Assembly (NCBI GenBank): GCA_021738535.1
Contig: JAIPBU010000008.1
Span: forward strand, 24,921 to 88,920
Direction: 5' to 3'
Source: Bacteroidales bacterium
GTDB lineage: Bacteria; Bacteroidota; Bacteroidia; Bacteroidales; VadinHA17
DNA: 64,000 nucleotides
Under the pieces are notes generated by a model that did not search any database, had not been told where the DNA came from, and was given only the letters and a program-made list of their open reading frames with translations. Positions 1 through 64,000 of this stretch are shown in pieces (position 1 is the stretch's first letter; every line of letters begins with the position of its first letter). The translations under genes and the position numbers were made by a program.

Positions 1-1
1 T

Positions 2-2503
2 GATATACTTGTGTCTCAAATGACAATACAGGAGAAAGCTGAGCAGTTATTGTATAATGCTCCGGCTATACCAAGGCTGGGGATCCCTGCGTATAACTGG
101 TGGAATGAAGCTCTGCATGGTGTTGCACGCTCAGGATGGGCCACTGTATTTCCCCAGTCTATTACACTGGCAGCTTCATGGGATGAGGACCTGATGTTTG
201 AAATAGCAAGTATTATATCTGATGAAGCCAGGGCTAAGTACCATGATTATCAGCGAAGAGGCATGACAGGTATATACCAGGGTCTTACATTCTGGTCGCC
301 CAATATTAATATTTTTCGCGATCCAAGGTGGGGCAGGGGACATGAGACTTACGGAGAGGATCCATATCTTACGGGTAGACTGGGCCTGCAGTTTGTCCTT
401 GGAATGCAGGGAGACGATCCGAAATATCTGAAAACAGTTGCAACAGCCAAACATTATGCGGTTCATTCCGGACCGGAACCGCAAAGGCATGAATTTGACG
501 CACGCGTGTCAGAGGCGGATCTCAGGGAAACATATCTTCCCGCTTTTGAAACCCTGGTTAAAAAAGGTAATGTGCAATCCGTGATGGGTGCTTACAATAT
601 GTTCCGTGGTCATCCCTGCTGCGCAAATGAAGAATTATATGACATATTACGCAATGAATGGGGTTTTGACGGTTATATTGTTTCAGACTGCTGGGCAATT
701 TCTGATTTCCACCGCTTCCAGGATTATACAGATGGCCCGGCTGAATCAGCTGCAATAGCTGTAAAGAGGGGGACAGACCTTAACTGTGGTGTTACATACT
801 CCCATTTATTGGAAGCAATTAACAAAGACCTGCTCAAAGAATCAGACCTGGACAGGGCTGTCAGCAGAATAATGATGGCCCGTTTCAAACTGGGAATGTT
901 CGACCCTGACAGCCTGGTTAATTATGCAGACATACCCCTTAGTGTTAATTGCAGCGATTACCATAAAACTGTTGCCAGGCAGGCAGCCAGAGAGTCTGCA
1001 GTATTGCTTAAAAACAATGGAGTATTACCCATGGAGAGAAAGCCCTGTACAATTGCAGTGATAGGACCTAATGCTGATAATTTCGAAGCCCTGATAGGTA
1101 ATTATAACGGTATCCCTGTTGACCCGGTTACAGTGCTGAAAGGAATAAGGAATAAGGTAGGTGCAAAAACAAAAATTTTATATTCAGAAGGCAGTCATCT
1201 CGCAAAAGGAATACATAACCTGGAACCAATTCCCGGGAATTATTTATTTACAGAAGAGGGAAAACAGGGAGTATATGCAGAGTATTATGATAATACAAAC
1301 TTTGAAGGCAACCCGGTTTTTTCCCGAACAGATGATAATATAGAGTTTTACTGGGAAACCTACAGCCCGCATCCTGATATACCACATGATAACTGGTCGG
1401 TGAAATGGAGATGTAAACTGCTTGCACCCGAAACAGGTACTTATTACCTGGGTGGCTGGGGATCCTCGCACTATGACCTTTTTATTGAAGGAGAAGAATT
1501 TATTACATATAGGGGAAGCCACCATGCTTTTCACCATGAAAAAGAAATTTTCCTGGTAGAAGGCAAAGAATATGATGTTGAATTGCGGTACCGTAATATA
1601 AGCGGGGATGCAGATATTAAACTGTTGTGGTCAGAACCGCAAGAAGATATGCTGTCTTCAGCAGTAAGAACAGCTGAAGCTTCAGATCTGGTAGTCCTTG
1701 TACTGGGCCTCTCGCAAAGACTTGAGGGAGAAGAGATGTCGATTGAAATAGAGGGCTTCAGCGGAGGAGACCGCACAAACCTTAAACTTCCTGAAGTTCA
1801 GCGTGAGCTTTTCAGTCAAATTGAAAGAACAGGCAAACCTGTTGTTGTAGTGCTTATGAATGGCAGCGCACTGTCAATAAATGAAATTGACAAAAAGGCT
1901 GATGCAGTTTTGCTTGCCGGTTACCCCGGACAGGAAGGCGGCAATGCTGTGGCAGATATCCTGTTTGGCGATTATAACCCTGCAGGCAGATTGCCTGTTA
2001 CCTGGTACAAATCCGTAGATCAACTCCCGGCTTTTGAGGATTATGATATGAAAGGCAGGACATACCGTTATTTTGAAGATGAACCGCTATATCCTTTCGG
2101 CTATGGGTTAAGCTATACCTCATTTGAATATACTAATCTTGAATTGCCTTTAAAGGCAAAAATTGGTGAAGAGGTCAAAGTTGAAATTTCTGTCCGGAAT
2201 ACAGGTCAGCTTCCCGGGGATGAGGTTGTACAACTATATTTGAAAGATATTGAAGGATCAACCCCTCGTCCCATCACAGAATTGAAAAGGTTCAGAAGAA
2301 TATATCTTCAGCCCGGAGAATCGAAGTGCCTAACATTTAAATTGAAGGCTGATGACTTCTCTATGATTAATGAGAAAGGCGAAAGAGTTCTTGAAGAGGG
2401 AGAGTTTGTGATTTATATGGGAGGCAGCCAGCCGGAATTTATGGGTAAGGATAAATTAAGACCTGATAATATTCAATCCGGTACCATAAATATCAGTATG
2501 TAG
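2..2503 (+). CDS. Glycoside hydrolase family 3 (beta-glucosidase/beta-xylosidase type) with inserted PA14 domain; 5' end lies outside the window
   Basis: The reading frame is open from nt 2 (DILVSQMTIQEK...), so the GTG at 11 in the ORF track is a window-edge artefact. The signal peptide and N-terminus are missing. GH3 motifs: GIPAYNWWNEALHGV, KHYAVHSGPE, GYIVSDCWA. PA14-like insert: YAEYYDNTNFEG...DVELRYRNISGDADIKLLW. Confidence 0.9.
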   Translation, partial: DILVSQMTIQEKAEQLLYNAPAIPRLGIPAYNWWNEALHGVARSGWATVFPQSITLAASWDEDLMFEIASIISDEARAKYHDYQRRGMTGIYQGLTFWSPNINIFRDPRWGRGHETYGEDPYLTGRLGLQFVLGMQGDDPKYLKTVATAKHYAVHSGPEPQRHEFDARVSEADLRETYLPAFETLVKKGNVQSVMGAYNMFRGHPCCANEELYDILRNEWGFDGYIVSDCWAISDFHRFQDYTDGPAESAAIAVKRGTDLNCGVTYSHLLEAINKDLLKESDLDRAVSRIMMARFKLGMFDPDSLVNYADIPLSVNCSDYHKTVARQAARESAVLLKNNGVLPMERKPCTIAVIGPNADNFEALIGNYNGIPVDPVTVLKGIRNKVGAKTKILYSEGSHLAKGIHNLEPIPGNYLFTEEGKQGVYAEYYDNTNFEGNPVFSRTDDNIEFYWETYSPHPDIPHDNWSVKWRCKLLAPETGTYYLGGWGSSHYDLFIEGEEFITYRGSHHAFHHEKEIFLVEGKEYDVELRYRNISGDADIKLLWSEPQEDMLSSAVRTAEASDLVVLVLGLSQRLEGEEMSIEIEGFSGGDRTNLKLPEVQRELFSQIERTGKPVVVVLMNGSALSINEIDKKADAVLLAGYPGQEGGNAVADILFGDYNPAGRLPVTWYKSVDQLPAFEDYDMKGRTYRYFEDEPLYPFGYGLSYTSFEYTNLELPLKAKIGEEVKVEISVRNTGQLPGDEVVQLYLKDIEGSTPRPITELKRFRRIYLQPGESKCLTFKLKADDFSMINEKGERVLEEGEFVIYMGGSQPEFMGKDKLRPDNIQSGTINISM

Positions 2504-2848
2504 GTTTAAGGCCGGAAAGGGAATAAATCAACCCGGTTAATTAAAGTATATATATAAGATTTTTCTTTTTTCCTTTTGAAAAACAAAAAATGTCTCATAC
2601 ATTAGCTGATGAAAAATAAATGTAAAAAACACACTTTTAAAGTGTCCGGTTCTGAAATTAACATGAATCTTTATGCCGGCATTCTGTTGTCAGATATTGG
2701 TTCTCGAGTTTAGTCTACACAAAATCAGTAGTATAGGTTAAAAAGTTATAGTTGTTAAGAAGAAAATCAGATAAAAAATGAATAATTAGTAAAGTGTATA
2801 TAATACACTAAAAATATCACTATTCAATCAACCAAAATTTAATGAATC

Positions 2849-5800
2849 ATGAAAGAAAACATTAAGAGTATTATGAAGAGGCTTTTGGATCAGCAGAAGC
2901 TTCTTCTGGTTCTTATGCTGATTTTTTGCAGTGTGACTGCACTGCATGCACAGCAAAGAACAGTAAGCGGTACGGTTACCGATGAAAACGGTGAGCCTAT
3001 TGCCGGAGCTACTGTCCTGGTAGAAGGAACCTACAGGGGGGTAAGCACAGATCCGGATGGTAATTTTGAGATTGCCGTTAACCCTGAAGACAGTTACCTG
3101 CATATTTCATTTGTAGGGATGAAAGAGCTGCGACTTGAGCTTGGTGATGCCTCAGAATATGATGTAAGTCTCGAGTATGACGTACTGGGGCTGGATGAAG
3201 TAGTCGTAGTTGGATACGGAACACAAAAGAAGGGTGATGTTACCAGTGCCATTTCATCGGTAAAAGCTGATGAATTTGTTAAGGGAGCCAATGTGGATGC
3301 AGCCCAGCTTGTACAGGGCAAAGTAGCCGGTCTTGCTGTTGTAATGCCGGATGGTGATCCAACATCGGGATCTCAGATCATGTTACGAGGAACAAGCTCG
3401 CTGAAGGGCGGATCAACTCCATTGGTATTGATAAATGGTGTGCCTGGCAGCCTTCAGACCGTGGCGCCGGAGGATATAGAGTCCATCGATGTGCTAAAAG
3501 ACGGGTCTGCTGCTGCAATCTATGGTACCAGAGGCACTAACGGTGTGGTTATTATTACTACAAAAAGCAGCCAGTATGAAGCTGAGCCAGAAGTAGAATA
3601 CACAGGGTATACGTCTGTATCTCATATCTCAAACAACAATAAGGCTGATTTTATGCTCGCTGACGACCTCAGGCAAAGATGGGATGAAGGTTATTCATTT
3701 ACCGGGGCAAATCTCGAGGACTTTGGTGAATCAACCGACTGGGTTAATGAAATTACCAGGACAGGTATTACTCATTCTCATAACGTAAGTTTAAGGGGAG
3801 GGAGTAAAACCAGTAATTATGTTGCTTCAGTAAATTACAGGGATCAAAAGGGAACATTTATCGGAACAAACAACAATACCATAAATGGTCGCCTGGATCT
3901 GAATCATATGATGTTCGATGGAAAACTTAAGTTTAACCTGTCAACAATTCTCAGTGAGCAAAAGTATGATGCAAACGGGGATGGTTATGGTTTCAATACA
4001 AGGGCATACCGTTATGCCGTGAACCGTAATCCGACAGAGCCCATTTATGACGATGGTGATGCTAAATGGTTTGAGAGAAATGTTTACAGGTATGATAACC
4101 CGGTTGCCCTTATTGAGGAAACAATAGGACAGAATCTTTATCGCAGGGTAAGGTTTTCCGGTAGTGTTATTTATTCACCTGTTCCCGGGCTGGATATAAA
4201 AGGTATGTATACAAAGAGAGGTAATTCTGAGATCAGGGGATATTACGAGACTAAAGACAATGTTTCAACAACCAAATATGGAAGGAACGGATATGCTTCG
4301 AGGGGAGCAAATGATTATATTAATGACCTTGGCGAGATTACAGTAACATATAATAAAAGCTACGGAGATCACAGGATAAATGCTCTTGCGGGCTATAGCT
4401 ATGAAAGCCAGACCAGTGAAGGCTTCTGGATGCAGAACTGGGATTTTCCAACGGATGCTTTTTCCTATAATAATATGGGTACAGGTTTTGCACTCACAAG
4501 AGGAGAAGCCCCCCATTCCAGCAGTAAGTCAATGCAAAAGCTCATTGGCTTTTTTGCCAGGGTGAGTTATAATTATGCAGATAAATACATGGCCATGCTG
4601 AGTATGAGGCGGGAAGGGTCTTCGAAATTCGGAGAAGATAATAAGTGGGGTAACTTCCCCGGAATATCACTAGGATGGAAGATTGACAATGAACCCTTTA
4701 TGGAAAATGCTGTCCTGATCGATAACCTTAAACTGCGGGCAGGGTTTGGTATCACGGGTATTGACATTCTTAGCCCATACCAGTCGCTTAGCAGCCTGGA
4801 TTATTCAACCGGTGCTGCAATGCTTTATAACGGTACATGGGTTTACGGACTTACTCCTTCAAGAAACCCGAATCCAAACCTCAGGTGGGAGAGAAAGGAA
4901 GAATACAATATAGGACTTGACTTTTCATTTGCAGGAGGAAGAATTGGTGGTTCTGTCGATGCTTATACCCGGCTGACAAAAGATATGCTATGGGATTATT
5001 CGGTACCGGTTCCGCCATATTTGTTTGGCACAATAACAGCTAATGTGGGCCAGATAAGGAACAGGGGTATTGAAGTTTTATTGAACTTTGTGCCAGTAAG
5101 ATCCGCAAACCTTGAATGGAGATCAGATATTACATATTCAACAAATAGTAATAAACTGATATCCCTGAATAATGAACAGTTTCAGACTACCAATGACTTT
5201 TTCTATGCCGGTCATACAGGTGAACCTATTCAGACAGTTACCCACAGGATAGACATAGGAGGTCCTATCGGTAATTTCTGGGGCCTTAAAGTGGTTGATA
5301 TTGATGAAGACGGCATATGGATAGTTGAAACACCCGATGGAGAACTTATATCAGCAGCGGATGCATCCGATGCGGATAAGCAGGTTCTTGGCAACGGACT
5401 TCCAAGTCATTACCTGAGCTTCAATAATAGTTTTACTTACAAAGGATTTGACCTTAACATTAATATGAGGGGTGCATTCGGATTCCAGATCCTTAACTTC
5501 CAGAGAATGTATTATGAGAATCCTACAATCAATTATAATATGCTGAATTCAGCATTTGATGAAGTTTATGGTAAAGAAGTGCTGCAGGATGTTCAGAGAT
5601 TTGTGAGTTATTATATTGAACAGGGCGATTATATGAAACTGGATAATATAACACTGGGTTACACATTCAACACGGACAACCTTAATGCAGTGAAAAGATT
5701 CAGGGTATATGTTTCAGGAAGAAACCTTGCAACCATTACCGGCTATAAAGGAATGGACCCTGAAGTGAATATAAGAGGACTTAGTCCAGGCAATGACAGC

Positions 5801-5857
5801 AGGGATAAATATCCAACTGTTACAAGCTATACATTTGGTATTAACCTTACCTTCTAA
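2849..5857 (+). CDS. SusC/RagA-family TonB-dependent outer-membrane transporter (pair 1)
   Basis: Signal peptide ...TALHAQQ. CarboxypepD_reg-like VSGTVTDENGEPIAGATVLVEG. Canonical TonB box/plug DEVVVVGYGTQKKGDVTSAISSV. SIDVLKDGSAAAIYGTRGTNGVVIITTK. Beta-barrel C-terminus ...YTFGINLTF. Followed 5 nt later by a SusD-like gene. Confidence 0.95.
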   Translation: MKENIKSIMKRLLDQQKLLLVLMLIFCSVTALHAQQRTVSGTVTDENGEPIAGATVLVEGTYRGVSTDPDGNFEIAVNPEDSYLHISFVGMKELRLELGDASEYDVSLEYDVLGLDEVVVVGYGTQKKGDVTSAISSVKADEFVKGANVDAAQLVQGKVAGLAVVMPDGDPTSGSQIMLRGTSSLKGGSTPLVLINGVPGSLQTVAPEDIESIDVLKDGSAAAIYGTRGTNGVVIITTKSSQYEAEPEVEYTGYTSVSHISNNNKADFMLADDLRQRWDEGYSFTGANLEDFGESTDWVNEITRTGITHSHNVSLRGGSKTSNYVASVNYRDQKGTFIGTNNNTINGRLDLNHMMFDGKLKFNLSTILSEQKYDANGDGYGFNTRAYRYAVNRNPTEPIYDDGDAKWFERNVYRYDNPVALIEETIGQNLYRRVRFSGSVIYSPVPGLDIKGMYTKRGNSEIRGYYETKDNVSTTKYGRNGYASRGANDYINDLGEITVTYNKSYGDHRINALAGYSYESQTSEGFWMQNWDFPTDAFSYNNMGTGFALTRGEAPHSSSKSMQKLIGFFARVSYNYADKYMAMLSMRREGSSKFGEDNKWGNFPGISLGWKIDNEPFMENAVLIDNLKLRAGFGITGIDILSPYQSLSSLDYSTGAAMLYNGTWVYGLTPSRNPNPNLRWERKEEYNIGLDFSFAGGRIGGSVDAYTRLTKDMLWDYSVPVPPYLFGTITANVGQIRNRGIEVLLNFVPVRSANLEWRSDITYSTNSNKLISLNNEQFQTTNDFFYAGHTGEPIQTVTHRIDIGGPIGNFWGLKVVDIDEDGIWIVETPDGELISAADASDADKQVLGNGLPSHYLSFNNSFTYKGFDLNINMRGAFGFQILNFQRMYYENPTINYNMLNSAFDEVYGKEVLQDVQRFVSYYIEQGDYMKLDNITLGYTFNTDNLNAVKRFRVYVSGRNLATITGYKGMDPEVNIRGLSPGNDSRDKYPTVTSYTFGINLTF

Positions 5858-5862
5858 TAAAC

Positions 5863-7476
5863 ATGAGAACAATGAAAATATTCAGATACTTTATAACGAC
5901 AATTATCCTTTCAGGACTGATCTTTTTCAGTGGCTGTACGGATTTGAACGAGATAGTCTATAACGAGGTTACGGAGGATAGTTTTGATCCTACCACAGAT
6001 GATCTTGCTGCTCTTATTGCAACCGGCTATGCCCCACTGAGATATATAATGGGATGGCAGGGACTTTTTGATTTGCAGGAAGAACCTGCTGATGTTATGG
6101 TTACACCAACAAGACCCAACGGATGGGATGATGGAGGAACATACAAGAGGATGCACTGGCATACCTGGAATACACAGCAGTGGCAGCCCAGGAACACCTG
6201 GAGAACCTGCTATAATGGTATTAACAAAGTTAACCTGGTAATGAAGCAGATCACTGAAGGACTTGTGCCGGTGGATGACGAACTGAAGCCAGGCTTCCTT
6301 GCTGAACTCAGGGCTTTGCGTGCATTATGGTATTCCATTCTTTGTGATACCCACGGAAATGTGCCTCTGATTACATCATTTTCTGATGAAGTACCACAGC
6401 AGGCATCGAGGTCAGACGTATATAACTTTATAGTTGATGAACTCACTGATCCGGAAGTTATCGATAACCTGAGCGAGGATATTTCGATGAAAACTTACGG
6501 ACGAATGAATAAATGGGCTGCTTATACACTGCTGGCAAGAGTATATCTTAATGCAGAAGTATATACGGGAACTCCCCGGTGGCAGGCTTGTATAGATGCA
6601 TGTAATGAGGTTATTGCGGATGATAAATACATGCTTGCTGATAATTACAGGAGTATATTTGCCGTTAATAATGAATCCTGTCCGGAGATCATTTTTGCTG
6701 TGCCCTATGATAATATTTATGCCAGGCAGTGGAATATGCATATGAAAACCCTGGCTTCACAGAGCAGGGAAGTGTTTGATATGGAGGCTACTCCATGGGG
6801 CGGGGCAGCTGCTAACCCACAGTTTATTGATACTTATCATCCTGAGGATACAAGACTGGAAGATACCTGGCTGATGGGTCAGCAATATACTCCCTCAGGA
6901 GATTCAGTGTATATAAATAAACCCGATAAACCGCTGAATTTTACTAACACATTGGAGAGCCTTTTCTGGACTGAAGAATATGAAGGTTACAGGGTTGGTA
7001 AATATGAAATAGAAATTGGCTGTAAATCATCCATGAGTAATGACTTTCCTTATTTCCGTTTTGCTGACGTTCTTATGATGAAAGCAGAATGCCTGATGAG
7101 ACAGGGACATGAAGACCAGGCTGCATTGCTGGTGACAGAAGTAAGGCAGAGAGCTTTCGAAGATCCTTCGCTGGCTGAAGTAACAGGAGCTGAATTGCTC
7201 GATGATACCTCTTTTGAAAAAGGTACAATTGATGAAAATGGTAATATAGATGAACCGGGATTGCAGGCACCATTGCAGTACGGAAGATTCCTTGATGAAC
7301 TGGGATGGGAGTTTGCCGCTGAAGCTCGCAGAAGAACGGACCTTATAAGGTTCGGGAAGTTTACAAAGTATAACTGGTACAACCATGTTCCTGTTGGAGA
7401 TCATACAAAGCTGTTTATTATAGGTGAGGCTGAACTTAATACTAATCCAAACCTTCAGCAGAATCCTGGATACTAG
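5863..7476 (+). CDS. SusD/RagB-family outer-membrane lipoprotein (pair 1)
   Basis: Lipobox ...IFFSGC-TD. Position immediately after SusC. SusD-type tail ...GEAELNTNPNLQQNPGY. Confidence 0.93.
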   Translation: MRTMKIFRYFITTIILSGLIFFSGCTDLNEIVYNEVTEDSFDPTTDDLAALIATGYAPLRYIMGWQGLFDLQEEPADVMVTPTRPNGWDDGGTYKRMHWHTWNTQQWQPRNTWRTCYNGINKVNLVMKQITEGLVPVDDELKPGFLAELRALRALWYSILCDTHGNVPLITSFSDEVPQQASRSDVYNFIVDELTDPEVIDNLSEDISMKTYGRMNKWAAYTLLARVYLNAEVYTGTPRWQACIDACNEVIADDKYMLADNYRSIFAVNNESCPEIIFAVPYDNIYARQWNMHMKTLASQSREVFDMEATPWGGAAANPQFIDTYHPEDTRLEDTWLMGQQYTPSGDSVYINKPDKPLNFTNTLESLFWTEEYEGYRVGKYEIEIGCKSSMSNDFPYFRFADVLMMKAECLMRQGHEDQAALLVTEVRQRAFEDPSLAEVTGAELLDDTSFEKGTIDENGNIDEPGLQAPLQYGRFLDELGWEFAAEARRRTDLIRFGKFTKYNWYNHVPVGDHTKLFIIGEAELNTNPNLQQNPGY

Positions 7477-7523
7477 TTGAGAATAAGAGTAATTTTTTGA
7501 TTAGGTTTAATTTGGGTAATTTA

Positions 7524-7551
7524 AGCCGGGAAATTTTTCCCGGCTTTTTTA
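7524..7551 (+). terminator. Intrinsic terminator after SusD pair 1
   Basis: GCCGGGAAA / TTTCCCGGC stem around a short A/T loop, followed by TTTTTT. It lies 48 nt after the stop codon. Confidence 0.8.
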
Positions 7552-7999
7552 TTGCAGAACTTATTTTCATGATTTATAAATAAGCACGAAGAGACATAAT
7601 TTTTTTTAATTTCTATAGCTTATTAAAAAATGTTTTGTATATTGCCAGCATGTATTAAGTGTATTAATTACATTTATATATCTTAAACAAATGATGCTTC
7701 AGAGTTTATAACCGAATATCAAAGGAGGTCATTATCGGATAATATTAACAAACTAATTGTGAAAGCATTTAATTGACTAATTGTAAAATGTTAAGAGATA
7801 AATTTATAAGTGTAAATAAAACATTAAAAAATATTTGTAACTAACCCTAAATATTATTCTAAAAAAGTGCAGTTATGACATAGTATTACATGTTGGAAAA
7901 AGTGGTAATAATAAGAAGCTCTCCGGAGTAACAAAGTTTTTACCATTTGGATTACCCGAGATAAGTTATTGATAAATAATTAATTTAAACCTATTAAGT

Positions 8000-10900
8000 A
8001 TGAAACCTGGATTACAAGGGAAATTAAAATTACTGTTGTTGTTGGTCTTCCTGGTCCCGGCCACATTAATGGCCCAGGTAAGGACAATTACGGGTACCGT
8101 AACAGATGAGGGGGGAGAGACTCTTCCCGGTGTTTCGGTTATTGTGGTTGGAACTACCAGGGGAGTATCAACAGACATGGATGGAAATTATTCCATCCAG
8201 GCATCTACCGGTGAAAAGCTGGAATTCTCTTTTGTGGGAATGGAAACACAATCTCTTACCATTGAAGAGAATCAGTCTGTAATCGATGTTACCCTCAGCT
8301 CTGCAGTTGAAATACTGGATGAAGTTGTGGTAGTTGGTTATGGTGTCCAAAAGAAAGAAACCATTGCCGGTGCAGTTTCACAGGTAAGTGGTGACAAGCT
8401 TATGGATGTAAAAATGGGAGGAAGTCTTGAAAATACCCTGCAGGGGAATCTCCCTGGCCTGGTTGTTGTTATGCAGGACCCGACCCCCGGTGAAGAAGCA
8501 AATTCAATTACAATGCAGATAAGGGGTGGTGCCTCTATGGGCAATAACTCTCCCCTGATTCTGGTTGATGGTGTGGAAAGGTCATTTTCAAACCTTGATC
8601 CCAATGAGATTGCTTCAATATCAATTCTGAAGGATGCATCAGCTACTGCCGTATATGGTGTTAAAGGGGCTAACGGTGTTATTATTGTAAACACCAAGCG
8701 TGGACGAAAAGGCGCTGTCGAGCTGGATTTTTCTGCTATGACATCTATAAAAAGCCCGACGCGTTTGCCTGAATACATGAATGCCTATGAGACTCTGGAG
8801 CTCAGAAATGAAGCGTATAAAAATGATGGTATGTGGGACAGGATCATATCAGATGAGGCCCTTGAACACTACAGGTTACAGGATGCACCATATTTATATC
8901 CTGATTTTGACTGGATGGACTTTTACTTTGGTTCAGCAGTTGACCAGAATTATAACCTGAATGCCAGGGGTGGTAATGATTTTGTTCAGTATTTTGTATC
9001 TGTCGGATACCTGACTGAAGGGGATGTTTTTAAAGTGGGTGATGTATTTCCCTACGATTATGATGGCAGGAATGCTCATTACTGGCACAACAGGTACACT
9101 TTCAGGAATAATCTCGATTTTAACCTTACCAAAACAACTGAACTTGCAGTTAACCTTGGAGGATACCTTAAAGTGTGGAATAAACCTGAGGACTATTATA
9201 CCCAGGAAACCTGGTTTGAATCGGTAACAACAATGCCTTATTATCCGGAAGAAGCTGTAGAGAAGTACCCGGATCCTTTGATCCCTTATGATCAGGAAGG
9301 TAAGAGACCTTTTATTAAACCGGACCAGGGACAGGTCAGGTTGATGTGGTTAGGCGGTCGAGGATTTCACAGGATGAAGAGTAATGAAGTTACTTCTGAC
9401 ATTGATCTCACACAGAAGCTGGATTTTATTACTGAAGGCCTTTCTGCATCAGTTGGATATTCATATACTGGGAATGTTGATTATCGCCAGGTTTTCTTCC
9501 TGAGTGACTACATGGCATATAATCTCAATCCTACTGACAGCACTTGGACCCGCTACGACTTTAATGGTAATGTTAATTACGACAAGCCTCAGCCTAAACT
9601 TGATGTTTCTGCCGATGAACAGTTACGGGGAACTTTCCGCAGCCATTATTATAATGCACAGCTTAATTATGACAGGTCGTTTGGAAATCATAATGTATCC
9701 GCTGTAGGAGTATTTAGCAGAAGACAGGCCCAGTATTCCGCAAATTTCCCGAGTTACGAGGAGAACTGGGTCGGAAGGGCTACTTATAACTATGATGGAC
9801 GCTATCTTTTCGAAGCAAGTGTAGCATACACCGGATCTGAAAAATTTGCTCCGGGATTGAGATATGGTACCTTCCCGGCATTTTCTGCAGGCTGGGTGTT
9901 ATCCGAAGAAGACTTTTTCAGACAGGCTGCGCCATGGGTTAATTATTTGAAAATCAGAGCATCATGGGGTAAGGTTGGTAGTGATGCCGGTATAGCAAGG
10001 TGGCTGTACCTGTCAGAATATACCAATGGTAGTGGAGCACAGGGCTTTGGTTATCCCATGAACTATTATCCATTTATAAACGAGGGGTCTATTCCTGTTA
10101 CAGATGCCACCTGGGAAGAAGCTATCAAACGAAACATAGGCTTTGAATCCGGCTTCTTCAGGAATCTTATTACACTTAATATAGATCTATACAATGAATC
10201 ACGTGTTGGCATATTGCAGTCGCGTCGATCAGTACCTTCCTGGGTTGGAGTATCCTCAATAATGGGTAACCTGGGAGAAACAAAAGCTCATGGTATTGAG
10301 ATAGATCTTGGTATTAATAAAACATTTGCAAACGGAATGTTTTTCAGGCTGCACGGAATACTCAGTGCAAACGAGAGCAGGGTGGTCTTTTATGATGAGT
10401 CGCCAACTGTTCCTGAGAACCTGAAAGCAGAAGGTAAACCTGTAGGTCTGGCTCAGAGAATGAATTACTATACACCGACCATGGGTATTCAAAGTACCGG
10501 GTTCTACCAGGACTTTGATGAATTGTTTATGTACCCGCTAGCCAGCGGACCACAGCCTATTGTTGGTGATTTCAAGTATCTGGACTATAATGGTGATGGT
10601 GTTGTTAACAGCCAGGACAGGGTGGTTTCAACTCATCCATTCGTACCTGAGGTAACATGGAGCGGAAGCGTTGAGGTAGGTTATAAAAGCTTATCACTGA
10701 GAGCTGACTTTTACGGAATCAGTTCAGCCCAGTTCCCGATGAGGCAGGGTGGTATGTTCTACCTGTATCCTTTTACCCAGAACAAGGATAATGCATACGA
10801 TATACATGCTGATCACTGGACTCCTGACAACAGGGATCCTTTATATCCCGCTGTACACTCACTTGCAACAAACCAGTATAACTACCAGATTAACAGCTTT

Positions 10901-11143
10901 AGTATACTGGAAGCAAGGTATACCAGGTTAAGGAACCTTTCACTTAATTACCAGTTAAGTGATAACAATGTTCTGAGAACAATTGGCGCTAAATCGGCTA
11001 CTTTTACTGTAACAGGCACCAATCTCTTTACATGGACACCTTTCTTCCTGGGAGGCGATCCGGAAGGTTTCAACATGGGAGTTGATTTTGGTGCTTACCC
11101 GATGATGAAGCGATTCAACTTTGAGTTAAGAGTTACCTTCTAA
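8000..11143 (+). CDS. SusC/RagA-family TonB-dependent outer-membrane transporter (pair 2)
   Basis: Signal peptide ...ATLMAQ. ITGTVTDEGGETLPGVSVIVVG. TonB box/plug LDEVVVVGYGVQKKETIAGAVSQV. SISILKDASATAVYGVKGANGVIIVNTKRG. C-terminus ...FNFELRVTF. Confidence 0.95.
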   Translation: MKPGLQGKLKLLLLLVFLVPATLMAQVRTITGTVTDEGGETLPGVSVIVVGTTRGVSTDMDGNYSIQASTGEKLEFSFVGMETQSLTIEENQSVIDVTLSSAVEILDEVVVVGYGVQKKETIAGAVSQVSGDKLMDVKMGGSLENTLQGNLPGLVVVMQDPTPGEEANSITMQIRGGASMGNNSPLILVDGVERSFSNLDPNEIASISILKDASATAVYGVKGANGVIIVNTKRGRKGAVELDFSAMTSIKSPTRLPEYMNAYETLELRNEAYKNDGMWDRIISDEALEHYRLQDAPYLYPDFDWMDFYFGSAVDQNYNLNARGGNDFVQYFVSVGYLTEGDVFKVGDVFPYDYDGRNAHYWHNRYTFRNNLDFNLTKTTELAVNLGGYLKVWNKPEDYYTQETWFESVTTMPYYPEEAVEKYPDPLIPYDQEGKRPFIKPDQGQVRLMWLGGRGFHRMKSNEVTSDIDLTQKLDFITEGLSASVGYSYTGNVDYRQVFFLSDYMAYNLNPTDSTWTRYDFNGNVNYDKPQPKLDVSADEQLRGTFRSHYYNAQLNYDRSFGNHNVSAVGVFSRRQAQYSANFPSYEENWVGRATYNYDGRYLFEASVAYTGSEKFAPGLRYGTFPAFSAGWVLSEEDFFRQAAPWVNYLKIRASWGKVGSDAGIARWLYLSEYTNGSGAQGFGYPMNYYPFINEGSIPVTDATWEEAIKRNIGFESGFFRNLITLNIDLYNESRVGILQSRRSVPSWVGVSSIMGNLGETKAHGIEIDLGINKTFANGMFFRLHGILSANESRVVFYDESPTVPENLKAEGKPVGLAQRMNYYTPTMGIQSTGFYQDFDELFMYPLASGPQPIVGDFKYLDYNGDGVVNSQDRVVSTHPFVPEVTWSGSVEVGYKSLSLRADFYGISSAQFPMRQGGMFYLYPFTQNKDNAYDIHADHWTPDNRDPLYPAVHSLATNQYNYQINSFSILEARYTRLRNLSLNYQLSDNNVLRTIGAKSATFTVTGTNLFTWTPFFLGGDPEGFNMGVDFGAYPMMKRFNFELRVTF

Positions 11144-11158
11144 TCTGAAAATTATAAT

Positions 11159-12910
11159 ATGATGAAAAAGATAATATACCTATTAATAATTACATCTGCC
11201 GTTATCTTCCAGGGATGCGAAGACTACCTGGATAAGGTGCAGGATTCAACAGGTATGACCGAAGAGGATGTTTTTACAAACTACCTTAATTTCAGGCAGT
11301 TTGAGGACAGAATGTATAAAGACATGGTTGACCCGCTTAACCAGTTCGACTATGCACACATTGCTGCATTGTGCGATGAAGGGTACAATACATCTGACTG
11401 GGAGACCATGCCTATTGCACAGGCAGGCGACTGGTTGCGTTCATACAATACAGGCCAGGCACTGCAGTTTTATGGTGTATGGGGAGCCTGGGAGAGTATC
11501 AGGATTGCAAACCTGTCACTTGAAAATTTACCTATGCTGGAGGGAAATGCAACCCAGGAGCAAATAAACGAACTAAAAGGACAGGCTCATTTTATGAGAG
11601 CATGGTATTACTATGAATTCCTGATCCGCCAGGGTGGCATGCCCTACCTGACTAAGGCACTTAAAGGATCTGATAATTTTGCTATTCCCCGTTTGTCTTA
11701 TCATGAAACGGCATTAAAAATTGTTGCTGATTGTGATACAGCTGCAACACTTTTACCTACTGAGTGGGATATGGCCAACCTGGGAAGACCAACCCAGGGA
11801 GCAGCTATGGCCCTTAAAGCTTCAACCTTGCTCTTTGATGCAAGTCCCACAAATAACCCATCAGATGATGTTTCAAGATGGGAAGCAGCAGCTGATGCTG
11901 CATGGGATGTTATTGAAATGTCTAATAATACAGGCGTATATACCCTGGTTGAATCAAACGGAACCGACCAGGTCTCTTATATGACTCCCGGAGGTGAAGA
12001 AGTTATCACATATCCAAGTGGCTATGACAGTATATTTATGTACACTCCTTTCAATGATGAAATAATATGGGAGTTTTATGAGAGGGTTAATAACGGGGGT
12101 ACACATAATCCCTTTACCGTAGCCAGCCTCTCTTCACCAAGTATCATACAGGGTTTTAGCCCATCTCAGAATATTGTGAGTAAGTATGAAACTATTAATG
12201 GACTTGCAGTTGAGGATGATCCTTCATTTGATGCACAGGATCCGTGGGTAGACAGAGATCCGAGGTTTTATCACTCAATTCTTTTCAACCAGCAAAGGTG
12301 GACCAGTAAAACTGATCTATACCTTGAATTGTGGAAAGGAGGGCGTGAAAGACTCAGTGAGCCTCATTACAGCAAGACAGGATACCTGGCCCGTAAATTC
12401 TGGGGTAAGAATGTTGATTCATGGTCGGGTGCTCCTGCCCCCTATACCCACAGCATTTATTTCAGGCTGGCTGAAATATATCTTATGTACGCAGAGGCAG
12501 CAAATGAAATTGGCGGACCTGATCATACTATATCAGGAGCCTCATTATCTGCCGTTGAAGCTGTCAACGTAGTACGTGCAAGGGTAAATATGCCCGGTGT
12601 TCATACCAGTTACCTGGGAAGCAAAGAAGACTTCAGGGAAAGGATCAAGAATGAACGGGCAGTTGAGCTTTATCTTGAGGGGAAAAGGTTTTTTGACCTG
12701 TCAAGATGGGGTGATGCACATAAAATGGAACACAGAGAGATCTACGGCATTGAACTAACAGAAAATGCCAGCGCTCCTACAGGGTATAATATTAGCGAGA
12801 CAGTGGACCCTGTTTTTACTCTTACTTTCGTGCAGAAGCATTACAGGTGGCCGATACCCACACAGGATGCACTTATGTTTGAAGAGTTTGAACAGAATCC
12901 CGGCTGGTAA
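11159..12910 (+). CDS. SusD/RagB-family outer-membrane lipoprotein (pair 2)
   Basis: Lipobox VIFQGC-EDYLD. ERAVELYLEGKRFFDLSRWG. Tail WPIPTQDALMFEEFEQNPGW. Confidence 0.93.
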   Translation: MMKKIIYLLIITSAVIFQGCEDYLDKVQDSTGMTEEDVFTNYLNFRQFEDRMYKDMVDPLNQFDYAHIAALCDEGYNTSDWETMPIAQAGDWLRSYNTGQALQFYGVWGAWESIRIANLSLENLPMLEGNATQEQINELKGQAHFMRAWYYYEFLIRQGGMPYLTKALKGSDNFAIPRLSYHETALKIVADCDTAATLLPTEWDMANLGRPTQGAAMALKASTLLFDASPTNNPSDDVSRWEAAADAAWDVIEMSNNTGVYTLVESNGTDQVSYMTPGGEEVITYPSGYDSIFMYTPFNDEIIWEFYERVNNGGTHNPFTVASLSSPSIIQGFSPSQNIVSKYETINGLAVEDDPSFDAQDPWVDRDPRFYHSILFNQQRWTSKTDLYLELWKGGRERLSEPHYSKTGYLARKFWGKNVDSWSGAPAPYTHSIYFRLAEIYLMYAEAANEIGGPDHTISGASLSAVEAVNVVRARVNMPGVHTSYLGSKEDFRERIKNERAVELYLEGKRFFDLSRWGDAHKMEHREIYGIELTENASAPTGYNISETVDPVFTLTFVQKHYRWPIPTQDALMFEEFEQNPGW

Positions 12911-12928
12911 GCCTGATCTTTTTAAAGC

Positions 12929-15900
12929 ATGAAAAATGTGCTAAAAACTGAAAAAATGAGAACTATGAATAAAATATTTAATTACCTGTTGAGTATTATC
13001 ACTATCCTGGCATTTCAGGGCCTTATGAACCTGAATGCACAGGATGTGCCTGCTACAACAGTAACAGGCCAGGTGGTTGATGAGTCAGGCCAGCCACTGC
13101 AGAACATTACAGTAAAGTCGTTCAACCTGAAAAACAGTGTTGTAACCGGCGAGAGTGGTGCCTTCTCTATAGAAGTAACCGCCCAGGAGCCTGACAGGAT
13201 CGTTATCTCAGAACCAGGATTTAAACTACTGGTGCTAACAGTTGAGCCCGGAGCCGGTGATCCCGGTGAACTGGTCCTTGAAGAAAAAAGTATGTATGAT
13301 CCGGCTAATGAGATATCACTTCCTTATACTACACTTACTAACAGCCGTTATCCGGGTGCTGTAAGCGTAATAAGCGGTGAAGAGCTTAATTCATACCCTT
13401 CAGATAACCTGCTGGAAGCTCTGCAGGGAAGGATCCCGGGCCTGGTAGTGAATCAATATGATTACATGCCCGGAGAAGAATCTTTTGGAGTGTATATAAG
13501 GGGAGTGGGAGCTACTATATATATAGACGGCACCCCCAGGGATATAACAGGTCTGAATGCTTCTGAAGTAGATAAAGTGGAAGTAATTAAGGACCTGACA
13601 GGACGTGCTGCTCTCGGGTTATCAGGAGCAGGACCTGTACTCTGGATAACCACCAAGACAGGTGATAGTTTTGACAGAAAAATTTCTGTTTCAGCTGAGA
13701 CAGGACTGAGAACTCCAACAGCATTACCATCTTATCTTGGTTCATATGATTATGCTACTCTGTATAATGAGGCACGGCTGAATGATGGCCTGAGTGCATA
13801 TTATTCACAGGAAGACCTTGATGGATATCAGAGCCAGTCAAACCCTACTCTTTACCCCGACATTGATTACTATGATAAGTATGTTAATACTACAACACCT
13901 TTTACAAAAGGAAATATTAATTTCCAGGGTGGAGACGACAGGGTGAACTATTTCACAGCTTTTACATATTATAATTCCAGCGGACTGGAGTCAATGGGTG
14001 AGGTCATCAGGAATAACCGTTATAAGCTTAGAGGTAATGTTAATATACAACTTAATGATTTTATGAAGCTTGGGGTAAATATTGCCGGTTCTTACAATAC
14101 TTCCCGTTATCCTAATTCAGGAGGAGGAGCAGGTGTATTTGATATGTTTGATATTTTTTCAACTTACCCGGCAAATGCTCATCCCGAATCATTTAATGAT
14201 AAGCTTATAATCAGTGATGATTATCCCACTAATGTTACAAATGAACTTATGTACGCCGGTTTTGCAGAAGGACAGGTGCTTAATGCACAAAACACTGCAA
14301 ACCTGGAAATTGACCTTGGAGGAATAACAGAAGGTCTTACATTCAAAGCCAGGGCTACATTTGACATAATGAATCAGATCATTCAAAACCAGGGTGGAAC
14401 AGCTGCTCTTTACAGAATGGAAAACATTGGAGGAATCGATTCTGCAGTTTTGATTGTACCTGAAGAGAATGATGTGGATATGAGCATAGGAAGTAATTAT
14501 TTCAGCAGGCGCACAGAAGCCATGACATCACTTAATTACGAGAAACAAAGTGGTCAGCATTCACTCCTCCTTAATGCAGTTTTCTATATGGGTCTTGATG
14601 AAATGAGAGTTACATGGGATGGTTACCAGCCCGGTAAGATGCAGGATTATTCACTTCGTGCTAACTATGGCTTTGCCGACAAATATCTGATACAGGCAGA
14701 TCTTTCATATTCAGGTAGCATGAGAATGCCTGACGGAGAGCGTTTCTCCTTATATCCAACTGCATCTGCAGCATGGATAATAAGTAATGAAAGTTTTCTA
14801 AGTGAAAGTTCATTTGTTGACTACCTGAAACTCCATGCTTCCTATGGAATAATGGGAATAGGAAATTACAGCATTTCCGGCTATAACCCGTATTACCTGT
14901 ATGAAACATTATGGGGTTACTCAGGGTCATGGACATCAGGGGTTCCCGGAAACTATGGATCCGCAGCTAATATTTATGAAATGTTACAGAACGGATCCGA
15001 TGATTTTAAACTGCCTAAGAAAAGTTATCTGAATATTGGTTTGCAGGGTCAGTTAATGAATAAAGCATTGTCTTTTGAATTTAATTACTTTAACGAACGC
15101 AATTACAATAAGATATCAGCCAGGGTATATTCAACTCCATCACTTATAGGAACAGACTTTTTACAGGCCACCAATTACGGTGAGGATACGAGATGGGGAG
15201 TTGATGGTATGGTGCAGTATTCAGGACAAAGCGGCGACTTTAATTATTCAGTCAGCGTGAATGCAATGTACCTCCGCGGTAAACATGTTGTTGTGGACGA
15301 GCTCGATTACCCGGAAGAATACAGAACACGTACAGGAAAAGATATAGACCTGTTCTGGATATATAATGCCGAAGGATTATACCAGGATGGTGATGAAATT
15401 ACAGACCGTGATGTATCACAGGCATGGGGTAATGTCGTTCCCGGTGATATAAGGTATGAAGACAAGAATAATGACGGACTGGTAGATGAGAGAGATGTAT
15501 ATGCACCCGGAGCTCATTCTCCCAGGCTGTTCTACGGAGCTAATCTGAGCCTGGGTTATAAGAACCTGAAATTGTTTATTGCCGGGCAGGGTATTGCCAA
15601 TGGTGATATGATGTTATATTCTGACAGGTATTTCAGGATTAACAGTCCGGACCAGGCCTATTCAGAATTTATGCTTGACCGCTGGCCGGTAAGTAACGAT
15701 GTACCGAGACTCACTACCACTTCACAGAATAACGTACAGAATTCAACATTCTGGGTTAGAAGTGCTGCTTATTTCAAGATCCGTAACGTAGAGTTAAGTT
15801 ACAGGTTACCCGTGAATGCATCACGGACAATGTTTATGACAGACTCAAGGATCTTTGTAAGAGGAACTAACCTGCTATCAGTTTCAGGACTAAAAGAGTA

Positions 15901-15988
15901 CGGACTCGATCCTGAAAATGTTAATGCAGGAATAACAGGTTATCCTGTATTCAGGACCTTTACTGCAGGTGTGTCGTTTAGTTTTTAA
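12929..15988 (+). CDS. SusC/RagA-family TonB-dependent transporter (pair 3) with degenerate TonB-box region
   Basis: Signal peptide ...LMNLNAQ. VTGQVVDESGQPLQNITVKS. Plug motifs VEVIKDLTGRAALGLSGAGPVLWITTKTG. C-terminus ...FTAGVSFSF. Where pairs 1 and 2 have VVVVGYG(T/V)QKK, this protein has EISLPYTTLTNSRYPGAVSVISGEEL. Alternative starts at 12956 and 12965. Confidence 0.9.
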   Translation: MKNVLKTEKMRTMNKIFNYLLSIITILAFQGLMNLNAQDVPATTVTGQVVDESGQPLQNITVKSFNLKNSVVTGESGAFSIEVTAQEPDRIVISEPGFKLLVLTVEPGAGDPGELVLEEKSMYDPANEISLPYTTLTNSRYPGAVSVISGEELNSYPSDNLLEALQGRIPGLVVNQYDYMPGEESFGVYIRGVGATIYIDGTPRDITGLNASEVDKVEVIKDLTGRAALGLSGAGPVLWITTKTGDSFDRKISVSAETGLRTPTALPSYLGSYDYATLYNEARLNDGLSAYYSQEDLDGYQSQSNPTLYPDIDYYDKYVNTTTPFTKGNINFQGGDDRVNYFTAFTYYNSSGLESMGEVIRNNRYKLRGNVNIQLNDFMKLGVNIAGSYNTSRYPNSGGGAGVFDMFDIFSTYPANAHPESFNDKLIISDDYPTNVTNELMYAGFAEGQVLNAQNTANLEIDLGGITEGLTFKARATFDIMNQIIQNQGGTAALYRMENIGGIDSAVLIVPEENDVDMSIGSNYFSRRTEAMTSLNYEKQSGQHSLLLNAVFYMGLDEMRVTWDGYQPGKMQDYSLRANYGFADKYLIQADLSYSGSMRMPDGERFSLYPTASAAWIISNESFLSESSFVDYLKLHASYGIMGIGNYSISGYNPYYLYETLWGYSGSWTSGVPGNYGSAANIYEMLQNGSDDFKLPKKSYLNIGLQGQLMNKALSFEFNYFNERNYNKISARVYSTPSLIGTDFLQATNYGEDTRWGVDGMVQYSGQSGDFNYSVSVNAMYLRGKHVVVDELDYPEEYRTRTGKDIDLFWIYNAEGLYQDGDEITDRDVSQAWGNVVPGDIRYEDKNNDGLVDERDVYAPGAHSPRLFYGANLSLGYKNLKLFIAGQGIANGDMMLYSDRYFRINSPDQAYSEFMLDRWPVSNDVPRLTTTSQNNVQNSTFWVRSAAYFKIRNVELSYRLPVNASRTMFMTDSRIFVRGTNLLSVSGLKEYGLDPENVNAGITGYPVFRTFTAGVSFSF

Positions 15989-16005
15989 TTTTTTAAACTA
16001 AGATT

Positions 16006-18153
16006 ATGAAGCGAATAATTTTTATATTTCTGGTAACGGTGATGGTGGCATCAGGCTGTGAATACCTTGAGCCCAGGCCAATACAGGACCTGAGTACAGA
16101 TGAGCTGCTCAGTGCTGCCGACTATGGTGAAGGGCTTCTCACAAAGGCTTATGCAAACCTGAACCCGTATTATGATATTAATTCTGAATATTATACTGAC
16201 AACGCGGTTCCTTCCAATACCGGGTCAAACCTACTGGCTCTTGGCGGATGGACACTTGAAACTAATCCAATTGGTAACTGGAACCACTGGTATAATTCCA
16301 TTGCTTACTGCAATCAGTATCTTGAACTTGGAGAGGATCTGCTCTATAGCGTGTCTGATTCAACTCTGAATGATAAGCTCCAGGTAAACAGGAGGGCAGA
16401 AGCTTTCTTCCTGAGGGCATGGTATCACTGGAAACTATTGCAGACCTATGGTGGTTACGCGGAAGGAGGATCTGAAGCCTTAGGTGTTCCTGTTGTTACA
16501 GAATCACTTTCCAGGGAAGATAACCTTGACCTTCCAAGAGATACCTATGAAGATGTAGTGGCACAGATAGTTCAGGATCTTGATTCTGTTATAGCAGTGC
16601 TCCCGTTTGCTTATGACGGATCATCCCTTACAGACAATATTACGAACAGGGGACGGGCATCCGGTCTTGCTGCATTGGCGCTGAAGGCCAGGGTTTACCT
16701 GTATGCCGCAAGTCCCGCTTACGGCCCTTCAACACCGGAACTGTGGGAAAGAGCTGCAGAAGCTGCATATGAGGCAATAGATACTTCGGGTGGTCTTACT
16801 GATCTGGATTATTACGGCGATTTTAATGATTTCAGCAGCTATGATAATATCTGGATTCAGCCTCCCTTTACCTCAAATGCATGGGAGAGGACCTACTACC
16901 CGCCATCCCTGTATGGTAATGGACAGGGAAACCCATCGCAAAACCTGGTGGATGCTTTTCCAGCAGCTGATGGATATCCCATTGATGAGAGTACGGTTTA
17001 TGATCAGGATGACCCATACAGTAACCGTGATCCGCGGTTTGAAAGGTTCATCTTTCACAATGGCACAAAATATAACGGTAATTTTATAAGAACTTATGAA
17101 GGCGGACCTGATGCTCCCGGCGGATTGTCACAAAGGGGAACAAGAACAGGTTATTATCTTCAAAAACTCTTAAGTAAAAACGTTAGACTGACACCCGGTG
17201 ATGTTACAAGTGATGTCAAATTCTATACATACCTTGACCGTACAGAACTTTATCTGAATTTTGCCGAAGCTGCAAATGAAGCATTTGGCCCAACTGATTC
17301 CAGGTATGGATTTTCTGCTGCAGATGCCCTCGCCAAAATAAGAGAGCGTGCAGGAATTGATTCTGACCCGTCAACAGGCGGTTACCAGGATCAGTATCTT
17401 GATGATGCTGCAGCGGCAGGGGCAGCTGAATTCAGAGACCTGCTCCATAATGAGAGAAGGGTTGAGCTTTGCTTCGAGGGATTCAGGTTCTGGGATGTAC
17501 GCAGGCTAAATGAAAGTCTTAACCATACCATAAGGGGTGTTAATGTTACGGTGGCAGATAATCCACCTACGCCACCTGTAACCAACCTGGCATTAATTGC
17601 CGATGCTTCTGCTGATTATGTATCGCAGTGGTCAAGCCTGTCATATGTGAATGACGGTGACATGGGCACATTCTTCCATAACTGGTATAGTGGTGACCAA
17701 TGGAGGTATGTTCAGTATGATCTGCCCAGTTATTTTAAAGTTCCCACAAGTAACAATATTTACAAGATCGACAGTGTAGTTGTTCAGTGGTGGGAAGAAT
17801 GCCCGACCTGCGGTGTTCAGTACCCGGACAGTGTCAGGCTGGAATCATGGGATGCTGATGCGGGAGAATGGGTTGAACTGGAAACAGATTATGATGGCAT
17901 AACAGAGGACTACTGGAAAGTGTCTTTCGCTTCCGGTCTCGAAACTGGTAGCCTGAGACTTAATTTCAGGGACGATGCTTCATGTGGCATTAAAGAATTT
18001 TATGTGTGGGGTGCAACCCTGGATAAACCTGTTTTTGAATATGAATACGTGGATGTTGAAGACCATACATTCCAGGATTATATGAGGTATGTCCCATTAC
18101 CTTATTCGCAAACTCTTACAATGAGTAATCTGCAACAAAATAGCGGATGGTAA
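16006..18153 (+). CDS. SusD/RagB-family lipoprotein (pair 3) carrying an internal ~155-aa beta-sandwich-like insertion
   Basis: Lipobox MVASGC-EYLE. SusD core ...NERRVELCFEGFRFWDVRRL. SusD tail ...PLPYSQTLTMSNLQQNSGW. At 715 aa it is longer than its neighbours (537 and 583 aa), because of an extra segment at nt ~17560-18030. Confidence 0.9.
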   Translation: MKRIIFIFLVTVMVASGCEYLEPRPIQDLSTDELLSAADYGEGLLTKAYANLNPYYDINSEYYTDNAVPSNTGSNLLALGGWTLETNPIGNWNHWYNSIAYCNQYLELGEDLLYSVSDSTLNDKLQVNRRAEAFFLRAWYHWKLLQTYGGYAEGGSEALGVPVVTESLSREDNLDLPRDTYEDVVAQIVQDLDSVIAVLPFAYDGSSLTDNITNRGRASGLAALALKARVYLYAASPAYGPSTPELWERAAEAAYEAIDTSGGLTDLDYYGDFNDFSSYDNIWIQPPFTSNAWERTYYPPSLYGNGQGNPSQNLVDAFPAADGYPIDESTVYDQDDPYSNRDPRFERFIFHNGTKYNGNFIRTYEGGPDAPGGLSQRGTRTGYYLQKLLSKNVRLTPGDVTSDVKFYTYLDRTELYLNFAEAANEAFGPTDSRYGFSAADALAKIRERAGIDSDPSTGGYQDQYLDDAAAAGAAEFRDLLHNERRVELCFEGFRFWDVRRLNESLNHTIRGVNVTVADNPPTPPVTNLALIADASADYVSQWSSLSYVNDGDMGTFFHNWYSGDQWRYVQYDLPSYFKVPTSNNIYKIDSVVVQWWEECPTCGVQYPDSVRLESWDADAGEWVELETDYDGITEDYWKVSFASGLETGSLRLNFRDDASCGIKEFYVWGATLDKPVFEYEYVDVEDHTFQDYMRYVPLPYSQTLTMSNLQQNSGW

Positions 18154-18167
18154 TTAAGGGCATCTAA

Positions 18168-19547
18168 ATGATAATATTTAAAATGAGAATTATGAAAAAT
18201 ATAGTTATTATCTTACTCCTGCTGGGCTTGATGACAACAGGCTGTTACGATGATTTCAGAAATGATTACCCGTACACAACCGTTGCTTTCTCAACCGCAA
18301 CTGGGGGATTAACAAGCCAGGGAGAACTGGGAAGAACAGTTGTTATGGGGGAAGGACTGGAAATGGACTTCGGTGTTTATGTTGCAGGCCTCCTCGAAAA
18401 TGATAAGGAATGGTGGGCTGATTTTATTATTGATCCTTCATTGCTTAATGGTACACCATACCAGCTGATGCCTGAGAGCTATTATACTCTCAGTAATGAC
18501 AGCAGGATAACAATCCCGTCCGGCGATTATGTCGGTAAGGTGACTGTTACTCTTGATTCAGCTGCATTTGTTTCAGATCCACTTTCGGTAGATTTTAATT
18601 ATGCACTGCCAATCAGGCTTACAGATACTAATGCCGATTCTTTACATACTGCCCAGAGTGAAAAAATTCTTGTGCTGAAATATATTAATAGCTATGAAGG
18701 CTATTATGACCAGGAGGGTAGCTACCAGACTGTTGATGCAGGATCAACAATCAATGAGGGCATAATTAATAATGTAATAATGGCCAGTACTCACTCTCTT
18801 GACTCAGTTATTGCCAATGGTATGATTTATATTGGTGCCGAATATGAGGTTAAGTATAATGTGAATGCTGATAATTCAGTATATATTGAGAAAATGCCTG
18901 TATCACCACCGGAACCAACTAACCTCGCCGGAGCAGCTACCATTTCAACAGATTATGTTAGTGGCTGGGAAGATATTGAAGGTATCCGTGACGGTTATGA
19001 TCCGCAGGACTCAGGTGATAAAAACGGAGCAGCCTTTGGTAACTGGTACAGTGGAGGTGAATGGGGCTGGATCCAGTACGAATGGTCAGACCTTTATTAT
19101 ATAGATCAGTCAGATATCTACTGGTGGACTGACGGAGGGGGTATATTGATACCAACAGACAGTTATATTGAGTACTGGAATACCGAAACAGAACAGTGGG
19201 AAACTGTTCCCAATCACAATGGTTTTGGTGTTGCAGCCGACCAGTATAACATTACAACATTCGATCAAATTATTACGAATAAAATTCGTATAAATTTTAT
19301 AAATGATACCGAATCATGTGGAGTACTGGAATGGAAAGTATGGGGAGTAATGGCAGCAGTAACACCTGAGCAGGCTGTTATAGAATCAGTATCGCCCGAA
19401 GGCGATTGCAGCTTTGATCCTGAAAATGATGCATTCAACCTCAATTACAGGATAGACTATGAAAACCAGGACTATTACACAATAGTAAACACAACTCTTA
19501 CCTGGAGAAACAGGATAAGAGATGGCGTAAATGAATGGAGAAGATAG
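18168..19547 (+). CDS. DUF1735-type PUL surface lipoprotein (putative surface glycan-binding protein) carrying the same inserted module as the upstream SusD
   Basis: Lipobox LGLMTTGC-YDDF (the likely true start is MKNIV at 18192). The N-terminal segment YPYTTVAFS...TIPSGDYVGKVTVTLD...YALPIRL is typical of DUF1735/BT_3987-like domains. The module at nt ~18911-19350 is homologous to SusD3 nt ~17560-18030. Confidence 0.8.
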   Translation: MIIFKMRIMKNIVIILLLLGLMTTGCYDDFRNDYPYTTVAFSTATGGLTSQGELGRTVVMGEGLEMDFGVYVAGLLENDKEWWADFIIDPSLLNGTPYQLMPESYYTLSNDSRITIPSGDYVGKVTVTLDSAAFVSDPLSVDFNYALPIRLTDTNADSLHTAQSEKILVLKYINSYEGYYDQEGSYQTVDAGSTINEGIINNVIMASTHSLDSVIANGMIYIGAEYEVKYNVNADNSVYIEKMPVSPPEPTNLAGAATISTDYVSGWEDIEGIRDGYDPQDSGDKNGAAFGNWYSGGEWGWIQYEWSDLYYIDQSDIYWWTDGGGILIPTDSYIEYWNTETEQWETVPNHNGFGVAADQYNITTFDQIITNKIRINFINDTESCGVLEWKVWGVMAAVTPEQAVIESVSPEGDCSFDPENDAFNLNYRIDYENQDYYTIVNTTLTWRNRIRDGVNEWRR

Positions 19548-19570
19548 GTTAATTTGGGATTTAGTTAATT

Positions 19571-19604
19571 GAAGGGCTGCTCAGTTTGGGTAGTCCTTCT
19601 TTTA
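19571..19604 (+). terminator. Possible intrinsic terminator after the DUF1735 gene
   Basis: GAAGGGCT / AGTCCTTC stem (one G-T wobble), 13-nt loop, then TTTT. Confidence 0.4.
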
Positions 19605-19660
19605 TATAAAATTTCATGGATCAAAAAATCTCGATCCTGCTTAATTTGAAACAGAGTGGA

Positions 19661-21835
19661 ATGCATAGAAAAGAATTGTTGTTAATTCTTATTTGTTTAT
19701 TGCTTTTGTTCCGGACATCGGAATTGTCAGCACAGAAAACAGTTTTTATCCCTGCCGAATGGGATGAAAGGGGGATACCCTATTCGATGGAGAGAAGCTA
19801 TGAAAGTGAAAATTTTATTATCTTCTGGGGTGAAAAGGCAGGTGAATATCCGCTGAACGCACCACCCGATATCAGGTTTGATCCCGAAGAAACTGCAAAC
19901 ATTCTTGAAGGTGTTTTTTCCTGGTATGTTAATGAGGTTGAGCTTATCCCGGCAGACCATGGTAATTTTGCTCTTTACAAGTTTATTATTGTGATAAATG
20001 AAACCTGGAACCCACTGCCTGACGGATCAGAAATTTTTACCGGCTGGGCATTTGGGGGCTCTTATGAGTCTACCATAGGAGCTATGTGGATTCATCCAAA
20101 AGCACTCAATGATTTTACACTGACCCATGAATTTACCCATAGCATGCAAAATATGGCATGGATAGATTACCCGGGGCATGGATTTATTAACCATGATTAT
20201 GTGGGATCATTCTGGGAAACACATGCCAATTTTATGGCACTGCAGAAAAATCCTGAACTGGTAGAAAATACTGATCCCGCAAGATTTCTTTCAACCCAGC
20301 ATTTCTATTGGAGCTCTGCCAGGCACCATTATACTAACTGGATGTTCCTGCAATACATACTCGATACAGAGGGAATGGAATTTATTAACCGTATGTGGCG
20401 TGAGTCTGATATCGGAGAGCATCCGCTTCAAACACTTAAACGCCTGAAGGGAATTGATCAGGCTGGCCTCAATGATATGTTTGCCAGGTACGCAATGAGG
20501 AACGTGACTTTTGATTATTCAACTCGTCAGGAGATCAGGTACTCAGTTAATTATGATATCGACAGCAGGTATATCACAAGGCGCTTTACAATACCTGAAG
20601 AGATAAGCAGTTCCAGCGGAAGGTATATAGTGCCACGGCACCTGGCACCACAGGATTATGGTTATAACATAATCAGGTTATACCCGGATACGGATACATC
20701 AACAGTATCAGTTAAATTCAGAATACATGATAACGCCAATGCCGGCGGCGGAGGTACACGGACAGGGTTTGTCTTTGCAAAAGATGACGGGACAGCCAGG
20801 TATAGCAGTGTTTTTAATAATGATTTTACTACGGATTTTAAGATGGGCGAAGGAGAGACAGAACTCTATATGATCGTTACCGGTGCACCGGACAATCATC
20901 ATAATTATTCGTGGGAGCCGGGATTCCCAAAAATATACAGATTCCCCTGGGAGATGAGAATTGAAGGAGCCAGGCCAAATGGATATAATGATGACCCCTC
21001 GGCTGAGTATAAACCCGGCGCAGGGCGAACACATATTAACGGGGGAGGCTTTGTGTCTTATAGCGCCTCTGTAAGTGCATCTGCATATGTTGCTCCGGAT
21101 GCCGTTGTACGGGATAATGCTGTTGTGGGCCCAGGTGCCAGAATTGAAGGAGCAGCAGTAGTAATGGAGAATGCGGTTATAGAGGGTGAAGCCATAGTGT
21201 CTGGTTTTTCAGTTGTTGGTGGTAATGCTAATATAAAAGACTACGCCAGGGTGGAAGAATATGCAAGAGCCAATAATGGTGCAGTAATAAGTGGAAATGC
21301 TACGGTCAGGGGCTCTGCCTCTGTCTTTCATTCAACCGTGACAGATAATGCCACAGTTAAAGATAATGCATCAATGTGGGGGGCAACACTTGAAGGAACA
21401 GTAACAATAGGAGGCGATGCAGAGCATTTTGGTGCGTGCTCCTCAGGTACCTATTTGCAAATATACGGGCTTGATGGCAGGTCCTGCGATGGTAATGATG
21501 ATCACTCACTTAACGAAGACATTAACCCGGATTATTCTCCCTTCACTGACAGTGAAATGGGGGTTACAGCTGTAGGAAACCTTAAAAACGGTCCAAAACC
21601 CTACAAAATTATAGGCTCAAGATCTTGTGACAGAGTTCATCTGGTGCAGCGGTACGGGAATGGAACAGGAGTGAGAAGTGTCTCAGTTATAGATGCATCC
21701 GGTAAATTGTTAGGTCATTACAAATACTCACCTCTTGTATCGGATATTATTATAAATACCAGAGGAAAGGGAGTAGTCATAATGAAACTGGAAACCGTTA
21801 AAGGTGTGTTTGTTGAAAAATTTGTTTGCCTTTGA
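19661..21835 (+). CDS. Secreted zincin-like (HExxH) protein with hexapeptide-repeat region and T9SS C-terminal sorting domain
   Basis: The start at 19661 gives the signal peptide MHRKELLLILICLLLLFRTSELSAQ (the ORF is open from 19616). LTHEFTHSMQ, then SFWETHANF 26 residues later (gluzincin-like spacing). About 17 consecutive [VI]-x-x-x-[AST]-x hexapeptides (AYVAPDAVVRDNAVVGPGARIEGAAVVMENAVIEGEAIVSG...). C-terminal ~70 aa (VSVIDASGKLLGHYKY...VVIMKLETVKGVFVEKFVCL) resemble a T9SS sorting domain. Confidence 0.75.
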   Translation: MHRKELLLILICLLLLFRTSELSAQKTVFIPAEWDERGIPYSMERSYESENFIIFWGEKAGEYPLNAPPDIRFDPEETANILEGVFSWYVNEVELIPADHGNFALYKFIIVINETWNPLPDGSEIFTGWAFGGSYESTIGAMWIHPKALNDFTLTHEFTHSMQNMAWIDYPGHGFINHDYVGSFWETHANFMALQKNPELVENTDPARFLSTQHFYWSSARHHYTNWMFLQYILDTEGMEFINRMWRESDIGEHPLQTLKRLKGIDQAGLNDMFARYAMRNVTFDYSTRQEIRYSVNYDIDSRYITRRFTIPEEISSSSGRYIVPRHLAPQDYGYNIIRLYPDTDTSTVSVKFRIHDNANAGGGGTRTGFVFAKDDGTARYSSVFNNDFTTDFKMGEGETELYMIVTGAPDNHHNYSWEPGFPKIYRFPWEMRIEGARPNGYNDDPSAEYKPGAGRTHINGGGFVSYSASVSASAYVAPDAVVRDNAVVGPGARIEGAAVVMENAVIEGEAIVSGFSVVGGNANIKDYARVEEYARANNGAVISGNATVRGSASVFHSTVTDNATVKDNASMWGATLEGTVTIGGDAEHFGACSSGTYLQIYGLDGRSCDGNDDHSLNEDINPDYSPFTDSEMGVTAVGNLKNGPKPYKIIGSRSCDRVHLVQRYGNGTGVRSVSVIDASGKLLGHYKYSPLVSDIIINTRGKGVVIMKLETVKGVFVEKFVCL

Positions 21836-21921
21836 ATAGTGCGTATTTTACTTATGAAATGCCCTTCTATGTGGCAGGTATTTTGTATCTTCTATTGGAA
21901 ATAAACAATAAATTATAAATC

Positions 21922-22620
21922 ATGAAAAAGATATATTCATTGCTAGAACCAGCTGCCAGTAGCTTTAAGCCCTTGCTGGCCGGTATTCTGTTTGCTTTAC
22001 TATTTTCTTCAGTTTCCTTTTCACAGATAAAAGTGTCTGATGATATTCCACAGTATCTTTTTAACCGCTTTACTGATGGCCTGGTTGTGAAGAAAAGCGG
22101 CGAGAAGGTAGTTGCTGAGCTTAATTACAATATTGCCACCCAGGAAATGATATTTAAACAGGACGGGCAATTCCTTGCCCTGGGTAACCTGAATTCCATA
22201 GATACCGTATATCTTAATAATATGGTATTTATTCCTTCTGACAACATCTTTCTTGAACTTGCTGTAAGTGGAAAAATAAATCTCCTGGTTCAGTTCAGCG
22301 GAACAGCAAGGGTGAAAGGTGAAGACCTTGGGTACGGGGTTAGTTCAGAGACCAGCCGTGTAACTTCAATGTCCTCAATAAGTAATGGCGGTGCCTTGTA
22401 TAACCTGGACCTGCCTGATAACATAGAGATTACAAGGAACATAACATATTATGTCAGACAGGGAGAGGAGATGGAAAGATTTGTTAATGAAAGGGCTTTT
22501 GCCAGATTGTTCAGGGATAAGAAAAAGAAAATTAAGAATTACATTAAGGACAATAACCTTGACTTTGATAATTACAGTCATGTGGTACAGGTAGTTAAAT
22601 GGTTGAATGCTGAGCTTTAG
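21922..22620 (+). CDS. Hypothetical secreted protein, no recognisable family
   Basis: ORF of 232 aa with an N-terminal hydrophobic signal (LLAGILFALLFSSVSFSQ). It is tightly packed between the HExxH gene and GH31. I recognise no motifs. Confidence 0.6.
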   Translation: MKKIYSLLEPAASSFKPLLAGILFALLFSSVSFSQIKVSDDIPQYLFNRFTDGLVVKKSGEKVVAELNYNIATQEMIFKQDGQFLALGNLNSIDTVYLNNMVFIPSDNIFLELAVSGKINLLVQFSGTARVKGEDLGYGVSSETSRVTSMSSISNGGALYNLDLPDNIEITRNITYYVRQGEEMERFVNERAFARLFRDKKKKIKNYIKDNNLDFDNYSHVVQVVKWLNAEL

Positions 22621-22646
22621 TATTAATTAATAGAATAGTTGCTTTT

Positions 22647-24965
22647 ATGGCCTTCTCAAAATTCCACTCTGTTAATGTCATGATAATTATATTCCTCTTT
22701 TGTGCAATAAATCTGCATGGTCAAATCCTGGAATATAATAATAAACAGGTTAATATTAGGATTACAGAAACTGCAAAGTCTGCTTTACGTATTACACTTG
22801 AGCCGGCAGGAGGCAATATCGAAAAATCTTCCGAACCAGAACTGGCATTAGTTGATAAGCCGGAAGCAGATCTTTTTTTTAAATCAACACCTAAAACAGG
22901 TAGAGCCGGGACAGAAAATTTTATTATCAATTTTAAAAGTGATCCTCTCGCCTTAAGTATCAGTAATAAAGCAGGAAGAAAAATCCAGGACCTGGTCTTC
23001 AGTGAAAATGACAGTGTAATCTTCAGCCTTGATGACAATCCCATCCTCGGAATGGGAGAAGGTGGTCCGCGTATGGGCAGGGAATGGAGAGATGAAATGA
23101 TAGAGTTTGACAGAAGGGGCAGGATGCACAGGATGGAACCACGTTGGCAGGCAAATGCTTATGGCTCACGTAATCCCGTACCATTACTGGTTGGTACCGG
23201 CGGATGGGGCCTGTTTGTTGTCTCACCATGGGTGCAGGTTGATCTTAGAGATAAGGAAAGAGGTGTGTTTATCCCAACCCGTTCACTTGGTCTGCAGGTG
23301 GGAGTCCAGGACCAGGGAAACCAGCAGCAAAATTCAGGCAAGGGATTGCCACCGGCAGAAAATTATATACCAGGCCGCTTCGATATCTTTGTATTTGATA
23401 TCAGCAAACCGGAAGACTTTATGAATGACCTGGCCGGTATTACCGGTCGTGCTGTAATCCCTCCTGTATGGTCGCTTGGTTACATGCAATCACACAGGAC
23501 CCTGGAGGACGATAAGCAGATGATTGATATTGTGAAAACATTCAGGAAGAAAAAAATTCCTCTCGATGCAGTTATTTACCTTGGCACTGGGTTCTGTCCA
23601 AGGGGGTGGAATACCGAACAACCCTCATTTGATTTTAACCCCCAAGTATTCAGCAAAAAGCCATCAGAGGTGATCGATGATCTTCATGACCTGGATGTAA
23701 AAGTAGTGGTCCATATGGTGCCATGGGACAGGGATAAGCTGCCAACATTGCATGGTAATATTCCTGCGGAAACCGGCGAAAGTATTGATGAATCTCATAT
23801 TTTAAATTATTGGAAACAGCATATAGGGCTGGTTGAAAGTGGAATAGACGCCTGGTGGCCTGATGAGGGAGACTGGTTTAACCTGCATGAACGAATTAAG
23901 CGTCACCAGTTATATTACCAGGGGCCTTTATATACTGAAACAGACACAAGACCGTGGAGCCTGCACAGAAATGGTTATATTGGAATAGCACGCTGGGGTG
24001 GCTGGGTCTGGTCCGGTGATACGGAATCCTCATGGAAAACACTCGAAGGACAGATCGCTGTTGGCATAAATCATTCACTTAGCCTCTCACCTTTCTGGGG
24101 ATCGGATATTGGGGGATTCTACCCAAATGAAGAACTTGATGGTGAACTTTATGCAAGATGGTTCCAGTTTGGTGCTTTCTGCCCTTCCTTCAGGTCACAC
24201 GGACGTACATGGTGGACCCGTTTACCATGGGGTTGGGGCCTTGACGAAATGGGACCTGAGGAAAGCAGGCATAATCCTCTTGAATCAGAATTGAATAATC
24301 CTGAGATAGAACCTGTTTGCAGAAAATATGCCCAACTCAGGTACAGGCTCCTGTCTTATAACTATACCCTGGCATGGGAAGCCCGGACAAAAGGCCTGCC
24401 CATGATGAGGGCTATGTGGTTGCATTACCCGGAAGATAAAAGAGCAATAGCTAAGGGTGACCAGTATATGTGGGGCAGGGATATCCTGGTGGCTCCTGTG
24501 TATGAAAAGGGAGCACTCTCAAGGGAAGTTTACCTTCCAGAAGGAAACTGGTATGATTGGTGGACAAACAAAAAATACACGGGAGGAGAAAATATTACAC
24601 GTAATGTTAAACTTAGCATAATGCCCCTTTTTGTTCGTGAAGGAGCAATAATTCCTTTCGATCCGCCACGACAATATACCGGGCAGCACGTCAGTGACCC
24701 TCTGGAAATAAAAATTTATTCAGGAAGCAATGGTAAATATATATTGTACAGGGATGATGGACTAAGCCTGGATTACCTGGATAATAAACACACAGATATT
24801 ACGGAATTTGTATGGGATGATGAAAGTAAATTACTGACGGTCAGGCCTGCTGGTGTAGGCTCAGGTGCTGATGATACCGGTATGCCAATTAAATTACATC
24901 TTATACCTGGGGGCAAAACAAAACAAGTTGAATACAGAGGTAAGTTATTAAAGGTTAAATTCTGA
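22647..24965 (+). CDS. Glycoside hydrolase family 31 (alpha-glucosidase/alpha-xylosidase type)
   Basis: Signal peptide ...CAINLHGQ. GH31 blocks DAWWPDEGDWF, RPWSLHRNGYIGIARWGGWVWSGDTESSW, FWGSDIGGF, YARWFQFGAFCPSFRSHG. Confidence 0.88.
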   Translation: MAFSKFHSVNVMIIIFLFCAINLHGQILEYNNKQVNIRITETAKSALRITLEPAGGNIEKSSEPELALVDKPEADLFFKSTPKTGRAGTENFIINFKSDPLALSISNKAGRKIQDLVFSENDSVIFSLDDNPILGMGEGGPRMGREWRDEMIEFDRRGRMHRMEPRWQANAYGSRNPVPLLVGTGGWGLFVVSPWVQVDLRDKERGVFIPTRSLGLQVGVQDQGNQQQNSGKGLPPAENYIPGRFDIFVFDISKPEDFMNDLAGITGRAVIPPVWSLGYMQSHRTLEDDKQMIDIVKTFRKKKIPLDAVIYLGTGFCPRGWNTEQPSFDFNPQVFSKKPSEVIDDLHDLDVKVVVHMVPWDRDKLPTLHGNIPAETGESIDESHILNYWKQHIGLVESGIDAWWPDEGDWFNLHERIKRHQLYYQGPLYTETDTRPWSLHRNGYIGIARWGGWVWSGDTESSWKTLEGQIAVGINHSLSLSPFWGSDIGGFYPNEELDGELYARWFQFGAFCPSFRSHGRTWWTRLPWGWGLDEMGPEESRHNPLESELNNPEIEPVCRKYAQLRYRLLSYNYTLAWEARTKGLPMMRAMWLHYPEDKRAIAKGDQYMWGRDILVAPVYEKGALSREVYLPEGNWYDWWTNKKYTGGENITRNVKLSIMPLFVREGAIIPFDPPRQYTGQHVSDPLEIKIYSGSNGKYILYRDDGLSLDYLDNKHTDITEFVWDDESKLLTVRPAGVGSGADDTGMPIKLHLIPGGKTKQVEYRGKLLKVKF

Positions 24966-25097
24966 GAAGTAAAACATAAAACGACCTACCAAACTTTAAT
25001 CACCTGTCTGGTGCTATATCTTGGCCTCAATAGCAATGGATTATTGATCTGGCAGAACTTTTCGCAGTTCACAGTGTTATATTACTATAATTAAACT

Positions 25098-25643
25098 ATG
25101 ATCAACATGAAAAAAACACTGACTATTCTTTTTATTTCTGCCATGGCTATGCAGTTAAGCGGACAGGCAAATTTCTACGATAATTCGGCGCAAACAATAA
25201 GCGGCGAGAATTTTGATTTCAGCAGCCTTAAAGGCAAAAAAGTATTAATAGTAAACACGGCATCCAAATGTGGCTTTACGCCCCAGTATGAAAAGCTGCA
25301 GGAACTATGGGAACATTATGGTGGGGACGATTTTGTAATCATTGGTTTTCCGGCTAATAATTTTATGAACCAGGAACCAGGATCGGATACTGAAATACGC
25401 GAATTCTGTACCGAAAACTACGGCGTTACATTCCCGATGATGTCAAAAATATCAGTTAAGGGAAAAGATATGCACCCGGTCTATAAATGGCTCACTTCAA
25501 AAGAGCTAAACGGTGTTGAAGACTCAAAGGTATCATGGAATTTCCAGAAATACCTGGTGTCCGAAAACGGGACTCTTGAAAAAGTACTTAAACCACGTGT
25601 GAAGCCAGATGACCCCCAGGTTCTGGATTGGCTGAATGAGTAG
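25098..25643 (+). CDS. Glutathione peroxidase (Cys type)
   Basis: LIVNTASKCGFTPQY, FPANNFMNQEPG, WNFQKYLV. N-terminal signal-like segment. Alternative start at 25107. Confidence 0.9.
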   Translation: MINMKKTLTILFISAMAMQLSGQANFYDNSAQTISGENFDFSSLKGKKVLIVNTASKCGFTPQYEKLQELWEHYGGDDFVIIGFPANNFMNQEPGSDTEIREFCTENYGVTFPMMSKISVKGKDMHPVYKWLTSKELNGVEDSKVSWNFQKYLVSENGTLEKVLKPRVKPDDPQVLDWLNE

Positions 25644-25706
25644 AACATAGGTACTAATTTTTTGTTCCTGTATAATTGCTGAGAACATTTTAATAATTTT
25701 TTGATC

Positions 25707-25752
25707 AACCAGGTTTTAACTATTTTTGAATAGTGTGACCTGGTTTCTTTTT
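25707..25752 (+). terminator. Possible intrinsic terminator after the peroxidase gene
   Basis: AACCAGGT ... ACCTGGTT perfect 8-bp stem with an internal CTATT/AATAG sub-stem, followed by TCTTTTT. Confidence 0.45.
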
Positions 25753-25801
25753 ATTCTCTTATAACTATCAGGGTGCAATAAACTTATCTAATACTATTAT
25801 T

Positions 25802-27100
25802 ATGTTTGAAAATTTTGGCAGAGTAAAATATGAAGGTCGGGATTCTAAAAATCCCCTGTCATTCAGCTGGTATGATGAAAACCAGGTAGTAGCAGGCAGG
25901 AAAATGAAAGACCACCTCAGGTTTGCAGTGGCTTACTGGCACTCATTCTGTGGTGACGGATCAGATCAGTTCGGGGATCCAACGCGATTTTTTCCATGGG
26001 ACAGTGTTAAAGACCCACTGGATAAAGCAAAATATAAACTGGAAGCAGCTTTTGATTTTATTGCTAAGACAGGTGCTCCCTTTTACTGCTTTCATGACAC
26101 TGACCTGGTTGGTGATGGCCCTGTATTTGAAATAGAAAAACGGCTGGAGAAAATAATACCGCTCCTAAAAGAAAAACAAAGAGAAACAGGAATTAAACTT
26201 CTCTGGGGAACGGCAAACCTATTCTCAAACCCCAGGTATATGAATGGTGCTGCAACAAACCCGGATTTTAATGTCCTTACAAATGTGGCAACACAGCTCA
26301 AAAATGCCATCGATGCTACCATTGAGCTGGGTGGTGAGAATTATGTTTTCTGGGGTGGTCGTGAAGGATATATGAGCCTTCATAACACTGATATGAAAAG
26401 GGAACAGGAACACCTTGCCATGATGCTTAAAATGGCCCGTGATTACGGCCGCAAAAATGGTTTTAAAGGTACTTTCCTGGTAGAGCCCAAACCAATGGAA
26501 CCAACAAAACACCAGTATGATTATGATACCGACACCGTTATTGGATTCCTGAGGCATTATGGCCTGCAGGATGATTTTAAGGTTAACATAGAAGTAAACC
26601 ATGCCATTCTTGCCGGGCATACCTTCCAGCATGAGTTGCAGGTTGCGGCTAATGCCGGTATGCTGGGGAGCATAGACGCCAATAAAGGCGATTACCAGAA
26701 CGGTTGGGATACCGATGAATTTCCTACTAATATTTACGAAGTTACCGAAGCAATGATGGTTATATTGCAGGCAGGAGGCTTCAGTACCGGAGGGATTAAC
26801 TTCGATGCCAAACTGAGGCGTAATTCCATTGATCCCCGTGACCTTTTTTATGCACACATTTCAGGGATGGATACTTTTGCACGCGCCCTCATTACGGCAG
26901 ATAGAATACTTACTGATAGTGACTATCTCAAAATGCGGGAAGAACGCTATTCTTCCTTTAAATCAGGAAACGGGCAACTTTTTGAAAAAGGTGAAATGAG
27001 TCTTGAGGCAATGAGAGAACAGGCTGCCGGAGCAGTTCTACCCGGACAAATTAGTGGCAGGCAGGAGCTGTTCGAAATGATAATATCAAGGTATATTTAA
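25802..27100 (+). CDS. xylA: Xylose isomerase
   Basis: KYEGRDSKNPLSFSWYD, LRFAVAYWHSFCGDGSDQFG, FYCFHDTD, FWGGREGY, FLVEPKPMEPTKHQYDYD, NIEVNHA. Confidence 0.95.
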   Translation: MFENFGRVKYEGRDSKNPLSFSWYDENQVVAGRKMKDHLRFAVAYWHSFCGDGSDQFGDPTRFFPWDSVKDPLDKAKYKLEAAFDFIAKTGAPFYCFHDTDLVGDGPVFEIEKRLEKIIPLLKEKQRETGIKLLWGTANLFSNPRYMNGAATNPDFNVLTNVATQLKNAIDATIELGGENYVFWGGREGYMSLHNTDMKREQEHLAMMLKMARDYGRKNGFKGTFLVEPKPMEPTKHQYDYDTDTVIGFLRHYGLQDDFKVNIEVNHAILAGHTFQHELQVAANAGMLGSIDANKGDYQNGWDTDEFPTNIYEVTEAMMVILQAGGFSTGGINFDAKLRRNSIDPRDLFYAHISGMDTFARALITADRILTDSDYLKMREERYSSFKSGNGQLFEKGEMSLEAMREQAAGAVLPGQISGRQELFEMIISRYI

Positions 27101-27145
27101 ACACTCCTGGTGGATGTCCCGTACAGGATCAGCATGTGTTGCCTG

Positions 27146-27946
27146 TCAAAGCTTTCCGGATACAGCGTCGCGTCCGCTCATAAGCCTGCCGGGAATTCTG
27201 AGGAACATCTTAAAACTGCCGGTATAGGACAATACCGCCCCGTTCTTACTGTTATTGACTATTTTCTCAGCAAGAACACTGCACACAGGTTCAACTTCAT
27301 TCGCAAGCATATTATACAGCCTTTTCAACTTCCTGGTATCTCCCGTACCATGCCTTACCGGGTCAAGCAACATATCAGTAAGTACCATTCCGGGGATTAA
27401 CAACCCCAACCTTACACCGTCATTGCTGCTTATCTCTTTTGAAAAAGCCTTTGTGAAATATTGAAGTGCCCTTTTGGAAGTACCATAGGGGGTTAGCCCC
27501 TTCACCATGCGCCCATCACTGCCAAGACCGCCCATGTTATATATTTGTCCGCCACCCGAATCTTTCATCTTTAAGAAAGCCATTTTTGTTGCATACATGG
27601 CTCCTTTGAGATTTACATCAATAATTTGGGCTGAAAGATCAAAATCCAGGTCACTGAATTTTTCGGCAGGGTTGCTGATCCCTGCATTATTTATCCAGAT
27701 ATCCGGTTTACCGAAAATCTTGCTGCTGAAGGCCCACATGTTTTCCAGGTCATCACTCTTACTGACATCACAGACCACCCCTCTGAATCTTTTAGCAGGC
27801 CATTTCTCCTCAAGGGCTGACATGGCATCAATCACTGTGTTATCCGCACTGCCGCAAAATGTAACATTGAAATCCCTGTTAAGAAATTCCCTGACAAGAC
27901 CATAACCTATACCGCGCGTACCGCCGGTAATTGCAATATGTTTCAT
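27146..27946 (-). CDS. Short-chain dehydrogenase/reductase (SDR)
   Basis: ITGGTRGIGYG cofactor motif, NNAG, catalytic YGTSK. Confidence 0.85.
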   Translation of the reverse strand: MKHIAITGGTRGIGYGLVREFLNRDFNVTFCGSADNTVIDAMSALEEKWPAKRFRGVVCDVSKSDDLENMWAFSSKIFGKPDIWINNAGISNPAEKFSDLDFDLSAQIIDVNLKGAMYATKMAFLKMKDSGGGQIYNMGGLGSDGRMVKGLTPYGTSKRALQYFTKAFSKEISSNDGVRLGLLIPGMVLTDMLLDPVRHGTGDTRKLKRLYNMLANEVEPVCSVLAEKIVNNSKNGAVLSYTGSFKMFLRIPGRLMSGRDAVSGKL

Positions 27947-28160
27947 ATTAATGTGGCTTTCTTATTATTGGGTTAAATTTGCATCAATTGAAAATTATTA
28001 TATATATTAACTAATTATTGCAGGGATTACATGCTGCACTTTTTGAAAACGTAGTTTAATCTTCTGTTAAAATATAAGTAAAAGAACAACCGGATATTTT
28101 ATGCGTTATATAAATATAGCTCTTGTTCGATAAGCATTTAAAAACAAATAAATATACAAC

Positions 28161-29831
28161 ATGAAATCAGACATTGAAATTGCACAGGCAACAAAAATGA
28201 AACATATAAGCGAAGTTGCCGAACAAATGGGGATTGAAATTAAAGATCTCGAACTCTATGGGAACTATAAAGCAAAGTTGCCATTAAATCTTATTGATGA
28301 AGATAAGGTTAAGAAGTCAAAGCTGGTACTCGTAACGGCACTGACACCTACCCCGGCAGGTGAGGGAAAAACAACCACCTCCATAGGTCTTGCACAGGCC
28401 ATGAATATCATTAATAAGAAAACAACAGTAGTTCTGAGGGAACCTTCCCTGGGACCGGTTTTCGGAATAAAAGGAGGAGCTGCAGGCGGTGGTCATGCAC
28501 AGGTAGTGCCGATGGAGGACATTAACCTCCATTTTACGGGTGATCTTTCTGCAGTTGAAAAGGCACATAACCTGCTGGCTGCATTGATTGACAACAACCT
28601 TCAACAGAAGAGTGTAAGCCTTGATATTGACCCTCGTACCATAGAATGGAAAAGGGTTATGGATATGAATGAAAGGGCCCTGAGAAGCATTGTAATTGGT
28701 CTTGGTGGTAAAACACAGGGAGTCCCCAGGGAGTCAGGGTTTTACATTACAGCAGCTTCCGAGGTAATGGCAATTCTATGTATGGCTACTGATATGGAGG
28801 ACCTTAAGAGAAGGTTGGGCAATATATTTGTTGGATATACTTATGGCGGGCAGGCTGTATATGCCCGCGATCTTAATGCCCAGGGCGCAATGGCAGTATT
28901 ACTGAAAGATGCCATTAAGCCTAACCTCGTGCAAACACTGGAAGGTACACCTGCAATAGTGCACGGTGGCCCCTTTGCCAATATTGCACAGGGAACAAAT
29001 ACCATCCTGGGTACAAAGATGGGAATGTCTTTAAGCGATTATGTTGTTACTGAAGCCGGATTTGCCAGTGAACTGGGAGCCGAGAAATTTTTTGATATTA
29101 AATGCCGGATGGGAGGACTTACACCGGATGCCGTTGTAATTGTTGCAACCATCAGGGCTCTGAAATATCATGGAGGTGCTGATGCTAAAGAACTGAATAA
29201 TGAGGATGTCTCAGCCCTCAAAGGTGGTCTGGAAAACCTGGAGAAGCATATTGAAAATATGCAGGAGTTTGGTTTGAAACCAATTGTAGCCATCAATAAA
29301 TTTGTATCTGACACAGACAAGGAGATAGACGCTGTTGCTGATTTCTGTAAGAGCAAGAATGTGGAAGTAGCTCTTAACGATTCCTGGGCCGAAGGAGGAG
29401 AAGGCGCGGTTGAACTTGCAGAAAAAGTTGTTAAGGCCGTGGATGACCCGGACAGGAATTTTAAACCCCTGTATGAGCTTTCAGCAAGCTATGAAGAAAA
29501 AATAGAAACCATAGCCACGAAGATATACGGAGCTGACGGTGTTGAATTTTCAGCTAAGGCAAAGAAGCAACTCAGGGCTATCGAGAAGCTTGAACTGGAT
29601 GATATGCCTGTCTGTATTGCGAAAACACAAAAATCATTATCTGATGATGCCAGTCTCAGGGGACGTCCGAAAAACTACAAGATATCTGTCAGGGAGGTGG
29701 AATTGTCTTCAGGAGCAGGATTTATTGTGCCTATTGCAGGTGCAATAATGAGAATGCCCGGACTGCCTTCAAAACCGTCAGCGGAGAATATTGATATTGA
29801 CATAAATGGAAATATTACCGGGCTGTTTTAA
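28161..29831 (+). CDS. fhs: Formate--tetrahydrofolate ligase
   Basis: MKSDIEIAQ..., TPTPAGEGKTTTSIGL, EPSLGPVFGIKGGAAGGG. Length 556 aa. Confidence 0.95.
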   Translation: MKSDIEIAQATKMKHISEVAEQMGIEIKDLELYGNYKAKLPLNLIDEDKVKKSKLVLVTALTPTPAGEGKTTTSIGLAQAMNIINKKTTVVLREPSLGPVFGIKGGAAGGGHAQVVPMEDINLHFTGDLSAVEKAHNLLAALIDNNLQQKSVSLDIDPRTIEWKRVMDMNERALRSIVIGLGGKTQGVPRESGFYITAASEVMAILCMATDMEDLKRRLGNIFVGYTYGGQAVYARDLNAQGAMAVLLKDAIKPNLVQTLEGTPAIVHGGPFANIAQGTNTILGTKMGMSLSDYVVTEAGFASELGAEKFFDIKCRMGGLTPDAVVIVATIRALKYHGGADAKELNNEDVSALKGGLENLEKHIENMQEFGLKPIVAINKFVSDTDKEIDAVADFCKSKNVEVALNDSWAEGGEGAVELAEKVVKAVDDPDRNFKPLYELSASYEEKIETIATKIYGADGVEFSAKAKKQLRAIEKLELDDMPVCIAKTQKSLSDDASLRGRPKNYKISVREVELSSGAGFIVPIAGAIMRMPGLPSKPSAENIDIDINGNITGLF

Positions 29832-29876
29832 TCATTCTCCCGCAGCAGAGAGACAATAAGTAAATATTTATATACA

Positions 29877-29906
29877 AAGAGGTGCGTAGCAGCACCTCTT
29901 TTTTAT
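29877..29906 (+). terminator. Intrinsic terminator after fhs
   Basis: AAGAGGTGC / GCACCTCTT 9-bp stem, 6-nt loop, TTTTTTATTT tail. Confidence 0.8.
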
Positions 29907-29994
29907 TTCATCTTAAAATTCTAATGGACTCCGGCATTTTCAATCTTTCAAAGCTTTTTGTATATTACTTCTTTTATTATACCAGTTAATTATC

Positions 29995-30597
29995 GTGGAG
30001 CACTTATGCAATAAATGTCAGTTTACTGCCGCCATCCTTGCAGGCGGAAAGAATTCACGGTTCGGTGGCAAAACCAAGGCAAAAATGATGATCGACGGAA
30101 GACCCCTGATTGAAAAAACAATCAGGGTTCTGGAGACTGTTTTTGACGATATTATTATAATAACCAACAGGAAGGATGAATTGCCTGGGTTCAAAAATAT
30201 CAGGATGTATGCTGATATATATCATAACAGGGGGCCGCTGGGAGGACTGCATTCTGCCCTGACAAACTCTCAAAGAGAAGCCGTATTTATGCTTGCAAGT
30301 GATATGCCTGATATATCAGCCCGAATTATTAGAAGACAACTGGCTGAGTTTGCTGGTAAACAGGCTGATGCATTGCTGCCCCAACATGATAATTTTATTG
30401 AGCCGCTTCACGCTGTTTATCGCAAATCCATTCTGCCGGAACTTGATAAATACCTGGCTGAATCACAAAAATTAGCGATCAGGGAGTTTCTCAATCAGGT
30501 CAGAGTGGATTATTTTAGGATAAGTAATATTGAAAAACAAAATGTATTTATTAATATTAACACTCAGGAAGACCTGAATAATTATCTGAATACTTAG
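29995..30597 (+). CDS. mobA: Molybdenum cofactor guanylyltransferase (MobA-like)
   Basis: AAILAGGKNSRFGG...K, GPLGGLHSAL, LASDMP. GTG start. The gene sits directly upstream of the molybdopterin enzyme genes. Confidence 0.8.
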   Translation: MEHLCNKCQFTAAILAGGKNSRFGGKTKAKMMIDGRPLIEKTIRVLETVFDDIIIITNRKDELPGFKNIRMYADIYHNRGPLGGLHSALTNSQREAVFMLASDMPDISARIIRRQLAEFAGKQADALLPQHDNFIEPLHAVYRKSILPELDKYLAESQKLAIREFLNQVRVDYFRISNIEKQNVFININTQEDLNNYLNT

Positions 30598-30600
30598 ATT

Positions 30601-31059
30601 ATGATTGAAGCTAAAGAAATTGATTTTAGCCTTTATGAAAGGAATCCCGGGGAACTAATACCTCTTCTGCAGCTTGTGCAGAGAGAGTCAGGGTTTCTTT
30701 CAGATGAATCAATGAAACGCATTGCCCGTTTTACCGGTGTTCCTCTCAGTAAAGTATACGGGGTGGCCACTTTTTATTCCCAGTTCAGGTTTAAACCAAA
30801 GGGGGAGAAACATATAATGATGTGTCGCGGTACTGCCTGTCATGTTAAAGGAGCACCTCGCATTCAGCAGGAGATAGAAAATCACCTTGGTATTAAAGAA
30901 GGGGAGACTTCTGATGACATGAAATTTTCCCTTGAGAATGTAGCATGTATAGGAGCCTGCAGCCTTGCCCCGGTAGTAATGGTAAATGAAGATGTTGAGG
31001 CAAAGCTAAGCCCTGAAAGGATTAAAAAGTTATTTGGAAAGAGCGAAAAGAAAAAATGA
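30601..31059 (+). CDS. NuoE/HndA-like [2Fe-2S] subunit, formate dehydrogenase module 1
   Basis: Thioredoxin-like 2Fe-2S pattern MMCRGTAC...ACIGACSLAPV. Overlaps the next gene (ATGA). Confidence 0.88.
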   Translation: MIEAKEIDFSLYERNPGELIPLLQLVQRESGFLSDESMKRIARFTGVPLSKVYGVATFYSQFRFKPKGEKHIMMCRGTACHVKGAPRIQQEIENHLGIKEGETSDDMKFSLENVACIGACSLAPVVMVNEDVEAKLSPERIKKLFGKSEKKK

Positions 31060-32936
31060 TGGAATTATCTGACCTGGTTAAACTCGCAAATAATGAATGG
31101 GATGATCTTTTAAACGGAGATGATCCTGTTCTTCTTGTTGGTAATGCAACTTGCGGCAGATCAGCGGGTTCGGGAATTGTTTTCAGGACATTAAAGAATA
31201 GAATTAATGAATCGGGAATTAAATGCAAGCTGCATGAAGTAGGCTGTATTGGAATGTGTTACCTGGAACCGATAGTGGCTGTATATACTCCCGGAAATCC
31301 CCTGTTGTTTTTCTCCGGGGTACATGAAAAAGAAGCTGCTGAACTGTTTGAATCTTACGTAATTAAAAAAGAAAAAGCACAGGGAAAGGTTATAGGCTTT
31401 CTTGGTGAAGGGGATAGTGACGGCCACAAACATCTCGGGGATATAACAGTAATGAGGCCCCAGGAAAGACTGGTGTTGAATAATTGCGGTTTGATTGATC
31501 CCACCAGCCTGAATCATTATATTGCTAATAAGGGCTATTCAGGTTTAAATAAAAGCCTGGGCCTGGAACCACAGCAGGTTATTGATAATATCAAAGCCTC
31601 AGGTCTGCGTGGAAGGGGCGGTGCAGGATTCCCCACATGGCGTAAATGGCAGTTCGCCAGGGATAAGGACAGCGATATAAAATACCTCGTCTGTAATGCG
31701 GATGAAGGAGACCCCGGTGCTTTTATGAACAGGTCGCTGATTGAAGGTGACCCCCATTCGTTGATAGAAGGAATGATAATAGCGGCTTATGCTATTGGTG
31801 CCTCAACAGGCTATATTTATTGCCGTGCAGAATACCCTCTTGCCCTCGAAAGATTGAGACTGGCAATCAAACAGGCAGAGGAAGAGGGCTTACTAGGAAA
31901 GAATATACTGGAATCAGGATTTGATTTCAGGCTTAAAGTAAAAGAAGGAGCAGGGGCCTTTGTGTGCGGTGAAGAAACTGCCCTTATTGCTTCTATTGAA
32001 GGAGACAGGGGTATGCCACGACCCAGACCGCCTTTCCCGGCTGTAGCTGGTCTGTGGGGGAAGCCCACTATTATAAACAACGTTGAAACCCTGGCCTCGG
32101 TATCAAGGATTTTTCAGAATAGCCCGGAATGGTTTTCCAGGTTTGGTACAGAAAAAAGTAAGGGCACCAAAACCTTTGCCCTGGTTGGAAAAGTCAAAAA
32201 TTCAGGTTTGATTGAAGTCCCGCTTGGTACAAGCATGAGGGAAATAATCTTTGATATTGGTGGAGGTGTTGAAAACGATAAACAATTCAAGGCTGTTCAG
32301 ACAGGAGGCCCGTCCGGGGGGTGTCTTCCTGCTGAGCTGATAGACCTTCCTGTTGATTATGAGTCTCTTGCGGATGCAGGTACTATTATGGGATCCGGGG
32401 GACTGGTTGTTATGGATGAAAATACATGTATGGTTGATGTGGCAAGGTATTTCCTCGATTTTGCACATAAAGAATCATGCGGTGAATGCGCTCCTTGCCG
32501 GCTTGGAACAAAGCAAATGCTTGATATCCTGACTGATATAACTGAAGGAAGGGGAAGTATGGAGGATCTTAAATTGCTTGAGGACCTTGGTAAGGGAATT
32601 ATGAAAGGATCATTGTGCGGGCTGGGGCAGACAGCACCCAATCCTGTCCTGACAACTCTCAGGTATTTCAGGGATGAGTATATTGAACATATAAGGGATA
32701 AAAAATGCAGGGCAAAGGTGTGCAAAGAACTAATATATTATGATATTATAGCTGAGAAATGTACAGGTTGTCATCTGTGCTTTAAAGTTTGTCCTGTCTC
32801 TGCAATTAGCGGGGATCCCAAAGAAATACACGTAATCGACCAGGAATTATGCATAAAATGTGGTATGTGCCTTGAAAAATGTCCCGATAAGTTTAATGCG
32901 ATTGAAGTATATGCCGGATCAAAAAACCATGGCTAA
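31056..32936 (+). CDS. NuoF/HndC-like NAD(P)H- and FMN-binding subunit, long form with N-terminal thioredoxin-like domain and C-terminal 2x[4Fe-4S] ferredoxin domain, module 1
   Basis: GLRGRGGAGFPTWRKW, CNADEGDPGAF, ESCGECAPCRLG...LCGLGQ. C-terminal CTGCHLCFKVCP...CIKCGMCLEKCP. 626 aa. Confidence 0.9.
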   Translation: MMELSDLVKLANNEWDDLLNGDDPVLLVGNATCGRSAGSGIVFRTLKNRINESGIKCKLHEVGCIGMCYLEPIVAVYTPGNPLLFFSGVHEKEAAELFESYVIKKEKAQGKVIGFLGEGDSDGHKHLGDITVMRPQERLVLNNCGLIDPTSLNHYIANKGYSGLNKSLGLEPQQVIDNIKASGLRGRGGAGFPTWRKWQFARDKDSDIKYLVCNADEGDPGAFMNRSLIEGDPHSLIEGMIIAAYAIGASTGYIYCRAEYPLALERLRLAIKQAEEEGLLGKNILESGFDFRLKVKEGAGAFVCGEETALIASIEGDRGMPRPRPPFPAVAGLWGKPTIINNVETLASVSRIFQNSPEWFSRFGTEKSKGTKTFALVGKVKNSGLIEVPLGTSMREIIFDIGGGVENDKQFKAVQTGGPSGGCLPAELIDLPVDYESLADAGTIMGSGGLVVMDENTCMVDVARYFLDFAHKESCGECAPCRLGTKQMLDILTDITEGRGSMEDLKLLEDLGKGIMKGSLCGLGQTAPNPVLTTLRYFRDEYIEHIRDKKCRAKVCKELIYYDIIAEKCTGCHLCFKVCPVSAISGDPKEIHVIDQELCIKCGMCLEKCPDKFNAIEVYAGSKNHG

Positions 32937-32942
32937 ACTAAT

Positions 32943-35624
32943 ATGGAAAAGGTTAAATTATATATTGACGGTAAAGAAATAATTACATCCCGGGGATCAA
33001 CTGTTCTTGAAGCAGCCCTGTCAAATGGGATATACATCCCTAACCTCTGTCATCATCCTGATCTTAAACCATCAGGTAATTGCAGGATGTGTATAGTGGA
33101 AATTGAGGGCCGGAAGGGACAGGTAATTTCATGTATGACCGAAGTGGAAGAGGGTATGGTGGTAAGAACCGAAAGCCAGGAGATTTCACTTGTAAGACAA
33201 ACTACTCTTGAACTGCTGCATGCAAATCATACCCAGGATTGTACTAACTGCCATAGTAATAATACCTGCAAGTTGCAGGAAGTAACTGCTTTTGTAGGTG
33301 TTGATGAAGAACGACTGTCACGTCTGAGAAGAAGCAGGCCGGAAATTCCTGTTGATGATTCAAATCCTTTCTTCACCCTTGATCACAATAAATGCATAAT
33401 GTGCGGTATCTGCATACGCACATGCGACGAGGTTCAGGGTGTAAACGCACTTGATTATGGGTTCAGGGGATTTAGCACGCTTGTTAGCACTTATAACAAC
33501 CAGCCAATAAAGGAATCTGTTTGTGAATCCTGCGGCGAATGTGTTGTGAGATGTCCCGTGGGAGCACTGTATGTTAAAGAAAGTAAAGTGCCTACTCATG
33601 AAGTAAAAACAGTGTGTGCCTACTGTGGAGTTGGTTGCAATATTTACCTGGGGATACGTGGAAATAAAATTGTTAGTGCCCGGGGCGACAGGGAAAGTAT
33701 TGTAAATAAGGGCCGTTTATGTGTCAAAGGACGCTATGGTTATTCTTTTGTTGATCACCCTGACAGGCTAAGAACACCGCTGAAAAAGACAAACGGGTCG
33801 TTTGAGGAAATATCCTGGGATGAAGCTTTTGATATTATTTCAGAAAAATTTCTGAAAAGTAAAAACAAGTTTGCTGCCCTTACTTCAGCGAAAGTTACAA
33901 ATGAGGATAATTATGTAATCCAGAAATTTACCCGGGCAGTGATGGGTACCAACAATATTGATCACTGTGCAAGGTTATGCCATGCACCAACAGTGTCAGG
34001 TCTGGTTCAGAGCTTCGGATCGGGTGCAATGACAAATTCAATTGATGAATTCACCGGGGCAAAGACAATTTTCTCCATCGGTTCCAACACTACGGCGGCA
34101 CATCCCATCATAGGACTGCATATAAAAGAAGCAAAAAGAAGGGGAGCAAAAATAATCGTAGCCAATCCAAAGGAAATTGACCTCTGCCGCTTTGCAGATA
34201 TATATATGCAGCATTACCCGGGCACTGATGTAGTATTACTGATGGGAATGATTAATGTTATTCTCGAAGAAGGCCTGCAGGATAGTGAGTTCATAAAGAC
34301 AAGGTGTGAAGGCTATGATGAGTTACTTTCTTCAATTGCCGGTTTTGATATTGATTCTGTCAGTGAAATTACGGGTGTGCCTGCAAATACCATACGTGAC
34401 GCAGCCAGGCTATACGCAGTGAATAAACCAGCGTCACTGGTATATGCCATGGGTATTACACAACACAGTCATGGAACAGATAATGTGCTGGCAGTAAGTA
34501 ATCTGGCCCTTGTCACAGGCAATATAGGCAGGGAGTCGTCAGGCGTAAATCCATTGAGAGGACAGAATAATGTGCAGGGAGCATGTGATATGGGTGGACT
34601 GCCTAATGTATACCCGGGTTATCAGCCGGTTGAAAGCAAGCAGGCAGCTGCTAAGTTTGAAAAAGCCTGGTCTGCAAGGCTCAGTCGTGAGAATGGTTTA
34701 ACACACACTGAATATTTCACTGAAATAGAGAAAGGTAATATTAAAGCACTCTACCAGGTGGGCGAAAATCCTGTTCTGAGTGAGGCTGATGCAAATCATG
34801 TGAAGAAAGCCCTGGATAAACTGGATTTTTTTGTGGTGCAGGATATTTTTCTTACACAAACAGCAAAGTATGCTGATATTGTCCTGCCTGCCTGTTCTTT
34901 TGCAGAGAAAGACGGAACATTTACAAATACAGAAAGAAGGGTGCAGAGAGTAAGAAAAGCTGTCGATCCACCCGGCGAAGCAAAAGACGACTGGTGGATT
35001 ACCTGTGAGATTGCAAAAAGAATGGGGGCAGCAGGATTTGATTATGAGAATGTAACTGATATTGTTGAAGAAATAAATTCCCTTACCCCAAGTTATGCAG
35101 GTATTACTTTTGACAGGATCAGGGAGGAAGGCATTCAATGGCCCTGTACAGTTAGTGATCACAAGGGAACAAAATTCCTGCATGCAGAAAAGTTTGCAAG
35201 AAGCTCGGGAAAGGGCCGCTTGTTTCCACTGCTTTATAAAGCTTCTGTTGAACTGCCGGATGAAGAATATCCCTTATTGCTGACAACTGACAGGAGTTTG
35301 TATCATTATCACACCAGTACAATGACCGGCAGGGTTAGTGGACTAAAGGATATTGAAGAGACTGAATTATTGCGGATTAACCCGGCAGATGCTCAAAAGA
35401 TGGGACTTAAAAAGGGAGATAAGGTAAGTGTGAAGTCCCGTAGGGGTATTATTAAGGTTATGGCTGATATAGACCATAGCTGCCCGGAAGGTGTGGCATC
35501 TCTTACCTTCCATTTTCCTGATGCCCCTACCAATGAGTTGACAATTTGTGCTTTGGATCCCGTTTCAAAGATACCCGAAACAAAAGTGTGCGCAGTGAGG
35601 ATTGAAACATGCAATTCTGAATGA
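32943..35624 (+). CDS. Formate dehydrogenase catalytic (alpha) subunit, NuoG-like N-terminus plus bis-MGD domain, Cys type, module 1
   Basis: N-terminal 2Fe-2S CHHPDL...GNCRMC. His/Cys cluster motif HTQDCTNCHSNNTCKLQ. 2x[4Fe-4S] CIMCGICIRTC / CESCGECVVRCP. MopB CAYCGVGC. Active-site block IDHCARLCHAPTV (Cys-His where selenoenzymes have Sec-His). Confidence 0.88.
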   Translation: MEKVKLYIDGKEIITSRGSTVLEAALSNGIYIPNLCHHPDLKPSGNCRMCIVEIEGRKGQVISCMTEVEEGMVVRTESQEISLVRQTTLELLHANHTQDCTNCHSNNTCKLQEVTAFVGVDEERLSRLRRSRPEIPVDDSNPFFTLDHNKCIMCGICIRTCDEVQGVNALDYGFRGFSTLVSTYNNQPIKESVCESCGECVVRCPVGALYVKESKVPTHEVKTVCAYCGVGCNIYLGIRGNKIVSARGDRESIVNKGRLCVKGRYGYSFVDHPDRLRTPLKKTNGSFEEISWDEAFDIISEKFLKSKNKFAALTSAKVTNEDNYVIQKFTRAVMGTNNIDHCARLCHAPTVSGLVQSFGSGAMTNSIDEFTGAKTIFSIGSNTTAAHPIIGLHIKEAKRRGAKIIVANPKEIDLCRFADIYMQHYPGTDVVLLMGMINVILEEGLQDSEFIKTRCEGYDELLSSIAGFDIDSVSEITGVPANTIRDAARLYAVNKPASLVYAMGITQHSHGTDNVLAVSNLALVTGNIGRESSGVNPLRGQNNVQGACDMGGLPNVYPGYQPVESKQAAAKFEKAWSARLSRENGLTHTEYFTEIEKGNIKALYQVGENPVLSEADANHVKKALDKLDFFVVQDIFLTQTAKYADIVLPACSFAEKDGTFTNTERRVQRVRKAVDPPGEAKDDWWITCEIAKRMGAAGFDYENVTDIVEEINSLTPSYAGITFDRIREEGIQWPCTVSDHKGTKFLHAEKFARSSGKGRLFPLLYKASVELPDEEYPLLLTTDRSLYHYHTSTMTGRVSGLKDIEETELLRINPADAQKMGLKKGDKVSVKSRRGIIKVMADIDHSCPEGVASLTFHFPDAPTNELTICALDPVSKIPETKVCAVRIETCNSE

Positions 35625-35651
35625 CTTGCCCTGAGCCACGTCGAAGGGAGC

Positions 35652-35791
35652 GAAGAATCTGAGAATGGCGTGGGTCAGGAGACCCACACCAACGAACGGC
35701 GAAGAATCTGAGAATGGCGTGGGTCAGGAGACCCGCACCAACGAACGGTGAAGAATCTGAGAATGGCGTGGGTCAGGAGACCCGCACCAAC
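35652..35791. repeat. 49-bp tandem repeat, about 2.9 copies, each with an internal hairpin
   Basis: Unit GAAGAATCTGAGAATGGCGTGGGTCAGGAGACCC(A/G)CACCAACGAACGG(C/T) at 35652-35700, 35701-35749 and 35750-35791 (truncated). Each unit contains GTGGGTC-AGGA-GACCC(A/G)C (7-bp stem; the A/G change keeps a pair as U-G). It lies in the 179-nt gap between fdhA1 and the second nuoE-like gene. Confidence 0.9.
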
Positions 35792-35803
35792 AATATAGAA
35801 ATT

Positions 35804-36268
35804 ATGAGCACAGAAGAAATACTGAAACAATTCCCGGCGGAGCATAATAACATGCTGGGAATACTGCATGCCCTGCAGGATAATAATCCCCGGAATTATC
35901 TGAACAGTAAAGACCTGAAGGCTGCTGCGGCTTATCTTAATACAAGCTTAAGCCATGTTTATGGTGTGGCAACATATTATTCAATGTTCAGCGTCAGGCC
36001 CAGGGGTGAAAATATTATAAGGATCTGCAATTCCCCTGTTTGCCATGTTGAAGGTTCAGTTAACATTATTGATGAACTGAAGAAAGAGCTTTTTATCGGT
36101 TTAGGAGAAACTACGGAAGACGGACTTTTTACGATTGAACTTACTGAATGTCTCGGACAGTGCCACAGGGCACCTGTTATGATGATAAATGAAAATATAT
36201 ATGGTAATCTTAGTAAGGAAAAGATATTGTCAATTTTGAACAAGTATAAAAATAACCATAGTGGCTGA
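35804..36268 (+). CDS. NuoE/FdsG-like [2Fe-2S] subunit, formate dehydrogenase module 2
   Basis: The start at ATG 35804 (MSTEEILKQFP...) gives 154 aa, matching module-1 NuoE (152 aa). The ORF-track start at 35714 runs through the non-coding tandem repeat. Cys pattern ICNSPVC...CLGQCHRAPV. Confidence 0.85.
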   Translation: MSTEEILKQFPAEHNNMLGILHALQDNNPRNYLNSKDLKAAAAYLNTSLSHVYGVATYYSMFSVRPRGENIIRICNSPVCHVEGSVNIIDELKKELFIGLGETTEDGLFTIELTECLGQCHRAPVMMINENIYGNLSKEKILSILNKYKNNHSG

Positions 36269-37502
36269 AGAAAGAAGAATTACACTTATTAACTACGGGA
36301 AAATTGACCCTGAAAGTATCAGTGACTATATCAGCGCCGGAGGATATAAAGCTGCTGAAAAGGCCCTTTCCTGTAAGCCCTTTGATATAATTGAGGAAAT
36401 GTCAAAATCCAGTTTGAGAGGAAGGGGAGGAGCAGGATTTTCAACAGGGCTGAAGAAAAAGTTCACCAGCGAGGCGTGTACACTGTGTGAACAGAAATAC
36501 CTTGTGTGCAATGCTGATGAGGGAGAACCGGGAACCTTCAAAGACAGGATCATTATGGAAAATGATCCACACCGCCTGATAGAAGGGATGATAATAGCCG
36601 CATATGCAATAGGAGCATCCAAAGCATATATTTATATCAGGGGCGAGTATTATAAATCAATAAAAAGACTTGGGAAAGCAATCCATGATGCAAGGCAGGA
36701 AGGCTTTCTTGGCAGTAATATATTCGGCAGTTCTTTTTCTACAGATATTGAAATAAGGCTGGGTGCGGGATCTTACCTCTGCGGGGAAGAACTCACCATG
36801 CTCGAATCACTTGAAGGCAAAAGAGGATATCCCAGGATTAAACCTCCTTTTCCTGCAGGGAAAGGATTACACGGTTTCCCGACATTGATAAATAACGTGG
36901 AAACACTTGCTACGGTACCTGTTGTAATTGAAAAAGGAGCTGACTGGTATACAGGCATGGGCACAGAAGACTCACCCGGAACAAAAATATTCACCATAAG
37001 CGGGGATATTAAGAAACCGGGATTTTATGAACTGGAACTGGGCCTGACCCTGCGTGAACTGATATATGACTTTGCGGGGGGTATGAAAGAAGGAGTTGAT
37101 TTGAAAGCGGTGTTGATAGGAGGTGCAGCTGGTACCTTTGTTGATGAAACAGTGCTTGATACTCCCATGGGATTTGATACTCTTAAAGAGAAAGGAGCAG
37201 TTCTCGGCTCAGGTGCAGTCATGGTGCTGGGGCATAATAAATCAATCCCGGGGATGACCCAATCCATCCTCGAATTCTTTGAACATGAATCCTGCGGGAA
37301 ATGCGTTCCGTGCAGGGTGGGCATGACCCAGCTGGTCAGGTTGATAAGCTCAGTTAATGAAAATGGTACGGGACATAAAAACATACTTGATGAAATGCTT
37401 ACCGAAGCAGAATTCATGGCTAAAACTTCATTATGCCCGCTGGGTCAATCACCTGTGCTGCCCTTGAAGAGCCTAAAAAGATATTTTGCCGGTCACTTCT
37501 GA
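36261..37502 (+). CDS. NuoF/FdsB-like NAD(H)- and FMN-binding subunit, short form, module 2
   Basis: SLRGRGGAGFSTGLKK, CNADEGEPGTF, ESCGKCVPCRVG...LCPLGQ. 413 aa, lacking the N- and C-terminal extra domains of the module-1 paralogue. GTG start overlapping the upstream gene. Confidence 0.85.
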   Translation: MAEERRITLINYGKIDPESISDYISAGGYKAAEKALSCKPFDIIEEMSKSSLRGRGGAGFSTGLKKKFTSEACTLCEQKYLVCNADEGEPGTFKDRIIMENDPHRLIEGMIIAAYAIGASKAYIYIRGEYYKSIKRLGKAIHDARQEGFLGSNIFGSSFSTDIEIRLGAGSYLCGEELTMLESLEGKRGYPRIKPPFPAGKGLHGFPTLINNVETLATVPVVIEKGADWYTGMGTEDSPGTKIFTISGDIKKPGFYELELGLTLRELIYDFAGGMKEGVDLKAVLIGGAAGTFVDETVLDTPMGFDTLKEKGAVLGSGAVMVLGHNKSIPGMTQSILEFFEHESCGKCVPCRVGMTQLVRLISSVNENGTGHKNILDEMLTEAEFMAKTSLCPLGQSPVLPLKSLKRYFAGHF

Positions 37503-37527
37503 TAATTTATACTTTTATTTCAGGTAT

Positions 37528-43469
<5,942 letters not shown>

Positions 43470-43563
43470 AAACATTATAAATAAGGCAAAATAAATTCAT
43501 GATGTTTTTATGGGTAAATATTTACCTTATATTTACTTTATTAACCCCTAACCTAACTGCCTG

Positions 43564-44316
43564 ATGGAATCAAAGCCTGACGATTACCACATTAGCTTTT
43601 TCAGACCCACAACTGACAGTGCAAGGCGAAATCGCAATATGGTTGTCCAGTTAATACTTGTCTGGGCAATTGCTATTTTCGGCTTCCAGATTTTACTGAA
43701 AATACTTGAGAAACCAACCCCCGAGGAAGCATGGATAATTTATGATTCAGTAAGGGATGATATTGAATCCGGTTCTACCGACCCCCTGGTTCTTAAACAG
43801 GCTTCGCGGTCGGCTCTGTCCATACTTGGTAAAGTATCTATTGATCCTGTTCACAGGGATGCCCTGGATAATCTTATAAGCTGGTCAGCATATAACATAG
43901 CCGATAGTGCTCAGAAGAAGACATTGGTTGAGAAACTGCAAAAATTTGAAAGACTTAAGACAGCGGAGGTGGATCTCAGATCTTTTAATTATAAAAGCTC
44001 GAAAGATGATATGCTGCCTCTTTTACAGGAGATATACGGTCTTGCACCACATGATGTAAGATCAAGGATTGCCTCGGTCCACATCAATTCAGGGCTGATG
44101 CAGAATATGAGCAGGAAGAATATCAGTATTGTGCATGAGGCCATGGATCTTTATCTTGTACATAACAGGTCTGTGCTTACTGATATTAAATTCCTGGGAT
44201 TTCCTTTTCATTATTTCTATACGGCAGTGTTCCTGCTGATACTATTTGTAGGCCTGTGCTGGGTTTACTGTGTCAGAACTGATATGTTCAACAAGAAATA
44301 TGAAATCGCAGACTAA
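43564..44316 (+). CDS. DUF4212-like sodium:solute symporter small subunit with a ~160-aa insertion between its two TM helices
   Basis: N-terminal RRNRNMVVQLILVWAIAIFGFQILL and C-terminal FLGFPFHYFYTAVFLLILFVGLCWVYCVRTDMFNKKYEI resemble the two halves of the ~85-aa DUF4212 family. It lies immediately upstream of an ActP-like symporter. Confidence 0.6.
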   Translation: MESKPDDYHISFFRPTTDSARRNRNMVVQLILVWAIAIFGFQILLKILEKPTPEEAWIIYDSVRDDIESGSTDPLVLKQASRSALSILGKVSIDPVHRDALDNLISWSAYNIADSAQKKTLVEKLQKFERLKTAEVDLRSFNYKSSKDDMLPLLQEIYGLAPHDVRSRIASVHINSGLMQNMSRKNISIVHEAMDLYLVHNRSVLTDIKFLGFPFHYFYTAVFLLILFVGLCWVYCVRTDMFNKKYEIAD

Positions 44317-44340
44317 TTCGAATTTTAAAAATCTCCTGTA

Positions 44341-46014
44341 ATGAAAAAATTATCTCTTCTTTTATTTATAGCCTTGCTTTTATCCCCTGTTTGCAGTGCC
44401 TCTGTTGCTGCTACCCATCTTGAGGGAAGTTTTAAGCTGGGGCCTGCGATAATACTTATAATAATACTTGTTCTGTTTGTGCTTGTGGGAATCCTGTTCA
44501 GGGCAAAAGACACTACTGATTTTTACGCCGCCGGAAGAGGCATCTCCAGGGTTGGCTCGGGTATGGCTATTGCCTCAAACTGGATGAGTGCAGCATCTTT
44601 TCTTGGTATGGCGGCTCTTATGTATGGTTCGGGATACCATGGTCTTGCCTATGTTGTTGGTTGGACAGGTGGCTATGTGCTTCTGCTCATCCTCATGGCA
44701 GGCCAGATACGCAGATATGGTAAATATACTGCAGCCGACTTTATAGGTGACAGGTACTATTCACAGGGCCTAAGGGCAGTAGGAGCCATTATTGCAATAT
44801 TTATCTCCATTGCATATTGTGTTGGCCAGTTTGGAGGCATCGGCCTGATGTTTAAATGGGTGATGGGAATAAACTATAGTGCGGCAGTCATAATAGGAGG
44901 AACGGTCGTTTTAACTTATACCCTGATTTCAGGAATGCTCGGTGTAACAAAAAATATGCAGATACAGTATATAATCATAATTATCTCTTTCATTATACCC
45001 CTTTTCATACTCACGGCAAAGTTTGATTACTTCTGGCTTCTTCCCCAGATAGGATATGGTTCTGTTGTTTCTGATGTTATTGCCGGACTTCCTGTTAATG
45101 AAACAAAGGAGCTTATCAATTCACTGGGACATGACTATGCAGTTGTTCCTTCACCGGAGTTTGCAATGCCCTGGGACCCTCCAACGGGTAAAACGTTTTT
45201 CCAGTGGATAGCCATAGCTTTTTCCTTGATGATAGGAACCGCAGGATTGCCACACGTAATACAGAGATTTTACGTTGTCCCTAAAGCAAGGGATGCAAGA
45301 TGGTCAGTTGTATGGGGACTGTTTTTTATATGTATATTATACTGGAGTGCACCGGCCTACGCAGCATTTGGCAAGGTGTTATCAGCCCATCCCGAAGTAG
45401 GAACCCTGGCAAAAGATGCAATAGTGGTTTATACAGCTCAACTCGGGAATGTTCACCCGCTTATTGTAGGATTCCTTGCTGCCGGAGGTGTGTCGGCTGC
45501 TTTCTCAACCGTATCAGGTCTGCTGGTAGCCGGATCATCTGCTTTTGCCCATGACCTTTATGTAAGGGTAATAAATCCCGAGGCCAGTCCTCGCAAACAA
45601 CTGCTTTATGCCCGCCTGGGTACAGTCTTGATGGCAATAATAGTAACGCTTATCGCCCTTCAGAACTTTGCCCTGATAGGCCAGCTTGTAGCAGTGGCCT
45701 TTTCTCTTGCCGGCTGTACTATATTCCCGCTTTTCCTCCTGGGTATATGGTGGAGTGGTTCAAATAAGCAGGGTGCCATTGCCGGTCTGATAACAGGCGG
45801 ACTGGTATCTCTTATTGCAATTACATATTTTATTGCAGGAAAATCGGGTGTTGAACTTCCTGCACATAGCTTCATTAGCTACTGGCTTGAAGCATGGTAT
45901 TTTGCCTGGATAGGTGCACCCCTGGCTATACTGGCCAATATAATAGTTTCAAAACTTAGCGGTCCTACACCGCTGGAAATCAGGAAATTCCTTATTGAGC
46001 AGGTTCATAGTTGA
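44341..46014 (+). CDS. Sodium:solute symporter family transporter (ActP / VC_2705-like monocarboxylate symporter)
   Basis: Signal-like N-terminus, then DFYAAGRGISRVGSGMAIASNWMSAASFLGMAALMYGSGYHGLAY, closely paralleling the ActP block DFYTAGG..NGLAIAGDYMSAASFLG. Multiple TM helices. 557 aa. Confidence 0.85.
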   Translation: MKKLSLLLFIALLLSPVCSASVAATHLEGSFKLGPAIILIIILVLFVLVGILFRAKDTTDFYAAGRGISRVGSGMAIASNWMSAASFLGMAALMYGSGYHGLAYVVGWTGGYVLLLILMAGQIRRYGKYTAADFIGDRYYSQGLRAVGAIIAIFISIAYCVGQFGGIGLMFKWVMGINYSAAVIIGGTVVLTYTLISGMLGVTKNMQIQYIIIIISFIIPLFILTAKFDYFWLLPQIGYGSVVSDVIAGLPVNETKELINSLGHDYAVVPSPEFAMPWDPPTGKTFFQWIAIAFSLMIGTAGLPHVIQRFYVVPKARDARWSVVWGLFFICILYWSAPAYAAFGKVLSAHPEVGTLAKDAIVVYTAQLGNVHPLIVGFLAAGGVSAAFSTVSGLLVAGSSAFAHDLYVRVINPEASPRKQLLYARLGTVLMAIIVTLIALQNFALIGQLVAVAFSLAGCTIFPLFLLGIWWSGSNKQGAIAGLITGGLVSLIAITYFIAGKSGVELPAHSFISYWLEAWYFAWIGAPLAILANIIVSKLSGPTPLEIRKFLIEQVHS

Positions 46015-46793
46015 TGAAAAGCTTGTTGAAAAATAATAAGACCGGGGCACTCATTATCATAATGATTGCCCTTGTTGCTATTGGGTACTTCATTGCCACA
46101 GGGTATTACACCCGGGAGAATAATTCAGTTGATCCGAGAATAGTACCTGCAAGAGAGCTTTATTCTGATTATGATGAGCGTGCAAAAGAAGGTAATTATA
46201 ATAAAATATTCAGCCTCCTGGACTCTGTTGAATCAGTCTATAAAACATACAAGCATTATGAGGATTCCTATGAGTTGGGAGTTTTATACAATAACAGGTC
46301 AGCAGCACTGATAACAATAGCAATATATAGAGATAGTATAAGAAGCGATTATAACCCTATGTCAAATATGCCCGCTGACAGTATCCTGGCTATTGCTGAA
46401 TTGAATGTTATGAAAGCTGTTTCAATCTATGATGCATTTGTTCAAAACTATGGTAATAAAGATGCTGAGATTGTGAAGAGCTTGATCAAAGAGGATTTTT
46501 ATGATGGTATGCAAAATTATGATGATGAACTTAAGGATAATTATCTGGATAACAGGGTTGACGAGATAATTGCAGCAATTGCCGAAACTGACAGGCGTCT
46601 TTCCGTCTCATATACTAACCTGGGGGTCATAAGAAGACTGCAGGAAAAGTATGAGGAGGCTGCCGTCTATTATAAAAAAGCCATAGAGTTGTGGGACAGG
46701 AATCTGAGTGCAGAGAATAACCTCAATGCGTTGCTGGGGAAACCCCTGAAAAGGAGAAATATCATTCAGAAACTATTCCCACCCGAAAGATAA
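46014..46793 (+). CDS. Membrane-anchored TPR-like protein
   Basis: ATG at 46014 overlaps the symporter TGA (TGATG). One N-terminal TM helix (GALIIIMIALVAIGYFIATGYY). TPR-like YTNLGVIRRLQEKYEEAAVYYKKAIELWDRN. Confidence 0.6.
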   Translation: MKSLLKNNKTGALIIIMIALVAIGYFIATGYYTRENNSVDPRIVPARELYSDYDERAKEGNYNKIFSLLDSVESVYKTYKHYEDSYELGVLYNNRSAALITIAIYRDSIRSDYNPMSNMPADSILAIAELNVMKAVSIYDAFVQNYGNKDAEIVKSLIKEDFYDGMQNYDDELKDNYLDNRVDEIIAAIAETDRRLSVSYTNLGVIRRLQEKYEEAAVYYKKAIELWDRNLSAENNLNALLGKPLKRRNIIQKLFPPER

Positions 46794-46821
46794 ATTTGAT
46801 TGGTAATGAAAAATAATTGAT

Positions 46822-48075
46822 ATGAGAAAGTTACTGCTCACTGTACTTATGGTATTTGTTTTGCTCCCTCTCCTGGCACAGGAAAATTCAGACTTTAGCA
46901 TTACCTGGTCAGGTTTCGTAAAGAATGATTTCTTCTTTGACAGCAGGCAAACTGTTGATGCACGCGAAGGTCATTTCCTGCTGTGGCCCTCACCCGTGGA
47001 TTATGACCTGTCAGGCGAAGACATAAATGCAAAACCAAATTTTAATTTTCTTGCTGTACAATCAAGACTAAAAGCCGCCATAAACGGTCCGGATGCTTTC
47101 GGGGCAAAAACCTCGGGAGTAATAGAGGCAGATTTTTTTGCACAGGCAAATGCTAATATCAATCTGCTCAGGCTGAGACATGCATATATAAAAATGAACT
47201 GGGAGAGATTAGAATTGCTGGCCGGACAATACTGGAATCCTCTTTTTGTAACAACCTGCTTCCCCGGAACTGTTTCGTTTAATACAGGTGCACCGCTGCA
47301 ATCATTCGCACGGAATCCTCAGATCAGGGCCAGTTACAGTATCTCAGGACTGAAACTGGTGTTTGCAGCTTTGTCGCAGAGAGACTATTCCTCAAGGGGC
47401 CCGGAAGGTGTGAGCTCCGACTACCTGCGTAATTCTGCAATCCCCGACATGCATTTCCAGCTTGCTTACAGCTATGAAAATGACATACGTATTGATGCAG
47501 GGGCAGGGATAGCCTACAAATCAATCGTTCCAAGATTAAGTTCAACCATGTCGCCTCTGCGAACATACAAGGTTGATGAAAGGGTTGGAGGACTAACGGC
47601 CATAGGTTTTTTTAAGGCTGTAACCAGTCCTTTGACTGTTAAGACACAGGTAAGATATGGTGAAAATATTCCCGATGTCCTGTCAATCAGCGGATTTGCT
47701 GTAAAAGATGTAGCTGATCCGATTACCGGAGAACTTAATTATACTCCTATGACTAATTTAAGCTTCTGGGGAGAGATCCACACAAACGGGTCTTCAGTGC
47801 AGGCAGGAGTGTTTGGCGGAGTGCTCAGGAGCCTGGGTACGAAAGATCAGATGTCTGATCCCGGTAACCAGGTATATGGACTGGGAACGGATATTTATTT
47901 TCTGTACAGGCTTTCACCACGACTGATAATTAATTCCGGGAAAGTGCGACTGGCTTTTGAGCTTGAGTATACATCTGCAGCTTATGGTTCAGATTTTGAT
48001 CTTAATTATATTCCCCAGTCTGTAAGTACAACAACCAACATAAGAGTATTAACGGCACTTTATTATTTCTTCTAA
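46822..48075 (+). CDS. Outer-membrane beta-barrel porin
   Basis: Signal peptide ...LLPLLAQ. Alternating beta-strand pattern. RLRHAYIKMNW...LLAGQYWNP. Aromatic C-terminus ...LTALYYFF. Confidence 0.7.
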   Translation: MRKLLLTVLMVFVLLPLLAQENSDFSITWSGFVKNDFFFDSRQTVDAREGHFLLWPSPVDYDLSGEDINAKPNFNFLAVQSRLKAAINGPDAFGAKTSGVIEADFFAQANANINLLRLRHAYIKMNWERLELLAGQYWNPLFVTTCFPGTVSFNTGAPLQSFARNPQIRASYSISGLKLVFAALSQRDYSSRGPEGVSSDYLRNSAIPDMHFQLAYSYENDIRIDAGAGIAYKSIVPRLSSTMSPLRTYKVDERVGGLTAIGFFKAVTSPLTVKTQVRYGENIPDVLSISGFAVKDVADPITGELNYTPMTNLSFWGEIHTNGSSVQAGVFGGVLRSLGTKDQMSDPGNQVYGLGTDIYFLYRLSPRLIINSGKVRLAFELEYTSAAYGSDFDLNYIPQSVSTTTNIRVLTALYYFF

Positions 48076-48141
48076 AAAATAATGCAGATAATAAGAAATG
48101 AACATCTTTAAACATATGACTGTTAAATAAAAGATTTTTAC

Positions 48142-48149
48142 TATTTTTG
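48142..48149 (+). promoter_or_regulatory. Candidate Bacteroidota -7 promoter box (TAnnTTTG) for the trp leader transcript
   Basis: TATTTTTG matches TAnnTTTG and lies 10 nt upstream of the leader ATG. No clean -33 TTTG was identified. Confidence 0.35.
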
Positions 48150-48158
48150 CCTTGAATA

Positions 48159-48224
48159 ATGAAAAAGTCAGTCTTAAATAAAACAAGCTGGTGGTGGCAG
48201 TGTTTCTTTACAAGAATATTGTAA
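48159..48224 (+). CDS. trp operon leader peptide (MKKSVLNKTSWWWQCFFTRIL)
   Basis: 21-codon ORF with three consecutive TGG codons (48189-48197). It ends 29 nt before an intrinsic terminator and 80 nt before trpE. Confidence 0.75.
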   Translation: MKKSVLNKTSWWWQCFFTRIL

Positions 48225-48252
48225 GGATCTGATGCCATTAAATGATATTGAA

Positions 48253-48283
48253 GGCTCATCGTTCTTACGATGGGCTTTTTTTG
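48253..48283 (+). terminator. trp attenuator (intrinsic terminator between leader peptide and trpE)
   Basis: GGCTCATCGT-TCTT-ACGATGGGCT stem-loop (two G-T wobbles) followed by TTTTTTT. It lies 21 nt upstream of the trpE ATG. Confidence 0.75.
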
Positions 48284-48303
48284 TAAAAAAACCAACAAGA
48301 AAA

Positions 48304-49698
48304 ATGTTTGAAATTACTGCAGTCTCTCAAAAAATGCTTGCTGATACACTGACCCCCGTCAGTGTTTACCTGAAGGTCAGGGATATTTATCCCAGGGCAA
48401 TATTGCTGGAAAGTACAGATTTTCATCATCTTGAAAATTGCTTTTCATTTATTTGTATGCAGCCTGTTGCCGGATTTGAGCTTATTAATGATGAAATACG
48501 CTATTACCGGGATAATGAAAAGATACGTGTCAAAAAAGTAAGCGAAAACACTGATGTTCCTTCGGAACTGCAAAATTACATCTCATCATTCCGTTTTAAA
48601 GGTACTTCGGAATCCTTCAATGGGTTTTTCGGGCATATAGGGTATGATGCTGTCAGGTTCTTCGAATCGGTTAAGCTGGAAAAGGCTTCAACAGTGAAAG
48701 ATTATCCTGATATCAGGTTCAGTTTATACCGTTATGTAGTTGCATTTAACCACCTTAAGAATGAAATCCAGGTTATTGAAAACCTGAAGGATGGTGAAAG
48801 TTCAGCTATTCCCGGATTACGCTCATTATTATTCAACAATAAGATAGGCGATTATGCTTTTTCTTACAGTAAAAAAGAAGAGTCAAACATGACTGACAGG
48901 GAGTATATGTCAATGGTGGCAAAAGCAAAGGAACATTGCAGGAGGGGAGATGTATTCCAGATGGTACTCTCCAGGTCATTCTCAAGAGCATTTCAGGGTG
49001 ATGAATTTAATGTGTACCGCCGTTTGCGTTCGCTGAATCCTTCGCCATATCTTTTTTATTTTGACTACGGTGACTACAAAATATTCGGGTCTTCACCTGA
49101 ATCACAAATCGTAATCAGGGAAGGGAGGGCCTATATAAATCCTATTGCCGGCACTTTTGGCCGGACCGGTAATGATGAAAAGGATAAGGAATTGTCTCTG
49201 AGGCTGTCTGAAGACCCCAAGGAGAATGCTGAACACGTGATGCTGGTTGACCTGGCCAGGAATGACCTGAGCAGAAATGCAGCTGATGTAAAAGTTGAAA
49301 ATTTCAAGGAGATACATTTCTACTCACACGTGATACATATTGTTTCAAAAGTATCGGGAATAATTAATGACAGGAACAGTTTTATTAATGTGATAACTGA
49401 TTCCTTCCCTGCCGGCACCCTCTCCGGTGCCCCCAAGTACAGGGCTATGGAACTTATCGATCTTTACGAGCCTGCAGGCCGTGGATTTTACGGAGGTGGT
49501 ATCGGTATGATAAGCCCGGGAGGAGACGCCAATCTCGCAATTACAATCCGTTCCTTCCTTAGCCGTAATAATAAACTTTTTTACCAGGCAGGTGCAGGAA
49601 TTGTTAATAATTCTGTTGAAGAAAAAGAACTTGAAGAAGTGAATCATAAACTTGGAGCTTTAAAAATGGCAGTTGAGTCAGCCGGAAAGGAGTACTGA
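48304..49698 (+). CDS. trpE: Anthranilate synthase component I
   Basis: MFEITAVSQKMLADTLTPVSVYLKVRD, ILLEST, NPSPYLFYF, GRGFYGGGIG, QAGAGIV. The ORF-track start at 48232 would read through the attenuator. Confidence 0.93.
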   Translation: MFEITAVSQKMLADTLTPVSVYLKVRDIYPRAILLESTDFHHLENCFSFICMQPVAGFELINDEIRYYRDNEKIRVKKVSENTDVPSELQNYISSFRFKGTSESFNGFFGHIGYDAVRFFESVKLEKASTVKDYPDIRFSLYRYVVAFNHLKNEIQVIENLKDGESSAIPGLRSLLFNNKIGDYAFSYSKKEESNMTDREYMSMVAKAKEHCRRGDVFQMVLSRSFSRAFQGDEFNVYRRLRSLNPSPYLFYFDYGDYKIFGSSPESQIVIREGRAYINPIAGTFGRTGNDEKDKELSLRLSEDPKENAEHVMLVDLARNDLSRNAADVKVENFKEIHFYSHVIHIVSKVSGIINDRNSFINVITDSFPAGTLSGAPKYRAMELIDLYEPAGRGFYGGGIGMISPGGDANLAITIRSFLSRNNKLFYQAGAGIVNNSVEEKELEEVNHKLGALKMAVESAGKEY

Positions 49699-49700
49699 TC

Positions 49701-50285
49701 ATGAAAATTGCAGTGATAGATAATTACGATTCGTTTACCTACAACCTGGTACATCTTGTTAACTCTCTGAATGATACCCCGGTTGATGTTTATAGGAATG
49801 ATATGCCTGATACGGGACGGCTTGAAGAATATGGAGGTCTGATATTATCTCCAGGACCCGGTATCCCCGGGGAAGCAGGTTTGTTGAATAATATAATTAA
49901 GGAGTATGCTGCACGAAAATCTCTTTTCGGTGTTTGCCTGGGTATGCAGGCAATAGCCGAAGTATTCGGGGGAAAACTTCTTAACCTGCCCGGTGTATAT
50001 CATGGTGTTGAAACAGAAATTAGAGCTGTTCAGCCTACGCACAGGATATTTAAGGACTTGCCCGCAACATTTGTTGCCGGCAGATATCATTCATGGATAG
50101 TGCAGAATGAAGGGCTCCCGGCAAATATCGAGGTAACAGCTGTTGATGTGGATAATAATATTATGGCCCTAACTCATAAGGAATATGATGTGTGCGGAGT
50201 GCAGTTTCACCCCGAATCAATCATGACTCCCTCCGGAAGGAAAATCCTTGCCAACTGGATGAATATTGAACAAAATACAGACTAA
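49701..50285 (+). CDS. trpG: Anthranilate synthase component II (glutamine amidotransferase)
   Basis: IDNYDSFTYNL, GVCLGMQ (nucleophile Cys), GVQFHPES. Confidence 0.93.
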   Translation: MKIAVIDNYDSFTYNLVHLVNSLNDTPVDVYRNDMPDTGRLEEYGGLILSPGPGIPGEAGLLNNIIKEYAARKSLFGVCLGMQAIAEVFGGKLLNLPGVYHGVETEIRAVQPTHRIFKDLPATFVAGRYHSWIVQNEGLPANIEVTAVDVDNNIMALTHKEYDVCGVQFHPESIMTPSGRKILANWMNIEQNTD

Positions 50286-50310
50286 AAATCAATAATATAG
50301 AAGAATTGCA

Positions 50311-51303
50311 ATGAAAGATATATTAAACCACCTGTTCCAGCATAAGGTACTTACCCGTGAAGATTCCAGGAATATTCTGCTTAACCTGGCAAAGGGTAAG
50401 TACAATAAATCACAGATGACGGCTTTCCTTACCGTTTTTCAACTGCGTAATATTACTGTTGATGAACTGCAGGGCTTCCGTGATGCCCTTAATGAACTGG
50501 CCCTTAGAATTGACCTGGGAAATGATTTTAATTGTATTGACCTGTGTGGTACGGGTGGCGACGGCAAGAATACTTTTAATATCTCAACCCTGGCCTCTTT
50601 TATTGTTGCAGGTGCGGGAGAGAAAGTAACAAAACATGGTAATTACGGGGTATCATCAACGTGTGGCTCCTCTAATATACTGGAATATTTTGGCTATGAG
50701 TTTAGTAACGACAGGGACGTTTTGCTGAGACAGCTTGACAAGGCTGGAATATGCTTCCTGCATGCACCTTTATTCCATCCCGCAATGAAGAGTATTGCCC
50801 CCATAAGAAAAGAATTGTCAATAAAAACATTCTTCAATATGCTGGGCCCCATGGTAAACCCCGTATCTCCACAAAATCAACTTATTGGTGTGTTTAACCT
50901 TGAGCTTGCAAGGATATACAATTATGTGTACCAGCAGACTGACAATAGCTATTCAATAATTAACGGACTCGATGGTTATGATGAAATATCCCTTACCGGT
51001 GAATTTAAATTACTGACAAGAGATGGAGAATCCATCCTGGGACCTGATTATTTTGGTTTTGAGAAAACAGGAAGTGATAAAATTGCCGGCGGTAGCACCA
51101 TAAAAGAGTCCGCAAAAATATTTGAGGATATCCTGAGTGGAAAGGCAAGCAGGGACCAGGAACGGGTGGTACTTGCAAATGCCGCTGTTGCACTTAATAC
51201 TATTGACCCGGGAAAGCCTGTTGACCGGTGTCTTGAAGTAGCGGCCGGATCATTGTATGATGGCGAAGCATACAAATGTTTTAAAGCCTTGTTAAACAAT
51301 TAA
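50311..51303 (+). CDS. trpD: Anthranilate phosphoribosyltransferase
   Basis: DLCGTGGDGKNTFNIST, KHGN, operon position. Confidence 0.92.
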   Translation: MKDILNHLFQHKVLTREDSRNILLNLAKGKYNKSQMTAFLTVFQLRNITVDELQGFRDALNELALRIDLGNDFNCIDLCGTGGDGKNTFNISTLASFIVAGAGEKVTKHGNYGVSSTCGSSNILEYFGYEFSNDRDVLLRQLDKAGICFLHAPLFHPAMKSIAPIRKELSIKTFFNMLGPMVNPVSPQNQLIGVFNLELARIYNYVYQQTDNSYSIINGLDGYDEISLTGEFKLLTRDGESILGPDYFGFEKTGSDKIAGGSTIKESAKIFEDILSGKASRDQERVVLANAAVALNTIDPGKPVDRCLEVAAGSLYDGEAYKCFKALLNN

Positions 51304-51305
51304 TT

Positions 51306-52109
51306 ATGATCAAGCTAGATGAAATTATTGCAGCCAAGAAGGAAGAGGTGGATGCGAGGCGCAGCCTTAAAACGGTCGAAATTCTTGAAGAAGCAGCAAG
51401 TAAACAGAGGAAGACTGTCTCGCTAAAGAATATACTTGCTTCTGGAAACAGGACAGGCATAATTGCTGAATTTAAACCTGCTTCGCCTTCAAGGGGAGTG
51501 ATCAATGCAGAAGCTGATGTTGAGAAGGTTACTGCTGACTATGTTAAAATGGGTGCTGAGGCCCTGTCTGTACTGACCGATAACAGGTTTTTTGGTGGTA
51601 GTTTTCAAAACCTTGAAAAGGCACGGAAGATAAATGATTGCCCAATACTGCAAAAAGACTTTATCCTTGATGAATACCAGCTTCTTGAAGCAAGATCTTA
51701 CGGGGCCGATGTTATACTGCTTATAGCGGCAGTGCTGAACCGGGAAAAGGTAGAGAGACTGGCACATAAAGCTCATTTCCTGGGAATGGAAGTGATACTT
51801 GAAGTGCATAAAGAAGATGAGCTTGATATGCTGGTAGAAGATGTTGATATAGTGGGCGTTAATAACAGGGACCTCAGTACATTCAAAACAAATATTGAGA
51901 CTTCTATCCTAATGGCAGATATGATACCGGGCAACTTTGTTAAAATTTCTGAAAGCGGAATCAATGACGCAAAAACTATAATACGACTCAGGAAGGCAGG
52001 TTTTTCAGGATTTCTTATCGGGGAATATTTTATGCAGCATAAGGATCCTGCAAAAGCCCTTGGACATCTTGTAGCTGACCTGGAGAAACTATCGATCGGA
52101 AAAAAATAG
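51306..52109 (+). CDS. trpC: Indole-3-glycerol phosphate synthase
   Basis: IIAEFKPASPSRG, LSVLTD..FF.GS, EVH, GVNNRDL. Confidence 0.92.
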   Translation: MIKLDEIIAAKKEEVDARRSLKTVEILEEAASKQRKTVSLKNILASGNRTGIIAEFKPASPSRGVINAEADVEKVTADYVKMGAEALSVLTDNRFFGGSFQNLEKARKINDCPILQKDFILDEYQLLEARSYGADVILLIAAVLNREKVERLAHKAHFLGMEVILEVHKEDELDMLVEDVDIVGVNNRDLSTFKTNIETSILMADMIPGNFVKISESGINDAKTIIRLRKAGFSGFLIGEYFMQHKDPAKALGHLVADLEKLSIGKK

Positions 52110-52119
52110 TGATGAAATC

Positions 52120-52746
52120 ATGAAGGTAAAGATATGCGGTTTAAGGGATAAGGATAATATCAGGGAAATTGCAGGAATGAAACCTGATTACCTGGGATTC
52201 ATCTTTTACAAGGCTTCGCCCAGATATGCAGGTGATATCCTGGATGTTGATACATTAAATGAACTGGATGAGGGATTAAAAAAAGTGGGAGTTTTTGTTA
52301 ACGAGGATATAAATAAGGTAGTAGATATTGCACTGGCATACGGCCTGGATGTTCTACAACTTCATGGCAATGAAAATCCGGCATACTGCAGGGAACTAAG
52401 GGGAGAAAATTTTGAAATAATCAAGGCTTTTAACCCATTGGATAAAAACGACTTTGTTGCAATGAAAGAATACCATGGATCCTGTGATTACTTTTTACTT
52501 GACAACAGGGGTAGAATGGCTGGTGGTAGCGGTCAGAAATTTGACTGGGAAATACTGGATAAATATAAGCTGGATATACCCTTTTTTCTGAGTGGTGGCA
52601 TAGGCCCCGGCGATAGCGAACAACTATTGTCAATGAATTATAAAAATATGACAGCAATTGATATTAACTCCAGGTTCGAGATAGCGCCTGGTGTTAAAGA
52701 TCCGGCATTAGTAGAAGAATTTTTAAATAAAATCAGGATAAAATGA
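52120..52746 (+). CDS. trpF: Phosphoribosylanthranilate isomerase
   Basis: MKVKICGL, PDYLGFIF, LQLHG, FLLD, operon position. Confidence 0.9.
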   Translation: MKVKICGLRDKDNIREIAGMKPDYLGFIFYKASPRYAGDILDVDTLNELDEGLKKVGVFVNEDINKVVDIALAYGLDVLQLHGNENPAYCRELRGENFEIIKAFNPLDKNDFVAMKEYHGSCDYFLLDNRGRMAGGSGQKFDWEILDKYKLDIPFFLSGGIGPGDSEQLLSMNYKNMTAIDINSRFEIAPGVKDPALVEEFLNKIRIK

Positions 52747-53933
52747 ATGTGAAGGCAGTAGCTGATAAAAACGGATATTATGGCGAATTCGGGGGAGCTT
52801 ATATCCCTGAAATGCTTTATAATAACATCAGCGAATTAAAAAGCAGGTACCTGGATATTATTAACAGTAAAGAATTCAGGGATGAATATATGCAATTGTT
52901 AAAGGATTATGTGGGAAGGCCATCACCCCTGTATTATGCAGGAAGGTTGTCTCATCATTTTGGTACCCGGATATTTTTAAAGAGAGAGGACCTCAATCAT
53001 ACAGGCTCTCATAAAATAAATAATACCGTGGGTCAGATTATCCTTGCCTCAAAGCTTGGGAAAAAACGTATAATTGCCGAAACGGGTGCCGGCCAGCACG
53101 GGGTGGCTACAGCAACTGTATGTGCACTTAAAGGGCTTGAGTGTATTGTTTACATGGGTGCCACTGATGTTGAGCGACAGGCCAGGAATGTTACCTTAAT
53201 GGAAATGCTGGGGGCGAAAGTAGTACCGGTAGAGTCAGGTAACAAAACACTTAAGGATGCAACAAATGAGGCTCTCAGGGACTGGATCAGTAACCCGGAA
53301 AGTACTCATTATATTATTGGTTCAATAGTGGGACCGCATCCTTTCCCCGATATGGTGACACGTTTCCAGTCTGTTATATCCCTTGAAATGAAATCACAGC
53401 TAAAAGAAAAAACCGGCAGTGAAGACCCTGATTATATACTGGCATGTATAGGTGGAGGCAGTAACGCTGCGGGTGCTTTTTATCATTATGTTGAAAATGA
53501 AAATGTTAAACTAATAGGAGCTGAAGGGGGAGGAATGGGGGCAGAGACAGACCTTACATCGGCCTCTATTACTACCGGCAGGCCCGGCGTGCTTCATGCC
53601 TGTAAATCATTGCTTCTGCAAACGACAGATGGCCAGGTAATTGAGCCTTACTCAATCTCAGCCGGGTTAGATTATCCCGGGGTAGGCCCCCTTCATTCAT
53701 ACCTGCATGCCAGAGGCAGGGCCAGGTATTACAGTATAAATGATGATGATGCACTAAAAGCGGCAAAGCAGATGATTGAACTCGAAGGTATTATACCTGC
53801 ACTCGAATCTGCTCATGCACTGGCCCTGCTTGATAAAATGGATTTCAACAGCAATGATGTTGTCGTGGTAAATCTGTCAGGCAGAGGCGATAAAGATCTT
53901 GAAACCTATATAAAAAGATTTGATGATGAATAA
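52743..53933 (+). CDS. trpB: Tryptophan synthase beta chain
   Basis: GEFGGAYIPE, REDLNHTGSHKINN (PLP lysine), GAGQHGVATA, GGGSNA. ATGA overlap with trpF. Confidence 0.95.
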   Translation: MNVKAVADKNGYYGEFGGAYIPEMLYNNISELKSRYLDIINSKEFRDEYMQLLKDYVGRPSPLYYAGRLSHHFGTRIFLKREDLNHTGSHKINNTVGQIILASKLGKKRIIAETGAGQHGVATATVCALKGLECIVYMGATDVERQARNVTLMEMLGAKVVPVESGNKTLKDATNEALRDWISNPESTHYIIGSIVGPHPFPDMVTRFQSVISLEMKSQLKEKTGSEDPDYILACIGGGSNAAGAFYHYVENENVKLIGAEGGGMGAETDLTSASITTGRPGVLHACKSLLLQTTDGQVIEPYSISAGLDYPGVGPLHSYLHARGRARYYSINDDDALKAAKQMIELEGIIPALESAHALALLDKMDFNSNDVVVVNLSGRGDKDLETYIKRFDDE

Positions 53934-54702
53934 GATCATAAAACTATTTAATCAGAAGAGCCGGAATATACTCTCACTGTTCTTCACGGCAGGCTATCCC
54001 GAAGCGGATAGTACAACAGAAATCCTTGAAGCAATAGAGGAAAGCAGTGCTGATATGGTTGAAATAGGTATACCATTCTCCGACCCGGTAGCAGACGGTA
54101 AAGTTATACAGGACAGCAGTAGCAAAGCACTGTTAAACGGGATGAGCCTTGAAAAATTATTTGAACAGCTAAATGTGGTGAAAGACAGGCTGTCAAAACC
54201 TAAACTGCTGATGGGTTATTTTAACCCGGTTATGCAGTTTGGAGTGGAAAAGTTTTGTAAACGTTGCAGCGAGACAGGCGTTGACGGGGTAATAGTTCCT
54301 GACCTGCCACCTGGTGAATACCTGGCTTACAGGGGGATATTTGAAAAATATGACCTGCTGTTTATTTTCCTTGTAACACCGGGAACGTCTAAAGAAAGAC
54401 TTAAGGAAATATCAGGATATGCCAGCGGCTTTATTTATGCCGTATCATCCTACAGTACCACGGGAACTTCAGGCAGCAGCGCGCTGAAGCCTGAGGATGT
54501 TTCGGAGATTTCCGCTATCAGCGGACTGCCAGTATTGATAGGTTTCGGCGTTAAGGATAACGAAACCTTCAGGCAGGCATGCAGTATCAGCTCCGGTGCT
54601 ATAATAGGCTCTGCCTTCATCAGGAGCCTGGATAATTCTCCACATGGAATAAGACAATCAGTCTCCCTCTTCGTAAATAATATAAGAGAAGAGGGTGACT
54701 AG
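53920..54702 (+). CDS. trpA: Tryptophan synthase alpha chain
   Basis: FFTAGYP, VEIGIPFSDPVADG, GVDGVIVPDLP, GFGV. Overlaps the trpB end. The exact start (53920/53923/53926) is unresolved. Confidence 0.92.
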   Translation: MMMNKIIKLFNQKSRNILSLFFTAGYPEADSTTEILEAIEESSADMVEIGIPFSDPVADGKVIQDSSSKALLNGMSLEKLFEQLNVVKDRLSKPKLLMGYFNPVMQFGVEKFCKRCSETGVDGVIVPDLPPGEYLAYRGIFEKYDLLFIFLVTPGTSKERLKEISGYASGFIYAVSSYSTTGTSGSSALKPEDVSEISAISGLPVLIGFGVKDNETFRQACSISSGAIIGSAFIRSLDNSPHGIRQSVSLFVNNIREEGD

Positions 54703-54880
54703 GTGACTAAGCGACTAAGCGACTAAGCGGGTCAAAGCGACTAAGGGACTAAGAGACTTGTAGACATGCTATTATTAGTTGCCAAATATGCGAGACTGAG
54801 GCAATTCGGAATTATCTTCACCTTTGGTCTTTAGTCTTTAGTCTTTTGTCCTCAGCCTCTGCATCCTTTTAGTCTTTAAC
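54696..54880. repeat. Inverted arrays of short tandem repeats (GACTAAG core) flanking a ~67-nt spacer
   Basis: Left array 54696-54759: GTGACTAG GTGACTAAG CGACTAAG CGACTAAG CGGGTCAAAG CGACTAAG GGACTAAG AGACTT. Right array 54827-54880, read on the other strand: GTTAAAGAC ... TGAGGAC AAAAGAC TAAAGAC TAAAGACC. The outermost units contain the stop codons of trpA (TAG 54700-54702) and of the convergent vWA gene (TAA, complement of 54869-54871). Confidence 0.85.
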
Positions 54881-56767
54881 CTGGCCTGTGTCATACTCAA
54901 GTCCCAGTTCTTTCGCTGTTTTCACGAGTCTTATAAATTCTCCTCGGTAACCTTCAGCATCATTACCTTTTGAATTGCGTGCTATGCTTATCACGGAATC
55001 GAAACAGCTTGTTCCTTTGTGTCCGGAACTCCTGAGCAACATTCCAAATTCTACAACTGCTGCTGAGAATCTTAAATCCTGAGAGGAACCAGCGAACTTT
55101 TTGACCTTCTGCCTCACGGCTATCTCCATAAGATCACTGCTATTGCTGCCAGGTTTCTTGTACCTTAGTTTTATAGTTAATAGCTCCCTGCTCAGTGGCC
55201 CGTCAACTTTCTCTCTTTCTTCCTGGTATTTAAGAGGATCAATTGATACTGGTTCTTTATTACTGTCTGCAGGGATTAGCTCATAAAGGGCTGTTACGCT
55301 ATGGCCTGCACCTATCTCACCGGCATCTTTGGTGTCATCATTAAAATCTTCATCGTTCAGTAACCTGTTTTCATAGCCTATAAGCCTGTATGACTTTATC
55401 CTGGCCGGGTTGAACTCAATCTGGAATTTAACATCTTTTGCTATGGTAAACATAGTACTGCCAAACTCATTAACCAATGTCTTCCTGGCTTCCTGTATGT
55501 TATCAATATATGAGTAGTTCCCGTTCCCTTTATCAGCTATGATCTCCATCTTGTCATCTTTATAATTCCCCATACCAAAGCCAAGCGCCGTTATATAAAC
55601 CCCTTCATCTCGCTTTTTCTCTATTAGCCTCTCCATTTCAGCATTGCTTGAAACCCCAACGTTAAAGTCGCCGTCCGTTGCAAGAATTATCCTGTTGTTC
55701 CCTTCTTCAATGAAATTTTCAAAGGCCAGTTTGTATGCCAGCTTAAGGCCCTGTCCGCCAGCCGTGGAACCACCTGCGCTGAGCCTGTCAACAGCCTGCA
55801 GTATGTCTTTCTTCTTATCACCGGGGGTGGGTTCAAGCACTACTCCTGCAGCCCCTGCATATACTACTATGGATACCCTGTCAGATTCCCTGAGCTCATT
55901 TACCAGCATCCTGAATGCAGATTTTAACAGGGGAAGTTTATTAGGGCTGTTCATTGATCCTGAAACATCAAGAAGAAAAACAAGGTTTGACGGGGGAAGT
56001 TTGTCCTTTTCAATACTTTTACCCTTCAAACCGACATGCATCAGGTAGTGACCTTCCTGCCAGGGGCATTCTGAAACCTCTGTGTAAACTGCAAAAGGAT
56101 GTTCATTTACCGGTTCATGGTAGTCGTAGTTGAAATAGTTGATCATTTCTTCTATTCTTACTGCATCAACAGGAGGTTTCTGCCCGTGATTAATAAAGCG
56201 CCTGATGTTGGAATAGGAAGCACGGTCAACATCTATTGAAAAAGTAGATAGGGGATTGTTCATCACACTCCTGAATCCGTTTTCATGTATCGTACTGTAG
56301 CCTTCAGTATTATAATTGTAATTATACCTGCCGGGTAAATTATTGGATGCTCTGCCCGCAATCATATAAGCAGCTTCAGCTTTTTTATGAACTGCAGGTA
56401 CCCCGGGCCTTATTATGCCTGACCTGTCGCTGAGTGTTTGTTCCTGTTCTGCAATTTCAGCAGGGGACTTAACTTCTTTGTGCATTATGACATCGATGAC
56501 ATTGCGGTTTTTTATCTTTTTACTTATGGTAATATATCCCTGCAATGAGAATATGACACGGCCAGTGTTTGCATTTACCCTGATAGAATAGTAGCCGTTC
56601 ATATCTGTCAGAACAGTCTTCTTCGGATTGTCAGTGCTTACAGATACTCCTGAAAGGGGGATCCCCTTGTTGTCTTTTACTGTACCTGTAATAATTCCTG
56701 GTTCGCTGAATCCCAGCGATAAGCCGGAGATAATCAGTATTGCGATTAGTGATAATGTAGTTTTCAT
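54869..56767 (-). CDS. von Willebrand factor type A domain protein (YfbK-like) with N-terminal CarboxypepD_reg-like domain
   Basis: Signal peptide. GIITGTVKDNKGIPLSGVSVS. MIDAS motif VFLLDVSGSM, ILATDGDFNVG. Long C-terminal domain. Confidence 0.85.
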   Translation of the reverse strand: MKTTLSLIAILIISGLSLGFSEPGIITGTVKDNKGIPLSGVSVSTDNPKKTVLTDMNGYYSIRVNANTGRVIFSLQGYITISKKIKNRNVIDVIMHKEVKSPAEIAEQEQTLSDRSGIIRPGVPAVHKKAEAAYMIAGRASNNLPGRYNYNYNTEGYSTIHENGFRSVMNNPLSTFSIDVDRASYSNIRRFINHGQKPPVDAVRIEEMINYFNYDYHEPVNEHPFAVYTEVSECPWQEGHYLMHVGLKGKSIEKDKLPPSNLVFLLDVSGSMNSPNKLPLLKSAFRMLVNELRESDRVSIVVYAGAAGVVLEPTPGDKKKDILQAVDRLSAGGSTAGGQGLKLAYKLAFENFIEEGNNRIILATDGDFNVGVSSNAEMERLIEKKRDEGVYITALGFGMGNYKDDKMEIIADKGNGNYSYIDNIQEARKTLVNEFGSTMFTIAKDVKFQIEFNPARIKSYRLIGYENRLLNDEDFNDDTKDAGEIGAGHSVTALYELIPADSNKEPVSIDPLKYQEEREKVDGPLSRELLTIKLRYKKPGSNSSDLMEIAVRQKVKKFAGSSQDLRFSAAVVEFGMLLRSSGHKGTSCFDSVISIARNSKGNDAEGYRGEFIRLVKTAKELGLEYDTGQVKD

Positions 56768-56897
56768 GATTATTGATTTTTGATTTAACTTCTGTAATCA
56801 GGATGCAGCCCAAATAGAAATTCCATAAAAACTTTGATATTTTTTTACTAATATTATGATTGTTAATAGTCATAACTGGCCAAACTATTTTTTGATA

Positions 56898-57485
56898 ATG
56901 GCACCAGGCCCGGGAAAGAGAAATATTGATAAGCTTAATGATGAGGATCTGATCGGGATATATTCATCATCAGGAAATATTGATGTGCTGGGTGTCCTTT
57001 TTGAAAGATATATTGACCTTGTATACGGTGTTTGCCTGAAGTATTACAAAAACAGGGAAAGATCAAGAGACGGGGTAATGGACATATTTGAAAAACTTGT
57101 TCATACTCTCAGGGGAAACAAAGTGAATAATTTCAGGAGCTGGTTATATGTTCTTACAAAGAATCATTGCCTGATGGATCTGAGGTCAGAGGGAAGCAGG
57201 CAGCTTGTTAATATGGACGATTATGACCATCTTATTATGGAAAATGGTGAAGATTTGCATCCTATTGATAAAGAAGGAGGAATTATTGATGAAGTACTGG
57301 AATATTGCATTGAAAAGCTTAAAAAAGAACAGCAGAGCTGTGTCAGGCTGTTTTATTTTGAAAACAGGTGTTACAATGATATAGCAGAAATGCTTGGTCT
57401 TGAAGAGAAGAAAGTAAAATCGTACCTCCAGAATGCAAAAAGAAATCTTAAGATTTGTATGGAAGAGAATTATGAAAAAGGATAG
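56898..57485 (+). CDS. ECF-type RNA polymerase sigma factor
   Basis: Region 2-like LFERYIDLVYGVCLKYY...DGVMDIFEKL and WLYVLTKNHCLMDLR. Region 4 HTH YFENRCYNDIAEMLGLEEKKVKSYLQNAKRNL. The start is taken at ATG 56898; the ORF is open from 56856. Confidence 0.85.
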   Translation: MAPGPGKRNIDKLNDEDLIGIYSSSGNIDVLGVLFERYIDLVYGVCLKYYKNRERSRDGVMDIFEKLVHTLRGNKVNNFRSWLYVLTKNHCLMDLRSEGSRQLVNMDDYDHLIMENGEDLHPIDKEGGIIDEVLEYCIEKLKKEQQSCVRLFYFENRCYNDIAEMLGLEEKKVKSYLQNAKRNLKICMEENYEKG

Positions 57486-58371
57486 CAAAAATAACACTGA
57501 TTTGCGCAAAGATATTAGCAGATACCTGGGCAACAGGATGAGCTCTGAAGAGCGTAATGCTTTTGAGAAGAAGCTCCAGGCTGATCCTTTCCTGGCTGAG
57601 GCTGTTGAGGGATTTAATGAAATTGATCCCCATGACCTGGACGAAGATGTTAAATATCTGAGGAAGCGTGTTTCAGGCTATTCACGAAAGAGAAGAATTC
57701 TTATTCCGCGGGTGGCTGCAGCTATAGTGCTTTTACTTGGTATTTCATCTGTAATCCTTGTTTTAAATTTAAAAAAACCAGCTGCAGGTATTGCAGAAAA
57801 CAGGCTGAAAAATGAAGCAGGTAAAGCTGAATTACCTGTTTCAGAACCTGGAAGTATAAGGCCGGAAATTACCGGCCTTGATGCACCAGGGAAGCAGGAA
57901 CTGAAGGAGTTGCCTGAAAAAAGATCTTTTAAAGAAATTACTGCTGAATCCAAAGACAGTGTGCTGATGATGGATGAAATAATTACTGTTCAGCCGAAGT
58001 CAGCCAGGCCTGAGACCTCTGGAACAGAGCTAAAAAAAGAGCGCTTGATGATGGCCCGGGCTGCATCGGAAATTGCAACTTCAAGAAAGGCAAGGCCATC
58101 CCTGGCCAGGGAAGAGTATGAGAAATACATTAAGGAGAATGCCGTATATCCCGATATCCAGGCTGATTATGGCAGTGTAAGCGTAAAGCTCAAAGTTGCA
58201 GTAGACACCAGCGGTAAGATAGTTGACACATTCATTGTTGAAAGCCCGGACAAAGTCTTTTCAGATGAGGCTGTGCGACTTGTCACTGAAGGGCCTGCAT
58301 GGTTACCCGCCTTGAAGGAGGGATTAGCCGTAAGAGATACGGTCAGCCTGGAAATTCTTATTTCACAGTAA
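57472..58371 (+). CDS. Anti-sigma-like membrane protein with TonB C-terminal domain
   Basis: ATG 57472 overlaps the sigma gene end. N-terminal RYLGNRMSSEERNAFEKKLQADPFLAEAVEG. Single TM helix VAAAIVLLLGISSVILVL. C-terminal YEKYIKENAVYP...VSVKLKVAVDTSGKIVDTFIVESPDKVFSDEAVRLV (TonB_C-like). Confidence 0.75.
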   Translation: MKKDSKNNTDLRKDISRYLGNRMSSEERNAFEKKLQADPFLAEAVEGFNEIDPHDLDEDVKYLRKRVSGYSRKRRILIPRVAAAIVLLLGISSVILVLNLKKPAAGIAENRLKNEAGKAELPVSEPGSIRPEITGLDAPGKQELKELPEKRSFKEITAESKDSVLMMDEIITVQPKSARPETSGTELKKERLMMARAASEIATSRKARPSLAREEYEKYIKENAVYPDIQADYGSVSVKLKVAVDTSGKIVDTFIVESPDKVFSDEAVRLVTEGPAWLPALKEGLAVRDTVSLEILISQ

Positions 58372-58379
58372 GGTTAAGA

Positions 58380-58400
58380 TTAATAACAGTTCGTTATTAA
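58380..58400. terminator. Possible bidirectional terminator hairpin between convergent genes
   Basis: TTAATAAC-AGTTC-GTTATTAA perfect 8-bp AT-rich stem. It overlaps the stop codon of the minus-strand hydrolase gene. Confidence 0.35.
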
Positions 58401-59824
58401 GGGTTTATCTTTTTATAATAGTTACCGTGAACTTCATAGCTGATGATATTTCCTTCATCATCACGAATGAAGGTCAGAGTTTCTCCAGGTTCATCATTAT
58501 CTCTCACCCTGTAGAATTTATCTCCTTTAATGTGTTTGTACATTGTCAGTGAAGCAGGCGATCCTGTAGGAAGACTCATTGCAGCAAGTTTACCGTTCCA
58601 TGTTGAGATATATGTTTCTGCACCCCATGGAGCGGAGCTGTAATATCCTGTAAACTGTTTGAGTTTTGAATTGTCCTTGTTTTCTTTCTTACTGCTTACT
58701 TTCCTGAGGAGGGCAGACATTCCATTTATATACTTACGGGGGCTTGTTCCGGAAGCATTTATCATTACCACGAAAGCCATTTTTGTTTCAGGGTTAAGCA
58801 GTAGCTGCGACCTGTACCCGGGGCAACTTCCACCATGACCTACCCATCTTGAGCCTCCCGGACCTTCAGAAACACTGAATCCGAGTCCCCATTTTGTACC
58901 AAAGTCAGGATCCATCCAGTGAATATTATACATGTTTTTCAGTGTGGAGGGTTTGAGTATTTCGGGTTCGGGACTATCAAGCAGCCTGAACTGCCAGGAA
59001 GCAAATTTTCCAAGATCCGTAACGGTGCTGGAGAACCCTGCTGCCGGCTTTATGCCATTGGCCTGAAAGAGATTAACCCTGTATCTTTCACCGTTTCTTT
59101 GGGTGGCACTGTAGCCTATGGCCAGTTGCTGCCCGTAAAGATCCTCCGGTAGCTCCGTTCTTGTATTTCCTAGTCCCAGTGGATCAAGGATGTTATTATT
59201 GATGTAATCCTCATAAGGTACTCCGGATATTTCTTCAACCACTTCTCCCAGGAGGGACATAGCGAGATTGCTGTATTGAAAATATGTGGATGCGGGATAC
59301 AGGGTTTCCTGATTGCCCAGTTCCTTCCTCATCTCCTCCTGTGTGGGAAATGGAAAATCGGGACCGGTCCAGTAGGGATAATTTGCTTCCCTGGGCAGCC
59401 CGGAAGAATGAGTCAGCAGCGATCTTATTGTTACCGGGCCGCTCAGCTCATATTTTTGTTCCAGGTTGTACCATGGTAACAGATCTTCTATCCTGTCATC
59501 CAGTCTTAATTTACCTTCGTCATACAACTTCATTACGGCAGTTGAGGTGAACAGTTTTGAAATTGAACATATACTGCAGATAGTCTCTATACCTGTTTCA
59601 ACATTGTCCTCAATACTTGCATGGCCCCAGGCTCCGGTCCAGAGGACTTCCTGGTCTCTGATGATGGTGGCGCTGATGCCCGGCAGTTTTTCAAAATCTT
59701 TTTGTGCATCCAGCCACACCTCTATAAGCCTGAAAGCTTCGGTGTAGTCTTTTTTATCTTCCTGGGCGGCAGTTTTGTCTACAAATGTTATTGTAAACAA
59801 TAAGATAAGAGATAGAATTCTCAT
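58397..59824 (-). CDS. Serine hydrolase, beta-lactamase/class C family
   Basis: Signal peptide. SxxK motif CSISKLFT. YSNLAMSLLG. 475 aa. Confidence 0.85.
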   Translation of the reverse strand: MRILSLILLFTITFVDKTAAQEDKKDYTEAFRLIEVWLDAQKDFEKLPGISATIIRDQEVLWTGAWGHASIEDNVETGIETICSICSISKLFTSTAVMKLYDEGKLRLDDRIEDLLPWYNLEQKYELSGPVTIRSLLTHSSGLPREANYPYWTGPDFPFPTQEEMRKELGNQETLYPASTYFQYSNLAMSLLGEVVEEISGVPYEDYINNNILDPLGLGNTRTELPEDLYGQQLAIGYSATQRNGERYRVNLFQANGIKPAAGFSSTVTDLGKFASWQFRLLDSPEPEILKPSTLKNMYNIHWMDPDFGTKWGLGFSVSEGPGGSRWVGHGGSCPGYRSQLLLNPETKMAFVVMINASGTSPRKYINGMSALLRKVSSKKENKDNSKLKQFTGYYSSAPWGAETYISTWNGKLAAMSLPTGSPASLTMYKHIKGDKFYRVRDNDEPGETLTFIRDDEGNIISYEVHGNYYKKINP

Positions 59825-59877
59825 ATTTCCGGGTTTTAGGTTCTTGAATTTGAATTTAATATTTCATATATAAGCCA

Positions 59878-60936
59878 TTAAAAATCAATTGAAACATGCA
59901 GGTATTCTTCATATCCCGTAAGCATGTTTTCCACATCCCATTCAAAGGTTTTACCTGATCCTTTCTTTATCATGAGGGTGGTAACAGCATTGGCTGCAAT
60001 AGTAAACCCGTCTGCCACACCTTCGCTTCCGTTAATCATTTTGAAAGAGACATCGGAATCATTTGTTATTTCAACCCAGCTGTAGTTATCATTTTCATAA
60101 TATGGCTTACTTATGGAAATACTTGCCTCAAAAACCTTGCTTAAAAGGTCTTCTCTTCCTGCAAGTGTATTGTTAAAATATGCAAGGGTGCGTGAGTCAA
60201 ACATTGCTTCTTTCAGGGATTCCCGTGTTCTCTCCTTTGCAAAAACCAGTGTCATGGGCCTGGTTGTATGACCATAGTTCTCTGAAATTATACCGTGCTC
60301 ATCGCTATTGGCAATTACAGCCAGGTCATACTCTTCACACCATTCCAGGATATTGGGATAATACTCATTATAATTGAAAAATTCAATTCCGTTTATAAGA
60401 CCATTTGCAAGTAGTTTCTTGTGGATATCATATAGTTTGGGAATTCCGTCAGGTTCCTGTGCTTTCCATCCTGGGTGGTTCCAGTGAATAAAGGCTCCCT
60501 GCTTTGCTGCGTTCTCAATAGTTTTATAATCGTCCTCGTCATAAATTGTGGCTGCATCCTCAACGAAAAGTGCATTGAGGTGACCGGGAGGCATACTCCT
60601 GGTTATTTCAGTTGAATGAATCAATATCAGGTTTCTTTCAGCAGCCCGTTGAGAGGCAATTTTAAAGGCAGCATTATGATCTGCCGGGATATAGTCCTTA
60701 TGAGGAAGATATTCAAGATGATCGGTAATGGCCAGTACATCAAGGCCGTCTTTCCATGCTTCATCTACCCTGTAAGCAGGCCATACATTACCATCAGAAA
60801 AGACAGTATGTATATGAAAATCACATTTAAGTGTAACATAACCGCTTATGCCGGGGATATTAATAATCTTTTTCTGGGCTGAAACAAATGCTGCAGAAAA
60901 AAGTGTTATTGCCAGTAGTAAGAAGGTTTTTTTCAT
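59878..60936 (-). CDS. PHP-domain metal-dependent phosphoesterase, secreted
   Basis: The start at 60936 gives the signal peptide MKKTFLLLAITLFSAAFVSAQ. CDFHIHTVFSDG, LAITDH, HWNHPGW, NSDEH. Confidence 0.8.
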   Translation of the reverse strand: MKKTFLLLAITLFSAAFVSAQKKIINIPGISGYVTLKCDFHIHTVFSDGNVWPAYRVDEAWKDGLDVLAITDHLEYLPHKDYIPADHNAAFKIASQRAAERNLILIHSTEITRSMPPGHLNALFVEDAATIYDEDDYKTIENAAKQGAFIHWNHPGWKAQEPDGIPKLYDIHKKLLANGLINGIEFFNYNEYYPNILEWCEEYDLAVIANSDEHGIISENYGHTTRPMTLVFAKERTRESLKEAMFDSRTLAYFNNTLAGREDLLSKVFEASISISKPYYENDNYSWVEITNDSDVSFKMINGSEGVADGFTIAANAVTTLMIKKGSGKTFEWDVENMLTGYEEYLHVSIDF

Positions 60937-61041
60937 GTTGATGTAAATCTTTTGCATAATTATCAAATATAGTTAAGCGTTTTTAATATCTGTTTAAAAG
61001 CCAGTTAAAAAATAGTTAAACCTACTATCAAATAGCCGGCT

Positions 61042-62469
61042 TTATTCCACCGTGTTAGACTGCCCTTTAAGCAGGTATTTATCATACAGAAGAAGGAAAA
61101 TACTGGCAGCAACGGCAATACCCGAAAAGAGGATCCATATATTGGAAGGATTGTAATTATCCCACAGGTACTGTGTCAGTTGCTTACCGTTCATCCCGAA
61201 TAATTCCTGTGCCCTCTCAAAGTATTGTGTCTGGCTGAAAGTATCGGATATAGGTTGTATGCTTAATCCTTTTTCTTCGACAGCCTTACTCAACAGGTAA
61301 TATTTGTCGGCGAGGACCTCAAAAGGCTTGCCTGAAACCCAACCGGCCAGGAAGTGCCCAATGGCAATGGCTACGAATACGGTTCCCATATACAGGGCTT
61401 TCTTATCCGGTGGAGCTATTCTCCCAACATACTCATTGAACTTAGGTGATGAGCTCATTTCTCCAATAGCAAAAATAAGTACACCTATGAGCATTACCCA
61501 GGGATTGCGGGTAAGGAACATAAACAAAAGACCCAGCCCAAGTATCATTATACCTGTCATCATCGATTTGAGTGGTCTGAAGCGCATGCTTATTGAGGAA
61601 ACCCACATCTGCAGCAGGATAATAAAAAAGGCATTCATGCTTGTTACTGTTGGGGCTGTAATCGTACCCTCGGCCAATCCCAGGACAGCACTTATCCTGT
61701 CCATGTCAACCCAGTGCTCCAGGAATATCGGGAAAGAATAATAAAGCTGGTTGAATGCAGTCCAGAAAAGTCCCATAATAAAAATGAAAAGCATATATTT
61801 CCAGTTGCTGAGAGCAATCCATATGTTTCTGAAAGCAATACCAACATTTTGCAGGAATGTTTCATCAGATGGTTCTCTTTCAGGTTCCCTGAAGAAGAAA
61901 AATACAAAAATATAGTTAATGGCAATTGTGATTACAGACATCAGGAAAACCAGGTTCCAGTCAATTTTGTAGAGGAAACCGGCAATAAACGGACCTATAA
62001 AACCACCCACATTGACCATAACATAGAATATCCCGAAACCTACGGAAGCTGTCTCTCCGGTTGTGGTTTTTGCTATCATTCCCTGTATAATAGGCTTGAA
62101 AAGGGCGCCGGCAACAGCCAGCAAAATATATGAAGTAAATACAAGTCCGTACGAATCAAAAGTGCCTACCATGAAATAACCGGCAACATATGTAGTAAAG
62201 GATAGTATAAGGACTTTTTTGTATCCGACCCTGTCGGCAATAGCCCCGGTAATAATTGGAAGAAAATAAAGAAGCATTGAACCTGTTCCAATTATTGCTC
62301 CTTTTTGTAACTGGGTAAACCCCAGTGCACCCGTGTCTTTTGAAAGGGTAAGGTAGAGGGCGAAGGCATTATAGAACCCGTACCAGGCCCACCTCTCAAA
62401 TAATTCCATAATGTTTGAAACCCAGAATACACGGGGAAATTTTTTCATTACCTGTCCTAGCTTACTCAT
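61042..62469 (-). CDS. Proton-dependent oligopeptide transporter (POT/PTR2 family, MFS)
   Basis: PTR2 signature-like MELFERWAWYGFYNAFALYL, GAIADRVGYKK. About 12-14 hydrophobic segments. Confidence 0.85.
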   Translation of the reverse strand: MSKLGQVMKKFPRVFWVSNIMELFERWAWYGFYNAFALYLTLSKDTGALGFTQLQKGAIIGTGSMLLYFLPIITGAIADRVGYKKVLILSFTTYVAGYFMVGTFDSYGLVFTSYILLAVAGALFKPIIQGMIAKTTTGETASVGFGIFYVMVNVGGFIGPFIAGFLYKIDWNLVFLMSVITIAINYIFVFFFFREPEREPSDETFLQNVGIAFRNIWIALSNWKYMLFIFIMGLFWTAFNQLYYSFPIFLEHWVDMDRISAVLGLAEGTITAPTVTSMNAFFIILLQMWVSSISMRFRPLKSMMTGIMILGLGLLFMFLTRNPWVMLIGVLIFAIGEMSSSPKFNEYVGRIAPPDKKALYMGTVFVAIAIGHFLAGWVSGKPFEVLADKYYLLSKAVEEKGLSIQPISDTFSQTQYFERAQELFGMNGKQLTQYLWDNYNPSNIWILFSGIAVAASIFLLLYDKYLLKGQSNTVE

Positions 62470-62548
62470 AGCTCATCGTTTTTTTAAGAAGCTGTAAATA
62501 TAATGAAAGTTGAATAAGTTAGAATACCTCTTCGCTCTTCACTCTTCC

Positions 62549-63178
62549 CTATTCCCCGGTATCTTCATAGAAATAAGCTTCTCTTCTGTCTGCATCATCC
62601 CAGGTAATAATCTTCCTGTTCCTGTTTAACCAGTAATAATTGATAAGTGCAAAATCTCCTGCACACATTGTTGTGTGCATGAAAAGGGCACAGAACAGGC
62701 TCCATGTCCACAGAGGGTCATTTATCGTAAAAATGAGGTATATTATCACAAAACTTATAACAATAAAAGGAGTCAGCGCAACACTGATAAATGTAAAACG
62801 CTTAACAGGATAAAGGTGAGAAGTAACGTAGAAGTAATATTGCTTCCAGTCCGCCCCAATGCGGATATTTCTTGCACCACCGAGGAAATAGGGGACGATA
62901 TGAAGGAATTCATGAGGAATAACCAGGAAAAGTGGTATTACAACAAAACCTGCAAAACCATAAAGAGCTACTGAAAAAAAATTGTAATTCCCGGCTAATG
63001 AAAAGCGAAAAGTGATCATCCAGGTAATAATGCCCAGCAGGAATGACCATGCTGCAATTACTGGAAAGGTATGCTTTTTGATATATTTTATTACAAAAGG
63101 AACAATGTCATCATATTCCAGTGTTAAAAGATGTTTGTAGCGATCACTGTTTAATATGTTGTTTACCTTTTTATTCAT
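62549..63178 (-). CDS. DUF3267-like membrane protein with HExxH motif (putative zincin)
   Basis: Several TM helices and VIPHEFLHIVPYFLGG. Confidence 0.6.
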   Translation of the reverse strand: MNKKVNNILNSDRYKHLLTLEYDDIVPFVIKYIKKHTFPVIAAWSFLLGIITWMITFRFSLAGNYNFFSVALYGFAGFVVIPLFLVIPHEFLHIVPYFLGGARNIRIGADWKQYYFYVTSHLYPVKRFTFISVALTPFIVISFVIIYLIFTINDPLWTWSLFCALFMHTTMCAGDFALINYYWLNRNRKIITWDDADRREAYFYEDTGE

Positions 63179-63250
63179 TTAACCGCGACTCTGTTATTAA
63201 AGGGCAATTTATAAAAATATAGATAACAATTAATTAATTTTGATGTCGCA

Positions 63251-63865
63251 ATGAGGAGGATAGTTGTAAATATTATAATTTTTTTAGTTCTGATCCCGGG
63301 GATAAATGCCCAGGATACAACCAGGCATGAGAATGACTCTCTTCCTGATCGCTTCTACTTTCTTGAGAATGTGACACGCGACGGAGAGACACTGCCTGAA
63401 GTGGAGATTGACGAGGTCACCGTTACAAGGAAGATGAGCCTGAAAGAACGGTTCCAGTGGTGGAGGTACAGGCGACTGGTAAGGAATGTTAAAAAAGTAT
63501 ATCCGTACTCAATAGTTGTAAGGGAGAAATTCAAAGAGATTAATGATACTTTACAGAGCATTGATGGGAAAAAAGCCCGAAAAGAGTTCCTCAAAAATTT
63601 TGAGACCGATCTTTTTGGCAAGTATGAGGATGATATAAAACACATGACCATTACCCAGGGCAAGATCCTGATAAAGCTGATTGACAGGGAAACACAAAAC
63701 ACATCTTATCAGCTTATACGCGATTACCGGGGGGCTGTTTCAGCTTTTTTCTGGCAGGGACTGGCACGTATTTTCGGGTCAAATCTGAAAACTGAATATG
63801 ACCCCTACGGTGATGATTATCTTATCGAAAAAATAATCTACGAAATAGAGAAGGGCAGGCTTTAG
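63251..63865 (+). CDS. DUF4294-like secreted protein
   Basis: Signal peptide ...PGINAQ. LPEVEIDEVTVT, WWRYRRLVRNVKKVYPY, YQLIRDYRGAVSAFFWQGLARIFGSNLK. The family name is recalled from memory, not searched. Confidence 0.6.
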   Translation: MRRIVVNIIIFLVLIPGINAQDTTRHENDSLPDRFYFLENVTRDGETLPEVEIDEVTVTRKMSLKERFQWWRYRRLVRNVKKVYPYSIVVREKFKEINDTLQSIDGKKARKEFLKNFETDLFGKYEDDIKHMTITQGKILIKLIDRETQNTSYQLIRDYRGAVSAFFWQGLARIFGSNLKTEYDPYGDDYLIEKIIYEIEKGRL

Positions 63866-64000
63866 CTATCCATCTCCATTATAGCCTTCACAACATTTTC
63901 TGCCCCTTCGGCAATTTCTGAAATACTTGAATCAAGCATGTAGCAGGGATTGGTAACAATCCTGTTTGAATTGTCAATTACTACCTCACCAGGACCTGCT
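63862..64000 (-). CDS. C-terminal fragment of an ElbB-like (DJ-1/PfpI family) protein; 5' part outside the window
   Basis: The minus-strand frame reads ...GPGEVVIDNSNRIVTNPCYMLDSSISEIAEGAENVVKAIMEMDS*. This resembles the ElbB C-terminus (...NKIVTTPAYML...). It is too short for the ORF track. Its stop overlaps the DUF4294 stop by 4 nt. Confidence 0.5.
   Translation of the reverse strand, partial: AGPGEVVIDNSNRIVTNPCYMLDSSISEIAEGAENVVKAIMEMDS

Follow-up and report, generated by a model that had tools for sequence, protein, structure and literature searches.

The PUL described here lies within a window of 64,000 nt, by which we mean the whole stretch of DNA that was analysed, and its features are listed in Table 1. 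So far as the window reaches, the GH3 gene represents the proximal end of the PUL. The open reading frames agree with the lengths of 537, 583 and 715 aa that the initial annotation had given for the three SusD-like proteins. The longest of them, SusD3, is encoded directly downstream of a SusC-like transporter (12929-15988), and this gene order is also kept in the five related loci (L001-L005) that were compared with the window locus (Q). At the position equivalent to 21922..22620, a gene for a 231-232-aa protein is present in L003-L005. Scanning the whole window in six frames with the module HMM yielded two copies of the module only, one within SusD3 (S module) and one within the adjacent lipoprotein (L module); no match was obtained over the region 2849..12910.

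Table 1: Features of the PUL in the 64,000-nt window
Feature	Position (nt)	Strand	Basis
GH3 glycoside hydrolase with PA14 insert	11..2503	+	Pfam Glyco_hydro_3, Glyco_hydro_3_C, PA14, Fn3-like
Two more SusC/SusD pairs (SusD 537 aa and 583 aa), insert-free	2849..12910	+	Pfam; module HMM
SusC-like TonB-dependent transporter, 1019 aa, partner of SusD3	12929..15988	+	Pfam Plug, CarboxypepD_reg
SusD3, SusD/RagB-family lipoprotein, 715 aa, lipobox Cys18, with nested module	16006..18153	+	Pfam, AF2, Foldseek
S module, ~160 aa, SusD3 aa 517-676, discoidin/CBM32-like	17554..18033	+	Alignment with insert-less orthologues
Recombination tract (window-equivalent coordinates), divergent module allele in close relatives	17497..18064	+	L003 vs L004
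SGBP-like surface lipoprotein, ORF of 459 aa, hosting the L module	18168..19547	+	Pfam, AF2, Foldseek
L module, ~159 aa, lipoprotein aa 244-402, discoidin/CBM32-like	18897..19373	+	Module-less homologues, module HMM
DUF6055 protein, 739 aa, HExxH...E motif, putative zinc metallopeptidase	19616..21835	+	Pfam DUF6055
Conserved 232-aa protein, no assigned function	21922..22620	+	No Pfam match; synteny
GH31 glycoside hydrolase, distal PUL enzyme	22647..24965	+	Pfam Glyco_hydro_31 domains

SusD3 was clearly recognized by two Pfam profiles above the gathering score, SusD_RagB (115.5 bits, cut-off 23.1) and SusD-like_3 (75 bits, cut-off 27). The SusD_RagB match ends at aa 506, which corresponds to position 239 in a profile of length 297. 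The extreme C-terminus of the protein is formed by the conserved SusD tail, and Cys18, preceded by a hydrophobic leader, does not vary in the SusD alignment. The AF2 model (pLDDT 88.3, pTM 0.84) retrieved SusD/RagB structures for all of the top 49 Foldseek matches, the best being 3qnk (E=4.6e-21). Judged from family membership, SusD3 would act as a lid on SusC and bind glycans. It shares the TPR-rich alpha-helical fold with BF3747 of B. fragilis (3qnk), BT3013 (7bll), the levan utilisome SusD (8aa0) and SusD (3ck7), as well as the lipoprotein anchor and the genetic pairing with SusC found in canonical SusDs. Unlike these, it contains an autonomous 160-aa domain in place of a hairpin turn, and the alignments reached a TMq of <=0.55 with much of the model unmatched.

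The site of the S module is the turn of a conserved C-terminal beta-hairpin, where it is flanked by strands 507-516 and 677-687. In the model of the 715-aa protein the insert is confidently predicted as all-beta (pLDDT ~88-94). In the orthologue alignment, 72 of the 121 SusD sequences have a loop of 4-8 aa at this site and 49 carry an insert of 151-171 aa at the identical site, two of them truncated; together with the C-terminal position of the conserved tail this bears out the earlier proposal of an internal insertion. Across 48 database clusters, which derive from independent assemblies, the reading frame is uninterrupted. The S module of the window (165.8 bits with the module HMM) belongs to allele type A with the CxxC loop 'EECPTCG', and with ~31-33% identity to lipoprotein modules it is the most divergent of the family. 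All SusD structures in the PDB that were matched by the model comprise <=615 residues, and neither the solved structures nor the literature searched revealed a SusD bearing a module of this kind, which fits the earlier statement that no characterised SusD is known to carry such an insert.

The lipoprotein gene is next after SusD3, a susE-like position. Its probable start is Met9 (nt 18192), and both this residue and the lipobox Cys26 are invariant in the alignment. The N-terminal domain matched Pfam BT_3987-like_N (DUF1735, PF08522) with 56.8 bits (cut-off 25.9); the match of the C-terminal domain to BT_3044-like_C (DUF4361, PF14274) was weak (16.2 bits vs a cut-off of 23.1), and PF14274 is recorded in several homologues. 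The AF2 model (pLDDT 90.3) displayed confident beta structure across the L module and matched 3n91, 4jx0, 3nqk and 3sot, with E values of ~1e-11 to 1e-12 for the DUF1735+DUF4361 structures 3sot and 3nqk. As in BACOVA_03322 (3sot/3nqk) and BT3507, a DUF1735 spacer is followed by a C-terminal beta-sandwich and the gene lies by SusD in the susE position. The L module, scoring 234.9 bits with the module HMM, is nested between two strands of this C-terminal sandwich. In three module-less homologues of 299-317 aa (P0234, P0238 and P0239) the flanking strands are joined directly, confirming that the insertion is internal in the lipoprotein as well. According to PMC11216935, 20.7% of DUF1735 proteins have an F5/8-type-C C-terminus, and DUF1735+DUF4361 proteins (18.8%) are listed apart from these; in contrast to these separate architectures, the discoidin module of the window lipoprotein lies inside the DUF4361-like domain. 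The insert occurs in only ~40% of the SusD orthologues, compared with a near-universal lipoprotein module in the same PUL family. The combination of DUF1735 with a discoidin domain is itself common (PMC11216935), BT4245 being one example (PMC11992087).

Pairwise comparison by BLASTP of the C-terminal part of SusD3 with the lipoprotein yielded 50/162 identities (31%) with E=7e-20 for this single comparison, pairing SusD3 aa ~519-670 with lipoprotein aa 246-394. The homology of the two segments claimed in the initial annotation was thus confirmed; the five shared sequence blocks it had listed all fall within this alignment, and the segment coordinates it had given (~17560-18030 and ~18911-19350) agree with ours within ~25 nt. 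Its assignment to a discoidin-type fold received support from structure and profile comparisons but not from Pfam, for which a score above the gathering threshold for PF00754 or PF22633 was taken as criterion. F5_F8_type_C remained sub-threshold on the S module (E=5.6e-4, 20.5 bits vs a cut-off of 28.2), as did the discoidin-type profile on the L module (20.1 bits vs 27.8). Relatives within the module family do pass the threshold, for instance P0241 (53.4 bits) and P0246 (71.9 bits); among a set of 49 representatives, 13 passed. Searching PDB sequences with the module profile retrieved the BbhII CBM32 (7wdt, E=5e-6), the S. pneumoniae BgaA CBM (4cua, E=5e-5) and the C. perfringens GH89 CBM32 (2vc9, E=6e-3). 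With the lipoprotein model, Foldseek matched 4cua (TMt 0.68, rmsd 2.9), 4lks (CpGH31 CBM32-3, TMt 0.67), the M. viridifaciens sialidase (2bzd) and 7wdt, the latter with 25% identity over 165 columns. Overall, the module shares the beta-sandwich of these CBM32s (profile E=5e-6 to 6e-3, Foldseek TMt 0.64-0.68) and differs from them as a divergent subfamily with its own motifs (GNW, WxxVQY, DGGG or ECPTCG, and ESCGI-EW-VWG) that is nested and not appended. It is thus modelled as a divergent F5/8-type-C/CBM32-like beta-sandwich, for the S module on the basis of homology to the L module and of the predicted all-beta structure. In discoidin folds the two termini of the chain are located at one pole, opposite to the binding loops, so that nesting would be tolerated and the loops would face outward from the protein hosting the module.

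The module belongs to a large and widespread family and is nothing special to this locus, as 1,920 clusters (50% identity) carry it at E<=1e-3. Most carriers are secreted multidomain proteins of glycosidase or peptidase type with 2-3 tandem copies. Protein and lipid binding are also known for discoidin folds, and the module might instead be a protein- or peptide-binding adaptor, either docking DUF6055, GH127 or the SGBP on SusCD during utilisome assembly or recognizing the peptide part of a glycoprotein. The APC10/DOC, neuropilin and factor VIII domains among the Foldseek matches, the occurrence of the module on several different components of one PUL family and the pTM of the SusD3 model, suggesting a fixed orientation of the module on the lid, would be in line with such a role. 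Nevertheless, we consider it quite unlikely, as the nearest solved relatives by profile are all glycan-binding modules of CBM32 type from glycosidases and tandem copies in multidomain carriers are typical of CBMs.

Besides the two lipoproteins, the module is tied to two types of enzymes, which had not been recognized in the initial annotation. DUF6055 is the commonest catalytic partner fused to the module elsewhere (5/9, 20/147 and 10/49 tested matches), and GH127 was found in 8/49 tested module matches; two syntenic loci, L001 and L002, encode GH127 beta-L-arabinofuranosidases with the module at their C-termini. The L module also matches a HypBA2 segment (NCBIfam, E=1.5e-5). The DUF6055 protein of the window (PF19527, 393 bits) has a C-terminal left-handed beta-helix region, and hhalign detected no module within it. 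All of 8 diverse members compared retain its motif residues H171, E172, H175 and E201, and of 20 module-linked members 17 have HExxH; the invariant HExxH...E suggests that the protein is probably a zinc metallopeptidase. No solved relative was found by sequence, and the likeness to MEROPS M106 derives solely from PMC11241649. Within the flanks examined, not all module-bearing loci have an adjacent DUF6055 gene.

A comparable arrangement is known from the mucin O-glycoprotein PUL of B. thetaiotaomicron, which comprises the SGBP BT4245 (DUF1735 and CBM32), the M60-like peptidase BT4244 with a CBM32, and the SusD/C pair BT4246/47 (PMC11992087). Both PULs combine a SusC/D pair and a DUF1735 lipoprotein bearing a discoidin-type module with a zinc-metallopeptidase-type enzyme whose relatives bear the same kind of module, and in both the module may, by analogy, retain a glycoprotein on the cell surface through its glycan portion. 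They differ in that the module is terminal in BT4245 but internal to the C-terminal domain in the window lipoprotein, and in that the window SusD has a copy of its own; only part of the 715-aa model is accounted for by 5cjz and 5ck1, the ~600-aa structures of BT4246 (TMq 0.47-0.50). Furthermore, the enzyme is DUF6055 (M106-like according to PMC11241649) instead of M60, and the partners GH127 and the HypBA2-like segment hint at beta-L-arabinofuranosides instead of Gal/GalNAc.

Comparison of the related loci showed that the SusD module is a recombination cassette, which represents the second finding beyond the initial annotation. In the protein pair P0002/P0008 the SusD cores are 92% identical, compared with 43% for the modules. 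Between L003 and L004, dS is 0.31 for the core and ~2.3 for the module, and nucleotide identity is 56% within the tract and 92% outside (2dlnL=425); for Q versus L004 the tract was placed at 17497-18040. The reverse pattern was observed for L004/L005, with a dS of 0.62 for the core and 0.12 for the module. The breakpoints coincide with the borders of the module, and each allele type was found with identical junctions in at least two independent assemblies. Hence at least two deeply divergent alleles of the SusD module exist, and the module is swapped between lineages by homologous recombination in conserved flanking codons. In the same loci, the lipoprotein module displayed no comparable divergence jump.

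The divergence of the window SusD module and its scores below the Pfam thresholds might be taken for signs of a neutral or decaying passenger without function, or of an assembly or annotation artefact. The conservation data effectively rule out this explanation, which we regard as highly improbable: among type A alleles, the module protein evolves no faster than the core (Q/L003, dN 0.10 vs 0.08, with a module dS of ~1.9 near saturation), the frame is preserved across independent assemblies, a confident fold is predicted, and the junctions recur for each allele type.

Where loci differ solely in their SusD cassette, the lipoprotein modules and the DUF6055 genes are nearly identical, which is difficult to square with cassette exchange following a change of the PUL substrate. 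The module might mainly represent a variable surface element, with phages, bacteriocins or other antagonists docking on SusCD driving diversifying or balancing selection, so that an exchange would alter the surface and not the nutrient specificity. Alleles of ~40% identity are swapped between loci that share 92-98% protein identity in the SusD core, the lipoprotein module and DUF6055, and a toxin-bound SusCD-like complex (8ypt) was among the Foldseek matches. In addition, SusC/SusD genes of Bacteroides are known targets of invertase-driven phase or allelic variation (PMC9881135, and PMC2747901 as cited therein). Both systems vary a surface-exposed SusD between alternative forms; the window SusD, however, varies between lineages via homologous recombination of an internal cassette, and no flanking inverted repeats, silent cassette or invertase were found in the window. 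We consider selection by antagonists an unlikely main cause, since no connection of this family with phages or toxins was found, the neighbouring lipoprotein, expected to be just as exposed, has a stable copy of the module, and alleles are conserved within types (dN/dS ~0.3 for L004/L005, besides the Q/L003 values given above); it would moreover be compatible with glycan binding.

As to the origin of the cassette, the best match outside SusD was a lipoprotein module for all 47 SusD modules tested, with identities of up to 65%, and in an NJ tree S and L modules form one group versus 219 other modules. Judging from these sequence comparisons, the SusD module most likely arose as a copy from the lineage of SGBP (lipoprotein) modules. 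This donor is likely but unproven, because the S+L clade as an exact set received a bootstrap of 0/100 and because, after thinning the lipoprotein family to two representatives, other modules, mostly DUF6055-linked, outscored it for 45 of the 47 SusD modules.

Taken together, the earlier reading is largely supported, with glycan binding assigned by analogy, and we consider it probable that a CBM32/discoidin-type module nested in two lipoproteins of the PUL, and kept as a cassette on SusD, serves in glycan capture. In SusD3, the ~160-residue module takes the place of a 4-8-residue hairpin turn and would provide an additional capture site for the substrate of the PUL enzymes, possibly an arabinosylated glycoprotein; transporter lid and SGBP would thereby gain matching, multivalent affinity for this substrate. 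The ties of the module to DUF6055 and GH127 and the cassette behaviour of the SusD copy are the most informative points. A wider proposal, which we put forward only tentatively, is that SusD lids can be equipped with a recognition cassette that plugs in and is exchanged horizontally, a CBM32-like domain hopping among SGBP, SusD and enzymes of one PUL family and kept on SusD as deeply divergent, recombining alleles. If true, the cassette would retune transporter capture, or determine who docks, leaving the rest of the locus untouched, and would add a mechanism of modular specificity or antigenic variation to TonB-dependent glycan importers.

Comparison of the C-terminal part of SusD3, the third SusD-like lipoprotein of the window, with the DUF1735 SGBP-like lipoprotein encoded next to it revealed 31% identity over 162 columns (BLASTP, E = 7e-20). 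This pairwise alignment had been proposed in the initial annotation, which described, from the sequence alone, one glycan-binding-like module of ~150 aa inserted into both proteins; every sequence block quoted there lies inside the alignment, confirming that the two segments are homologous. A six-frame scan with the module HMM detected exactly two copies in the 64 kb, one in SusD3 (S module) and one in the lipoprotein (L module). The insertions were found to be internal in both scaffolds, as had been claimed, since homologues lacking the insert exist for each. When 120 SusD3 homologues and the window protein were aligned, 49 sequences including that of the window carried 151-171 extra residues (two of these 49 are truncated proteins), whereas 72 carried a loop of 4-8 residues at the identical site, located between ...NHT[IV]xGVxI[TV] and [FY]xYxxVExH[TS][FY]Q[DE]YMRY. 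The SusD cores flanking this site are 57-64% identical to SusD3. The full module is present in 116 of 121 lipoprotein sequences and cleanly absent in three (P0234, P0238 and P0239; 299-317 aa), in which the two C-terminal-domain strands on either side of the site are joined directly.

Genes of the polysaccharide-utilisation locus (PUL) and boundaries of the two modules, in window positions
Feature	Position (nt)	Strand	Remarks
PUL	start of window	+	gene calls and Pfam domains
GH3 with PA14 insert	11-2503	+	first gene of the PUL in the window
Three SusC/SusD pairs		+	after GH3; SusD lengths 537, 583 and 715 aa
S module	17554-18033	+	SusD3 aa 517-676; alignment with insert-less orthologues
DUF1735 lipoprotein	18168-19547	+	after SusD3
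L module	18897-19373	+	ORF aa 244-402; alignment with module-less homologues
DUF6055 protein	19616-21835	+	after DUF1735 lipoprotein
232-aa conserved protein, no assigned function	21922-22620	+	between DUF6055 and GH31
GH31	22647-24965	+	after the 232-aa gene

Several further observations were made on these genes. The lipoprotein ORF begins 8 codons 5' of Met9, which like Cys26 is invariant in the homologue alignment, and the start is therefore probably at nt 18192. The database copy of SusD3 (P0001) begins at an internal Met (703 aa) and thus lacks the signal peptide. In the related locus L008 (5001-5012), codons 1-2 of the SusD orthologue read ATG TAG, an in-frame stop, with the remainder of the 714-codon frame intact; possible explanations are an error in sequencing, a different start codon or recent pseudogenisation. 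The 232-aa protein has an N-terminal hydrophobic leader and no Pfam match, and a gene of 231-232 aa occupies the equivalent place between DUF6055 and GH31 in loci L003-L005. At the lipoprotein module site, P0240 (437 aa) carries an unrelated sequence of similar length, which may have arisen by duplication within the C-terminal domain, and the site may thus be open to different inserts. Six lipoproteins from Flavobacteriia and Marinilabiliales (P0204, P0205, P0211, P0224, P0226 and P0229) contain a sub-insertion of ~20-25 aa ('VVNGVSIPxxDYG...') in one module loop, which suggests further elaboration of one module face.

The fold of the module was examined by structure prediction and profile searches. 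In a SusD3 model predicted from an alignment of 55 sequences (pLDDT 88.3, pTM 0.84), residues 517-676 are predicted to be confidently folded and all-beta (pLDDT ~88-94), and strands 507-516 and 677-687, which bracket them, form the two arms of a hairpin; in orthologues without the insert, a short turn connects these arms. Foldseek comparison of this model with the PDB returned exclusively SusD/RagB proteins at ranks 1-49 (at most 615 aa, TMq <=0.55), none of which apparently covers the modelled S module. For the lipoprotein model (pLDDT 90.3), the top matches were the two-domain DUF1735 proteins 3n91, 4jx0, 3nqk and 3sot, followed by CBM32 and discoidin domains, among them the BgaA CBM (4cua, TMt 0.68, rmsd 2.9), the sialidase CBM32 2bzd, the galactose oxidase N-domain, CpGH31 CBM32-3 (4lks) and, at 25% identity, BbhII (7wdt). 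In Pfam, the F5_F8_type_C scores of both window modules stayed below threshold, and PDB searches with the isolated modules as single sequences gave no significant matches. As family and single-sequence searches were weak or empty, profiles and structure were needed for the assignment. A profile of 15 module sequences matched the BbhII CBM32 (E=5e-6), the BgaA CBM (5e-5) and the CpGH89 CBM32 (6e-3) in the PDB. Taken with the Foldseek matches, this bears out the discoidin, galactose-binding-like fold suggested by the initial annotation; the module thus belongs, as a divergent member, to the F5/8-type-C/CBM32-like superfamily, from which we infer carbohydrate binding.

Searching 1.84 billion representative proteins with the module profile yielded 1,920 clusters at E<=1e-3, of which 183 reached E<=1e-30; these were mostly long multidomain proteins that often carry 2-3 copies. 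A profile of SusD modules retrieved only 8 short proteins from a 5.8-billion-sequence database and gave no useful information. DUF6055 was a partner domain in 5 of the 9 best matches and in 20/147 and 10/49 carriers of two further samples. Among the 49 carriers, the GH127 beta-L-arabinofuranosidase (8), T9SS sorting tails (12), LamG3 (5) and GH43 (3) were also found, and the NCBIfam model of the GH121 beta-L-arabinobiosidase HypBA2 contains a segment to which the L module is similar. The window, L001 and L003-L006 each have a DUF6055 gene next to the lipoprotein gene; strict co-occurrence of DUF6055 and module-bearing lipoproteins did not hold within the locus flanks covered. No module was detected inside the DUF6055 protein of the window (hhalign probability 0.3), which ends in an unusual left-handed beta-helix (hexapeptide-repeat) region at aa ~475-585. 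Residues H171, E172, H175 and E201 do not vary among diverse DUF6055 members, and the HExxH...E pattern that they form is similar to the one in zinc metallopeptidases; a connection of DUF6055 to MEROPS M106 is made in one paper (PMC11241649), and no solved relative was found by sequence, including a profile search of the PDB. GH127 enzymes of the syntenic loci L001 (17970-20402) and L002 (2-1660) carry a C-terminal module (module HMM E ~1e-22), so that different proteins, namely enzyme, SGBP and SusD, bear it across versions of one PUL family. In L002 the module is found on GH127 though it is absent from both SusD and lipoprotein. A third copy was observed in L009-L012 at the N-terminus of the protein encoded by the second gene after the lipoprotein; these ORFs start at ~10960-11120 (L010: ~7680) and run off the locus end before a catalytic part. 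The module would recognise the glycan on which its partner enzymes act, and because of the associations with GH127, GH121 and a putative peptidase, an arabinosylated glycoprotein is a reasonable guess for the ligand, though one made with low confidence.

Among the related loci, the module is present in both SusD and lipoprotein (window, L003-L013 and L018), in the lipoprotein only (L001 and L014-L017) or in neither (L002, L087 and L088); no locus examined carried it in SusD alone. Two sulfatases are encoded downstream in L087 (10087-13775) and a DUF5695 protein in L088 (8998-11799), which hints that module loss in these two loci goes along with a different substrate. Outside SusD, the best match of each of the 47 full-length SusD modules was a lipoprotein module, with up to 65% identity, a result that depends on dense sampling of lipoproteins. 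A neighbour-joining (NJ) tree of 385 modules placed S and L modules in one group, the sole outsiders being three L-like fragments or fusions, with the SusD modules nested within the L modules at two or three places. Bootstrap support for S and L modules as an exact clade was 0/100; the assignment of the donor thus rests on similarity scores and the NJ point estimate, by which the SGBP module lineage is the likely source of the SusD module. Recent copying from the lipoprotein of the same locus, or ongoing gene conversion with it, is excluded, as the own-locus L module is not the closest (it ranks 3rd to 87th of 113-116) and the two window copies share DNA similarity over only 42 nt (71% identity).

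The distribution of the insert among SusDs is patchy, and this, together with the exchange of the module described below, goes beyond the initial annotation. On the NJ core tree the insert-bearing SusDs are not monophyletic (bootstrap 0/200, at least 9 state changes), and the insert-less P0070 and P0104 are each closest to an insert-bearing core; that of P0070 is 75.8% identical to insert-bearing P0014 and 66.4% to the closest relative without an insert. Acquisition of the insert in one event, followed by vertical descent, is thereby ruled out. Core and module also differ in their relationships: identities are 86% versus 40% between the window protein and P0006, 92% versus 43% between P0002 and P0008 and, in the reverse pattern, 66% versus 73% between P0007 and P0014.

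To follow this at the DNA level, dN and dS were calculated by the Nei-Gojobori method for the window and for L003, L004 and L005, three close relatives with full synteny. From core to module, dS jumps from 0.31 to 2.3 between L003 and L004 (dN from 0.045 to 0.54) and drops from 0.62 to 0.12 between L004 and L005, which rules out positive selection on point mutations as the cause of the module divergence. Since synonymous and nonsynonymous divergence change together, the pattern reflects recombination of old alleles rather than rapid adaptive point mutation. Within one allele type (window and L003), core (dS 1.98, dN 0.083) and module (dS 1.93, dN 0.099) are alike, demonstrating protein-level conservation of the module. 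No comparable jump was found in the same locus pairs in the lipoprotein gene, including its module, or in DUF6055. A two-breakpoint likelihood scan delimited the divergent tract of L003/L004 to window-equivalent nt 17497-18064, with 56% nucleotide identity inside and 92% outside (2dlnL=425), which brackets the S module. The SusD module is a cassette exchanged by recombination. The clade of the window has at least two alleles, in which one loop reads ECPTCG (type A; window, L003) or TDGGG (type B; L004, L005), and additional divergent types exist in related SusDs. Recombination in the conserved hairpin-coding flanks would swap the cassette, and the same route could add or remove the whole insert, from which the patchy distribution would follow. 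For some Bacteroides SusC/SusD genes, variation by an invertase shufflon is known (PMC9881135); in contrast, neither flanking inverted repeats nor silent module copies were found in the window, and programmed inversion is therefore ruled out there.

In the discoidin fold both chain ends lie together at the pole opposite the binding loops, and the loops of the module would therefore be directed away from the host protein. The module would provide an additional carbohydrate-capture site on the SusD lid and on the SGBP, and the two together could allow matched, multivalent binding of a substrate processed by DUF6055- and GH127-type enzymes. Because exchange occurs between otherwise nearly identical loci, it may represent fine retuning of specificity, or it may be a response to agents that use exposed SusD as a docking site. 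SGBPs combining DUF1735 and discoidin domains are common, accounting for 20.7% of DUF1735 proteins (PMC11216935). The closest functional analogue is the mucin PUL of B. thetaiotaomicron, whose SGBP of this type, BT4245, pairs with a CBM32-bearing M60-like peptidase (PMC11992087). In the literature searched and the PDB, we found no description of this module nested inside the DUF4361-like domain of an SGBP, of cassette behaviour of a SusD copy or of a CBM-like domain nested inside SusD; the latter agrees with the initial annotation, which knew of no characterised example. Dozens of module-bearing SusDs are already present in databases, unremarked, and a few have automatic PF00754 matches.

SusD proteins are viewed as single-domain helical lids with specificity in one binding face, a picture that a CBM-like domain nested in the lid would alter. 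Homologous modules on the SGBP and on enzymes of related loci would represent a new route to multivalent substrate capture in PULs. Close orthologues with and without the insert, or with alternative cassettes, are natural matched controls, making its contribution to uptake directly testable. The link of the module to DUF6055, with its HExxH...E pattern, and to GH127 offers a specific entry point to an uncharacterised family of enzymes and points to arabinosylated glycoproteins as candidate substrate class. Finally, as seen from the recombination cassette, one exposed transporter domain is under selection independently of the remaining locus.
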